This document shows positions 1 to 64,000 of a DNA stretch of 64,000 nt, in pieces (within the stretch, counting starts at the first letter, position 1; each line of letters starts with the position of its first letter). The DNA lies in the NCBI RefSeq assembly GCF_006345805.1, contig NC_043024.1, positions 19,654,001 through 19,718,000 on the forward strand, given 5' to 3'. The position numbers and the translations under genes were made by a program. Below the pieces are notes generated by a model. It ran no database searches. It worked only from the letters and a program-made list of their open reading frames with translations, and was not told where the DNA came from. Origin of the DNA: Octopus sinensis (lineage: Eukaryota).

Positions 1-161
1 TATAATGTAACATACTCACTGGTTAAAATTTCCACTTATTTTTTTTTCCTAAAATTTTCGTTGCATCTTCCAGCCTTTTCAATAGTCTTGACTCTATCCG
101 ATAATAAAGTTATTTTTCTAAATTCTTTATTATTTCTAAAATTATTTGAAACAAAGGCAGT

Positions 162-353
162 ATAGGCGCAGGAGTGGCTGTGTGGTAAGTAGCTTGTTTA
201 CCAACCACATGGTTCCGGGTTCAGTCCCACTGCATGGCACCTTGGGCAAGTGTCTTCTACTATAGCCTCGGGCCGACCAAAGCCTTGTGAGTGGATTTGG
301 CAGGCAGAAAAAGAAGCCCATCGTATATATATATATGTATGTATATATATATA

Positions 354-411
<58 letters not shown>

Positions 412-636
412 ATATGTTTGTGTGTCTGTGTTTGTGCCCCCAACATCGCTTGACAACTGATGGTGGTGTGTTTATATCCCCGTAACTTAGCGGTTCGGCA
501 AAAGAGACCAATAGAATAAGTACTAGGCTTACAAAGAATAAGTACTGGGGTCGATGTGCTCGACTAAAGGCGGTGCTCCAGCATGGCCGCAGTCAAATGA
601 CTGAAACAAATAAAAGAATAAAAGAATAAAAGAATA
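162..636 (+). mobile_element. SINE family A (tRNA-like head, CORE-like motif, central (TA/TG)n linker, ~220-nt tail); representative of about 30 copies
   Basis: A-box-like TGGCTGTGTGG, B-box-like GGTTCAGTCCC, CCTTGGGCAAGT motif, (AAAAGAGT/AAAAGAAT)n tail. Other copies approx.: 2748-3165+, 6573-7160+, 7705-8092+, 10403-10785-, 13769-14140+, 16023-16660+, 18990-19797-, 22065-22425-, 28612-28996-, 30460-30865+, 31022-31455-, 37732-38125+, 39620-40045-, 40782-41395+, 41748-42173-, 42196-42600-, 44575-44960+, 45840-46045+, 50160-50585+, 52738-53115-, 57465-57690-, 59822-60243+, 60277-60470+, 60485-60640-. Confidence 0.9.
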
Positions 637-882
637 CCAGGATTGGAGATATTTCTATGTAAAGAGTAAATATTATCAGGAATTATATAAAAAAATTCAA
701 TATTTTGTTCCATTGTGGAAGTAGAACCTGTTTATTGCTCATAAATTTTAGCAACATCTTATGTGGACCCTTCCCCCCACCCCGAGTCATATAGACCCCA
801 GTTGAGAGCCACTGTACGATAGGCACACGCCCTGAAATTTTTGTGAAAGGAGTAACAAAATTACATCAACTGAAGTATTTTA

Positions 883-2722
883 CCTATCTATCCGCCCAGT
901 CAAAGTCAACTCTCGGTTACTCGTTGGATCAGTGTCCTCCAGTCAGTTCTATCCTGGGCCGCTTCTTTCAGATTAGCTATGTCCATTCCGGTATCACTCT
1001 TGATGGTGTCAAGCCAGCGGGTTCTTGGTCGGCCTCTTCCTCTCTTGCCACTGACCATTCCGTATATATATATATATCTATCCGCCCAGTCAAAGTCGAC
1101 TCTCGGTTACTCGTTGGATCAGTGTCCTCCAGTCAGTTCTATCCTGGGCCGCTTCTTTCAGATTAGCTATGTCCATTCCGGTATCACTCTTGATGGTGTC
1201 AAGCCAGCGGGTTCTTGGTCGGCCTCTTCCTCTCTTGCCACTGACCATTCCGTATATATATATATATCTATCCGCCCAGTCAAAGTCGACTCTCGTTACT
1301 CGTTGGATCAGTGTCCTCCAGTCAGTTCTATCCTGGGCCGCTTCTTTCAGATTAGCTATGTCCATTCCGGTATCACTCTTGATGGTGTCAAGCCAGCGGG
1401 TTCTTGGTCGGCCTCTCCTCTCTTGCCACTGACCATTCCGTATATATATATATATCTATCCGCCCAGTCAAAGTCGACTCTCGGTTACTCGTGGATCAGT
1501 GTCCTCCAGTCAGTTCTATCCTGGGCCGCTTCTTTCAGTTTAGCTATGTCCATTCCGGTATCACTCTTGATGGTGTCAAGCCAGGGGTTCTTGGTCGGCC
1601 TCTTCCTCTCTTGCCACTGACCATTCCGTATATATATATATATCTATCCGCCCAGTCAAAGTCGACTCTCGGTTACTCGTTGGATCAGTGTCCTCCGGTC
1701 AGTTCTATCCTGGGCCGCTTCTTTCAGTTTAGCTATGTCCATTCCGTATCACTCTTGATGGTGTCAAGCCAGCGGGTTCTTGGTCGGCTCTTCCTCTCTT
1801 GCCACTGACCATTCCGTATATATATATATATATCTATCCGCCCAGTCAAAGTCGACTCTCGGTTACTCTTGGATCAGTGTCCTCCAGTCAGTTCTATCCT
1901 GGGCCGCTTCTTTCAGATTAGCTATGTCCATTCCGGTATCACTCTTGATGGTGTCAAGCCAGGGGTTCTTGGTCGGCCTCTTCCTCTCTTGCCACTGACC
2001 ATTCCGTATATATATATATATCTATCCGCCCAGTCAAAGTCGACTCTCGGTTACTCGTTGGATCAGTGTCCTCCAGTCAGTTCTATCCTGGGCCGCTTCT
2101 TTCAGTTTAGCTATGTCCATTCCGGTATCACTCTTGATGGTGTCAAGCCAGCGGGTCTTGGTCGGCCTCTTCCTCTCTTGCCACTGACCATTCCGTATAT
2201 ATATATATATCTATCCGCCCAGTCAAAGTCGACTCTCGGTTACTCGTTGGATCAGTGTCCTCCGGTCAGTTCTATCCTGGGCCGCTCTTTCAGATTAGCT
2301 ATGTCCATTCGGTATCACTCTTGATGGTGTCAAGCCAGTGGGTTCTTGGTCGGCCTCTTCCTCTCTTGCCACTGACCATTCCGTATATATATATATATCT
2401 ATCCGCCCAGTCAAAGTCGACTCTCGGTTACTCGTTGGATCAGTGTCCTCCAGTCAGTTCTATCCTGGGCCGCTTCTTTCAGTTTAGCTATGTCCATTCC
2501 GGTATCACTCTTGATGGTGTCAAGCCAGCGGGTTCTTGGTCGGCCTCTTCCTCTCTTGCCACTGACCATTCCGAGCATGATGTCCTTCTCCAGGGATTTT
2601 CTCCGCATAATATGACCGAAATATGCCAATCTATGCTTGGTGATCCCAACTTCTAGCGACAGTTTTGGCTTGATCTGGTTAAGAACTTCTCCATTGGTGA
2701 GCCTCGCTGTCCATGGAATCCA
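883..2722 (-). mobile_element. 5'-truncated RTE/BovB-type LINE whose terminal ~189 bp is repeated 9 times head-to-tail
   Basis: Minus strand encodes WIPWTARLTNGEVLNQIKPKLSLEVGITKHRLAYFGHIMRRKSLEKDIMLGMVSGKRGRGRPRTRWLDTIKSDTGMDIAKLKEAAQDRTDWRTLIQRVTESRL*, which I recognise as the RTE/BovB ORF C-terminus. 10-bp TSD AAGTATTTTA at 873-882 and 2723-2732. Confidence 0.9.
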
Positions 2723-3626
2723 AAGTATTTTATTGATAATTATTTCATTAGGTGTGGGAGTGGCTGTGTGGTAAGTAGCTTGCTTACAAACCACATGGTT
2801 CCGGGTTCAGTCCCACTGCGTGGAACCTTGGGTAAGTGTCTTCTACTATAGCCTCGGGCCGACCAAAGCCTTGTGAGTGGATTATGTGTAGACGGAAACT
2901 GAAAGAAGCCCGTCGTATATATATGTATCTATATATATATATGTGTGTATGTGCGTGTTTGTCTGTGTTTGATCCCCCAACATCGCATGACAACCGATGC
3001 TGGTGTGTTTACGTCCCCGTCACTTAGCGGTTCGGCAAAAAAGAGACCGATAAAATAAGTACTAGGCTTACAAAGAATTATTCCTGGTGTTGATTTGATC
3101 GACTAAAGGCGGTGCTCCAGCATGGCCACAGTCACATGACTGAAACAAGTAAAAGAGTAAAAGAGTATTAGATCCGAAATGGTGAAAGGCAAAACTGACT
3201 TCCATGGAATTCAAACTCAGAATGTAAAGTTGGAAGAAATGCTCCTAAGCATCTTGTCTGGCATGCAACCAATTCTACCCAGCACACCATCGTAGAATTT
3301 ACCAATATGAAAAGAAACTAATTAGTTTTACTAATGTTCAAAGTTTTGGCGATAAAGAATAATCATTAGAGTTCTGAAAAGAAATCTATGGAACTAGATT
3401 TATGGTTCCATGTTATTCTCAGAGTTCTCAATCTCTCTAAAATGTAGACATCTGTGAATATTGATCGATTTAGACTATTAGAAAATAATTAATTTCGATC
3501 GTGTTCAAAGGTTTGATGACAAAATTATATATGTTTGTGATTTATTAACAGTACTAATGAATGTCTCATTAAGGAAATCAATGTACTGTAATGCTTTATG
3601 AGTTTGATTGCGTTTAATTATTTCAG

Positions 3627-3780
3627 GTCCACCACAAATACTTGAAGCGCCATCAAGCCAAAATGTTATCCAGAAAATGTCTATGAAACTTGTGTGTAGA
3701 GTGGAAGGACATCCAATTCCAGTGGTCAGCTGGTACCATAATGATATGAAGTTGTCTGCAACTTCTAGAATATTTCTAAG
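3627..3780 (+). CDS. Internal coding exon of an Ig-superfamily (I-set) protein, first half of Ig domain A
   Basis: tttcag acceptor, gtaagt donor, 154 nt (phase 1 to 2). Translates (G)PPQILEAPSSQNVIQKMSMKLVCRVEGHPIPVVSWYHNDMKLSATSRIFL(R), with the I-set C-x-V-x-G-x-P-x-P-x-V-x-W motif. Confidence 0.93.
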
Positions 3781-4081
3781 GTAAGTCTTTAGGTAATATT
3801 GATCAGTTTTAACTGAAACTACCAGGGCTTTTGCTTGCACCTCCTAAAAGGGTCTGCAGGGATGATATGGAGTTTGCATGTGGGAGTGCATATGTCTATA
3901 TTATACTTATATTTGTATATGCATGTATACATACATACATATATATGTGTTTATATATATATAAAATGGATTTACAACTTCAATACCCATACATATCTTG
4001 CATCTATTTTCTTTCCTCCACCTCACTCTCTATTTTGCATCACATCTAAACTAACTATGACTTAATTTTTCCTCTCACACC

Positions 4082-4133
4082 GTCTCCGAAGAAGGGATAT
4101 TATTAATTAATATCCTAGAAACAGCTGTAAGAC
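4082..4133 (+). ncRNA. Minimal hammerhead-like fold with degenerate core (CCGAAGA), Penelope-type terminal-repeat fragment
   Basis: Stem I GTCT/AGAC; stem II GGATATTA/TAATATCC; GAAA; stem III palindrome ACAGCTGT; GUA site. U4 is C and the 10.1-11.1 pair is mismatched. Confidence 0.6.
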
Positions 4134-4285
4134 CTTCTATCTATAAATGCTCTAATATCTACACAGCTTTTTTTTTTATCTTATTACGCAAAAAATTCTT
4201 ATATATATATATATGTGACCACGTGTGTAAAGTTGGCGATTTTTTTTCCTCTGTCTTCCCTTCTCTGGATCTTTCCTTCTCCTAT

Positions 4286-4320
4286 GTTTCTGACGAAGAG
4301 CTCCACTCGAAACGTTAAAC
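4286..4320 (+). ncRNA. Minimal hammerhead ribozyme motif
   Basis: Stem I GTTT/AAAC; CTGACGA plus one extra A; stem II GAG/CTC; GAA; stem III palindrome ACGT; GUU site after 4316. A decayed copy of the same element lies at 23449-23640. Confidence 0.65.
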
Positions 4321-4557
4321 CCTACTTCTTTTCTTCTTTCCTGAGCGTCCAATAATACTATATTTGTTCCACGTCCTCGCATTGTTGTGTTTTTTTGTGC
4401 TTTCTTGTTTGGATTAACTTTATATATATATATATACACACACACACTCACACACACAAGTAAGCACATAAATGCAAAACAAAGAAGGAAAAAATAGTAC
4501 TCGATTACCAAAGGTAGAGAAATATGCTTGTATTAAAGCTGCGAAATTTTCCCAAGA

Positions 4558-4595
4558 CTGTTACTCAGAGTTTCACATTCCCTTTCATCTGACAG
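4558..4595 (-). ncRNA. Degenerate hammerhead-like fold inside an old fold-back repeat
   Basis: Minus strand CTGT-CAGATGA-AAGGGAATGT-GAAA-CTCTGAG-TA-ACAG; inverted partial copy at 4617-4643. Confidence 0.45.
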
Positions 4596-5930
4596 ATGCA
4601 ATGAATATTCATCACAACTGTCCAACAAACAGGAATGTGAAACAATAAGTTACAGTTTTTGGAAAATTTTATGACTTCAATAAAAGTATATATCATCATC
4701 ATCATCATCATCATCGTTTAACGTCCACTTTCCATGCTAGCATGGGTTGGACGGTTCAACCGGGGTCTGGGAAGCCAGGAGGCTGCACCAGGCTCCTGTC
4801 TGATTTGGCAGAGTTTCTACAGCTGGATGCCCTTCCTAACGCCAACCACTCCATGAGTGTAGTAGGTGATTTTTACGTGCCACTGGCACAGGTGACAGGG
4901 GAGACTGGTGACGGCCATGATTGGTTGGTGCTTTTTACGTGCCACCAGCACGGAAGCCAGTCAAGGCAGTGCTGGCACCAGCCATATTTATATATATGTA
5001 TATACATATATATGTGTATATATCCTCATCCAAGATGAAGACAATCAGCATTGTTCCATATGGCGGATTTGATAATTGCTGAGATTTTTCTCACTATGAA
5101 ACCCATGGTAGCCTTGTCAAGCTACAATTAAAGAACATTTATCCACCCTGGCAGAGTTGATCACTCATTCTGTTTGATATTAGTGTATTTTTCCTTTCAT
5201 CTCTTTCTGTTGAAGAGCATATGCTCTTTCCAGTCTTCCTGAATATCAAATTAATACACCAGCTTGTTGATCCCTCACCTGCCTTCATCTTTTGCTTTCT
5301 TACCGTGGTCTTTTCCGTAGGCTTTTCTTTCCACGGATAAACCTTATCTGTTTCCCCCTTTACACTTTACATCATGACATTTCTCTGATACACAATCCCT
5401 ATTGATCGTTTTTTTCTTTTTCTTTTTTCTTTCCCTTTTATTCTTTTTCTTTTTTTCTTTCCCTTTTTATTCTTTCCCTTTTACGATCCCTTTTGATCGA
5501 AAACCTACCCCACATTTTTGTTTGTTTTTATTTTTGTTTTTGTTTTTTTTTTTCCCCAAAAGAAAAGCTCTACTTTGTAATCTGTCCCGTCTGTGTGCAG
5601 CCCTGTGTGGCTAATAAAGAAACATGTAAATTTGAACTATAGATACGGAGGTATATGTCTTAGTGACTAGGGCATTCATCTTACAACTGTAAGGTTATGT
5701 ATATATGTATATATGTCACAAAGAGACACACAGACACATGCATTTGTTGCTAAACTGTGCATAAGTGTGTAGTTTGTCATGACATACATGTAATCACCGA
5801 AAAGCCTTTAGAAATTTTAGACCCTGATACTTTAAAGATGGCGAATATATATGGCTTCTAATCTTTACAATGATAATTAGATTTTACCAGTGTGTGTGTG
5901 TGAGAGCATATGTATATGTATGTATGTGTG

Positions 5931-5961
<31 letters not shown>

Positions 5962-6264
5962 ATACATGGGTATATATGTATATATGCCATATTAGTATGG
6001 CGATAACTATTAATTTCCAGTAACACTGCCGTAATCTCCTTTAGAGAGACTTAGTAATTTTAATATTTCTATTATATATATGCACATTTGTATATGTATG
6101 TATGTATGTACAATCTCTTGCTAAAATCTATTTATCACTCTGAAAATAGAAGCTGTATATATTCACAATTTCTGGTATTCGAGTACTATTTTTTCCTACT
6201 TTGTTTTGAATTTATGTGCTTCTTTGTGTGTGTGAGTGTGTACATATATATATATATATGTATA

Positions 6265-6550
6265 TGGAGGCGCAATGGCCCAGTGGTTAGGGTAGCGGAC
6301 TCGCGGTTATAGGATCGCAGTTTCGATTCCCAGACCGGGCGTTGTGAGTGTTTATTTAGCGAAAACACCTAAAGCTCCACGAGGCTCCGGCAGGGATGGT
6401 GGTGGTGATCCCTACTGTACTCTTTCTTCTGTTGGCCTGCTTGCTTAGCCAGCGGGGTGGTGTCACTTGAAGGTTAAAACAATGCAAAGCGCATTGTGAC
6501 CAGCGATGTGCAGCAACATCTGATAGCCTGGTTGGTCACATGAACACGTG
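6265..6550 (+). mobile_element. SINE family B (tRNA-derived head GGAGGCGCAATGGCCCAGTGGTTAGGG...TTTCGATTCCCAGACC); representative copy
   Basis: A and B boxes. Copies approx. at 13212-13520+, 15865-15985- (tail only), 21962-22695-, 36899-37200+, 39268-39570+, 43632-44243-, 55690-55905-, 62878-63255-. Confidence 0.88.
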
Positions 6551-8237
6551 ATGTATATGTATATATATATATAGGCACAGGAGTGGCTGTGTGGTAAGTA
6601 GCTCGCTTACCAACCACAATGGTTCTGGGTTCAGTCCCACTGCGTGGCTCTTGGGCAAGTGTCTTCTACTATAGCTTTGGGCTGACCAAAGCCTTGTGAG
6701 TGGATTTGGTAGATGGAAACTGAAAGAAGCCTGTCGTATATATATATGTGTGTGTGTCTGAGATATGGAACATTGGTGATTGTCTTCCCACAACATCGCT
6801 TGACAACTGATGCTGGTGTGTTTATATCCCCATCACTTAGCTGTTCAGCACAGCAAGAGAGACTGATAGAATAAGTGCTACGCTTACAAAGAGTAAAATC
6901 TATTTATCACTCTGAAAATAGAAGCTGTATATATTCACAATTTTTGGTGTTCGAGTACTATTTTTTCCTACTTTGTTTTGAATTCATGTGCTTACTTGTG
7001 TGTGTGAGTATGTATATATATATGTATATGGAGGTGCAATGGCCCAGTGGTTAGAGTAGCGGACTCGCGGTCATAGGATCTTTGCTCGACTAAAGGCAGT
7101 GCTCCAGCATGGCCACAGTCAAATGACTGAAACAAATAAAAGAACATTAGAATAAAAGAATACCAGGATTGGAGATATTTCTATGTATGGCAGGCTGAAC
7201 TACACAATATCTCCTCTCTAATTAATTTGAGATGAATTGTGACAATTTATGAGCAAATATGCTTTTAAATTTATTAAAATTGAATTAATCATTGAGATTT
7301 GATTGGTTTGTGAACGAAGGTTAGAAAACGTTTTGCACATTCATCAACTCAATTGTTATGTGCAGTCTGCATGATGGATTCATCGATTCACAAGCAAAGT
7401 CAAGTGATATTTTTGTATCTTTAGGATCACATGCGTTAAATACATCAAAAAGAAGGATAGCTGCTGTTAACAAAGTTCTAGTGGTGATGGATTGATGAAT
7501 AACTGGATGATTTCGCCGTCGATTTTTACATTATAAATCTGTATTTCATTTTTAAAATAAAGCAAGTATACTAACCCAGTAAGTGTATGGAAATACTTCA
7601 CTAAAATTCGGTGGCAGTGTATGTAAAAGTTCACCGATTCCAACCCTTTGCTCAAAATTGTAAAACATTTATCAGATATACTCCTAGAACCATTAATTTC
7701 AACATAGGCACAGGAGTGGCTATGTGGTAAGTAGCTTGCTTACCAGCCATATGGTTCCGGGTTCAGTCCCACTGCATGGCACTTTGGGCAAGTGTCTTCT
7801 ACTATAGCCTCGGGCCAAACAAAGACTTGTGAGTGGATTTGGTAGACAAAAACTGAAAGAAGCCCATTGTCTGTATATATGTATATATATATATGTATGT
7901 GTGTGTATATGTTTGTGTGTCTGTGTTTGTTTCCCAACATCGCTTGATAACCGATGCTGGTGTGTTTACGTCCTTGTAACTTAGCAGTTCAGCTAAAGAG
8001 ACCGATAGAATAAGTCCTGGGGTCGATTTTGCTCGTCTAAAGGCGGTGCTCCAGCATGGCCGCAGTCAAATTACTGAAACAAGTAAAAGAATATGTTTTC
8101 CCTAATGAATCAGTTGCATTTTAAATTCCAGATATATTTGGAGAGTGTGGTGGAAAAACATCTTTCTCAGTGTCTGCATGTGGGCATATGTATAAAAATT
8201 TATTCTAAAAGAATGGAATACACTTTTAGTATGAGAT

Positions 8238-8276
<39 letters not shown>

Positions 8277-8924
8277 GTGTGTGTGGTGTGTGTGTGTGTG
8301 TGTGTGTGTGTGTTGGTGTTGGTGTGTGTGTGTACATTTATTCATATCATTATTTTATTTGAGAAGGGAACCTTAGCTCAATAAACTAGTGCTTTAAAAG
8401 TACTCATATCATTGACAGAGCAGATACTGGAGCTGTTGCATTTACATAGATGAGACAATGGCCTTTGTGTTCATACTGGAAAGTTTTCATCTGTTTACAC
8501 TCGTGATAGCATCAGTGAAGATTTTTCTGTTCACCTTAATGCTATTTCTATTAAAAATATGATCTACAAGGAGATACCTATTTATAAAATCAATAAAAAT
8601 CCTGACAACATTGGAACACACATTTAAACTCCAAAAAGGATTATACCATATACTATTTTGCTGCCTCTTTCCAGTTGCTCCAGTTCACTCAGCTGTAGAA
8701 ATCAGTTGTGATGTCACTGGGGCCAAATTCTATCAGCCTCTGCCTTTCTCTTTAAAATATTGATGGCATGGAGAGGGGAGGCTGGTATGCATGGGCAACT
8801 GCTGGTCTTCCATAAACAATCTTGCCCAGACTTGTACTTGGAGGGTAACTTGCTAGGTGCAATCCCATGGTTATTCATGAATAGAGAGGGTCTTTACCTG
8901 AACATTAATATTGTTCTTTGTGTA

Positions 8925-9900
8925 ATGTATTCTGATAATGTCTTTTAATGCATCATTGTAATAATGAGCAGCATAATTTAAGGATTCCTCATTAGGGGAC
9001 AAGCTTGGTGAACCTTAAATAGGTGTGTGTTTTAAGTTCTTTTTAGGATATGGTTGGAATTTATATTAATGTTCTATTTTCTTGTTTGATTTACTATAAG
9101 AGTAGTATTCATCAATTCCTATGTTGAAAGTTATATTGATGAAATGAAATTATACTTAGATTCATACTTGCTGTGATTTTTAAATCTCTTTGAATGTGTT
9201 GACAAACTCTTTCTTAACAACATCTATTGTGGTCATGATTACATTTATTGAAAGGAATAGCCCATTATCATCATCATCATCATCATGAGAGAGAATCTAT
9301 AGAGCATAATCTCTTTCATATTAAGTTTATAATACACAGTCCCATCGATTCACATACCTCAGCCTCATCTTACAACCCCATGCTTATATCAAACAATTCT
9401 CAATTGTTACAGCTAACCCCAAAGAAATTATGGTAAATTTGTAAAGAACTCCTAGCATGAATGTTAACAATAACACCCAAATCACAAACCAGAACATAAC
9501 TAATACCAAATTCTAAAGCTTTTTAAAGAACTGATTTAGGTATAGCAGGATAGAATTCTGCTATATCAAAACACATAAATTTATGAACGTGCTTATTATC
9601 TTCGCCAATAAACAACTTGATAACCAATAAACTATTATTCCACAACAGAAGAAAAATGGTGTGTTTGATGCTAGAAATGATAGTCTAAACTATTCTTACC
9701 TGTTTTTAGCGTTCCCTGGATTTACATTTGGTATTGGCAAAGAAATTATTTTATATAATCTTTAAAAGTAGTGTATCATTTCTATAACACCTAAGCTCTT
9801 GTTCTATCATCAGAATTCTTGACTGGAAGCTATTTCTTTGAATTGAAATTAATACCTTCGAAAGTCCTAGAATTGGGTTTCTTATAGGTATCTATTGGGA
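8925..9900 (-). pseudogene. Decayed Penelope-like element reverse transcriptase
   Basis: Minus-strand peptide blocks in the expected order, broken by stops and frameshifts: TYKK..IN..SKK..DDR; LKDY; WNNSLLVIKLFIGEDNKHVHKFMCFDIAEFYPAIPKSVL*KALEF; FDISMG..DEAEVCE..GL; LYR..DD..GL; LKIT..NL.I; SNH; LSPNEE..N.AA..YNDALK. Order and spacing match Penelope-like RTs as I know them. Confidence 0.8.
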
Positions 9901-12900
9901 ATATTTCTACAACATGTACAGGTAACAGTTTCATATCTGTAGAAAAATGGGGATAGGTAAGAAACTTCTTAAATTCTGTTCCTTGACTGAAAGATAATAT
10001 TACCTGACTGTGAAATGTTATCTTATACTCTGACAATATTACAGTTTGGCTTGCAAGATTCATAATGTAACCTGCTGTATTGAAACATATTTTGGTGTAT
10101 CTTGGGAGGATCATTGCACCAATAATAATATATACACACACTGAGTGTATTTCATTTCTTTAATTTTTATTTATCATCTACTTAACCAATTAAATAATCA
10201 TTTGTTTGATTAAATGTTCAAAAATCAATCAGGTTTACCTGTGTCCTCTCAGAATTTGGCCATGTTACCTGACAATCTAAGAAAGTTAACATTACTTTCT
10301 TTAAATGTTACCTGACTATATGAGAATGGTAACTTGCTTATTTGAGAATATAATCTGAGTTTCTGAAAATCATACCAAGCTGAAAATGTTTCTTCAATAC
10401 TCTCTTTTACTCTTTTACTTGTGTCAGTCATTTGACTGTGGCCATGCTGGAGCACCGCCTTTAGTCGAGCAAATCGACCCCCGGACTTATTCTTTGTAAG
10501 CCTAGTACTTATTCTATCGGTCTCTTTTGCTGAACCACTAAGTTACGGGGATATAAACACACCAGCATCGGTTGTCAAACGATATTGGGGGGACAAACAC
10601 AGACACACAAACATGTACATATACACACATCTTTCAGTTTCTGTCTACCAAATCCACTCACAAGGCTTTGGCCAGATCAAGGCTATAGTAGAAGACACTT
10701 GCCCAAGGTGCCATGCAGTGGGACTGAACCCGGAACCATGTGGTTGGTAAACAAGCTATTTACCACACAGCCACTCGTACGCCTACAATATCTAAGAATG
10801 TTAGCTGCCCTTCAGAGCAAAATGTTACCTGAGTATCAAACAATGTTACTCATCTACCTTGGATATTTGTGTGTAAAAGCCAAGATTTTTAGACCATTTT
10901 TTTTTAAAGGTTAAATTTAATGGAATCAATTTTTATATTGATATAACTTCTGGGATGCTGAAGTTCATGCTAGAATCCAAAATTTTATATCAGTAACAAA
11001 AGCACAAATGATGTCTAAATGAATAATAAAAAGAAAAGGTATACTATGGCACCATTAAAGCACACACCTTACTTAGTAACATCCTCCTCCTCCTCCTCAT
11101 CATCATCATCATTGTTTAACGTCCGCTTTCCATGCTAGCATGGGTTGGACGGTTCAACTGGGGTCTGGGAAGCCAGAAGGCTGCACCAGGCTCCAGTCTG
11201 ATCTGGCAGTGTTTCTACAGCTGGATGCCCTTCCTAACACCAACCACTCCGTGAGTGTAGTGAGTGCTTTTTACGTGCCACCCGCACAGGTGCCAGACAA
11301 GGCTGGCAACGGCCACAATCGGATGGTGCTTTTTACGTGCCACCGGCACAGGTGCCAGACGGCACTGGCAACAGCCACGATCGGATGGTGCTTTTTACGT
11401 GCTACCGGCACAGAGGCCAGTCAGGGCAGCGCTGGCTACGGCCACGTTCGGATGGTTCTCTTACGTGCCACCGGCACTGGTAACCCAACTACAACTTCCA
11501 TTGATGTTGATCGATTTCGATTTTTGATAACAATAATCATAAATAAAGTTAAATAACTCTAATAGGTATTTACTCATGCCCTTTTATTTGTATCCACCTC
11601 ACTCAACTGCCTAAGCTTAATGAAATCAATTTACACTTCACAATAAATGAACATTACTACTAATTTACCATAATGATACATATAAGGCTCATACCTATTT
11701 CTTTACTACCCACAAGGGACTAAACACAAAAGGGACAAACAAGGACAGACAAACGGATTAAGTCGATTATATCGACCCCAGTACCTAACTGGTACTTAAT
11801 TTATCAACCCCAAAAGTATGAAAGGCAAAGTCGACCTCGGCGGAATTTGAACTCAGAACGTAACAGCAGACGAAATACCTATTTCTTTACTACCCACCAG
11901 GGGCTAAACACAGAGAGGACAAACAAGGACAGACTAACGGATTAAGTCGATTATATTGACCCCAGTGCGTAACTGGTACCTAATTTATCGACCCTGAAAG
12001 AGTGAAAGGCAAAGTTGACCTCGGCGAAATTTGAACTCACAATGTAGCAGCAGACGAAATACCGCTAAGCATTTCTCAATGTTGAGATGATTTAATTTTA
12101 GAATGGCATTGTAGGATAGGTGTGAGAGACCGGATCTAGCTGGTTTGAACATAAAACAAATAGAACCCAGGCCAACATGGACAACAGATGTTAAATGAAT
12201 GATGATGAGATATTTGGGTCTGATTGGGCTTGATTAATCCTTTAGCATTGTGATTACTCTGTAAAAATATAATGGTTATTTTTTCACACGGGTATGAATT
12301 AATCAAGCATTAACGCATAGCTTCAAGATTTCAATGATGTGATTATTATCCCAATCTCCACTAGTCAGGTGTATGCCCCATGTTAAGAATTACTGGTCAA
12401 CATGTTTGCTGTCCATGGTCAGGAGTTGACCCTCATCCATTTCTTTTGCTTCATGCCATCTCACAAAATATCTATTTCTTTACTACCCACAAGGGACTAA
12501 ACATAGAGGGGTCAAACAAGGACAGACATAGGTATTAAGTCGATTACATCGACCCCAGTGCATAACTGGTACTTATTTAATCGACCCCGAAAGGATGAAA
12601 GGCAAAGTCGCCCTTGGCGGAATTTGAACTCATAATGTAATGGCAGACGAAATACTGCTAAGCATTTCGCCCGGCGTGCTAACATTTCTGCCAGCTCGCC
12701 GCCTTAGCCATCTCACAAAATATCATCATCCAATGCATTCAAAATTCCATGTTTTTTTAACGATTCGACAATAGTATCCACTTAGATTTCTTCCCATGGA
12801 TCAACAATCCATTCACAGATCAGAGGCAGGGATCGAACCCATATACTGCTTAAAAGCTTCATCCTGGGTCATATAGACTCATAGAATCAGTTTCCCAAAT

Positions 12901-13552
12901 TTGCTGACCTTTATACTCTCCATTCCCTTCTGGACGAGACACCAGTCCATCGCAGCATTACTCATTTTTACCGGCTGAGTGGACTGGAGCAACATGAAAT
13001 GAAGTGCTTTGCTCAAGAGCACAATGCATTGCCCCGTCCAGGAATTGAAACCACAAATTTACAATCATAAGTCAAACACACTAACCACAAAGCCACATGC
13101 CTCCACTCACATACTGCTTCCTTCCATGTATGTTTTTGTATCATACAACCAGTGATTCCACATGATACTCCTGTCCTTCAATGGTTTATTGATACATATA
13201 TATATATATATAGAGGCGCAATGGCCCAGTGGTTAGGGCAGCAGACTCGCGGTTGTAGGATCGCGGTTTCAATTCCCAGACCGGGCGTTGTGAGTGTTTA
13301 TTGAGTGAAAACACCTAAAAGCTCCACTAGGCTCCGGCAGGGGGTGGTGATCCCTGCTGTACTCTTTCACCACTCTTTCTCTCACTCTTTCTGCTGTTGG
13401 CCTGCTCGCTTAGCCAGCGGGGTGGCGTCATTCAAAGGCTAAAACAATGCGAACGCATTGTGACCAGCAATGTATAACTACATCTGATGGCCTGGTCGGT
13501 CACGAGATCACGTGATATTATATATATATAATATATATAATATATAATATGT

Positions 13553-13665
13553 ATTTATTATATAGAAGGAGCTTCTACAGGACTAGAACTGTTTCATTCA
13601 AGAGCGAAGATTTCTCTTGAATGAAACAGTTCTAGTCCTGTAGAAGCTCCTTCTATATAATAAAT
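13553..13665. repeat. Perfect 52-bp inverted repeat, 9-nt loop
   Basis: 13553-13604 is the exact reverse complement of 13614-13665. Confidence 0.95.
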
Positions 13666-13730
13666 TAATTTTACTCTGCTATGTATTGAGTACCTTATTT
13701 ACTGTGGTTAACCCCGAATCAACCGGGACC

Positions 13731-13772
<42 letters not shown>

Positions 13773-14159
13773 CGCAGGAGTGGTGCTGTGGGTAAGTAGC
13801 TTGTTTACCAACCACATGGTTCGGGGTACAGTCCCACTGTGTGGCACCTTGGGCAAGTGTCTTCAACCAATGCATTGTGAGTGGATTTGGTAGATGGAAA
13901 CTGAAAGAAGCCTGTCGTATATATGTATATATGTATATATATATGTATGTGTGTTTGTGTGTCTGTGTTTGTTCCCCAAGCATTGCTTGACAACCGATGC
14001 TGGTGTGTTTATGTCCCCATTACTTAGCGGTTTGGCAAAAGAGACCAATAGAATAAGTACTGGGCTTACAAAAGAATAAGTCCCGGGGTCGAGTAGCTCG
14101 ATTAAAGGCGGTGCTCCAGCATGGTCACAAGTAAAATAGTAAAGGAGAGTATATATACT

Positions 14160-14270
14160 GTTGCAAAACATTTCCAAATCTGCCAGGAATTCTATGTCAG
14201 TATTTAGGGAATGGTGATTATCAACAACATTATTCTCTACATGTGCCCTAAACTGGTCCCAGACAAACAA
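14160..14270 (-). pseudogene. Short pogo/Tigger-type DDE transposase fragment
   Basis: FVWDQFRAH...LNTDI resembles the D..RAH block of DDE_1 transposases; very short. Confidence 0.4.
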
Positions 14271-14279
14271 ACACTCGTC

Positions 14280-14700
14280 CTCTCACAATCCATCAAGTCG
14301 TAAATTACAAACCCACTTTTATCCATTTTCTATGCATCCTTCAAAACTTCCATGCTTCCTGAGATTCGCCAACACTACACCTGATTTTCTCCCCTCCATA
14401 CACACGCAAGCATGTATCTGACTCATACACTGTTCACCTCCCAGACATTTGTACATTACTGCATATGCTTTATATGCACTTTTGACAAGTTGTGGTGCAC
14501 CTGAGCACTGTATACAATAATTTCATTATTACTATTATGTTACTCACCAACACTACACCTGATTTTCTCCCCTCCATACACACACAAGCATGTATCTGAC
14601 TCGTACACTGTTCACTTTCCAGACATTTGTACATTACTGCATATGCTTTATATGCACTTTTGACAAGTTGTGGTGCACCTGAGCACTGAATACAATAATT

Positions 14701-14772
<72 letters not shown>

Positions 14773-14775
14773 TAT
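14280..14775 (+). mobile_element. LINE-like (CR1/L2-type) 3' end with a 178-bp tandem duplication and (ATT)n tail
   Basis: Ends SFKTSMLPEIRQHYT*; units start at 14369 and 14547; long (ATT)n tail. Confidence 0.55.
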
Positions 14776-15810
14776 TACATTCCTTCTCATCCATAGTTGT
14801 GTGGATCCATGTGGAAGGTAATTACTTTTGGAAACTTCTCTTGTAGTGAAGTTTTTCTCTTAAAAACAACCACCACTTTTCACTTAGACTGTTACCTATT
14901 TCTTTACTACCCACAAGGGGCTAAACACAGAGCGGACAAACAAGGACAGACATAGGTATTAAGTCGATTACATCGACCCCAGTGCATAACTGGTACTTAA
15001 TTTATCGACCCCGAAAGGATGAAAGGCAAAGTTGACCTCAGCGGAATTTGAACTCACAATGTAACGCAGACGAAATACTGCTAAGCATTTCGCCGGCGTG
15101 CTAACGTTTCTGCCAGCTCCCCGCCTTTAGACTGTTACCTGGCTATTAGAGAATGTTAACAGCAATGGACTAGCATCTTATCCAGTAGGATATTAGTTCT
15201 CATATCAAAAGTGTGGTTTCTCTTGTATCCAGTTAATGTTATAGAATTAGCTCTGAACTTGGTTAAGGCTTAAGAAGCATTTACATTTGTGTTTCGAAGA
15301 ATTTCTTAATTCGCTATGTTGGGTCGGATTAATTTAATCTTTTGTAATCTAAGAACTTCATTTCTGTTTTTAAGTAATTAAGACTTAAGAAGTGATTAAA
15401 CTTTTCAATTATAACGAATTTAAATAATACTTTTGTTTCATTGTGTGAGTGTGTGTGTGTGGGGGTGTTTTTGTGGGGGTGTTTTTGTGTGAGCATTTTA
15501 ACTAGAGAAAAAATGAAGAAATGATCTTAAATTAATTTCCTTATTACAGCTTTATATAGAGAAAATGTCATTTTGAAATTAGCATATATGTGTGTGTGTG
15601 TGTGTGTGTGTATACATACATATTTGTGTATGTCTAGATCGTAACCACTACACACGTTTTTTCTCTCCTTGTTTCTTTGTGTTCTTTTCCGTGGAAGAGC
15701 ATAGGCTTGAAACGTAAAAGACTTTTTCAATTCGTGAGTGTTATACTAATACATCTGTTTGTTTTCTACACCACCATTCTTCGTCTTTTGTTTTTTTGTG
15801 AATTCCTCCC

Positions 15811-15853
<43 letters not shown>

Positions 15854-16305
15854 GTTTATATATATCACGTGATCACATGACTGACCAGACCATCAGATGT
15901 TGCTACACATTGCTGGTAACAACACGTTCGCATTGTTTTAGCCTTTGAATGACGCCACCCCACTGGCTAAGTGAGCAGGCCAATATATATATATGTTTTT
16001 TTCAAAAACATAATAATACATAATAGGCGCAGGAGTGGCTGCATGGTAAGTAGCTTGCTAACCAACCACATGGTTCCGGGTTCAGTCCCACTGCGTGGCA
16101 TCTTGGGCAAGTGTCCTCTACTATAGCCCTGGGCCGACCAATGCCTTGTGAGTGGATTTGGTAGATGGAAACTGAAAGAAGCCTGTCGTATATATGTATA
16201 TATATATATGTATATATATAATAATAAATATTAGGGAATAAATCCAAATTTACAGGGAAAAAATCAGATTTAGGATTAAATCCAATTTTATAGTAAAATT
16301 ATTAT

Positions 16306-16409
16306 AAATATTATTAGAGACAAAACCACTATTTTGCAAAACAATTATGTATTGATTAAGTCTTTCCTTGTTGTTTTGCAAAATAGTGGTTTTGTCTCTA
16401 ATAATATTT
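16306..16409. repeat. Perfect 39-bp inverted repeat, 26-nt loop
   Basis: 16306-16344 is the exact reverse complement of 16371-16409. Confidence 0.93.
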
Positions 16410-16703
16410 TATATATATATATATATAATATATATATATATATGTGTGTGTGTTTGTGGTCGTGTTTGTCCCCTAGCATTGCTTGACACCGAAGCTGGTG
16501 TGTTACGGTCCCCGTCACTTAGCGGTTCGGCAAAAAGAGACGATAGAATAAGTACTGGGCTTACAAAGAATAAGTCCCGGGGTCGATTTTCTCGACTAAA
16601 GGCGGTGCTCCAGCATGGCCGCAGTCAAATGACTGAAACGAGTAGAGAGTAAAGAGAGTATATATACAAAAAATTAATAAATAAGTATACCATTACATCC
16701 TCA

Positions 16704-17780
16704 AAATCAAATCAAATCAAATCAAAATAGATGAACATTAATGGAATTTGTATCTTTGTGGTACCAGTGCCGGTGGCACATAAGAAAACCATCCGAACGT
16801 GGCCGTAGCCACTACCGCATCGACTGGCCTCCGTGCTGTGGGCACGTAACAAACACCATCCATCTGGCACCTGTGTGGCGGAGACACATAAAAACATCAT
16901 CCGAAGACCCGGCAAGACTAGTCAGGCCATAACCCGTGGCCCCTACCTGGGACGTTGTCAGTCACCTGTGCATACCTTCCTTCCTTCTTGTGACACTTGT
17001 GAAGACCTGTTGAGGCAAGGGAAAATCAAATCAATCAAATCAAATAGAATGAACATCAATGGAATTGTATCTTTGTGGTACCAGTGCGGGTGGCACACAG
17101 AAGAAAACCATCCGAACGTGGCCGTAGCCAGTACCGCATCGACTGGCCTCCGTGCTGTGGGCACGTAACAAACACATCCGATCGTGGCCGTTCGCCAGCC
17201 TCGTCTGGCACCTGTGTCGGTGGCGGCACATAAAAAACACCATCTGAGCGTGGCCGTCTGCCAGCCTCGTCTGGCACCTGTGTCGGTGGCGGCACATAAA
17301 AAACACCATCCGAGCGTGGCCGTCTGCCAGCCTCGTCTGGCACCTGTGTCGGTGGCGGCACATAAAAAACACCATCCGAGCGTGGCCGTCTGCCAGCCTC
17401 GTCTGGCACCTGTGTCGGTGGCGGCACATAAAAAACACCATCCGAGCGTGGCCGTCTGCCAGCCTCGTCTGGCACCTGTGTCGGTGGCGGCACATAAAAA
17501 ACACCATCCGAGCATGGCCGTCTGCCAGCCTCGTCTGGCACCTGTGTCGGTGGCAGCACATAAAAAGCACCATCCGACCGTGGCCGTCTGCCAGCCTCGT
17601 CTGGCACCTGTGTCGGTGGCACATAAAATCACCCACTACACTCTCGGAGTGGTTGGCGTTAGGAAGGGCATCCAGCTGTAGAAACACTGCCAGATCTGAT
17701 AGGCCTGGTGCAGCCTTCGGGCTCGCCAGACCCCAGTTGAACCGTCTAACCCATGCTAGCATGGAAAGCAGACGTTAAAC

Positions 17781-17815
<35 letters not shown>
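16704..17815 (+). mobile_element. Retroposon family D with internal 63/66-bp VNTR and (GAT)n tail; longest copy
   Basis: Ends CCCATGCTAGCATGGAAAGCAGACGTTAAAC(GAT)n and contains GGCGTTAGGAAGGGCATCCAGC. Seven VNTR units at 17175-17630. Other copies approx.: 4695-4990-, 11095-11525-, 23640-23790+, 27640-27725+, 29780-29900+, 45075-45420+, 56060-56335+, 63620-64000-. Confidence 0.8.
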
Positions 17816-17816
<1 letters not shown>

Positions 17817-19244
17817 ATATATATATATATAGGCATGGCTGTGTGATAAGACATTTGCTTCTCAACTACATAGTTTTGGGTTCACTCTCATAATGTGACA
17901 CCAAGGGCAAGTGCTTTCCACCAATTAAGGCCTTGTGAGTGGACAGAAGCTGAAAATCCTGATGTATATATACATGTATGTATGTATGTGTGTGTGTGAT
18001 TGTGTGTGTATGTGTGTGTGTGATTGTGTGTGTATGTGTGTGTGTGTTTATTCCCCACCACCACTACTTGACAACTGATATTGAGTTTACATCCCTGTAA
18101 CTTAGTGGTTCAGCAATTGAGACCAATAAAATAAGGAAGAAGAAGAAGAAGAAGAAGAAGAAGAAGAAGAAGAGGAAGTAGAAGAAGAAGAGGAAGTAGA
18201 AGAAAAAGAAGAAGAAGAAGAAGAAAAAGAAGAAGAAGAAGAAGAAGAAGAAGAAGAATCCTAAAAATCTTTTGAAAGAGATGATTTAGCGTTTGACAGA
18301 TTTAACCATAAGGAACGACACTGGAAATATAATGGAATTAAATATTTTGGCAAAGCAGAACCGATTGTTTCAACTTGTTTGGGAATTTAACACGAAACTC
18401 CACCAACGCATCAAATGTTTATCTAGAACTGCCTTTTGTGCTAAAGAAATCGGTTACAATAGCAAATATTTGGAGCACAATTATCAGATTTTTAAGAACA
18501 TTTAAGAATATTTGTTAACGTGGTTTATTCTAAGAACAGTAATCGCATTCATTATTTGGTATTATTGGATTTCTTTCTGTTAATCTTTGCAATAAATTTA
18601 CAAGTTCGCTGAAGGAAAATTCTTTATTTTTTCACTTTTCAATATAAAGAAAGCTTCTCTGTATAGTTTTTATGTCTTGTTTTTCTCACCAAATTCTATA
18701 CATTTTCCACTGGGCTTTTCTACCCAAGTACACTTTATATTCTTGCTAATGAAGCCTACCATAATATACATAGTATTACCAGCTAATATATTAGTCTCAA
18801 TATCAATTCCATTGTTAGTAGTCACAGACAATATATTGGCCCAAAACTAAATTTTCCCGTCTGTGGTTTAAATAAAATTTTGTTATCACGGTTTTTCTCT
18901 ATCGTCATTGTCAGCATCCGCATCATCAGTGTCGGCATCTTCATCGTTGCTGTTGTTTAACATCCGCTTTTTCCATGCTTGCATAGTTTACTCTTTTTAC
19001 TCTTTTACTCTTTTACTTGTTTCAGTCATTTGACTGCGGGCATGCTGGAGCACCGCCTTTAGTCGAGCAACTTGACCCCGGGACTAATTCTTTTGTAAGC
19101 CCAGTACTTATTCTATCGGTCTCTTTTGCCGAACTGCTAAGTGACGGTGACGTAAACACACCAGCATCGGTTGTCAAGTGATGTTGGGGGGACAAACACA
19201 GACATACAAACATACCCACACACACATACATATATATATATATA

Positions 19245-19621
19245 CACTTGCGTCAGAAATTAATTAGCACTTCTCAAATTTCTACATTAAATAGGTTAAA
19301 TAAATTAACCTATGAGCTGTTCAAAACGTCTTACGCGATGAGAAAACTTAGTATGGTGTGATTTCGGTCCTTGCGAGGCACTACCTATATCTATTAAACA
19401 AAGGAAGATTTGTCTGCATCCGCACTCCAATTTGTTGCACTGCTATGTCAACATCATAAGGCTGTAGACTCTCAAACTGCTCTGCAAACAAAGTTACGTC
19501 ATCGTTCTGCGCAACAGTGAACTCGCAACAAAGCAATAGTTCGAGATATGGCCACTAGGTGACAGCACATACCTTGAGTGAAGAGCAAATCAAGGGTGCT
19601 AATTAATTTCTGACGGTAGTG
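19245..19621. mobile_element. Tc1/mariner-type MITE (377 bp)
   Basis: 26-bp TIRs CACT(TG/AC)CGTCAGAAATTAATTAGCAC; TA duplication at 19243-44 and 19622-23; no transposase ORF; sits in the (TA)n linker of a family A SINE. Confidence 0.85.
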
Positions 19622-20198
19622 TACATATACATATATACGACAGGCTTCTTTCAGTTTCCGTCTACCAAATCCACTCACAATGCTTTGATCGGCTTGAAGC
19701 TATAGTAGAAGACACTTGCCCAAAGTGCCATGCAGTGGGTCTGAACCCCGAACCATGTGGTTGGTAAACAAGCTACTTACCACACAGCCACTCCTGCCCC
19801 TGGTTTGGGCAGATTTTCCACAGCAATTTGCCCATTTGTCACCAATCATAACTTGTTTGTAAGAAAGGTAATATTTCCCTGAGACAGAACATGTTTCCAT
19901 GGAAGATTTCAAACAAAGAACATGATTATTCGCATAATGGTAACACACATTCACATCTATTGCCTCATGATTAGGGGACAGAAACAAATACACACACACA
20001 TGTTCATGTATGTATAACTATGGCTTTCGGTAGAAGACACTTGCCTAAGGTGCCACGCAATGGGACTGAACCCAGAACCATGTGGTTGGTAAGCAAGCTA
20101 CTTACCACACAGCCACTCCTACACATAGCTAGTACTTATTTTATCAACCCCAGAAGGATGAAAGGCGAAGCTGACGTTGGTGGAACCTGCTCACCACC

Positions 20199-20232
<34 letters not shown>

Positions 20233-20444
20233 TCTTTTTACTAAAGGCACAAGGCCTGAAATTTTAGGGGAGGAGATAAGTCGATTACATTGACCCCAAT
20301 GTTTCACTGGTACTTAATTTATCAACCCTGAAAGGATGAAAGGCAAAGTCATTCTTGGAGGAATTGAACTCAGAACATAAAGATGGATGAAATAGCTCTA
20401 GGCATTTCACCCAGCATTCTGACGATTCTGCCAGCTCACCACCT

Positions 20445-20645
20445 TAATAAAAACAATAATAATAATAATGATGATGATGATGATGATGATGATAATAATA
20501 ATAAATAACAATAATAATAATAATAATAATGATGACGATGATGATGATGATGAGGATGATGATGATGATGATGATGAGGATGATGATGAGGATGATGATG
20601 AGGATGATGATGAGGATGATGATGATGATGATAATAATAAATAAC

Positions 20646-20678
<33 letters not shown>

Positions 20679-20715
20679 GATGATGATGATGATGATGATG
20701 ATGATAATAAATAAC

Positions 20716-20784
<69 letters not shown>

Positions 20785-20819
20785 AATAATAATAAATAAC
20801 AATGATAATAATAATAATG

Positions 20820-20884
<65 letters not shown>

Positions 20885-20885
20885 C
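20445..20885. repeat. Compound (AAT)n/(GAT)n microsatellite
   Basis: Alternating blocks with a recurring AATAAATAACAAT marker. Confidence 0.95.
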
Positions 20886-21328
20886 TTTTCAACTATAGTT
20901 GGAAGGTTTGAGTTTGGTCTGTGAACAGAACCAGCTGCAGTCGTAGGGGGCAGTGTGAATTGGTCAAGCAATGAAACAGGATGGAGTGGAAGGAAAAAAA
21001 AGTTGAATGAAGAGAGAACAGAGAGAGAGGGGGAGGGAGGGAGTGATGGAGTTGAGATGAAACGAAATAATTAAGAAGGTAAATGGAATACAACAAAACA
21101 AAAAAAAATATACAAAATGAGATCTTGTATTTAGAAGAGATAACATCAGTTTTTATGCCATATACATACATACAGGTGTGTGAGTGAGTGTGTGCGTGTA
21201 TGTATGATATATATATATGTGATGTATGTATATATGCCTATATATATATATGTGTGTGTGTGTGTGTGAGTGAGTGTGTGTGTGTGTATATATATGATAT
21301 ATATATATGTGATGTATGTATATATGCC

Positions 21329-21362
<34 letters not shown>

Positions 21363-21559
21363 AGTGTGTGTGTATATCTGTGTGTGTGTGTATATGTATG
21401 TATGTATATATGCTTATATATATATATTTATATATATGTGTGTGTGTGTGTGTGCATATATATATATATATATTTGCATATGTGTATGTATATGTATGTG
21501 TTTATATACAGGCATGCATATATATGTATATATTTATGTGTATACACACGCAGACACAT

Positions 21560-21592
<33 letters not shown>

Positions 21593-22835
21593 TCCATTTC
21601 ATTCTGCTTCTGTCTTTTGATCTAAGTAGGTTTCCATTTCTGACCACCAACCACGAATATCAGTTTTAATTCTCACCATTCTCTTGTAAATTTTTCAATC
21701 AGTCTCTGCTATATATAAGTTCCTTAAGTGAGAATAACCAAAAAAAAAAAAAAAAATGAAAAAAATAATAAGAAAAGAAAAGAAAAATAACCAAAACCAA
21801 ATCCTATTATTCATAAATTACTTATGAAGACTTTGGCAACATTTTTTCCTGAAGCTGAATCACAGTTTTGTAACTCTGTAACTTGTTCAGATTCTAGAAA
21901 CATCAATATGTCGTGGTGAACCTCATCAACTGAAGACAATATACCAAGACAACTGGATGGAAGCACTCCGTCGGTTATGACGACGAGGGTTCCGGTTGAT
22001 CCGAATCAACGGAACAGCCTGCTCGTGAAATTAACGTGTAAGTGGCTGAACACTCCACAGACACTCTTTACTTGTTTCAGTCATTTGTCGAGCAAATCGA
22101 CCCAGGACTTATTCTTTGTAAGCCCAGTACTTATTCTATCGGTCTCTTTTGCCGAACCGCTAAGTGACGGGGACGTAAACACACCAGCACCAGTTGTCAA
22201 GCAATGCTAGGGGAGACAAACACACTCACACAAACACACACACACATATATATATACATATATATATACAACAGGCTTCTTTCAGTTTCCGTCTACCAAA
22301 TCCACTCACAAGGCATTGGTCGGCCCGGGGCTATAGCAGAAGACACTTGCCCAAGATGCCACGCAGTGGGACTGAACCCGGAACCATGTGGTTAGTTAGC
22401 AAGCTACTTACCACACAGCCACTCTTAACGTAGTTCTCGGGGATATTCAGCGTGACACAGAGAGTGACAAGGCCGGCCCTTTGAAATACAGGTACAACAG
22501 AAACAGGAAGTAAGAGTGAGAGAAAGTTGTGGTGAAAGAGTACAGCAGGGATCACCAACATCCCCTGCTGGAGCCTCGTGGAGCTTTTAGGTGTTTTCGC
22601 TCAATAAACACTCACAATGCCCGGTCTGGGTATCGAAACCGCGATCCTATGACCGCGAGTCCGCTGCCCTAACCACTGGGCCATTGCGCCTCCACACCAA
22701 GACAACTACGTGTGAAGGAAACAGATTTGTGACATTCCTTCCTTCTGAAATTAACAAACAATTATTCAAATGTTAATTATTTAATTCTGTTGTGTCTGAG
22801 GAGAGTCATTTTCTTTTTGTGCCTTATTATTTAAC

Positions 22836-23015
22836 ACAACGTAAAGTGTACTAGCCATCTGAATGTGGCTAGCCACTGGGGGTGGGTGTTACTGAAGCTT
22901 TTAGCCCTAGGAGATCGTCGTCCACAGCTGGCTTTAGACACACTTTCTGTGCCCTTCAGTAACACCCACCCCCAGTGGCTAGCCACATTCAGATGGCTAG
23001 TACACTTTACGTTGT
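22836..23015. repeat. Perfect 62-bp inverted repeat, 56-nt spacer
   Basis: 22836-22897 is the exact reverse complement of 22954-23015. Confidence 0.95.
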
Positions 23016-23178
23016 CGAGCGGTTACTGTTTACATCTCGTTCGGAGATTTATTAATGCTTATTTAACACACTCACCGGTAAAATTTCCACTTTTTTCTTA
23101 GTTTTATTTTCCAAATGTTTTTGTTGCGTCTTGCAACAGTCTTATTTAATGATGTTTTTCTTTATTATTTTCCTTCAG

Positions 23179-23297
23179 GAACTCAAATCAAGAATTCTGG
23201 GTAACCAATGTGAACAAAGCAGATGAAGGAGAATACAGATGTGAAACTTGGAACAAATACGGGAACAGGTCTGCTGTGGCAACAGTCCATGTGGCTG
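23179..23297 (+). CDS. Internal coding exon, second half of Ig domain A
   Basis: ccttcag acceptor, gtaagt donor, 119 nt (phase 2 to 1), in frame with the previous exon. NSNQEFWVTNVNKADEGEYRCETWNKYGNRSAVATVHVA contains the D-x-G-x-Y-x-C motif. Confidence 0.93.
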
Positions 23298-26200
23298 GTA
23301 AGTATTGATGCTTGGCAAAGTAGAGAGAGGGATGAGGTTGGCACAGCCCAGGAGAAGCTTTTATGGGCTGGCACTTTTGCATCTGCTGAATAAACTCGCA
23401 TAGGCGCAGGAGTGGCTGTGTGGTAAGTAGCTTGCTTACCAACCACATGGCGATTTTCTTTCTCCGTCTTCCCTTCTTTGGACCTTTCCTTTACCTATGT
23501 TTCTGACGAAGAGCTCCGCTCAAAACATTAAATCCTCCTTCTTTCCTTCCTTTTCTGAGCGTCCAATAACACTATGCTTGTTCCACATCCTCGCGTTGTT
23601 ATGTTTTCTCTTTGTGTTTTCATGTTTAGATTAACTATATATAAAGCACCCACTACACTCGCAGAGTGGTTGGCGTTAGGAAGGGCATCCAGCTGTAGAA
23701 ACACTGCCAGATCAGACTGGAGCCTGATGCAGCCTCCTGGCTTCCCAGACCCCAGTCGAACCATCCAACCCGTGCTAGCGCAGAAAACGGAGGTGATGGT
23801 TGTGGTAGTGGTGGTGGTGAAGGTGATGATGGTGGTAGTGGAGGTGATGGTGGTGGTGGTGGTGAAGATGATGGTGGTATTGGAGGTGATGATGGTGGTG
23901 GTGGTGGTGGTGGTGGTGGTAATGATGATGGTGGTAGTGGTGGTGGTGGTGGTGGAAGTGATGATGATGGTGGTGGTCATGGCGGCAGCAGTGGTGGTGG
24001 CAACAGTTGAGCTGGTCATGTAAGTGCTGCTGGTGGTGGCTGTGGTTGTGGTGGTGGTGGTGGTGTTGATAGTGCAGGAGGAAGGGGATTGCTGTTGTGG
24101 TTGCAGTGGTACGTGCTGTGGTAGTAGTCTGTGTCAAGGTGCTGCAACAAACATCATTGTAGTGGTTATTTTTATCAGCACCAAGTATATCTAGGACTAC
24201 ATTAATTTCAATGTGCACCGATGCTTTTTAACATAGCGGAATAGAATGCAATTTTGAGAGAAAAAGTTTTGGGTTGTAATCTTTATTTCTTGCATGTTTA
24301 GCAAACCACAAACAGGATTTCTAACATGATATATGGTTATTGTGCGCTGGGAACCAATAAATGCTTGCGGAATCTAGTTTTGCACAGAAGGAATAATAAA
24401 TATTTACAAGTCTTCTATTTGTTGTTCGACACTGAAATATTTCCAAACAGAGAGAAGAAATGTAATTTAACTGGGTACACATTGCATTATCACCTTGACC
24501 TGGGCAATGTTTAAACATGGTTAGACGTCTTACATTTACTCTAATTTAATGATCTGTATACAAAGAGTGATGCTGTCCGAACGTTCTGTCCGGATCCTTC
24601 TGTCAACTTTGTGCAAGTATTTGATTCTCAGGAGGATATTGACAAATACTTCTCCAGGCAAATATCAAATATCAAATATAAGTGCACACAAGACTGGTTA
24701 CACAATGCAAAAGGAAAATTTCAATTTACAGAGAAAGGACTACCGCGTAGCTTCTTTCCACTGTGCGTGATTGTGTGTGTGTGTGTGTGTTCTGGCTGAT
24801 CGTACAGCCATGCTGTATAACCAACCAGGACTTTCACTGCTCTAAGTTATTTCTCTTGCTACCCAAAATCTAGTTTCACTTTCATTTCTCTTGCTGCCCA
24901 AAATCTACTTTCACTTTCATCTCATCATCCACCCTTACCTTTGTCCGCCTCCATATTATCAGTCACTCTTCTACCAATTCCACCTCCAAAAATCCCACTG
25001 CCTTTTCCTGTCATACTCTTGCTCCTTTCCTGGGTCACCTTAGCAGTGTAATAGGCCCCATGGCAGATCATTGCACTGAGCCTTATATCATTTATTTATA
25101 GACAACAAACCACACCATACATAAATCAGAAATGGGTCCCTAAACCCATAAGGCATCCAGGAAACTGCCCACTGTTCTCCTGCCTTAAGACAATACTACC
25201 CCTTCCACCTTCACCCACTCTGATCCTCCTGATGTTTAGCTCCCCCTCTCTCTCTCTCCCTCCTAGGTCACTTAAGTAAATGTACACTCACTAAGTGATT
25301 GAATACACTCGCCCTCTCCCTCTTTCGGAGAGGCACTGAGCAGCTATACGCACACATACACACATGGCAGGAACTCCCGCCTACCGAATTCAATCACAAA
25401 GCTTCGGTCGGCTCGGGGCTATAGTGGAAGACACCTACCCAAAGTGCTACGGAGTGGGACTGAACCCGAAACCATGTAGCTAGGAAGCAAGCTCACTAAC
25501 CACTATACACACAATTTATCGACCCCAAGAGGATGAAAGGCAAAGTCAGCATTGACAGAACTTGAACTCAGAACGTAACGACGGGTGAAATACCGCTAAT
25601 CATTTTACCCATCATGCTAACGTGTCTGCCAGCTCAACACCTTGACATAATGAAGCAATGATAAGAAGAACAACAATTGATGCTGGCTGTTATTAATATA
25701 TTTAAATATTTCAACACTGAATCCTGTAGAAATGAGAAATTATCAGAGATAACAACTTAATGCATTATTTAGTACAATATACTATTTGTATTATATTAAA
25801 TACATAATAAAATAAATACTTTTAGACTAAAGTCTATTTTAAAAGGAAGCATATTGGAATGTTTTTAGGGAAATTTATCAATGAAGAACTGATTGAATTC
25901 TTAGAAAAAGAACCATACTTTTTAATATTGGTTTGTTTTAATAAAAGTTTATCAAAATTTTTTAAGCTCCCTTTTGATAAATTTTCCTAAACAGTTATGA
26001 GCTTGGAGGTATTTCGATAAGTTTATTTTATTAAAATTCTTTCAAAAATTAAATAAGAGAAAGATATTAAACAATATGCTCGTTTTAAGATATTATTTGT
26101 GCAAGAGCAAGAATGGGTGTATTTTTTTGGAGGTGGCGGTGGTGGTGGTGGCAGTGGTGAGGGAGATGGTGGTAGTGACAGTGGTATCGTTGGTGAGGTT

Positions 26201-27014
26201 GGTGGTGGTGGTGTGGTGGTGGTGGTGGTACTGGTGGCAGTGGTGGTGGTGGTGGTGGTGGTGGCGGTGGTGGTGGTGGTGGTAGTGGCAGTGGTGGTGG
26301 TGGAGATGGTGGTAGCGACAGTGGTATCATTGGTGAGGTTGGTGGTGGTGGTGGGGGTGGAGGGTGCAATAGCAGATCCTCATTAAAACCTGCCAATAGA
26401 ATTTCATGAGCTGTGAGAGATAGGCTCTACCCAAATAATCTGGAAACAAATTCAAATTTACAGTTTCAAAAACATTCAGTGTATCCATTGTTTTATTATC
26501 ATTTTATTATTATAGAGAAAATGATTTCAGACAACACACACACACACACACGCACATACATATATACACACCACACACACACACTCTCTTTCACACACAC
26601 ACATACTCTCACTCACTCACTCACACACAATTTCTCTCTCTCTCTCACAAATACACAATCTTCCTCTCTCTCTTTCTCTGTCATACACACACACACATAC
26701 ACCAAACACACACACACACACCACACTTACACACACACACTCTTTCACACACACACATACTCTCACTCACACACAATTTCTCTCTCTCACAAGCACACAA
26801 TCTTTCTCTCTCTCTCTGTCATACACACACACACACATACACACCACACACACACACACACGCACACACACACACACCACACACACACACACACACATAT
26901 ACACACCAAACACACACATACCACACACATGCACACTCTCTCTTTCACACACACACATACTCTCACTCTTTCACTCACACAAACAATTTCTCTCTCTCTC
27001 TCACAAACACACAA

Positions 27015-27045
<31 letters not shown>

Positions 27046-27724
27046 GCCATACACACACACACACACACACAAATGTTCACTTTGCAGCCACATGGTTCCG
27101 GGTTCAGTCTCACAGTGCAGCACATTGGGCAAGTGTCCTCCGTTATAGCCATGGGCCAACCAAAGCCTTGTGAGTGTACTTGGCTGACGGAAACTGAAAG
27201 AAGCCTGTCTCATATATCTTTCACTTTGATTTTACTTGTTTCAGTCATTAGACTGTGGCCATACTGGGGCACCGTCTTGAAGGACTTTTGTTGAATGAAT
27301 TGACCCCAGGATTTAATTTTTAAGCCCAACAATCATTCTTTAATGGTCCCTTTTTGCTGAACTGCTAAGTCAGAGAGACCTAGACCCACCAGCCGTAGTT
27401 TTTAAACAGTGGAGGGAATAAACACAGATATAAACATATACACACACACACATATGTATGTATGTGTGTGTGTGTGTGTGTATTGAATGTACTCAAGAAA
27501 ACCTGTCCTCCACAACAGAAGTGTGAAGGCCGCCCTCCCCCATCCTCCTGGTGAAGTGGATTGGCCTGCAAGAGTCATGTGCCAGTGCCACATGTGGTCA
27601 TGTGGGGCCATGTAAAAAGCACTTGTGCTAGTGCTGTGTACTGGTGCTCATGTGGTGCCACATTAAAAGCACCCAGCACACACTGTAACGCGGTTGGTAT
27701 TAAGAGGGCCATCCAACCGTAGAA

Positions 27725-28334
27725 ACCTGTTTCTTTACTACCCACAAGGGGCTAAACACAGAGACGACAAACAAGGACAGACAAACGGATTAAGTTGATT
27801 ACATCGACACCAGTGCGTAACTGGTACTTACTTCATCGGTTCTGAAAGGGTGAAAGGCAAAGTCGACCTCGGCAGAATTTGAACTCAGAACGTAGCAGCA
27901 GACGAAATACCTATTTCTTTATTGCCCACAAGGGGCTAAACACAGAGAGGACAAACAAGGACAGACAAAGGGATTAAGTCGATTATATCGACCCCAGTGC
28001 GTAACTGGTACTTTTTTAATCGACCCCGAAAGGATGAGAGGCAAAGTCGGCCTCGGCGGAATTTGAACTCAGAACGTAGTGGCAGATGAAATAACTATTT
28101 TTATTTCTTTACTACCCACAAGGGGCTAAACACAGAAGGGACAAACAAGGACAGACATAGGTATTAAGTCGATTACATCGACCCCAGTGTGCAACTGGTA
28201 CTTAATTTATCGACCCCGAAAGGATGAAAGGCAAAGTCGACCTTGGCAGAATTTGAACTCAGAACGTAACAGCAGACGAAATACCGCTAAGCATTTCGCC
28301 TGGCGTGCTAACGATTCTGCCAGCTCGCCGCCTT
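27725..28334 (-). mobile_element. SINE family C, head-to-tail trimer; representative of about 15 copies
   Basis: Minus-strand tRNA-like head AAGGCGGCGAGCTGGCAGAA...GAGTTCAAATTCC, then CCTTTCATCCTTTCGGGGTCGATAAATTAAGTACCAG, tail GTAGTAAAGAAATAGG. Other copies approx.: 11695-12075 (dimer), 12475-12705, 14895-15130, 20115-20440, 25510-25640, 32345-33060 (three diverged + copies), 42790-42990, 49040-49220, 53115-53275, 54538-54770. Confidence 0.88.
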
Positions 28335-28557
28335 GGAAAAGTCTTGGAGATGCAAAAACATTCAGTGTATCCATTGTTTTTTTATCATTTTATTATTACA
28401 GAGAAAATTATTTCAGACAACACACATCAGACAACCAAGACACATCAGACTGGAAGTTGGGGCAGCTCCCCAGTTTGCCCGTTCTGGTCAGACTATCCAA
28501 CCCATACCAGCATGGAAAACATATGTTAACAGGTGATGATGATAATGATGCTGATGA

Positions 28558-28596
<39 letters not shown>

Positions 28597-29738
28597 TGAA
28601 AAAACATGTTACTCTTTTACTTGTTTCAGTCATTTGACTGTGGCCATGCTGGAGCACCGTCTGTAGTTGAGCAAATCAACCCCAGGACTTATTCTTTGTA
28701 AGCCTAGTACTTATTCTATCAGTCTCTTTTGCTGAACTGCTAAGTTACGGGGATGTAAACACACAAGCATCGGTTGTCATGCGATGTTGGCGGGACAAAC
28801 ACAGACACACATATATATATATACATATATACGACAGGATTCTTTCAGTTTCTGTCTACCAAATCCACTCACAAGGCTTTGGTTGGCCTGAGGTTATAGT
28901 AGAAGACACTTGCCCAAGGTGCCACGCAGTGGGACTGAACCCGGAACCATGTGGTTCGTAAGCAAGCTACTTACCACAGAGCCACTCCTACGCCTATGTG
29001 TTAATACATTGTACTTTTATCATCTTTTTTAAACAGTTTTAATTTAGCTTTAATCATAGCAAAGTTTTATAAAAATAGTTAATTACAAGTATCCTTTTAT
29101 TAGTTCCTATTTATAAAATTGTTTTTATTAATTACTGGTAAGTTTACATTATAGCTTGTAAGGGTAATATATATTAATGAATATGTAGTGTTTTTATTAT
29201 TAACTTTTGACTTACGAAATTATGTATTTCACTCATAATTATAATAATTATTCATTAAATTCAGTTGTGTTTTTTTTTTTTGGAGAGAAATGAAATAACG
29301 CTTTCACTTTCTGTTATTATAGTAGAAACTATGGAAGACTGGTAGGATTATTATTGGTATGGACTTAAAGATTGGTCACTGTTTAGGATATAATTTAGTT
29401 ATTGTAGGTTTACTATTAATACCGATACAGATGTACATAGATTTATGAGTTTCCTTGTTGTAGTTTAATTTTAAAGTTAGTGTTTAATCCAGCCTATATT
29501 TGATTGAATACTGTGGTACACAGGGTAAATGTGTTTGAAAGTTGTGTGTTTTGTTTTTTGGTATGTTTGTGCCCAAACAGCACGTCTTTTAGCGCTGCTG
29601 ACACCACCAGATTCAGTGGTACTGCCCAGGTGTCGAAACCATAATGACATCCATGGGGCAGCTGATGATGGAGGTATGTTGGATTGTTGGTATGGCTGTT
29701 TTTATATATGGGGATTAGTGTTATAACACATCATTTTG

Positions 29739-29784
<46 letters not shown>

Positions 29785-30114
29785 ATACTGTGTAAAAGCA
29801 CCCAGTACACTCTGTACAGTGGCTGGTGTTAAGAAGGGCATCCAGCTGTATAAACCATGTCAAAACAGATATGGAATGTGAACAGCCTTTCAGCTGGTCA
29901 GCTCCTATTTCTTTACTACCCACAAGGGGCTAAACACGGAGGGGTAATATCGATTCGATATTTCATCACTATAAACAAATCCTGTGTGGTTGTTTAGCAA
30001 GAAATTGCAGAACCCTTATACATCATTTAAAGACAGGAGAGTCCATGGTATATGTGCTTACATATATATGCGTGTACACACACATACACACATATATATT
30101 ACACACACACACAT

Positions 30115-30149
<35 letters not shown>

Positions 30150-31281
30150 CACACACAAGGCAATTACAATGGATATGGAGTTTAGTACTTTTGCAGGTGT
30201 ACTAATCTGCATATTCATTATAATTGTCTTAGATATATACACCTGGTAAAATATCGATAATCCAGCAAAGTAAACCCGGGATTTATCCATCAGATGACAC
30301 ACATGGAGATTACTTATCTGAAGTAATCCTTGGTGTTCCTTACAACTCAATGCGGTTAGCCATGACTTGGATTATAACCGAGTGCCTGGATAATTTCTCC
30401 CTATCTATTCATCATATACATACATAAATATACATATATATAGGATTATAAATAATCTTGGCGCAGGAGTGGTTGTGTGGTAAGTAGCTTGCTAACCAAC
30501 CTCATGGTTCCGGGTTCAGTCCCACTGCGTGGCATCTTGGGCAAGTGTCTTCTGCTATAGCCCCGGGCCGACCAATGCCTTGTGAGTGGATTTGATAGAC
30601 GGAAACTGAAAGAAGCCTGTCGTATATATGTATACATATGAATATAAGTGTGTGTGTTTGTGTGTCTGCGTTTGTCCCCCTAAAATCACTTGACAACCGA
30701 TGCTGGTGTGTTTACATCCCCGTCACTTAGCGGTTCGGCAAAACAGACCGATAGAATAAGTACTGGGCTTACAAAGAATAAGTCCCGGGGTCGATTTGCT
30801 CGACTAAAGGCAGTGCTCCAGCATGGCCGCAGTCAAATGACTGAAACAAGTAAAAGAGTAAAAGAGAGAGAGAACTATACTCTGCTAAAATGTTTAGAAG
30901 CATTCCATCCATCTTTACGTTCTGAGTTCAAATCCAACCAAAGTCTACAGAATCCTTTCATCACTGAATCCTTTCACAGTCTGTAAGAGTCCTTCAAGCT
31001 CTTCAGCATCTTTGCCATATACTCTCTTTACTCTTTTATTTGTTTCAGTCATTTGACTGCGGCCATGCTGGAGCACCACCTTTTCAGTCGAGCAAATCGA
31101 CCCCCAGGACTTATTCTTTTGTAAGCCTAGTACTTATTCTATCGGTCTCTTTTTGCTGAACCGCTAAGTTACGGGGATGTATACACACCAGCATCGGTTG
31201 TCAAGCAATGTGGGGGGGACAAACACAGACACACAAACATATACACATATATATATATATATAATATATATATATATATAT

Positions 31282-31312
<31 letters not shown>

Positions 31313-31749
31313 GTATATATATATGTATATACATATATATGACGGGCTTCTTTCAGTTTCTGTCGACCAAATCCACTCACAAGGCTTTGGTCGGCCAAGG
31401 CTATAGTAGAAGACACTTGCCCAAGGTGCCATGCAGTGGGATTGAACCCAGAACCATACTTTTAAATCATCCATATAAAATACATGGCTTATTTTCCTGT
31501 TGTCAGTTTTGTAGTCATACCCTGTTCTATTCAGTTCACTTGAGAGTTGTATTAGTGCTATGCAGAAACACAGGAGAAATTTTGAAAATGTCCAGCGATT
31601 TCAGAATCTTTGAATGTGGTATGCTGTCAAAGGCTTTTTTATAATCAATCCATGAAGAGCTGAAATCTCTGTGCTTGTTCTGGCAGTTCTCAAGGATCAT
31701 GCGATTAATTAGGAGCTGATCTTTGCATCCGTATAAGCCTCATCTGCAT

Positions 31750-32310
31750 CCTTTTGTTATTATTATTGAGTGAGAGATCAGTGCATGCCATCAAAGTGGC
31801 ACTGGGGTAAAATATACAAAGACCAGTATACCCATCATGATTACCCATCTGATAAGGGTACACTAGGCACATGCATCACAACCATATATGTGCGACATGG
31901 TGATCTCATATCAAGATAAACAGCGCATGACCTTGCAGGTGGGGACCAGTTAGAATTTTCTTCATGTCGAGTAACCCAGCCCACTCAAAAGGTCCCTGAA
32001 TAAGGGTTGTTTAAGGATGTTGAAAGAACCACCCATGTTTCCAGAGGTGAATTATTCAAACCCCAAAGAATCCCTCTCAACACATGGCTATGATGCTCCC
32101 CCACTACTTCTGCTCATGATCAGAGATGCACATATCGTCAGCCACTAAGGTTAAGGTCCAACAACTGACAAGCAAATCTGTGGTATTGAGCAGAATATTT
32201 GCTGTAGCCCATCTTTTATACCAAGACAAAACTATGTACATGATAACACTTCCAATCAGTTAAGATCAGAAGCCATGAGAGCCACTGCCTGGTACTGCAT
32301 CAGGGCATTA
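31750..32310. mobile_element. Unclassified interspersed repeat-like segment between (ATT)n tracts
   Basis: Higher-GC non-coding block bounded by (ATT)n on both sides; single copy in the window, so classification is tentative. Confidence 0.3.
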
Positions 32311-32313
32311 TTA

Positions 32314-32358
<45 letters not shown>

Positions 32359-32805
32359 TATATCATTAAGGTGGCGAACTTAGTGGAATTTCGCCTGTCG
32401 CTACATTCTGAGTTGAAATTCCACCATTCGTCCTTTTGAGGTTGATATATTAAGTACCAGTGAAACACTGGAGTCAATGTAATCAGCTAGTCCTCTCCCC
32501 ATCAAAATTTTAGGCCTTATGCCTTTACTAGAAAGGATTATTATTATTATTATTATTATAATAATAATAATTATTATTATTATTATTAAGGTAGCAAGCT
32601 GGCAGAATTGTTAGCACACCAGGCAAAATGCATAGCAGCATTCCATCTGCTGCTACATTCTGAGTTTAAATTCCGCCGAGGTCAGCTTTGCTTCTCATCC
32701 TTTCAGGGTCGATAAATCAAGTACCAGTTGTGTACTGCAATTGATGTAATTGACTTTCCCCCTCCCCACCCCCAAATCCCAGGCCCTTTACCTTTAGTAA
32801 AAAGG

Positions 32806-32845
<40 letters not shown>

Positions 32846-33559
32846 TATTATCATTATTATCATTACTAAGGTGCCAAGCTGGCAGAATTGTTAACGTGTT
32901 GAGTAAAATGCTTAGCGGTGTTTCATCCATCTCTATGTTCTGATCTTGACTTTGTCTGTCATTCTTTGGGAATTGATAAAATAAGTACCTGTTACGTACT
33001 GGGGGTTTGATGTATTTGATTTACCCCCCTCCCTTGAAATTGCTGTCCCTGTATCAAAATTTGAAAACCATTATTAATCTAATATCTAAGGCTTGGAATC
33101 ATGATATTTGGAAAAAATGATATTTTGATGTAAAGACTTAGATTAGAATAACGTAGATTACCGAAAACCTGAAGTTGGTTTTGCAGAACCAAGTGGGGAG
33201 GGGAGGTCTTTGGCAGGTTGGTTTCAAAAGGCTTAATCAAGACTGACCTGAGGTGAAACAACACAACAACACAACAACAACAGCAACAATCTTCAAATCA
33301 GAATTTTCTCTTTTACCAAAAATCCATCGTATTCCGAAGCCCATTTCCATCTGAATCTGCCAGAAACACTCTTTTCTTTTTTCTTTTATTTATTTTACCT
33401 TTTATTGTTAAAAGAATTATTGCATTGCATCTTGAAGACTTCATGCTGCCTTCCTTCATTTACTGCTATAGAAACCCCCTTTTGTCCCCCCCCCCCCCCC
33501 TTTGTCCCCCGTTTTTTTTTGTTTTGTTTTATCCTTTTTTGCTGCTGTTGTTGTTGTCC

Positions 33560-34701
33560 TCCTTCCTCTTCATCTTCTTCTTCCATTTCTTCTTCTGATT
33601 CTTCTCTTCCTTTCTCCTTTTCTTCTTCTGATTCTTCTCTTCCTTTCTCCTTTTCATCGTTGTTTTATTCTTATTCTTATTCTTCTTATTCTTCTTATTA
33701 TTATTATTATCCTTCTTTTTCTTCTTTTTTTCTCTTCTTCTCTTCTTTTTTTTCTTCTTCTCTTCTTCCTTCTTCTTCTCTTCATTTTCTCCTCTTCTTC
33801 TTTCTTCTTCTCCTTCCTCCTTCTTTCTTCTTCTTCTTCTTCTGCAAAACCTTCTTCTTCCTCTCTTCTTTTTCTTTTCTCTTCTTCTTCTATTTCTTCT
33901 CCTTCTTCTTCTCTTCTCTCCTTCTTCTTCTTCTTTCTTCTTTTCTCACCTTTCTCTTTTTGTTCTTCTTTCTTCTTTCTTCTTTCTTCTTCTCCTTCTT
34001 CTTCTTGCTTTGTTCTTCTCTTCTTCTTCTTCCTTCTTTTCTCTTCTTTTCTTCTTCTTCTTTTCTTTCTTCTTCTTCTTCTTTTCTTCTTCTCTTCTTC
34101 TTCTCCTCTTCTTCTTCGTTTTTTTCTTCTTCTTCTTCTTCTCTTTCTTTCTCTCTTTTCTTCTTCTTCTTCTTCTTCTTCTTCTTCTTCTTCTTCTTCT
34201 CCTTCTTCTTCTTCCTCAACCAATATTACATACATCAGTAAGATTTTGCTGACGTTTATTTGCTCCAAGTTCTTCTTCTTTTCTTCTTCTTCTTCTTCTT
34301 CTTCCCGATGTATCTATGCTGGAATTCATGTTCACTCACCTGCAAAGACGTATAGAAATTTAGAAATCGCAGGGAAATTTTGTTTCTGGCTTGAAACTTG
34401 TACGTGCCTGCAAAAAGAGTCAAAAAAAAAAGAGAAAAAAAAGAGAAATAGTCTCTTGTTGCCATCTACGTTACCGAATTAGTAATGCTTTAAAGTTACT
34501 CAGAACTAAAAACAAATAATAACAGAAGCAGCACTGACAACAACGAAGATAATAATAATAATAATAATAATGATAATAATGATGATAATAATAATGATGA
34601 TAATAACAATGATAATAATAACAATGATAATAATAATGATAATGATAATAATAATAATAATGATAATAATAATAATAATGATAATAATAATAATAATAAT
34701 A

Positions 34702-34754
<53 letters not shown>

Positions 34755-34893
34755 AATAATGATAATAATAATAATAATAATGATGATGATGATAATAACA
34801 ATGATGATAATAACAATGATAATAATAATGATAATGATAACAATAATAATAATAATAATAATAATAATGGTAATAATAATAATGATAATAATG

Positions 34894-34929
<36 letters not shown>

Positions 34930-35045
34930 TTAATAATAATAATGATAATGATAACAATAATAATAATAATAATAATAATAATGGTAATAATAATAATGAT
35001 AATAATGATAATAATGATAATAATAATAATAATAATAATAATAGT

Positions 35046-35083
<38 letters not shown>

Positions 35084-35185
35084 TAATAACAATGATAATA
35101 ATAATAATAACAACAACAACAATAATAATAGTAATAATAATGATAATAGCAATGATAATAATGATAATAATAATAATAATGCATA
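33560..35185. repeat. Large (CTT)n-rich block (33560-34310) and (AAT/GAT)n block (34510-35185)
   Basis: Visible directly; source of the spurious poly-E/K/S/I/M ORFs. Confidence 0.95.
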
Positions 35186-35309
35186 AATGACTAAAATAAA
35201 AACAAATATTGGATAACAAACCTATATAAAACAATTCTACAAAAATAAGTTTTAAAAGAAATGAAATAAAACTTTCTCAAAATCAATTCTTCAAACTGCA
35301 AATAAATAA

Positions 35310-35344
<35 letters not shown>

Positions 35345-36772
35345 GCATGGTAATACACTATAAAAGCCAGACTTGTACCTACCACGTAGTAGTTCACTGA
35401 ACTGAATGTAGCATAGTAAAGTTATGTGAAAAGTTTGATGGTACACAGGTTATAACAACACCACGAGGTTGAGTTAAACTTTTTTCATTGCTTTCATGTG
35501 TACCAATTGGAATTGGTACGCAGGTAGGTAGGTAGGTAGGTAGGTAGGTAGAGAGGTAGGAGGAGACTTTGTCTGTTGCTTGTGTAGGAAGAGAAGGGGG
35601 TGATGGAACTGAAGTGAGTAGACAGGGTCAACTATTCCTTTTGATGTACTACGTAACTGTAATATATCGATTTTATTTCTGTCCACCTTTTTTCAATAAC
35701 TAAATCAAAAAGAAAATCGATCTTTTATGCAATCAAAAGAAATTTACACTATCATAGATTTTATTATTATTGTTATTTAGCCCTCGGATTAGCAATGATC
35801 CAGCAGAACTATGATAAGATAAAAGGGATTCCAACAGTAGCCAGCACATTTTTTCTTCTTTTCTTCCAACCGTTGACTACATTATTTGAAAGATCCAAGG
35901 GGCAGGGAAGGGGTTAAAATTCCCTGTTTTCTTTTCTATTATTTATATTTTATGGCTGGATGCTTTTCGAGTTGTCTTACCTGCGTTTTCAAATAAAGGA
36001 TATTTTTAAAATATTTTTCCGCAGGTCTTTGAAAGCACAGAGCTACCGGTCATAATGTCAACAAGTTTAGTCAACAACATTGTATCTTCTATGTTCGTCA
36101 CTACTTCGCTCTAGTGGTGACGAACATGGAATATATAAACATTGACACACACTTATCGCATATATGTCCATGCACTCACACACACACACACACACACACA
36201 CACTTGGAACAGCATTATTAGTTGATCAAACAGAATCCAAAATAATTGACTAGCGTTGGTCTGTGTCAGCAAGACTTGAATTACTAAGTAAAATTGAAAA
36301 AATGAGTACTCTGAACTTGCTCTGACGAGTGTAAAATTAAACTTTTTAGATGGAGTCCTTCTTCAAAGAAAAAGCTGATGACAGAGAAATTAATGAGAGA
36401 CAGCAGAAATTTTATATCTTCTAAGTTAGAAAAACTGGTTCTCTCTCACCAATTTTCTCTCTCCTACTATTCACTGTCTGTGTATGCTTGAAACTCCTGT
36501 AGTCTAATGTTCCTCATCAGCTGCAGCCAGTTCAATTTCCATGTCTGTTATTAACTCTCTTTCTCTCCTATTAGATTTTCCCCCGAGGACTCTAAAATAT
36601 TGGATCTTTTCATTCCTCACAAGTCCACTGTGCTTTTTCATTGATGTTATGAACGTGTGTGTGTGTGTTTGTGTATGTGTGTGTGCGTTCGTGTATGCGT
36701 GTGTGTGGAGGTGTCACATAGAATGAAATAAAGTGTCTTGCTCAAAGTCACAATGTGCTACCAGGGAATATA

Positions 36773-36815
<43 letters not shown>

Positions 36816-36856
36816 TATATATTATATATGTATATATATATATATATATATGTTAT

Positions 36857-36900
<44 letters not shown>

Positions 36901-37539
36901 GAGGCGCAATGGCCCGTGGTTAGGGGCAGCGGACTCGCGGGCGTAGGATTGCGGTTTCGATTCCCAGACCAGGCGTTGTGAGTGTTTATTGAGCGAAAAT
37001 ACCTAAAGCTCCACGAGACTCCTGTAGGGGGTGGTGGCGATCCCTGCTGTACTCTTTTGCCACTCTTTCTCCCAGTCTTTCTTCTGTTGGCATGCTCGCT
37101 TAGCAAATGAGGTGGCGTCATTTGAAGGCTAAAACAATGTGAAGCGCATTGTGACCAGCGATGTGTAGCAACATCTGATAGCCTGGTCGGTCACGGTGAC
37201 ATATATATATGTATATATAAATGTATATATAAATGTATATAAATGTATATATATATACCTATATCATCATCATCATCACAGGAGTGAGTCAATGGGTACT
37301 GGTATTGGTTACAATCAGTTGGTGCTCTTTACCTGTCATCAGCACGGGAGCCAGCCAGGTTCACCGGCCTCAGCTACGTCATTGGTTTTACTTGACTCAA
37401 CAGGTCTTCTCAAGCATATCATATCACCCAACGCATCAGGGGTACTCTTAACTGGGCCGACCATGAATGGCTATGATGCCAGTACCCTCTAACTGGCACT
37501 AAACATCTATACAAAATGCTTTCTGAATACAAACAGTGT

Positions 37540-37578
<39 letters not shown>

Positions 37579-38653
37579 ATATATATATATATCGATGGTA
37601 TGAGAGGTATTGATGTCACAAAGACCCCGAAGGTGTCAGGTAATGCTGAGTAAGTGCTATGGACAGACTATAGTTAAGCTCCAGGTTTGGTGATGTTATG
37701 AATGAGGAGTCCAATGTAGATTGTGTATATATAGGCGCAGAAGTGGCTGTGTGGTAAGTAGCTTGCCTACCAACCACATGGTTCCGGGTTCAGTCCCACT
37801 GCATGGTACCTTGGGCAAGTGTCTTCTACTATAGCCAACCAAAGCCTTGTGAGTGGATTTGGTAGACGGAAATTGAAAGAAGCCCGTCGTATATATGTAT
37901 ATATTTATATATATGTGTGTCTGTGTTTGTCCCCCCAACATCGCTTGACAACCGATGCTGGTGTGTTTATATCCCCGTCACTTAGCGGTTCAGCAAAAAG
38001 AGTCCAAGAGAATAAGTACTTGGCTTACAAAGAATAAGTCCCGGGGTCGAGTTGCTCGACTAAAGGCGATGCTCCAGCATGGCCTCAGTCAAATGACTGA
38101 AACAATTAAAAGAGTAAAAGAGTATATATATAAAAATTAACAGAATGAGATAAAAAAATCCAAGGCTTTGGTTGTCCCAAGGCTATAGTAGAAGACACTT
38201 GCCCAAGGTGCCATGCAGTGGGACTGAACCCGGAACCATGTGGTCTGTAAGCAAGCTACTTACCACACAGCCACTCCTACGCCTAACTTAACTTTCTTTA
38301 ATAAATTGAGCATTAATATAATTAATATAATTAAATGAACAACTTGAAATATTTATTATTCTTATTCATTAATTAATTAGCTTTGTGGTAATTTAAAATC
38401 CATTTATTCTGATCATTATTTCCAGCATTCAAAAAGCATTTTATATTCATAAAATAGAAATAATAAAAAATATATTTTATATATATATGCATGTATATTA
38501 CATGTATGTATATTTATTTTATATGTATATATTTATATGTATATGTGTGTGTGTGTATGTTTATACATATATACATGTGCAAGTACTTGTGTGTGTATTT
38601 ATATATACATGTGTATATAAATACATATATATATGTGCATGTCTGTAATATAC

Positions 38654-38691
<38 letters not shown>

Positions 38692-38821
38692 ATATAAATT
38701 ATGTGACAACAAAAGAAAGAAAGAGACCTCGATATTATGTAAATAGAGGAATTTATCTGTAAATGTAATATGTGGCAATTATTCGGTAGCCTAGATAAAG
38801 CTCGTATTTTTCCGATGGCCA

Positions 38822-38880
38822 GATAACTGAAGAGATGGCCGTGTGGATTTCCACCTGGCATCTGAACTCAGAGTTTTATC
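38822..38880 (+). ncRNA. Degenerate hammerhead-like fold inside a 34-bp inverted repeat
   Basis: Stem I GATAA/TTATC; CTGAAGA; stem II GATG/CATC; TGAA in place of GAAA; quasi-palindrome ACTC-A-GAGT. Confidence 0.5.
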
Positions 38881-38944
38881 ATGGCTACCGAATAATTGTC
38901 TCATATTACATTTACAATATATATATACATATATATACATACAT

Positions 38945-39006
<62 letters not shown>

Positions 39007-39577
39007 GACAAGGACACAAGCACATGCGCACAGAGGAACACATCGTAGAAGAACAGAATGGAGTAATTGGAGCAAGATCATACATGAAAACAAAAAGTGT
39101 CACTGAAGAGGTCACAGATGTGTGACAAAAGATTTCTGGACAATGGACATGAGTTAGAATGATAAAATAAGAACAGTAATAAACGAGTGAAGAAAAAATA
39201 TATTGTACATGTGTTTATTTAGCAAAAACAAAATGTCCGTCCCTAAATACAACATATATATATATGAGTGGAGGTGCAATGGCCCAGTGGTTAGGACAGC
39301 TGACTTGAGGTCAGAGGATCGCAGCTTTGATTCCCAGACCGGGCGTTGTGTGTGTTTATTGAGCAAAAACACCTAAAGCTCCATGAGGCTCTGGCAGGGG
39401 GTGGTGGCGACCCCTGTTGTACTCTTTCGCCCCAACTTTCTCTCACTCTCTCTTCCTGTTTCTTGAGTAACGCTGCAATGGACTGGCATCCTGTCCAGCT
39501 GGGGGGAATACATATTCCACAGAAACCGGGAAACCGGGCCCATGAGCCTAGCTAGGCTTGAAAAGGGTGATATTTAT

Positions 39578-39621
<44 letters not shown>

Positions 39622-41056
39622 TCTTTACTCTCTTTACTCTTTTACTTGTTTCAGTCATTTGACTGCGGCCATGCTAGAGCACCGCCGTTTTTTTTTAATT
39701 GAACAACTCGACCCCGGGACTTATTCTTTTGTAAGCCCAGTACTTATTCTATTGGTCTCTTTTTTTGCCGAACTGCTCGATGACGGGGACATTAACACAC
39801 CAGCATCGGTTGTCAAGCAATGCTAGGGGGACAAACACAGACACACATACATACACGCACACACATATATATACATATATACGATGGGCTTCTTTCAGTT
39901 TCCGTCTACCAAATCTACTCAGAAGGCTTTGGTCGGCCCAAGGCTATAGTAGAAGACACTTGCCCAAGGTGCCACATGGTGGGACTGAACCCGGAACCAT
40001 GTGGTTGGTAAGCAAGCTACTTACCACACAGCCACTCCTGTGCCTATTATATGTATATTATGCACCTATTATATGTATATATGTATGTATATATATGTAA
40101 TTTTCTTTTTAAATATTGCAAACTACCTAAAATAAAAATTCAAAGAAGTAACTATAATCATTTCTAATTTTCAGTCATAAGACCAACACATTTTGAGGGG
40201 AGGGGGTGAATTGATACCATCACCCCCTTGGAAATAATAACCGATTATATTGTACAAATTCTACACTTTCTATGAATAATAATTATATTAATAATAGCCA
40301 TTCTCTTCATGTAAATGAGTATAATTGCCTTCTAGATAATTAGTTTCATATCGTTAAGAGATATAATTATTTAGAAATTTATTAATTGATATAAATTGAT
40401 TGATACAAATTGGTGTGCAGGTTTATAAAGTTAGTACAACTTAGTCTCAAGGCATCTTTGAGCTCATACACCAACAATGAAAATAATTCCATCCATGACA
40501 ACCCCTACATTTTCTTATGATGCCTCTCTATCTTCTAGCCGACTCCCATTTATCACATCCACTCAGCTTTTATATTTTACTTGTCTTACTCATTATACTG
40601 TGGCCATGCTGGGGCATAACTTTGAAGGGTTTTAGCCAAAGAAATTGACCCTGGGACTGATTTTTTTACGGTCTGGTTCTTATTCCGTTGCTGAACGATT
40701 ATGTTATAGAGATGTAAACAAACCAACCCCAGTTGAGAAGTGGCAAGGGGGGAGAACACAAAATACAAGGATGCACATACATGAGTGGCTGTGTGGTAAG
40801 TAGCTTGCTTACGAATTACATGGTTCCGGGTTCAGTCCCACTGCGGGTCACCTTGGACAAGTGTCTTCTACTATAGCCTCGGGCCGACCAAAGCCTTGTG
40901 AGTGGATTTGGTAGACGGAAACTGAAAGAAGCCTGTCGTATATATGTATATATATATGTATATAACGGGAAAGTTTATGAAAATAAACAAAAGACGAAGG
41001 CAGGTGGAGTACAAACAAACAAATGTATTAGTATAGCACTCAGGAATAGAAAATGT

Positions 41057-41092
41057 CTTTTACATTTCGAGCCTACACTCTTCGACAGAAAG
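41057..41092 (-). ncRNA. Minimal hammerhead-like fold with CTGTCGA core variant
   Basis: Stem I CTTT/AAAG; CTGTCGA plus A; GAG/CTC; GAAA; ATGT (CpG-decayed ACGT); GUA. Second partial copy at 5203-5226. Confidence 0.5.
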
Positions 41093-43435
41093 GTACACAG
41101 AAAAAAACAAGGAGAGAAAAAATGCGTGTAAGAGCTAACAATCTATCATGGCGTACTGACTATATATATATATATGTGTGTATGTTTTTGTGTGTCTGTG
41201 TTTGTCCCCTCAACATTGCTTGACAACCGATGGTGGTGTGTTTACGTCCCTGTAACTTAGCGGTTCGGCAAAAGAGACCGATAGAATAAGTACTAGGCTT
41301 ACAAAGAGTAAATCGTGGGGGTCAATTTGCTCGACTAAAGGCGGTGCTCCAGCATGGCCACAGTCAAATGACTGAAACCAGTAAAAGAGTAAGAGTACAT
41401 ACATACACACAAATACATATCTTTTATCTTCTATATTTTACTTGTTTCAGTCATTAGGCTGTGGCCATGCTGGGGTCATGCCTTGAAGAATTTTTAGTCA
41501 AACAAATGAACACCAGTACTTCTTTGTCTAAAAGCCTGGTACTTATTCTATCAGTCACTTTTGTTGAACCACTAAGTTACAGGGACATGAACACACTAAC
41601 ACCAGTTGTCAAGCTGGGCTGGGGAAGACAATCACAGACATAGACATAGACACACACACATATATAAGTCCACTACGTGTGTGTATATATATATATATAT
41701 ATCCAATTACACACATATATGTATGTATGTATGTATGTATATATATATACTCTTTTACTTGTTTCAGTCATTTGACTGCGGCCATGCTGGAGCACCGCCT
41801 TTTGTCGAGCAAATCGACCCCGGGACTTATTGTTTTTGTAAGCCCAGAAGTTATTCTATCGGTCTCTTTTGCCGAACCGCTAAGTGACGGGGACATAAAC
41901 ACACCAGCATCGGTTGTCAAGCAATGCTAGGTGGACAAACACAGACACAAGATTCCTTATTAAGAAGTTGTCCTTAATTGCTATATATATATATATATAT
42001 ATACATTTATACGACGGGCTTCTTTCAGTTTCCGTCTACCAAATCCACTCACAAGGCTTTGGTCGACCCGAGGCTATAGTAGAAGACACTTGCCCAAGGT
42101 GCCACGCAGTGGGACTGAACCCGGAACCATGTGGCTGGTAAACAAGCTACTTACCACACAGCCACTCCTGCGCCTTACTCTTTACTTTTTTTTTTACTTC
42201 TTTACTTGTTTCAGTCATTTGACTGCGACCATGCTGGAGCACCGCCTTAAGTCGAGCAAATCGACCCCGGGACTTATTCTTTGTAAGCCCAGTACTTATT
42301 CTATCAGTCTCTTTTGCCGAACCACTAAGTGATGGGGACATAAACACACCAGCATCGGTTGTCAAGCAATGCTAGGGGGACAAACACAGACACACAAACA
42401 CATACACACATATACATATATATATATACATATATACGACAGGCTTCTTTCAGTTTCCGTCTACCAAATCCACTCACAAGGCTTTGGTCGGCCCGAGGCT
42501 ATAGCAGAAGACACTTGCCCAAGATGTCACGCAGTGGGACTGAACCCGGAACCATGTGGTTGGTAAGCAAGCTACTTACCACACAGCCACTCCTGCGCCT
42601 TATTTTTGTTTCCATCTACCAAATCCATACAAAAGGCTTTGGTCAGCCTGAGGCTGTAGAAGACACATGACCAAAGGGCCACACAGTGGTACTGAACCTT
42701 TTTTGCCAGATTTCTAATTTAAGCACAGGGCCACAATTAGGATGTGAATCAGTACCATCATCTCCTGTATGGGACTAGTGCTTTATTTTATGTGCCAATA
42801 AATTAAGTACCAGTTGCGTACTGGGGTCGATCTAATCAACTGTTCCCCTCCCCAAAAATTTCGGGCCTTGTGCCTAGAGTAGAAAAGAATCTTGGAAAGA
42901 AGAAAGACAAAGCTGGCCTCGGTGAGATTTGAACTCAGAATGCAAAGTTCTTGAATAAATGACCCCAAGATGCTTTTCTCTGATGCTCTAAATGTCCTGC
43001 AAACTACTTGCACATCCAAGTGCCACCAGTCAAAAACTCAGCATACTGGAAGCTAGCAAGTGTATGGGGTCATCAGGAGAGAATGCGCGCCGTTTCGGGG
43101 CCTACCTCTCGATGACATCAATGCGCACCGGCCCCCCCTCACCGATATAAGGCCCCGCTTGATAGATCAGCTGGTTATCAAATTAAGCTCAATATCCTTC
43201 AAGCCATCGCACATCGTCTCTTTTTAACCAAATCCAGATGTCTAGTCTTCTCCTCTGTAGATTGGATATCAGTCATGGTGGTATTGACTTTACGATGAGT
43301 TAGGCCTAGCGATAACAACAGTCGTCTCACACTGTGTCCAATTCTGCCAATCTATCATTTAATTCCACAGTCACTTCAAATCATTGGTGAGATTTAATTA
43401 GCTTTTGATGGTTTCTTTTTTCTTTTTATTTTTAG

Positions 43436-43549
43436 TTCCACCTGTGATATTGCTACCAATCGGACATGTTATTGCGGAAGAAAATTCTACCAAAGTTTTG
43501 AACTGTCAAGTTTATGGTGACCCGCACCCACTGGTTTTTTGGGCTAAAG
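43436..43549 (+). CDS. Internal coding exon, first half of Ig domain B
   Basis: Long pyrimidine tract plus tttag, gtaatc donor, 114 nt (phase 1 to 1). (V)PPVILLPIGHVIAEENSTKVLNCQVYGDPHPLVFWAK. Confidence 0.92.
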
Positions 43550-43658
43550 GTAATCATTATACTTTTTAATTGCTTGTTGGTAGAATGTGGAGCATATAAA
43601 TCATTTTTTTCCCATTCATTTTGATTTCATTCCTTCTTCTCGAGCCATGCCTGGCTTA

Positions 43659-43986
43659 AGTTAAGTTAAGTTAAGTTAATTTTTTGGCTCAAAAAGCAAA
43701 AAGCAAGGCCATGGAATTATGTACAGGGAGGGTGTTCATGCAAAGAGTTCAGGCCATTTCTGGTCAAGAGAGACTTTGAACCGAGCAGTTGTCGGCATCT
43801 TCACTATCTCGTCTAGCAGCTTATTCCACGGAACCGCAACCCGGACGGAGAAAGCCCTTCTCCTTCGATTGAGGTGAAATCGTCGCAGATAGAGCTTTGT
43901 GGAGTGACCCCGCAGCTGACGGTCTGGAGCAGGAGTGAAGAACAGCTCTTTCGAGAGGTTACACTTTCCGCTTATGATGTTGTGAG
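43659..43986 (-). mobile_element. CR1-type LINE 3' fragment nested in a family B SINE
   Basis: Minus strand ATHNIISGKCNLSKELFFTPAPDRQLRGHSTKLYLRRFHLNRRRRAFSVRVAVPWNKLLDEIVKMPTTARFKVSLDQKWPELFA* (RGH..KL, RV...WN.L, FK..LD motifs); (TTAAC)n tail; 7-bp TSD TGGCTTA. Confidence 0.85.
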
Positions 43987-45452
43987 TGGCTTATAATGGC
44001 CGGTTTCCTGGTTTCCATGGTGTATAGGTTCCCCACCTGGACGGGACGCCAGTCCATCACAGGTGACCTGCAAGATGCAGGAGGAAAGAGTGAGAGAAAG
44101 TTGTGGCGAAAGAGTCAGCAGAAGTTCGCCATTACCTTCTGCCGGAGCTGCATGGAGCTTAGGTGTTTCCTGGTCTGAGATTCGAACCTGCGATCCCTCG
44201 ACCGAGAGTCCGCTGCTCTAACCACTAGGCCATGTGCCTCAACCATTTTGATTTCATTGACAATTAATAAAATATATTTTTTTAGAATACGAGGAAATTA
44301 AAATGGATGGGAATACGAGGAAATTAAAATGGATGGGAAAAATAGTTTTAGGCTTAGCATTTTGTCTTCCATTCTGTTGTCTATTGTAGATGAGATACCA
44401 TTACCAACTCTCAACAGAAGACAAAAAGTATTTTTGCCTTCTATCTGTTGTCAATTGTTGCAATGGGATTCTGTTACTAACCAATAATAGTGGATTAAAA
44501 GCTTTTACTTTTTTCCATCTATCCATTATTTATTACCATTAGAAACTGTAAATCACATAAAAAGTTCTATATTCTAGGTGTAGGAGTGGCTGTGTGGTAA
44601 GTAGCTTGCTTACAAACCACATGGTTCCGGGTTCAGTCACACTGCGTGGCACCTTGGCCAAGTGTCTTCTACTATAGCCTTGGGCCAACCAAAGCCTTGT
44701 AAGTGAATTTGGTAGACAGAAACTGAAAGAAGCCCGTCGTATATATGTATGTATGTGTGTGTATATGTTTGTCCCCCCAACATTGCTTCACAACCGATGC
44801 TGGTGTGTTTACGTCCCCGTAACTTAGCGGTTCAGCAAAAGAGATCGATAGAATAAGTGCTAGGCTTACAAAGAATAAGGCCTGGGGTCGATTTGCTTGA
44901 CTAAAGGTGGTGCTCCAGCATGGCCGCAGTCAAATGACTGAAACAAGTAAAAGGGTAAAAAGTTCTATGCTTACTCATGTGTAAGTCACGCTATTTTAAC
45001 CTTGATTCTAAATGAAAACCCTGGGGTACCTATCCATGAGATCATACCAAAACTATGAAGGGAAAACATTTTATACCAAGATTATCCCCGACGAGCCTCC
45101 GTACCGGTGGCACATAAAAAGCACCATCCGATCGTGGCTATTTGCCAGCCCTGTCTGGCCCCCTTGCCGGTGGCACGTAAAAAGCACCATCCGATCGTGG
45201 CCGTTTGCCAGCCTTGTCTGGCATCTGTGCCGGTGGCACGTAAAAGGCACCCACTACACTCACGGAGTGGTTGGCATTAGGAAGGGCATCCAGCCATAGA
45301 AACACTGCCAGATCAGACTGGAGCCTGATGCAGCCTTCTAGCTTCCCAGACCCTAGTTGAACCATCCAACCCATGCTAGCATGGAAAGCGGACACTAAAT
45401 GATGATGATAATGATGATGATGATTTAATTCTAAATTCGAGGTGCAACTTAT

Positions 45453-45505
45453 ATGCAAATACAGTTTATATGCAAATGCAACTTATATGCAAATTATATG
45501 CAAAT
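45453..45505 (+). promoter_or_regulatory. Cluster of four perfect ATGCAAAT octamer motifs
   Basis: Motifs start at 45453, 45470, 45487 and 45498; function not shown. Confidence 0.35.
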
Positions 45506-45637
45506 GAAACTTATACATGAATATAGGGGATATTTTTCTGTCTATCTGTTGTCTTTTGTTGCAGATGGGGTACCATTGTTAACCCTCACTAGTGTATTAA
45601 AAATATTTTTCTTTTTGCCTGTTGTCTTTCGTTGCAG

Positions 45638-45793
45638 ATGGGGTACCATTGCTGACGATCAATAGCAGATTAAAAGTTTTAGACACCGGACTAAAGATCA
45701 TCAATATCTCCCATGCTGATGAAGGAAATTACACCTGTACAGCTGTAAATGATGCTGGCAACCAATCAACTACAGGTGTTCTTTCAATTGAAG
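45638..45793 (+). CDS. Internal coding exon, second half of Ig domain B
   Basis: gttgcag acceptor, gtgaga donor, 156 nt (phase 1 to 1). (D)GVPLLTINSRLKVLDTGLKIINISHADEGNYTCTAVNDAGNQSTTGVLSIE. The four exons give two tandem I-set domains; the family (peroxidasin-, Robo-, hemicentin-like etc.) cannot be fixed from two domains. Confidence 0.92.
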
Positions 45794-46005
45794 GTGAGAT
45801 CTAATTTCATTGTACTTCCAAGAATTCATATATATATGAAGGAGTGGCTGTGTGGTAAGTAGCTTGTTTAACAACCACATGGTTCCGGGTTCAGTCCCAC
45901 TGCGTGGCACCTTGGGCAAGTGTCTTCTACTATAGCCTCGGGCCAACCAAAGCCTTGTGAGTGGATTTGGTAGACAGAAACTGAAAGAAGCCCGTCGTAT
46001 ATATG

Positions 46006-46039
<34 letters not shown>

Positions 46040-46294
46040 TGTATGTGTGTGTTTGTGTGTCTGTATTCTTTATAATATTAATGTAGAATATAGAATATAC
46101 AGTATAAATAATATATATATAGTCAGATGAAATGAAGTATTGATTGTCTTATATATATAAGCTTAACAAAATGTAAGTATTGAGGCTGGTTCATTCAACT
46201 AAAAAGGTGTCGCCCCAGCATGGCCACAGTATAATGCCTGAAACAAAAATAAAAGATAACAAGCAGATATCAGCATCGCACTTAACATAACAAA

Positions 46295-46686
46295 TCTCTC
46301 TCTATATAAAGCTGAAGTTGTCTGGTATGGCAGGTTTGGTAGCCTTCAACTGACACTATCTCCTCTGAGACCCTGTGGCGCAAGTTGACCAAAATTGAGA
46401 GTATGATAGAAGACGGCTTGCTCTTCCTTCCGAAGAAGAAAAAAATTCAAATTGGACCATGTTAACACCAAAAATTATTTACATCAAAATGGTGCTTTTT
46501 TCTATGAAAATCCCTATTTTTTACGATTTGTTTGACTGTTGTGTCGCCATTTTTCGGTGTATTTCAACCAGAAAAATGTTCACTTAAAGAGAATAACAAG
46601 CTACATAATGCAAAATTTTTACTTTTCAAAAATTCCAATTCTAAAGGGTGGAAACAAACCCGAACAACGCCGGGCGATACTGCTAG
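46295..46686 (+). mobile_element. Non-autonomous Helitron, family H1
   Basis: 5' TC after A, 3' CTAG preceded by a GC hairpin (CCCG..CAACGCCGGG), no TSD; second copy in reverse at 50851-51240. Confidence 0.8.
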
Positions 46687-47084
46687 TCTTTATATATAAA
46701 AGTATGGGTGTGTGTCTGTTTCCTACGATTTAAATTCCTAACTACTCCCACATTTTGCGGTGCAGTTTAACCAAAACCAGGTATCTTATAGTCGTGATTC
46801 ATATCGAGCCCTTCTGGGTATTAGCGCGCGTCTATGATGAGTCTACGATTTAAAAAAAATTTACCATCATTTTTTTCCATTTTAATGCATTTTTTTCGCT
46901 ATTATATAAGGGAAGTAACTCTCTAAAAATGTCTACGATGAGTCACCGATTTTTTAAAAAATTTATCATCATTTTTTTTCCATTTTTAATGCATTTTTTT
47001 CCTATTTCTTGGCTATAACTCTCTAAAAATGCTTATATAGTTATTTCCCTTACAAACCCAAGCAACGCCGGGCGATACTGCTAG
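46687..47084 (+). mobile_element. Non-autonomous Helitron, family H2, abutting H1
   Basis: Starts TCTTTATATATAAAAG, ends GCAACGCCGGGCGATACTGCTAG before T; same 3' terminus as H1 but a different body with an internal ~100-bp duplication. Confidence 0.75.
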
Positions 47085-47929
47085 TTTGTTATAAAAGCAA
47101 ACAAACCAATTACGTTTTTTTTTTGTTTTTTTTTTGCTTTTTATTCCCATTAAGATTACCAATTCCATTGCTGGCTCTACTCTTATGACATGCATTTGTC
47201 TGGAAGTGTATTTGGATTTGTCGCAGAACATTTACTCAATAAAACAAGGTTTTCTCAATCCCTTTACAGCAGTGGAACATGATGTGAATAGATTTCCATC
47301 ATGAAATCCGATGTAATTTTCACGGAGAAACACATATTCTTTGTTATGAATATTTATAATTCGGAAATGTCTAACACTGATACAAACTGTATCATTATTC
47401 AAATGTAATTAGAATTGTGATCATGCTTCATAAACAAATCTTTGGAGATATGTTTATATTTGCAGGAATCTATGGACCGAGGGCATTTCCTTTATTACCA
47501 TGATAAATAACACTTTTTGGAGCAATTTAACATTTTTCATGGAAAATTCCAAAGAAAGGATATATTTTATATTGACAACTGAACTAATGGCATTTATATT
47601 CATTCAGATATATTGTCCCATTTTTAGGAAAACATTTTTATTACAACAGCTATCCTTCCTTCCTTTCTTCCTTCCTTCCTTTCTTCCTTCCTTCCTTTCT
47701 TCCTTCCTTCCTTCTGCATTGCTGTATAAAATAACAACTATAGTTTCATTTTCTTTAATTTGATCCTTTTTTTTTTCCTTTTGCAGTTTCTAAAAGCATG
47801 ATAAAAATTTTGTAGAGGGGTTGTCTGGGGTTAGGACGATAATTAAATAACAGAAATAAGAAGAATTTCAATTCTATTTTCCTCGTGTCAAATGTTACCG
47901 ACATAAATTTCTAATCTGTATTCTCTCGA

Positions 47930-48900
47930 ATTACGGAGATGTACTTGCATAGCAAGTGACCTGATCTGAGATCGTGTGCTGGAACAAAAACAATTGCAGC
48001 GTGGAAGGTGTTTATAAGCCATTTAAGAAACACACAAAAGCCGTTCGATTCACTTCAACATTTAAGTTTAATTTGTCAAAATATTTTCGTCGCTTTGAGA
48101 TCGCGACCTGTTCACTGACAAAGCTTTGTGCTGCATATATATATATATATATTACGGAGATGTACTTGCATAGCAAGTGATTTGATCTGAGATCGTGTGC
48201 TGAAACAAAAACAATTGCAGCGTGGAAGGTGTTTGTAAGCCATTTAAGAAACACACAAAAGCCGTTCGATTCACTTCAACATTTAAGTTTAATTTGTCAA
48301 TACATACATACATACATACATACATACATACATACGTATATATATTTAACCTGAACTAACTAGATGTAAGGGAGGAAAAAAAAGAACAAGTATTAGTAAA
48401 ACAAAAGTTTTGTGATATAGAGATAAATGTCTGATAATAGGTTTTAGGGTTTTGTTTTGGGGGTGAGGGTCGTAAATTCACTTCCTAGTTTCGGGCGGGG
48501 GGGAAGGTTGAAATTTGATATTATTGTGATGAGTGGTCAGTCTACATCTATCCATCACTACAGGTTTATAGCTCTAAGTTTATAGTGTGTATGTGCGTGC
48601 ATATACACACACATACTTACATATATACATACATACATACATGCATACATACATACACACAGGCGTATGTACGTACATACATACATGCGTGTATACATAA
48701 ATACACACATACATATGTACATATATATGATGAACTAACTGTTACTTTCTCAGATGCAGCACGGATTTTTGTCAGTGAACAGGTCGCGGATTTTAGCGAC
48801 GAAAATATTTTGACAAATTAAACTTAAATGTTGAAGTGAATCGAACAGCTTTTGTGTGTTTCTTAAATGGCTTACAAACACCTTCCACTCTGCAATTGTT
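47930..48900. repeat. Unclassified ~200-bp repeat in direct, direct, inverted arrangement
   Basis: Direct copies start at 47930 and 48151 (period 221, joined by (TA)n); inverted copy at 48754-48900. Confidence 0.8.
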
Positions 48901-49259
48901 CTCTCAAATTGTCTCCAAGAAATATTAATCCAGGGATTGAACTTGGCAACTCCTCATCTTGAACATGGAACTATTACAGATTCCTAATCAATATTCTCTG
49001 AAATTAAGGGGGTGAACCAGCAGAATCCTTACTGTGCCAGGGGAAAATGCTGTGTGACATTCCTTCCTACTTTACGTTCTGAGTTTAAATGATGCTAGGG
49101 TCGACTTTGCTGTTCGTTCTTTCATGATCGATAAAATAGATAGCAGTTAAGCACTGGGGTCAATGTAATAGACTCACCCCTTTCCCTGAAATTGCTGGCC
49201 TTGTGCCAAAATTTGAAAGCAACATTTACTGAAATTCTCTTTGAATTAAAGACATAGAC

Positions 49260-49670
49260 ACACGCTCTCTCTCCTTCCTCTTTCTCCCCTCCCTCTCTCT
49301 TCCCTCCTCTCTCTCTTCTCTGTCTCTCTCCCCTTCCCTCTCTCTTCCTTCCTCTCTCCCCCTCCCTCCCCTCTTCTCCCCTTCTCCTCTTCCTCCCCTC
49401 CCCCTCTCTCCCCTTTTCTCCTTCTCTTCCCTACCATTCTCTCCCTTCCCTCTCTCCTCTCTCTCTCTCTTCCCTCCCTCTCCCGCCCCTCCCTCTCTCT
49501 CCCCTCCCTCTCGCCCCCTCACTCCCCATCTCCCCTCCCTCTCTCTCCCCCTCCTTCTTTCTCCCCCCTCTCTCCTCTCCCTATCGCTTCCCTCCCTCTC
49601 CTTCTCCCTTCCTCCCCTTCTTTCTCTCTCCTCTCTCCCTTCTCTCTCCTACCATCCCTCTCTCTCTCTC
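49260..49670. repeat. Polypyrimidine/polypurine (CT-rich) tract
   Basis: About 410 bp almost entirely C/T on the + strand. Confidence 0.95.
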
Positions 49671-50331
49671 CCTTATACAATGGGCTTCTTTCAGTTTCCA
49701 CCTACCAAATCTACACTCACAAATTTGGTCAGCCTGAAGCTATATAGCTGAAGACCCTTGCTTAAAGTCCCATCAGCGGGACTGAACCTGCAATCACCTG
49801 TCATTAGAAAGCTAACCTGTAAACCACACGGCCATGCCCCCCACCCCACAAAACTACTAAAATAAAAAAATTTATTGATTTTAAAATAAATTTTCTTTTG
49901 AAACCATTTTCAGAATATTTGGAAAGACTCTGGTAAAAGGAGCTGAATGCAGAAACTCCTTGTCTTGAATGCAATATTAAGGGGTCACAGATGTGTGACG
50001 AAAGGTTTCCGGACAATGGACATGAGTTAGAATAATAAAAGAAGTCCTACTGTGTGGTACCTTGGGCAAGGGTCTTCTGCTGTCAGACTGATCAAAGCCT
50101 TGTGAGCGGTTTTGGTAAATGGAAACTGAACGAAGCCATTTGGGTATATGTATATATATAGGCGTAGGAGTGGCTGTGTGGTAAGTAGCTTGCTTACCAA
50201 CCACATGGTTCCGGGTTCAGTCCCACTGCATGACACCTTGGGCAAGTGTCTTCTACTATAGCCTCGGGCCGACCAAAGCCTTGTGAGTGGATTTGGTAGA
50301 CGGAAACTTAAAGAAGCCCGCTGTATATATG

Positions 50332-50362
<31 letters not shown>

Positions 50363-50850
50363 ATGTGTGTGTGTATCTTTATCCCCCAACACCACTTGGC
50401 AACTGGTATTGGTGTGTTTACATCCCCATAACGTAGCAGTTTGGCAAAAGAGAGTGATAGAATAAGTATGAGGCTTAATAAAAATATAAATACCAGAGTT
50501 GAATTATTCAACTGAAACAAATTGCTCAAAGTGATGCACCAGTAGGGTCGCAATCTAATAACTGAAAAAGTAAAAGATAAAAGGGTTGGCAGTTCACTGT
50601 GAGCCAGCGTTGAGTCTCATGTAATATCAATAGCAGTGCATTGTGTAAATACTTTCTTTCCCTGCTGCTTCATTATATTATATATCCAGCATACAAGGAT
50701 GTGAAACTAATTATGATGGCTTCGTTTTTATCGCAAGTTCCCTATGTTTCTTTCCATGGTGTCAGTTGGAAAGCTGGATGTCTTGCAAGTGAGGCTCAAA
50801 TTATTTTGAAGTCCCAATCTTCTTGATAACGACATATGTATATATATATA

Positions 50851-51230
50851 CTAGCAGTATCGCCCGGCGTTGCTCGGGTTTGTTTCGACCCTTTAGAATT
50901 GGAATTTTTGAAAAGTAAAAATTTCGCATTATGTAGCTTGTTATTCTCTTTAAATAAACATTTTTCTGGTTGAAATACACCGAAAAATGGCGACACAGCA
51001 GTCAAAAAATCGTAAAAAATAGGGATTTTCATAGAAAAAAAAGCACCTTTTTGATGTAAATAATTTTTGGTGTTAACATGGTTCGATTTGAATTTTTTCT
51101 CCTACGGAAGGAAGAGCAAGCCGTCTTCTATCATACTCTCAACTTTGGTCAACTTGCGCTGCAGGGTCTCGGAGGAGATAGTGTTAGTTGAAGACTACCA
51201 AACCTGCCATACACAGACGGACAACTTCAG

Positions 51231-51240
<10 letters not shown>
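50851..51240 (-). mobile_element. Non-autonomous Helitron, family H1, second copy
   Basis: Reverse complement aligns closely with 46295-46686; CTAG terminus at 50851; 5' end merges into (TA)n. Confidence 0.8.
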
Positions 51241-51307
<67 letters not shown>

Positions 51308-51962
51308 TTTGTGCATTGATGTCTGTATTTATTTCTCATCATTTGGCAACAGATGTCAAGTAAATTTCATCTTCACAACTTAGCAGTTTGGCAAAACAGT
51401 AACTAAGAAAATAAGTGAGATGTTTAAAATAACTTCTGTGCTCAATTTAATCAGCAAAACACTTCAAGATGGTGCCCCAGCCTGACCCCCCCCCCCCATC
51501 ACACACACACACACACATAATCCAATGACTAAAACAAAAACAAGAATAGAAAAATATTACAAAAAAATAGTTGGGTGTGAAAATGTTATTTGAATTAAAT
51601 ATATTAACTGAATTATATGTTAACATCACGAAATATATTTGGTTTAAATTGCAATTTATTCCTAAAATTCCTTGCAGCAAAATCTCAAAGAAATTAAAAC
51701 TATATTTTCTTAGTTGTCTGATAAAAGAATCATGCTTTGAATTCCAAAGTTTTAAATATTTTTATAAAAAGATTGTGGTGCAGATATGACTGTGTGTCTA
51801 AGAAGCTTGCTTCCCGATCATGTGGTTTCATTTCTGGTTCAATCCCACTTCACAGCACATTGGGACAACCATCTTTCACTATAGTTCCAGACCCATCAAA
51901 CCTTTGTAAGTTAGTTTGATACATTGGAAGTCATGTAGCTTCTCTTCAGTAAGAAACTGGCC

Positions 51963-52101
51963 CTGTTTCAGCCCTTTTTTCTCATACTTTACCCCTCTGT
52001 TTCAGCCCTTTTTCTCTCATACTTTACCCCTCTCTTTCAGCCCTTTTTTCTCATACTTCACCCCTCTGTTTCAGCCCTTTTATCTCATATTTTACCCCTC
52101 T
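51963..52101. repeat. ~34-bp minisatellite, 4 copies
   Basis: Unit approx. GTTTCAGCCCTTTTTTCTCATACTTTACCCCTCT. Confidence 0.9.
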
Positions 52102-54888
52102 ACTCTTTTGTCTCCTAGTATAAAGTTCCCATTCGTACCGCAAGACTCATAGTCTTGCATGCTGCATTGGTGACCTCACTAGTACTGATGGCATGTGATA
52201 GGTACCCAGTACTCACTGGAATGTGGTTGGTATTAGGAAAAATATCCAGACATAGAAACTATACCAAACAAACACTAAAGCCCAATGCAGTCCTTAGAAC
52301 CTTCAGATCCTGTCAAATAATTCGACCCATGCAAGTGTGGGACACGGACATTAAATGAGGATAATATAAGTGTGTGTGTGTGCATGAGTGTGTTTGTATA
52401 TGTGTGTTATTCATTTTTATTTTTAGTTTTCTTACCAATAAAGAGCTGGATTTCAACATAGCTCCATCATTGGAATTTCAGCAACATCAACAGGACATTT
52501 GTGCACGTTTGTGTGTATGTGTGCAATATTTGGCATCACTGCATTTGCAGCTCTGCATATCTTGTTTTATGCACGTATTCTCATGCATATAGTTGCATGT
52601 CTAGACGTGCATATGTATTTAAGTACTAAACTTCTGGAAAGTTTTACAAATTTTGACAGTGCCATTGATTTCTTGAATCTGTAATCTTCTAAGGCTGTGA
52701 GCTGGCAGGAATGTTAGCACGCTGGGTGAAATGTTTACTCTTACTCTTTACTTGTTTCAGTCATTTGACTGAAGCCATGCTGGAGCACCACCTTTAGTCG
52801 AGAAAATTGACCCCAAGACATTCTTTGTAAGCCTAGTACTTAATCTATCAGTCTCTTTAGCCGAACCGCTAAGTTACGGGGACGTAAACACACTACCATC
52901 GGTTGTCAAGCGATGTTGGGGGAACAAACACAGACAGACACATATATATATGACGGGCTTCTTTCAGTTTCCGTCTACCAAATCCACTCACAAGGCTTTG
53001 GTCATCCCGAGGCTATAGTAGAAGACACTTGCCCAAGGTGCCATGCAGTGGGACTGAACCTGGAACCATGTGGTTGGTAAGCAAGCTACTTACCACACAG
53101 CCACTCCTGCGCCTATATCGTTTGTCTTTATGTTCTGAGTTCAAATTCTACTAAGATCGACTTTGCCTTTCATCCTTTTGGGGTCAATAAATTAAGCACC
53201 AGTTGCACACTGGGGTTGATCTAACTGACTGGGCCCCTCCCAAAAAATTTCAGGCCTTGTGCCTAGAGTAAAAAAGAACCTGTAATCTTCTGATTAGCTT
53301 TCTCCTTGCTGGTTTTGAGAAGCCTAATTTCTCAAGACTGATGTTGCAGCAGTTGCCCGTGTGACACTCACAATCATAGTTTCAATTCCAAGAACCATGT
53401 GGCACAGTGTGACCTTGAGCAAAATTCTTCGTTTCTCCTTACTCTTTTGTCACTACAGCATTTTACATGTGGCACTCTGCACATCTGTACAAGCAATGTC
53501 GATTTGATGGAGAGAATGAGTTGACATACAACACAAACAAATCATCTTTGCTGTTTGTTCAGCGAGAATTCATCAAACCTTCAACCTTTCTCAACAGCAG
53601 CGTCCACCATTTTATATAATTTACACATTCCTTAAGTTTTCACCTGACTCAATAAATCTTTACTTATATTTTGTCCCACATGTTAACATTGCTGCTTTTT
53701 GTATTCTCTCTTTTCCTTTCTGTTTTTTTCTTCATTTCCTTGACCACAGCATCCACCTCCTTCTAAAGACAAGCATCTTTCCCTGGTACTAAATCTAACT
53801 TTCACAGCATAACGAACCTGTCTCAGAACCATTATATAGAATTCTCACCAACTTTTACCTTTTCCCCTATTTTTTCCTTTCACCTTCTTTCCATGACGTT
53901 AAACAAAATGAAGGCTCCTTGTTAAACCAGCAATGAAATGTTTACTTACAACACGTCATGATTATAAATTTTCTATTTCATACTCAAGTACATACATTGG
54001 TTCCACAAGATCAACAAGTTTGCTTATTTCCTTACTTCTAACCTAAAACATCAAACTTTTCTTTAGTTTTGCTCAGGTTCGTTTTGGTCCATTTCTTTAT
54101 CGGTATTTTGGGATATTTTTGCTGCCAAATGTCATGGATTAGGGGAGGAAATACAACCGTGTTTCGTGGTCTGCTACCACAACAGCTCCTTTATAGGATC
54201 CAGTTAGCTCAAGACATCATCAGGAGGAACCACGCCCGGTTTCGGCCCCTACTCCTCTACCGTTTTGACGTGGCGGGCCCCCCCCCCTTTCGGAGGTGTC
54301 TTCAGCTCTGGTGTTGGGTGCATGTCTTCTTTCTTCTTCTTTCTTCTGTTCCCTGGTCTCTTCGATGTATCGTCAGCGAGTGTCAGCCAGTAACTGACTG
54401 TCTTGTCAAATTTTTCCCTTTAAATACCTGCCACATAGGTTCCAGCAGGCAGCCCCAGCAAGTTGTCACGTGACACTGTCTCACCTTAACTTCACATATT
54501 TGGCGTCATTCTTTGGTTCATTTTTCTCTTCATATATATTTCTTTACTACCCACAAGGGGCTAAACACAGAAGGGGACAAACAAGGACAGACAAAGGAAT
54601 TAAGCTGATTATTTCGACCCCAGTGTGTAACTGGTACTTAATTTATCGACCCCGAAAGGATTAAAGGCAAAGTCGACCTCGGCAGAATTTGAACTCGGAA
54701 CGTAACGGCAGACGAAATACAGCAACACATTTCGCCCGGCGTGCTAACGTTTCTGCCAGCTCGCCGCCTTTTCTCTTCATATATATTACATTCTCCTTTA
54801 TTCCCATCAAATGACCATTATATTTATTCCATTGTTCTAAGATGTCTTCTGCTTCTGTGATTTCCAATTCCATGAGTGTCAAGAAATA

Positions 54889-55105
54889 TGAGAGGCACTG
54901 AAAAGTTCCTGGCTTTAAAGGTATCGAGAAAGGCCTGGCTGGAGGCCCAAACTGCCTAGTTGTTTTACAGGGTTTAGAAAAACTGGAGGGCCACTGCAAT
55001 GAGTGTGAGAATCTGAGAGGGGAATATGTTGAATAAAATCATAATTAACTGATTCTCCTGTATTTTCTTTTACCCAAAGCAAGGAACTTTTTCAGCACCA
55101 CCTCA
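54889..55105 (+). mobile_element. Mariner-derived MITE
   Basis: Imperfect TIRs (..CACTGAAAAGTTCCTGGCTTT / AAAGCAAGGAACTTTTTCAGCACC..); interior retains a mariner transposase C-terminus EKLEGHCNECVNLRGEYVE*. Truncated copies at 55553-55690, 57390-57440 and 57917-57965. Confidence 0.75.
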
Positions 55106-55119
55106 TGTGTGTATGTATG

Positions 55120-55164
<45 letters not shown>

Positions 55165-55287
55165 ATAAGAGTAAATAATTTCTATAATGGTTTTTAAAAA
55201 AGACCACAATTATTTACCGGTAGAATTCGGTATGTAAATATAGCCGATTAATGGTAGGAACCTCTGTAAAGTTCAGTATATATATTG

Positions 55288-55506
55288 TATATAAGAAAAA
55301 AAGGGACAGGCAACAGGTTGCTTGACTGCATACCGAAAAAGTAGAAATAGCAGTCAAGAATGCTTATTTCTATTTCCCACAAGTGGGGCTCCACACACAA
55401 CAAACCCTGCAATTCACATATGCACTTGTGGAAAATAGTAAAAAAGCATTCTTGACTGCTATTTCTACTTTTTCGGTATGCGGTCAAGCAACCTGTTCCC
55501 TTTTTT

Positions 55507-55514
<8 letters not shown>
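55288..55514. repeat. ~95-bp imperfect inverted repeat flanked by (TA)n
   Basis: Core 54-bp arm has one mismatch (a G.U in RNA); the stem extends on both sides; loop about 38 nt. Confidence 0.9.
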
Positions 55515-55554
<40 letters not shown>

Positions 55555-57299
55555 AGGGGATGCTGTAAACTTCCTGGTTTTAAGGGTATCAAGAAAGGCC
55601 TGGTTGGAGGCCCAACCTTCTGAGTTCTTTTACTGGACTTAGAAAAACTGAAGGACCGCCGCAATAAGTGTGTGAATCTGAGAGGATGCCAGTCCATCGC
55701 AGCATTACTCGAGAAACAGGAGGAAAGAATGAGAGAAAGTTGGGGTGAAAAAGTACAACAGGGGTCGCCACCACCCCCTGCCGGAGCCTCGTGGAGCTTT
55801 TAGGTGTTTTCGCTCAATAAACACACACAACACCCAGTCTGGGAATCGAAATCGCGATCCTCAGACCACGAGTCCGCTGCCCTAACCATTGGTCCATTGT
55901 GCCTCCGTGATGATTTATATACTACTGGTTTATAGTTATGTAATTTTAGCTGATCTTGCTGAGTAAATTTGACTTTTATGGGCAGGTAAATTTAATTAAC
56001 AGGTGTAAAAACAATAACATTATGGATAAACACTAGAATTGAAATTCTTAATGCATCTTTGTTCGTGTCCGTTGCCAGCCTCGCCTGGCCCCCGTGCCGG
56101 TGGCACGTAAAAGCACCATCCATTCGTGGACGTTTGCCAGCTCCGTCTGGCACCTGTGCGGGTGGCATGTAAAAAGCACCCACTACACTCACGGAGTGGT
56201 TGGCGTTAGGAAGGGCATCCAGCCGTAGAAACACTGCCAGATCAGACTGGGCCTGATGCAGACCCCAGTTGAACCGTCCAACCCATGCTAGCATGGAAAG
56301 CGGACGCTAAATGGTGATGATGATGATGATGATGATCTTACCAATTTGATTTGTTATTAAAATTATCCCAGTTGGCAACTGTCAAAAATTTTGCGACTTT
56401 TCAAAATGAGGCACATTAATTTGAATTAATTAAAATACAAATATAATTGGTACAAGATTTTAGTCTTTCGGTAAATATTTCATACCTTGGTGTGGAAAAA
56501 TTGTTTACCACAGATATTTTCCAAACCTGCCACAAGCCCCTTTTTCCCAGAAAAGAAAATTGGGAGGGGTGACATTGACCTCGAAGTTTCTCACCGAGGG
56601 AGTTTTGTTTTGTGGGTCTTTTTTGTCTTTTTTTAGGTTATTTTGCATATTTCCAATGAATGTGACATCGAAATCACGCATAAACAGCACCTTTTTCCAG
56701 AAAAGGAAAGATTTAGCTACTATTTCTAGCATGCCCTGCTACCATGTAACAGCTATTTGCATTCACACCGAAATATTTACCGACTTTTTTCCTTCCATTT
56801 ATTTTTTCCACTTTATGGCAGTCAATATTTTTTCTGTTGACATCCACCTCACAGAGGTCACGGATCAAGTGGAAACACATCAATCACTGTTTCCTCTTCA
56901 CAGGACAAAGAAATTTCCCACTGTCTTTGCAAGTGACAAGCAGGTGGATTTGGGTTCAAATCCAGGCATGGCCAAACAAGCTCCTATAAGTTATTTCTAA
57001 TAATAAGTAGCATTTTATCGGGGTTGAAAAAATGACATATACAATATCAAATATGCTGAGACAATCTGAAAACAAGAGAAACTTTGAAATGTTTAGCGGT
57101 TTCTATGAAATTTTTTGGGTTAATGGACTTGAGTTAATGGTACCTAAATGTAATGGAAGTTAATTAGTTCGATAAGGATTTTCAAAGTTAACTTAAAAGT
57201 TAAATCGTTAACGAAAATGTTAACTTTGGTAATTAACAATTAACAGATTAAATGATTTATGCCCAGCTCTGTATATACATACACACACACACATACATA

Positions 57300-57338
<39 letters not shown>

Positions 57339-57347
57339 TATATATAT

Positions 57348-57379
<32 letters not shown>

Positions 57380-57717
57380 CATACACACATGATGGGGTGC
57401 TGTAAACTCCTAGCTTTAAAAGTATTGTGAAAGGCCTACACACATACACATATATATGCACACATATACTCTTTTACTCTTTTACTTGTTTCAGTCATCT
57501 AACTGCGGCCATGCTGGAGCACCGCCTTTAATCGAGCAACTCGACCCCGGGACTTATTCTTTTTTTATAAGCCCAGTACTTATTCTATCGGTCTCTTTTG
57601 CCGAACCGCTAAGTGACGGGGACATAAACACACCAGCATCGGTTGTCAAGCAATGCTAGGGGGACAAACACAGACACACAAACACGCATATATATATATA
57701 ATATATTATATATATAT

Positions 57718-57752
<35 letters not shown>

Positions 57753-57795
57753 ATATTATATATATATATTATATATTTATATATATATATATTAT

Positions 57796-57832
<37 letters not shown>

Positions 57833-57879
57833 TTTATATAATATATATATATATATAGTATATATATATATATATATTT

Positions 57880-57916
<37 letters not shown>

Positions 57917-58132
57917 GATGGGGTGCTGTAAACTTCCTGGCTTTAAAAGTATTGTGAAAGGCCTACACACACACACACATATATATATGAACACATATAT
58001 ATATACACACACATATATGTATATGTGTGTATATATAAGTATGAATGTATATATATGTATATATATATAATATATATATATTAAGTATGTTCATACACCC
58101 ATCTTTGTCTTTTGTTTTCTGTAAATTTCAAC

Positions 58133-58168
<36 letters not shown>

Positions 58169-58209
58169 AATATATATTATTAGTGAATTGAAGAAATCCT
58201 TTTATTGCA

Positions 58210-58289
58210 TTCTACACGTGTTTCGAAAGCCACAATTTACCAAATTCCGATTGAATAAGGAGACCATATTGTGTCTTTCTCTTCAGGAA
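58210..58289 (-). ncRNA. Hammerhead ribozyme with canonical core (Penelope/retrozyme type)
   Basis: TTC-CTGAAGA-GAAAG.CACAAT...ATTGTG.CTTTC-GAAA-C-ACGT-G-TA-GAA; followed by AATAAA and (TA)n; enclosed by a perfect 23-bp inverted repeat (58175-58197 / 58319-58341). Confidence 0.78.
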
Positions 58290-58491
58290 GGATTTCTGTT
58301 CAATCTTCGTTCAACTCCATTTCTTCAATTCACTAATAATATTAAAATTCAATTATCCACACCAACGCACGGTTGCAACACCATATGGTTGTACCTCCAA
58401 CCGTGCTTTCTTCTGCTGTGATTTTTGCTACCAAGGTATCGGTTAAACTTTTGATTAATCTGCAACAAGATTATTCATCTTTCTATTTCAC

Positions 58492-58541
<50 letters not shown>

Positions 58542-59327
58542 TTTATTTATTTAGATAAATAGACAAATGAGTGTGTGTGTGTACTTTTAAGCTGGTGTTT
58601 GTCTCCCACCACCACTTGACAACCAGCATTGGTTTGTTTACATTCCTATCAACCTAGCGGTTCAGCAAAAGCAACCTGCATAATAGGTACCAAACTGAAA
58701 CGCGAAATAAGACTTAAGTTCTGGCATCAAATTCTTTTGACAAACAAATATCTTCAAAGCAGTGCTCCAGTATGGCTGCAGTTGAAAGATCGAATCAAAT
58801 CAAAAATAAAAGATGTCATGCTCCAGCATGGCCACATGCCAATCTCTCTAAATACTAACTTGTATTTTTAGTTCCTTCAGTAAAGAATTAGCCGTCTGTG
58901 AGCCAAGAGATTCAGACCCAACTCTTCTATCAAAATGTATTGAGTTTTAAAGATCAAAAGAATGTGTTTTTTATTAATATTCCTTTATTCGGTTATTCTT
59001 TCATTCTTTCTTTGATTTTTTTTTTTTTTGCTCAAATCACGTCCAAATGGGGCCACCACTCTCAATGGTTTTCAGTCGACTGTGTTGGCCTTCATTACTT
59101 TGTCTGTCGGCTTATTTTATCGGCTGGAGGGGAGGGTCATGGTTGGAAGCTGACCAGGCGTAAGGGACAGCCATCGATATCGCACTTATTATTTGGTCAA
59201 CCATTAAAGAATTCTTTTCTGCTGCTGATCACCAATTCATGCTCACACACACACACACTCACACACGCACACACACACACATGCACACACAAACGCACAC
59301 ACACACACGCACACACACACATACACG

Positions 59328-59358
<31 letters not shown>

Positions 59359-59987
59359 GTGTACACACACACACATACACGCACACACACACACATTCTC
59401 ACACACGTGTGTGCATACTCACATATATCTCAAGAGGTGTTGCCAAAGTTTTCCAGTCCCACATGGCAGCAGAAAAATAATATCTTGTTTTCTTTTTTAT
59501 ATATATATATATATCACTCACATTTTATTTTATTTTTGTACTTTAAGAGTCAACGTATGCTTCACTACATTTTCCATTTCGCATGCATGGCTGCCCATTG
59601 CTATTTAACCCTTTTGATAGCAACCTGTCTGTGACTGCCTTTGATTCAATGCCACAAATTTCCTGCTTTGGAACAATCTAAATTAAAATCACCCATCGAA
59701 ATTTCAAGTTAATTTATGTTCCAAATACCATATTAATAAGGACAAAATTATTCCACCAAATTCTTTGTTATTTCAAAAATTAATTGAAGCAAATGCAGTG
59801 TTTCTCAACAGAAATGGTAATAATAGACACAGGAGTGGCTGTGTGGTAAGTAGCTTGCTTACCAACCACATGGCTCTGGGTTCAGTCCCACTGCATGGCA
59901 CCTTGGGCAAGTGTCTTCTACTATAGCCTCCGGCCAACCAAAGCCATGTGAGTGGATTTGGTAGACGGAAACTGAAAGAAGCCCGTC

Positions 59988-60045
<58 letters not shown>

Positions 60046-60842
60046 TGTGTTTATCCCCCCAACATCGCTTGACAACCGATGCTGGTGTGTTTACGTCCCC
60101 GTAACTTAGCGGTTCAGTAAAAGAGCAGATAGAATAAGTACTCGGCTTACAAAGAATAAGTCCTGGGGTCGATTTGCTCAACTAAAAGGCGGTGCTCCAG
60201 CATGGCCGCAGTCAAATGACTGAAAAAGTAAAAGAGTAAGAGTAAATGCAGTGTTTTTCAACAGAAATAGTAATAATAGGCACAGGTGTGGCTGTGTGGT
60301 AAGTAGCTTGCTTACCAACCACATGGTTCTGGGTTCAGTCCCACTGCATAGCACCTCGGGCAAGTGTCTTCTACTATAGCCTCGGGCCAACCAAAGCCCC
60401 GTAACGTAGCGGTTCAGCAAAAGAGCCAATAGAATAGGCTTACAAAGAATAAGTTCTGGGGTCAGTTTGATCAAATATCACACACGTTTCTTTCAGTTTC
60501 CTTGTATCAAATCCACTCACAAGGCTTTGGTCGGCCCGAGGCTATAATAGAAGACACTTGCCCAAGGTACCTCGCAGTGGGACTGAACCTGGAACCATGT
60601 GGTTGGGAAGCAAGCTTCTTACCACACAACCATGCCTGCACCTACTTGGATAAATTTACCAAAATAATATCATTGCACAAATTTCAAACACAATTACCAA
60701 AAACTTTATCTTTGAGAATTCTTTGATGTTCGGAATTGATTCTTTGTCTTATAAATTGGAAATAACACTATTTTGACACTATGACATCAGGGGTCTCTTT
60801 TTTTTTTTTGTTTCTTTTTCTTATACGTTCTCGTTGGTGTTA

Positions 60843-61780
60843 GAAAAGGTGTAGTGGTGGTGGTGGTGGAGGTGATAGTGGTGTTGTTGTTGGTGGTGGT
60901 GGTGGAGGTGGTAGTGGTGTTGTTGTTGTTGCTGGTGGTGGTGGTGGAGGTGATAGTGTTGTTGTTGGTGGTGTGGTGGTGGTGAGGTGGTAGTGGTGTT
61001 GTTGTTGGTGTGGTGGTGGTGGTGGAGGTGGTAGTGGTGTTGTTGTTGGTGGTGGTGGTGGTGGTGGTGAGGTGGTAGTGGTGTTGTTGTTGTTGCTGGT
61101 GGTGGTGGTGGAGGTGATAGTGTTGTTGTTGGTGGTGGTGGTGGTGGTGGAGGTGGTAGTGGTGTTGTTGTTGGTGGTGGTGGTGGTGGTGGAGGTGGTA
61201 GTGGTGTTGTTGTTGGTGGTGGTGGTGGTGGTGGAGGTGGTAGTGGTGTTGTTGTTGTTGCTGGTGGTGGTGGTGGTGGAGGTGATAGTGTTGTTGTTGT
61301 TGGTGGTGGTGATGGTGGAGGTGATAGTGGTGTTGTTGGTGGTGGTGGTGGTGGTGGAGGTGGTAGTGGTGTTGTTGTTGTTGGTGGTGGTGGTGGTGGA
61401 GGTGGTAGTGGTGTTGTTGTTGGTGGTGGAGGTGGTAGTGGTGTTGTTGTTGGAGATGGTGTTGGCGATGTTAGTATTTGTTGTTGCTGGTGGTGGTGGT
61501 GGAGGTGATAGTGTTGTTGTTGGTGGTGGTGGTGGTGGTGGAGGTGGTAGTGGTGTTGTTGGTGGTGGTGGAGGTGTTAGTGGTGTTGTTGTTGGTGATA
61601 GTGTTGGCGATGTTAGTTATTGTTGTTGGTGGTGGTGGAGGTGGTAGTGGTGTTGTTGTTGGAGATGGTGTTGACGATGTTAGTTATTGCTGGTGGTGGT
61701 TGTGGTGGGGCAGTGGTTTTCGAGGAGGAGGGGGCGGGGGAGGAGGAGAGGAGGTGGTGGTGGTGGTGGTGGTGGTGGAG
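60843..61780. repeat. (GGT/GTT)n low-complexity tract; similar tracts at 23790-24130 and 26115-26365
   Basis: Visible directly. Confidence 0.95.
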
Positions 61781-62534
61781 GAGTCAGATATTAATCAACC
61801 CTGACCAAATAGACCTTCGATCAAAGCCATCTTCAAACATTTCCATCCTATCTTTTATTCCAGACATATGTGTATCTAAGACTACATTATCTAATGTGTC
61901 CTTCCATTTTTCGATAGGGAGAGAATCTTTTATCAGTTTGTTCTTTTGTTTAGTTTTTTTTTTCGAAATGGTAAAATGTGATCTGATAGATTTGGCTGCT
62001 ATTTCCAGCTGGTTCCAACACAGTGTCCCTTATTGCTTTGTCCTTTTAATATAGAAAGATACAAGAGGTTCAAAGGTCAGGGCTCATTCTTGATACAGAT
62101 GGTCTTCATCTTAGACAAGAGCAGGTTGACATTGTAGGAAAGAACAAGGGCAAGGAAGCAATTCTAGAAAATTGCCATTCTTGGAAGACTGGGCTGTGAA
62201 TAATGGTTTGAGTGGACCTTAAAGAAGGGATCGTAAGAGTTATGAGAGGACTGAACAAAAGTCTGACAAAGGCAATGTAAGGTTTGATAGAGAAGGGACA
62301 CATTCAGTGACAGATCCACTTGCAAGACTTCGGTCAGCCTGGGGTTATAGTAGAAGGCACTTGCTGAAGGTGATACACAGCGGGACTGAACCTGAGACAA
62401 CAGGGTTGGAAAGCAAGCTTCTTAATTACACAGACACATCTGTAGAAAAATTTACATGAAGAATCGAACAAATCATATATGAGTGTGTGTGTGTATGTAT
62501 ACATGCACATACAGACACACACACACACACACAC

Positions 62535-62589
<55 letters not shown>

Positions 62590-62667
62590 TTATGTAAATG
62601 GATGAATGAATTATCCTTTGTTTACCGTTAATGTTATAATGTCTTGTTGTTGAGATAGGTTCTCTTT

Positions 62668-62750
62668 CTTTCCTGATGAGAAGATTGCATTTTACACCGT
62701 TTATTTCTTTGGAATAAAACCAATGTTGTCTTCGAAACATATGTCGAAAG
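62668..62750 (+). ncRNA. Hammerhead ribozyme with fully canonical core and GUC cleavage triplet
   Basis: CTTTC-CTGATGA-GAAGA...TCTTC-GAAA-C-ATAT-G-TC-GAAAG: 5-bp stem I, 5-bp stem II closed by G-C, palindromic stem III ACATATGT; predicted cut after 62745. Confidence 0.85.
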
Positions 62751-63283
62751 TAAAAGAATTTGAATAACATCTGCATTCAACTCCATTTATTTACTTATAT
62801 ACACACATACACACACACACACACATATATATATATACACATATATACACACATACACTTATATACATATATATTGTAGCACTCCATTGGTTATGACAAC
62901 GAAGGTTCCAGTTGATCCAATCAATGGAACAGCCTGCTCATGAAATTAATGCACAAGTTGCTAAGCACTCCATAGACACGTATACCCTTAATGTAGTTCT
63001 TGGGAAGATTCAGCATGACACAGAGTGTGGCAATGCTGGCTCTTTGAAATACCGGTACAGTAGAAACAGGTGGAAAGTGTGAGAGAAAGTTGTGGTGAAA
63101 GAATACAGCAGGGTTCACCACCACTCCCTGCTGGAGCCTTGTGGAGTTTTAGGTGTTTTTGCTCAATAAGCACACACAATGCCTGGTCTGGGAATCAAAA
63201 CTGATCCTATGACCACGAGTCTGCTGCCCTAACCACTGGGCCATTGCACCTCCACATACATATATACATATACATATATATGT

Positions 63284-63388
<105 letters not shown>

Positions 63389-64000
63389 AATTAAATTAGA
63401 GATAAAACCACAATTAGGCAAATCAAATAGTGATAGACATAAACCAAAACATAAAAAACAAAAAAATAAACATAATTAATATAATATATGATGTATATAT
63501 AAAATATAAAATTCAAATTTCAAATTATTAAAATTTAAAATTTTTAAATTAATTTTTTTTTTTTATATAACTAACCAAAAAGTATAAAAAAGTTAAATAT
63601 AATATATATATATATATGTACATCATCATCATCATTTAATGTCCGTTGTCTATGCTGGCATTGGTTGGACAGTTTGACTGGGCTGGCACGCTGGAAGGCT
63701 GCACCAGGATCCAGTCTGATTTGGTATGGTTTCCTATGGCTGCATGCCCTTCTTAATGCCAACCACTCCAAGAGTGTAACAGGTGCTTTTACGTGCCATT
63801 TGCATGACACTGGTATCTGCCATGACTGCGATTTTGCTCAACTTGATGGGTCTTCTTCTCAAGTATGACATAACGCCAAAGGTCTTAGACATTGCCTCCA
63901 TGAGGCCCAAAACTCAGAAGAAACTCCGCCACTTTGCCTCTGTGGGGCCCAAAACTCAAAGCCCAAAACTTCTGTGAGGCCCAACACTTGAAAGGAACTC

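What the first reader, a model, noticed from the sequence alone, without database searches (positions are those of the whole stretch)
873..2732. Nine head-to-tail copies of an RTE/BovB-type LINE 3' end inside a single TSD
Seen: a ~189-bp unit (last ~53 codons, short 3' UTR and a (TA)n tail) repeats 9 times with periods of 188-190. The last copy continues into ~150 bp more of LINE body, and one 10-bp TSD (AAGTATTTTA) brackets everything. All eight junctions use the same breakpoint, and the TA count is almost invariant (7,7,7,7,8,7,7,7). Diagnostic variants (GATTAG/GTTTAG, CCAGTC/CCGGTC) are shuffled among copies. Inference: one founder duplication was amplified, either by rolling reverse transcription on a circular 3'-end RNA or by rapid post-insertion unequal exchange; this would be a LINE-derived satellite at birth. 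Single-base gaps between copies may be read errors.
Basis: partly seen in the sequence, partly recalled or inferred. Interest (0 to 1): 0.75.

Follow-up and report, generated by a model that had tools for sequence, protein, structure and literature searches.

The report
Nine-copy tandem array of a LINE tail
One truncated insertion of an RTE-type jumping gene has had its last 190 bases multiplied to nine head-to-tail copies, a tidy but ordinary example of how mobile-element fragments turn into tandem repeats.

Summary
On the minus strand, one 5'-truncated RTE-type LINE sits between two copies of a 10-bp target-site duplication (TSD). That 10-mer occurs nowhere else in the 64-kb window. The last 175 nt of the LINE plus an A(TA)7 tract (190 nt in all) are present nine times. 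All eight junctions are the same apart from one (TA)8.

The 11 length differences between copies are all single-base deletions. All lie in the six interior copies, which suggests unpolished long-read consensus errors.

My best reading has two steps:
- One reverse-transcriptase template switch during insertion made a founder "tail-to-internal" dimer. This explains a full microsatellite tail in the junctions, a short ATAGG at the outermost copy, and no target-site copy in the junctions.
- Unequal exchange or replication slippage then expanded the dimer to nine copies. This explains the uniform junctions and the mosaic of shared variants.

The circular-RNA idea found no support. No ribozyme matches the array, and the base pair before the unit is CT, not a splice acceptor AG.

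I could not exclude a source element that already carried the array, a single-event concatemer, or a wrong assembled copy number. No same-species data were reachable.

Two of 80 related RTE loci carry comparable 3'-end dimers. Tail-to-internal LINE tandems are already described. This is a new member of a known kind, of modest interest.

The parts
873..882 (.). Target-site duplication, copy next to the element's 3' end (AAGTATTTTA)
   Evidence: Exact 10-mer present only here and at 2723-2732 in the whole window.
883..887 (-). Short terminal tail of the outermost (3'-most) copy: ATAGG on the minus strand (CCTAT on the plus strand). There is no (TA)7 here.
   Evidence: Read directly. It differs from the eight internal tails.
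888..1062 (-). Unit c1 (3'-most), 175 nt, no deletions. It has a private C-to-T change at a CpG (unit position 155) that shortens the ORF to ...RVTES*.
1063..1077 (-). Junction tract A(TA)7 between c2 and c1. The same 15-nt tract lies at 1253-1267, 1441-1455, 1629-1643, 2007-2021, 2196-2210 and 2384-2398. The tract at 1817-1833 is 17 nt, (TA)8.
1078..2383 (-). Units c2-c8: 1078-1252, 1268-1440, 1456-1628, 1644-1816, 1834-2006, 2022-2195 and 2211-2383. Each holds the last 53 codons, GMVSGKRGRGRPRTRWLDTIKSDTGMDIA(N/K)LKEAAQDRTD(W/R)RTLIQRVTESRL*. Units c3-c8 carry 1-2 single-base deletions each.
2399..2573 (-). Unit c9 (5'-most), 175 nt, no deletions, continuous with the LINE body. The TGA stop is at 2411-2413 and the ancestral TAG stop at 2399-2401.
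   Evidence: Relatives end ...ESRTRLNG* at the position of the TAG.
2574..2722 (-). 149 nt of unique LINE body upstream of the repeated part (WIPWTARLTNGEVLNQIKPKLSLEVGITKHRLAYFGHIMRRKSLEKDIML...). Its upper end is the 5'-truncation point of the insertion.
   Evidence: The open frame is continuous with c9. Homology to relatives starts at IPWTAR, within 3 nt of the TSD.
2723..2732 (.). Target-site duplication, copy next to the element's truncated 5' end (AAGTATTTTA)

Best explanation
An RTE-type LINE on the minus strand inserted once by target-primed reverse transcription. It was 5'-truncated about 324 nt from its 3' end and made one 10-bp TSD.

Step 1, the founder dimer. During that insertion the reverse transcriptase copied the last 175 nt. 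It then switched once onto the 3' end of a second (or the same) LINE RNA. There it copied the complete A(UA)7 microsatellite tail and carried on for another 324 nt. The result was a tail-to-internal dimer inside a single TSD.

Step 2, expansion. The dimer later grew to nine copies at the DNA level, by out-of-register (unequal) sister-chromatid or homologue exchange, or by replication slippage. The founder junction was copied each time, and variants were shuffled between copies.

What is shown: the anatomy, the TSD, the identical junctions, the variant mosaic and the LINE identity. What is inferred: the template switch and the mode of expansion.

The array has no evident function. Every copy carries a premature TGA stop and no copy has a promoter or enzymatic domain.
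For: 1. There is one insertion. A perfect 10-bp TSD abuts both LINE ends and is unique in the window. LINE homology begins within 3 nt of it.
2. The junctions contain no copy of the target site. The units therefore did not arrive as separate insertions at this site.
3. The internal junctions carry a full 15-nt A(TA)7 tract straight after the ancestral stop codon TAG. The outermost copy has only ATAGG. A simple DNA duplication of an ATAGG-tailed monomer could not supply (TA)7. A switch onto the free 3' end of an RNA with a microsatellite tail could.
4. [quoted passage not shown]
   - Relatives have (ATCAA)n, (ATTGG)n and (CTA)n tails.
   - The octopus element RTE-2_OV is described the same way (PMC9115989).
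5. The related R2 protein jumps from finished cDNA onto new 3'-UTR RNA molecules. In cells it gives head-to-tail tandem transgene repeats (PMC11371274).
6. Two of 80 loci of related RTEs carry the same kind of dimer.
   - L045 has 161 bp x2, joined exactly at the last bases before the tail.
   - L004 has tail-to-internal copies with a period of about 617 bp.
7. The eight junctions are identical, with no variable extra bases. That fits copying of one founder junction better than eight separate jumps.
8. Variants are shared by non-adjacent copies, and all four haplotypes of positions 91 and 122 occur. The C at position 122 destroys a Trp that is invariant in relatives (W91), so it is derived, yet it sits on both position-91 backgrounds. 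This requires DNA-level exchange or conversion within the array.
9. The two-step model (a small tandem forms, then unequal exchange expands it) and tail-to-internal junctions of non-LTR elements are documented in Drosophila (PMC5932611).
10. The array looks young. Substitutions are few: 4 variable sites, 8 of about 1575 unit-core bases differing from the consensus. CpG observed/expected is 0.77, against 0.52 for the rest of the window.
Against: - No other copy of this LINE family was available: none in the window and none in any searchable collection. The family's native tail, (TA)n or ATAGG/(ATAG)n, is therefore unknown, and evidence point 3 depends on it.
- The GG between the tail remnant and the TSD is unexplained.
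- There is no microhomology at the switch point. The native context is GCT|CGGAATGG and the tail ends in A.
- Interior copies are poorly polished, so some 'shared variants' could be consensus artefacts. That would weaken the exchange argument. The T/A difference between the clean edge copies (c1 and c2 against c9) is probably real.
- Seven of eight (TA) tracts are identical. This argues for very recent amplification but does not say by which route.
- The related dimers L004 and L045 stayed at two copies.
Confidence: 0.5

Rival explanations
1. The array was inherited. The source element, or its transcript, already carried tandem copies of its 3' end. This locus is an ordinary 5'-truncated retrocopy of that RNA. 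Amplification happened earlier and elsewhere, or is a trait of a subfamily.
For: - A single TSD around everything, and a 5' truncation in unique body upstream of the array, are exactly what such a retrocopy would look like.
- All nine units share the premature TGA stop.
- Shared variants would simply be inherited.
- Other repeat families in this window occur at several loci with variable internal copy number: a 184-bp unit at 1-3 copies and a 66-bp unit at 1-7 copies. Mobile units that carry arrays therefore seem common in this genome.
Against: - No second copy of the array or of the LINE lies in 64 kb.
- None of 80 related loci has more than two 3'-end copies.
- An element with nine equivalent 3' recognition modules would be expected to prime at internal modules and yield copies of varying number. 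That cannot be tested here.
- It only moves the question of origin to another locus.
Confidence: 0.2
2. The whole nine-copy concatemer was made in a single retrotransposition event. Either the reverse transcriptase jumped repeatedly from the 5' end of an abundant ~190-nt 3'-terminal RNA fragment to the 3' end of the next one, or it ran round a circular 190-nt RNA. A final switch onto longer LINE RNA then supplied the 149-nt body.
For: - The junctions have the form 'complete 3' end with tail, then 5' end of the next template'. This is what end-to-end template jumping gives. R2 protein does this repeatedly in vitro and gives head-to-tail repeats in cells (PMC11371274).
- The TA count is almost invariant.
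- The array lies inside one TSD.
Against: - Nothing marks CGGAATGG as an RNA 5' end. No hammerhead, HDV-like or other ribozyme matches at E<=10. There is no tRNA-like promoter and no special fold (z = -0.56). The upstream dinucleotide is CT, so no canonical back-splice acceptor exists.
- The 190-nt unit is not an abundant dispersed element in this window.
- Eight jumps without a single variable extra nucleotide would be unusual.
- On one circular template, shared variants cannot arise.
- With several templates, four haplotypes would be needed, including a Trp-to-Arg defect on two backgrounds.
Confidence: 0.15
3. The array is real but the assembled copy number and the between-copy 'variants' are partly assembly artefacts. 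The cause would be expansion, collapse or mis-polishing of a near-identical tandem repeat.
For: - There are 11 single-base deletions and no insertions. Eight are in two-base runs and three are lone bases within a CpG.
- All 11 lie in the six interior copies, while the three copies nearest unique flanks are clean (P about 0.012). This is the signature of long-read consensus that short reads could not polish.
Against: - A 1.9-kb array is easily spanned by single long reads, so the count should be close to right.
- The clean edge copies already show the junction, the tail difference, the TSD and a real T/A difference between copies.
Confidence: 0.1

Closest known systems
Tail-to-internal tandems of non-LTR retrotransposons as seeds of satellites (McGurk & Barbash 2018, PMC5932611)
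   Same: [quoted passage not shown] The proposed route is two-step: a small tandem forms first, then unequal exchange expands it.
   Different: Their double-insertion model predicts a copy of the target site inside the junction, and often different truncation points. Here the junction holds only A(TA)7, all truncation points are the same, and one TSD encloses everything. The founder is better explained by a template switch within a single insertion.
Template jumping by R2-type reverse transcriptases, with head-to-tail transgene repeats in the PRINT system (PMC11371274)
   Same: cDNA synthesis continues from one RNA template onto the 3' end of another. The products join a full 3' end to the start of the next copy.
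   Different: That work is in vitro or in engineered cells, with a different LINE clade (R2), and the jump occurs at true RNA 5' ends. Here the switch point lies inside the coding sequence. Only one switch is needed if DNA-level expansion followed.
RTE clade LINEs (RTE/BovB-like), for example octopus RTE-2_OV (PMC9115989)
   Same: The C-terminal ORF motifs match (GRPRTRWLD...DRxxWR...ESR.RL). [quoted passage not shown] A TSD is present.
   Different: Only the last 103 codons are present here, with a premature TGA stop. The species and subfamily are unknown. The 3' end is multiplied nine times, which is not a described feature of the clade.
Metazoan retrozymes: tandem 170-400-bp repeats that encode hammerhead ribozymes and circular RNAs (recalled from Cervera & de la Pena; not read here)
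   Same: A short unit of about 190 bp repeated head to tail, and a proposed circular-RNA intermediate.
   Different: No hammerhead or other ribozyme motif is present in the unit. The unit is plain LINE coding sequence plus tail.

Membership tests
RTE-clade (BovB-like) non-LTR retrotransposon | C-terminal end of the ORF homologous to RTE-type elements | tested here: met
   The 103-aa query hits 6 proteins at 51-74% identity and 453 metagenome stretches at about 50%. Invariant residues include YFGH, P62, T64, R65, W66, R88 and W91. Termite-gut relatives continue into the BovB-like ...GNG.PL...LENP... segment. That resemblance is recalled from memory.
RTE-clade (BovB-like) non-LTR retrotransposon | A single ORF with an apurinic-type endonuclease followed by reverse transcriptase | tested here: inconclusive
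   This cannot be seen in the window, because the copy is truncated to 324 nt. In relative L001 the same C-terminus follows genes with Exo_endo_phos (faint) and RVT_1 hits.
RTE-clade (BovB-like) non-LTR retrotransposon | Very short 3' UTR ending in a short tandem repeat instead of poly(A) | tested here: met
   The ancestral stop TAG is followed directly by A(TA)7, or by ATAGG at the outermost copy. Relatives have (ATCAA)n, (ATTGG)n and (CTA)n. The literature states the same for RTE (PMC9115989).
RTE-clade (BovB-like) non-LTR retrotransposon | RT-domain phylogeny places the element in the RTE clade | not testable with these tools
   The RT domain is absent from this truncated copy, and no full-length copy from the same species could be retrieved.
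Double-insertion TE tandem (McGurk & Barbash) | Junction between an intact 3' end and a 5'-truncated neighbour | tested here: met
   All eight junctions read ...GGATAG-A(TA)n | CGGAATGG....
Double-insertion TE tandem (McGurk & Barbash) | A copy of the target site preserved inside the tandem junction | tested here: not met
   The junctions contain only the 15-17-nt TA tract. AAGTATTTTA occurs only at the two outer boundaries.
Ribozyme-bearing circular-RNA repeats (retrozyme-like) | A self-cleaving ribozyme motif in each unit | tested here: not met
   An Rfam 15 scan of 700-3200, both strands, at E<=10 gave no hit inside 873-2732.
Back-spliced circular RNA as template | An AG acceptor immediately upstream of the circle's first base in the linear source | tested here: not met
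   The native context is ...CATCATGCT|CGGAATGG. The donor side lies in the unknown source locus and cannot be tested.
Satellite DNA | Long arrays and/or many arrays of the same monomer in the genome | tested here: not met
   There are nine copies (1.7 kb) at one locus and no other copy in the 64-kb window. The genome-wide status is not testable here.

The most novel reading that the evidence does not exclude
An RTE reverse transcriptase built the whole nine-unit concatemer in vivo in a single target-primed event. It would have done so by processive end-to-end template jumping on, or rolling round, a discrete ~190-nt 3'-terminal RNA. A LINE enzyme could then create a ready-made tandem array (a proto-satellite) in one step, and possibly at many loci.
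Probability: 0.15. Interest if true: 0.65.

Novelty: new member of a known kind. Interest (0 to 1): 0.3.

Why it matters
The first step by which a dispersed mobile element becomes a tandem array is rarely caught in a form that can still be read. Here one perfect TSD, identical junctions, and a tail that differs between the internal and the outermost copies record that history.

With population and genome-wide data, this locus could separate tandem formation driven by reverse transcriptase from formation driven by recombination, for RTE elements in an invertebrate genome.

By itself it adds an example to an established picture (TE-derived tandem repeats, tail-to-internal LINE tandems) rather than changing it.

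It also carries a practical warning. Deletion-only 'variants' confined to interior repeat copies flag unpolished assembly.

Tried and rejected
- Other copies of the LINE or the unit in the window: blastn found only TA-tract matches.
- Same-species copies elsewhere, all negative.
  - The protein word search gave only 6 hits, the best at 74% identity.
  - Exact look-up of 10 ORF variants among about 15 billion proteins found none.
  - The junction pattern gave no match in metagenome contigs.
  - 3'-end patterns gave no match in viral or prokaryotic genome contigs.
  - The decisive 'many loci or one locus' test could therefore not be run.
- Pfam on the 103-aa C-terminus: no family.
- Paralogous empty site: the joined flanks do not match across the insertion point anywhere in the window. 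The neighbouring SINE starts 17-25 bp to the right of the TSD.
- Ribozyme or known structured RNA in the unit: none.
- Stable fold of the unit RNA: z = -0.56.
- tRNA-like promoter: none.
- The bacterial promoter/terminator scan is irrelevant to a eukaryotic LINE and gave nothing.
- The repeat of CGGAATGG inside the unit (positions 1-8 and 73-80) was judged a chance match. Both encode Gly-Met, and about 0.2 such 8-mer repeats are expected in 175 nt.
- A three-unit higher-order repeat (c4-c6 against c7-c9) fits position 122 but fails at position 91.
- Double insertion at the same target site was rejected because no target copy lies in the junctions.
- Species: the abundant tRNA-like SINE and the TA/TG microsatellites reminded me of cephalopod genomes. 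I could not test this and do not rely on it.
Full report
**1. What is there**

Tandem Repeats Finder reports one array at window 885-2573. It has period 189, 8.9 copies, 97% matches and score 3227, by far the strongest long-period repeat in the window.

Exact anchors place nine units on the plus strand at 888, 1078, 1268, 1456, 1644, 1834, 2022, 2211 and 2399. The element reads on the minus strand.

In that orientation each unit is 175 nt, running from CGGAATGG to GGGCGGATAG. In eight cases it is followed by A(TA)7, and once by A(TA)8. The undamaged period is therefore 190. The periods of 188 and 189 come from single-base deletions.

The 5'-most unit (c9, 2399-2573) continues without a break into 149 nt of further LINE sequence (2574-2722).

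The 10-mer AAGTATTTTA lies directly outside both ends, at 873-882 and 2723-2732. It occurs nowhere else on either strand of the 64-kb window, and its per-position probability from base composition is 4.8e-6.

**2. What the sequence is**

The minus strand from 2722 encodes WIPWTARLTNGEVLNQIKPKLSLEVGITKHRLAYFGHIMRRKSLEKDIMLGMVSGKRGRGRPRTRWLDTIKSDTGMDIAKLKEAAQDRTDWRTLIQRVTESRL*LGG*.

- Pfam has no model for this region.
- The protein search finds six relatives at 51-74% identity.
- A pattern-plus-tblastn scan of metagenome contigs finds 453 encoding stretches. The best 80 were kept, at about 50% identity, many with contig names from the same few samples.
- In relative L001 the same C-terminus follows genes with endonuclease (faint) and RVT_1 hits.

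Relatives end ...ESRTRLNG* or ...ESRTRLKG*, and a short tandem repeat follows the stop codon at once:

| Relative | Tail |
|---|---|
| L001 | (ATCAA)n |
| L004 | (ATTGG)n |
| L045 | (CTA)n |

Codon-for-codon alignment shows that our TGA corresponds to their CGA (Arg). Our TAG in GGATAG corresponds to their stop. The 12-nt '3' UTR' is therefore the old end of the ORF. All nine units share a premature stop, and the tail begins right after the ancestral stop.

This is the RTE pattern. [quoted passage not shown]

The 3'-terminal nucleotide motif of the relatives (TCGGACACGACTGA) turns up in the paper library only in studies of cattle, sheep or goats, and deer. That fits my recollection that it is the BovB 3' end. 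I accept 'RTE/BovB-type' at clade level. The RT-domain phylogeny cannot be done on this fragment.

**3. Differences between copies**

Substitutions occur at four sites.

- Unit position 91 is T in c1, c2, c3, c6 and c8, and A in c4, c5, c7 and c9.
- Position 122 is C in c5 and c8. This turns a Trp that is invariant in all relatives into Arg, so C is the derived state.
- Position 45 has a private G-to-A change in c8.
- Position 155 has a private C-to-T change in c1.
- Both private changes are at CpG sites.
- All four combinations of positions 91 and 122 are present.

There are also 11 single-base deletions and no insertions. Eight are in two-base runs and three remove a lone base of a CpG.

The per-copy deletion counts for c1..c9 are 0,0,2,2,2,2,1,2,0. 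The three copies nearest unique sequence are clean, and all deletions lie in the interior six (P about 0.012 if placed at random). Eleven deletions against four substitution events is not how sequences normally diverge.

The pattern is what an unpolished long-read consensus looks like where short reads cannot be placed. I therefore treat the deletions as probable errors and the interior substitutions with some caution. The T/A difference between the clean copies c1/c2 and c9 should be real.

**4. Age**

The units differ from their consensus at 8 of about 1575 bases. The TSD is perfect. CpG observed/expected in the insertion is 0.77, against 0.52 for the rest of the window and 0.58 for the SINE copies. 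The insertion and its amplification look recent.

**5. Clues to the mechanism**

(a) The junctions hold no copy of the target site. Repeated insertion at the same site is the double-insertion route shown for Drosophila elements (PMC5932611). It does not fit here. That paper does establish two things: most non-LTR tandem junctions join an intact 3' end to a 5'-truncated neighbour, as seen here, and small tandems then grow by unequal exchange.

(b) The internal tails are 15 nt, A(TA)7, but the outermost copy ends ATAGG directly against the TSD.
- If a monomer with an ATAGG tail had simply been duplicated at the DNA level, the junction could contain at most ATA. The extra six TA units would have had to grow from almost nothing before amplification.
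- A reverse transcriptase that switches onto the free 3' end of another LINE RNA would copy that RNA's whole microsatellite tail into the junction. The first priming event at the chromosomal nick commonly captures only part of a tail.
- Template jumping of this kind is documented for R2 protein. It yields multi-template cDNAs in vitro and head-to-tail tandem repeats in cells (PMC11371274).

(c) Two of the 80 related loci show the same architecture at two copies.
- L045 has a 161-bp 3'-end duplication. Its first copy stops at the last four bases before the (CTA)n tail and rejoins upstream at an AGGA microhomology.
- L004 has a complete 3' end with an (ATYGG)3 tail, followed at once by a 5'-truncated copy. 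The period is about 617 bp and identity 91-93%.

Tail-to-internal dimers are therefore recurrent in this clade.

(d) The eight junctions are identical, with no variable extra bases. That points to copying of one founder junction rather than eight independent jumps.

(e) The derived Trp-to-Arg change sits in two non-adjacent copies on different position-91 backgrounds. This requires exchange or conversion between copies at the DNA level. The same process is sufficient to change copy number.

**6. The circular-RNA idea**

- An Rfam scan of 700-3200 at E<=10 finds no hammerhead, HDV-like, twister or any other family inside the array.
- The unit RNA folds no better than shuffled sequence (z = -0.56).
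- There is no tRNA-like module.
- The native dinucleotide before the unit is CT, not AG.
- The model also needs an extra switch from the circle onto linear LINE RNA to explain the 149-nt body.
- It cannot produce shared variants without later exchange.

It is not excluded, but nothing supports it.

**7. What I could not do**

No other copy of this LINE family could be reached.

- There is none in the window.
- There is no close protein in the word-indexed collection.
- There was no exact match for ten ORF variants.
- There was no junction match in metagenome contigs.
- There were no 3'-end matches in viral or prokaryotic contigs.

So the family's native tail is unknown. The test of 'same junction at other loci?' was not possible. 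That test separates local amplification from an array inherited from a source element.

That rival is real. A retrocopy of an element that already carried the array would look identical here. Other repeat families in this window do occur at several loci with variable internal copy number.

**8. Verdict**

Estimated likelihoods:

| Explanation | Confidence |
|---|---|
| One 5'-truncated RTE insertion; founder dimer from one template switch during insertion; DNA-level expansion to nine copies | about 0.5 |
| Inherited from a source element that already carried the array | about 0.2 |
| Single-event concatemer (serial jumps or rolling circle) | about 0.15 |
| Materially wrong assembled copy number | about 0.1 |

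The phenomenon belongs to a known kind: TE-derived tandem repeats and tail-to-internal LINE tandems. The locus is a clean specimen, worth a look if long reads and population data exist, but it would not surprise a specialist.

Noticed in passing
window 2750-3170 and about 35 further places (for example 42222-42593, 59832-60212, 30466-30833): A SINE-like repeat of about 380 bp is extremely abundant. There are 35 blastn hits in 64 kb at a mean identity of 87%, and one copy starts 17-25 bp to the right of the LINE's TSD. ARAGORN does not call its head as a tRNA.
   Followed up: partly
window 11693-12060, 12472-12653, 14894-15076, 27725-28282, 54539-54718: A 184-bp unit occurs as a singleton at some loci and as 2-3 tandem copies at others (85-89% identity). 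It behaves like a dispersed element with variable internal copy number.
   Followed up: partly
window 17160-17620, 11277-11402, 45109-45237, 56102-56166: A 66-bp GC-rich unit occurs as 7, 2, 2 and 1 copies at four loci, in both orientations. At 11264-12063 it lies next to the 184-bp array, which suggests a composite element.
   Followed up: partly
window 20468-20884, 33562-34214, 34549-35180, 60854-61778: Very long trinucleotide arrays: (ATG) about 138 copies, (CTT) about 222, (ATA) about 211 and (GTG) about 309. Many (TA)n and (TG)n tracts occur throughout the window.
   Followed up: no
window 1268-2383 (array interior): All 11 single-base deletions lie in the six interior copies and none in the three copies nearest unique flanks. 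This probably marks an unpolished long-read consensus, and the same may apply to other near-identical repeats in this assembly.
   Followed up: yes
L045 3257-3582 and L004 1-772: Related RTE elements from metagenome contigs carry head-to-tail dimers of their 3' ends. L045 has 161 bp x2 joined at AGGA just before the (CTA)n tail. L004 has a period of about 617 bp, with the (ATYGG)n tail followed directly by a 5'-truncated copy.
   Followed up: yes
L030 2618-2947, L063 1512-2026, L069 194-610, L005 780-978: Several related RTE loci carry 60-68-bp tandem arrays. In L030 and L063 the array lies just upstream of the C-terminal coding region, and in L069 about 750 bp upstream. In L005 it lies inside the 3' region (65 bp x3.1). 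The ~67-bp arrays might belong to one composite element.
   Followed up: no
window 2399-2413 and every unit: All nine units share a TGA where relatives have CGA (Arg), four codons before the ancestral TAG. The source copy, or the insertion before it was amplified, was therefore already slightly defective.
   Followed up: yes
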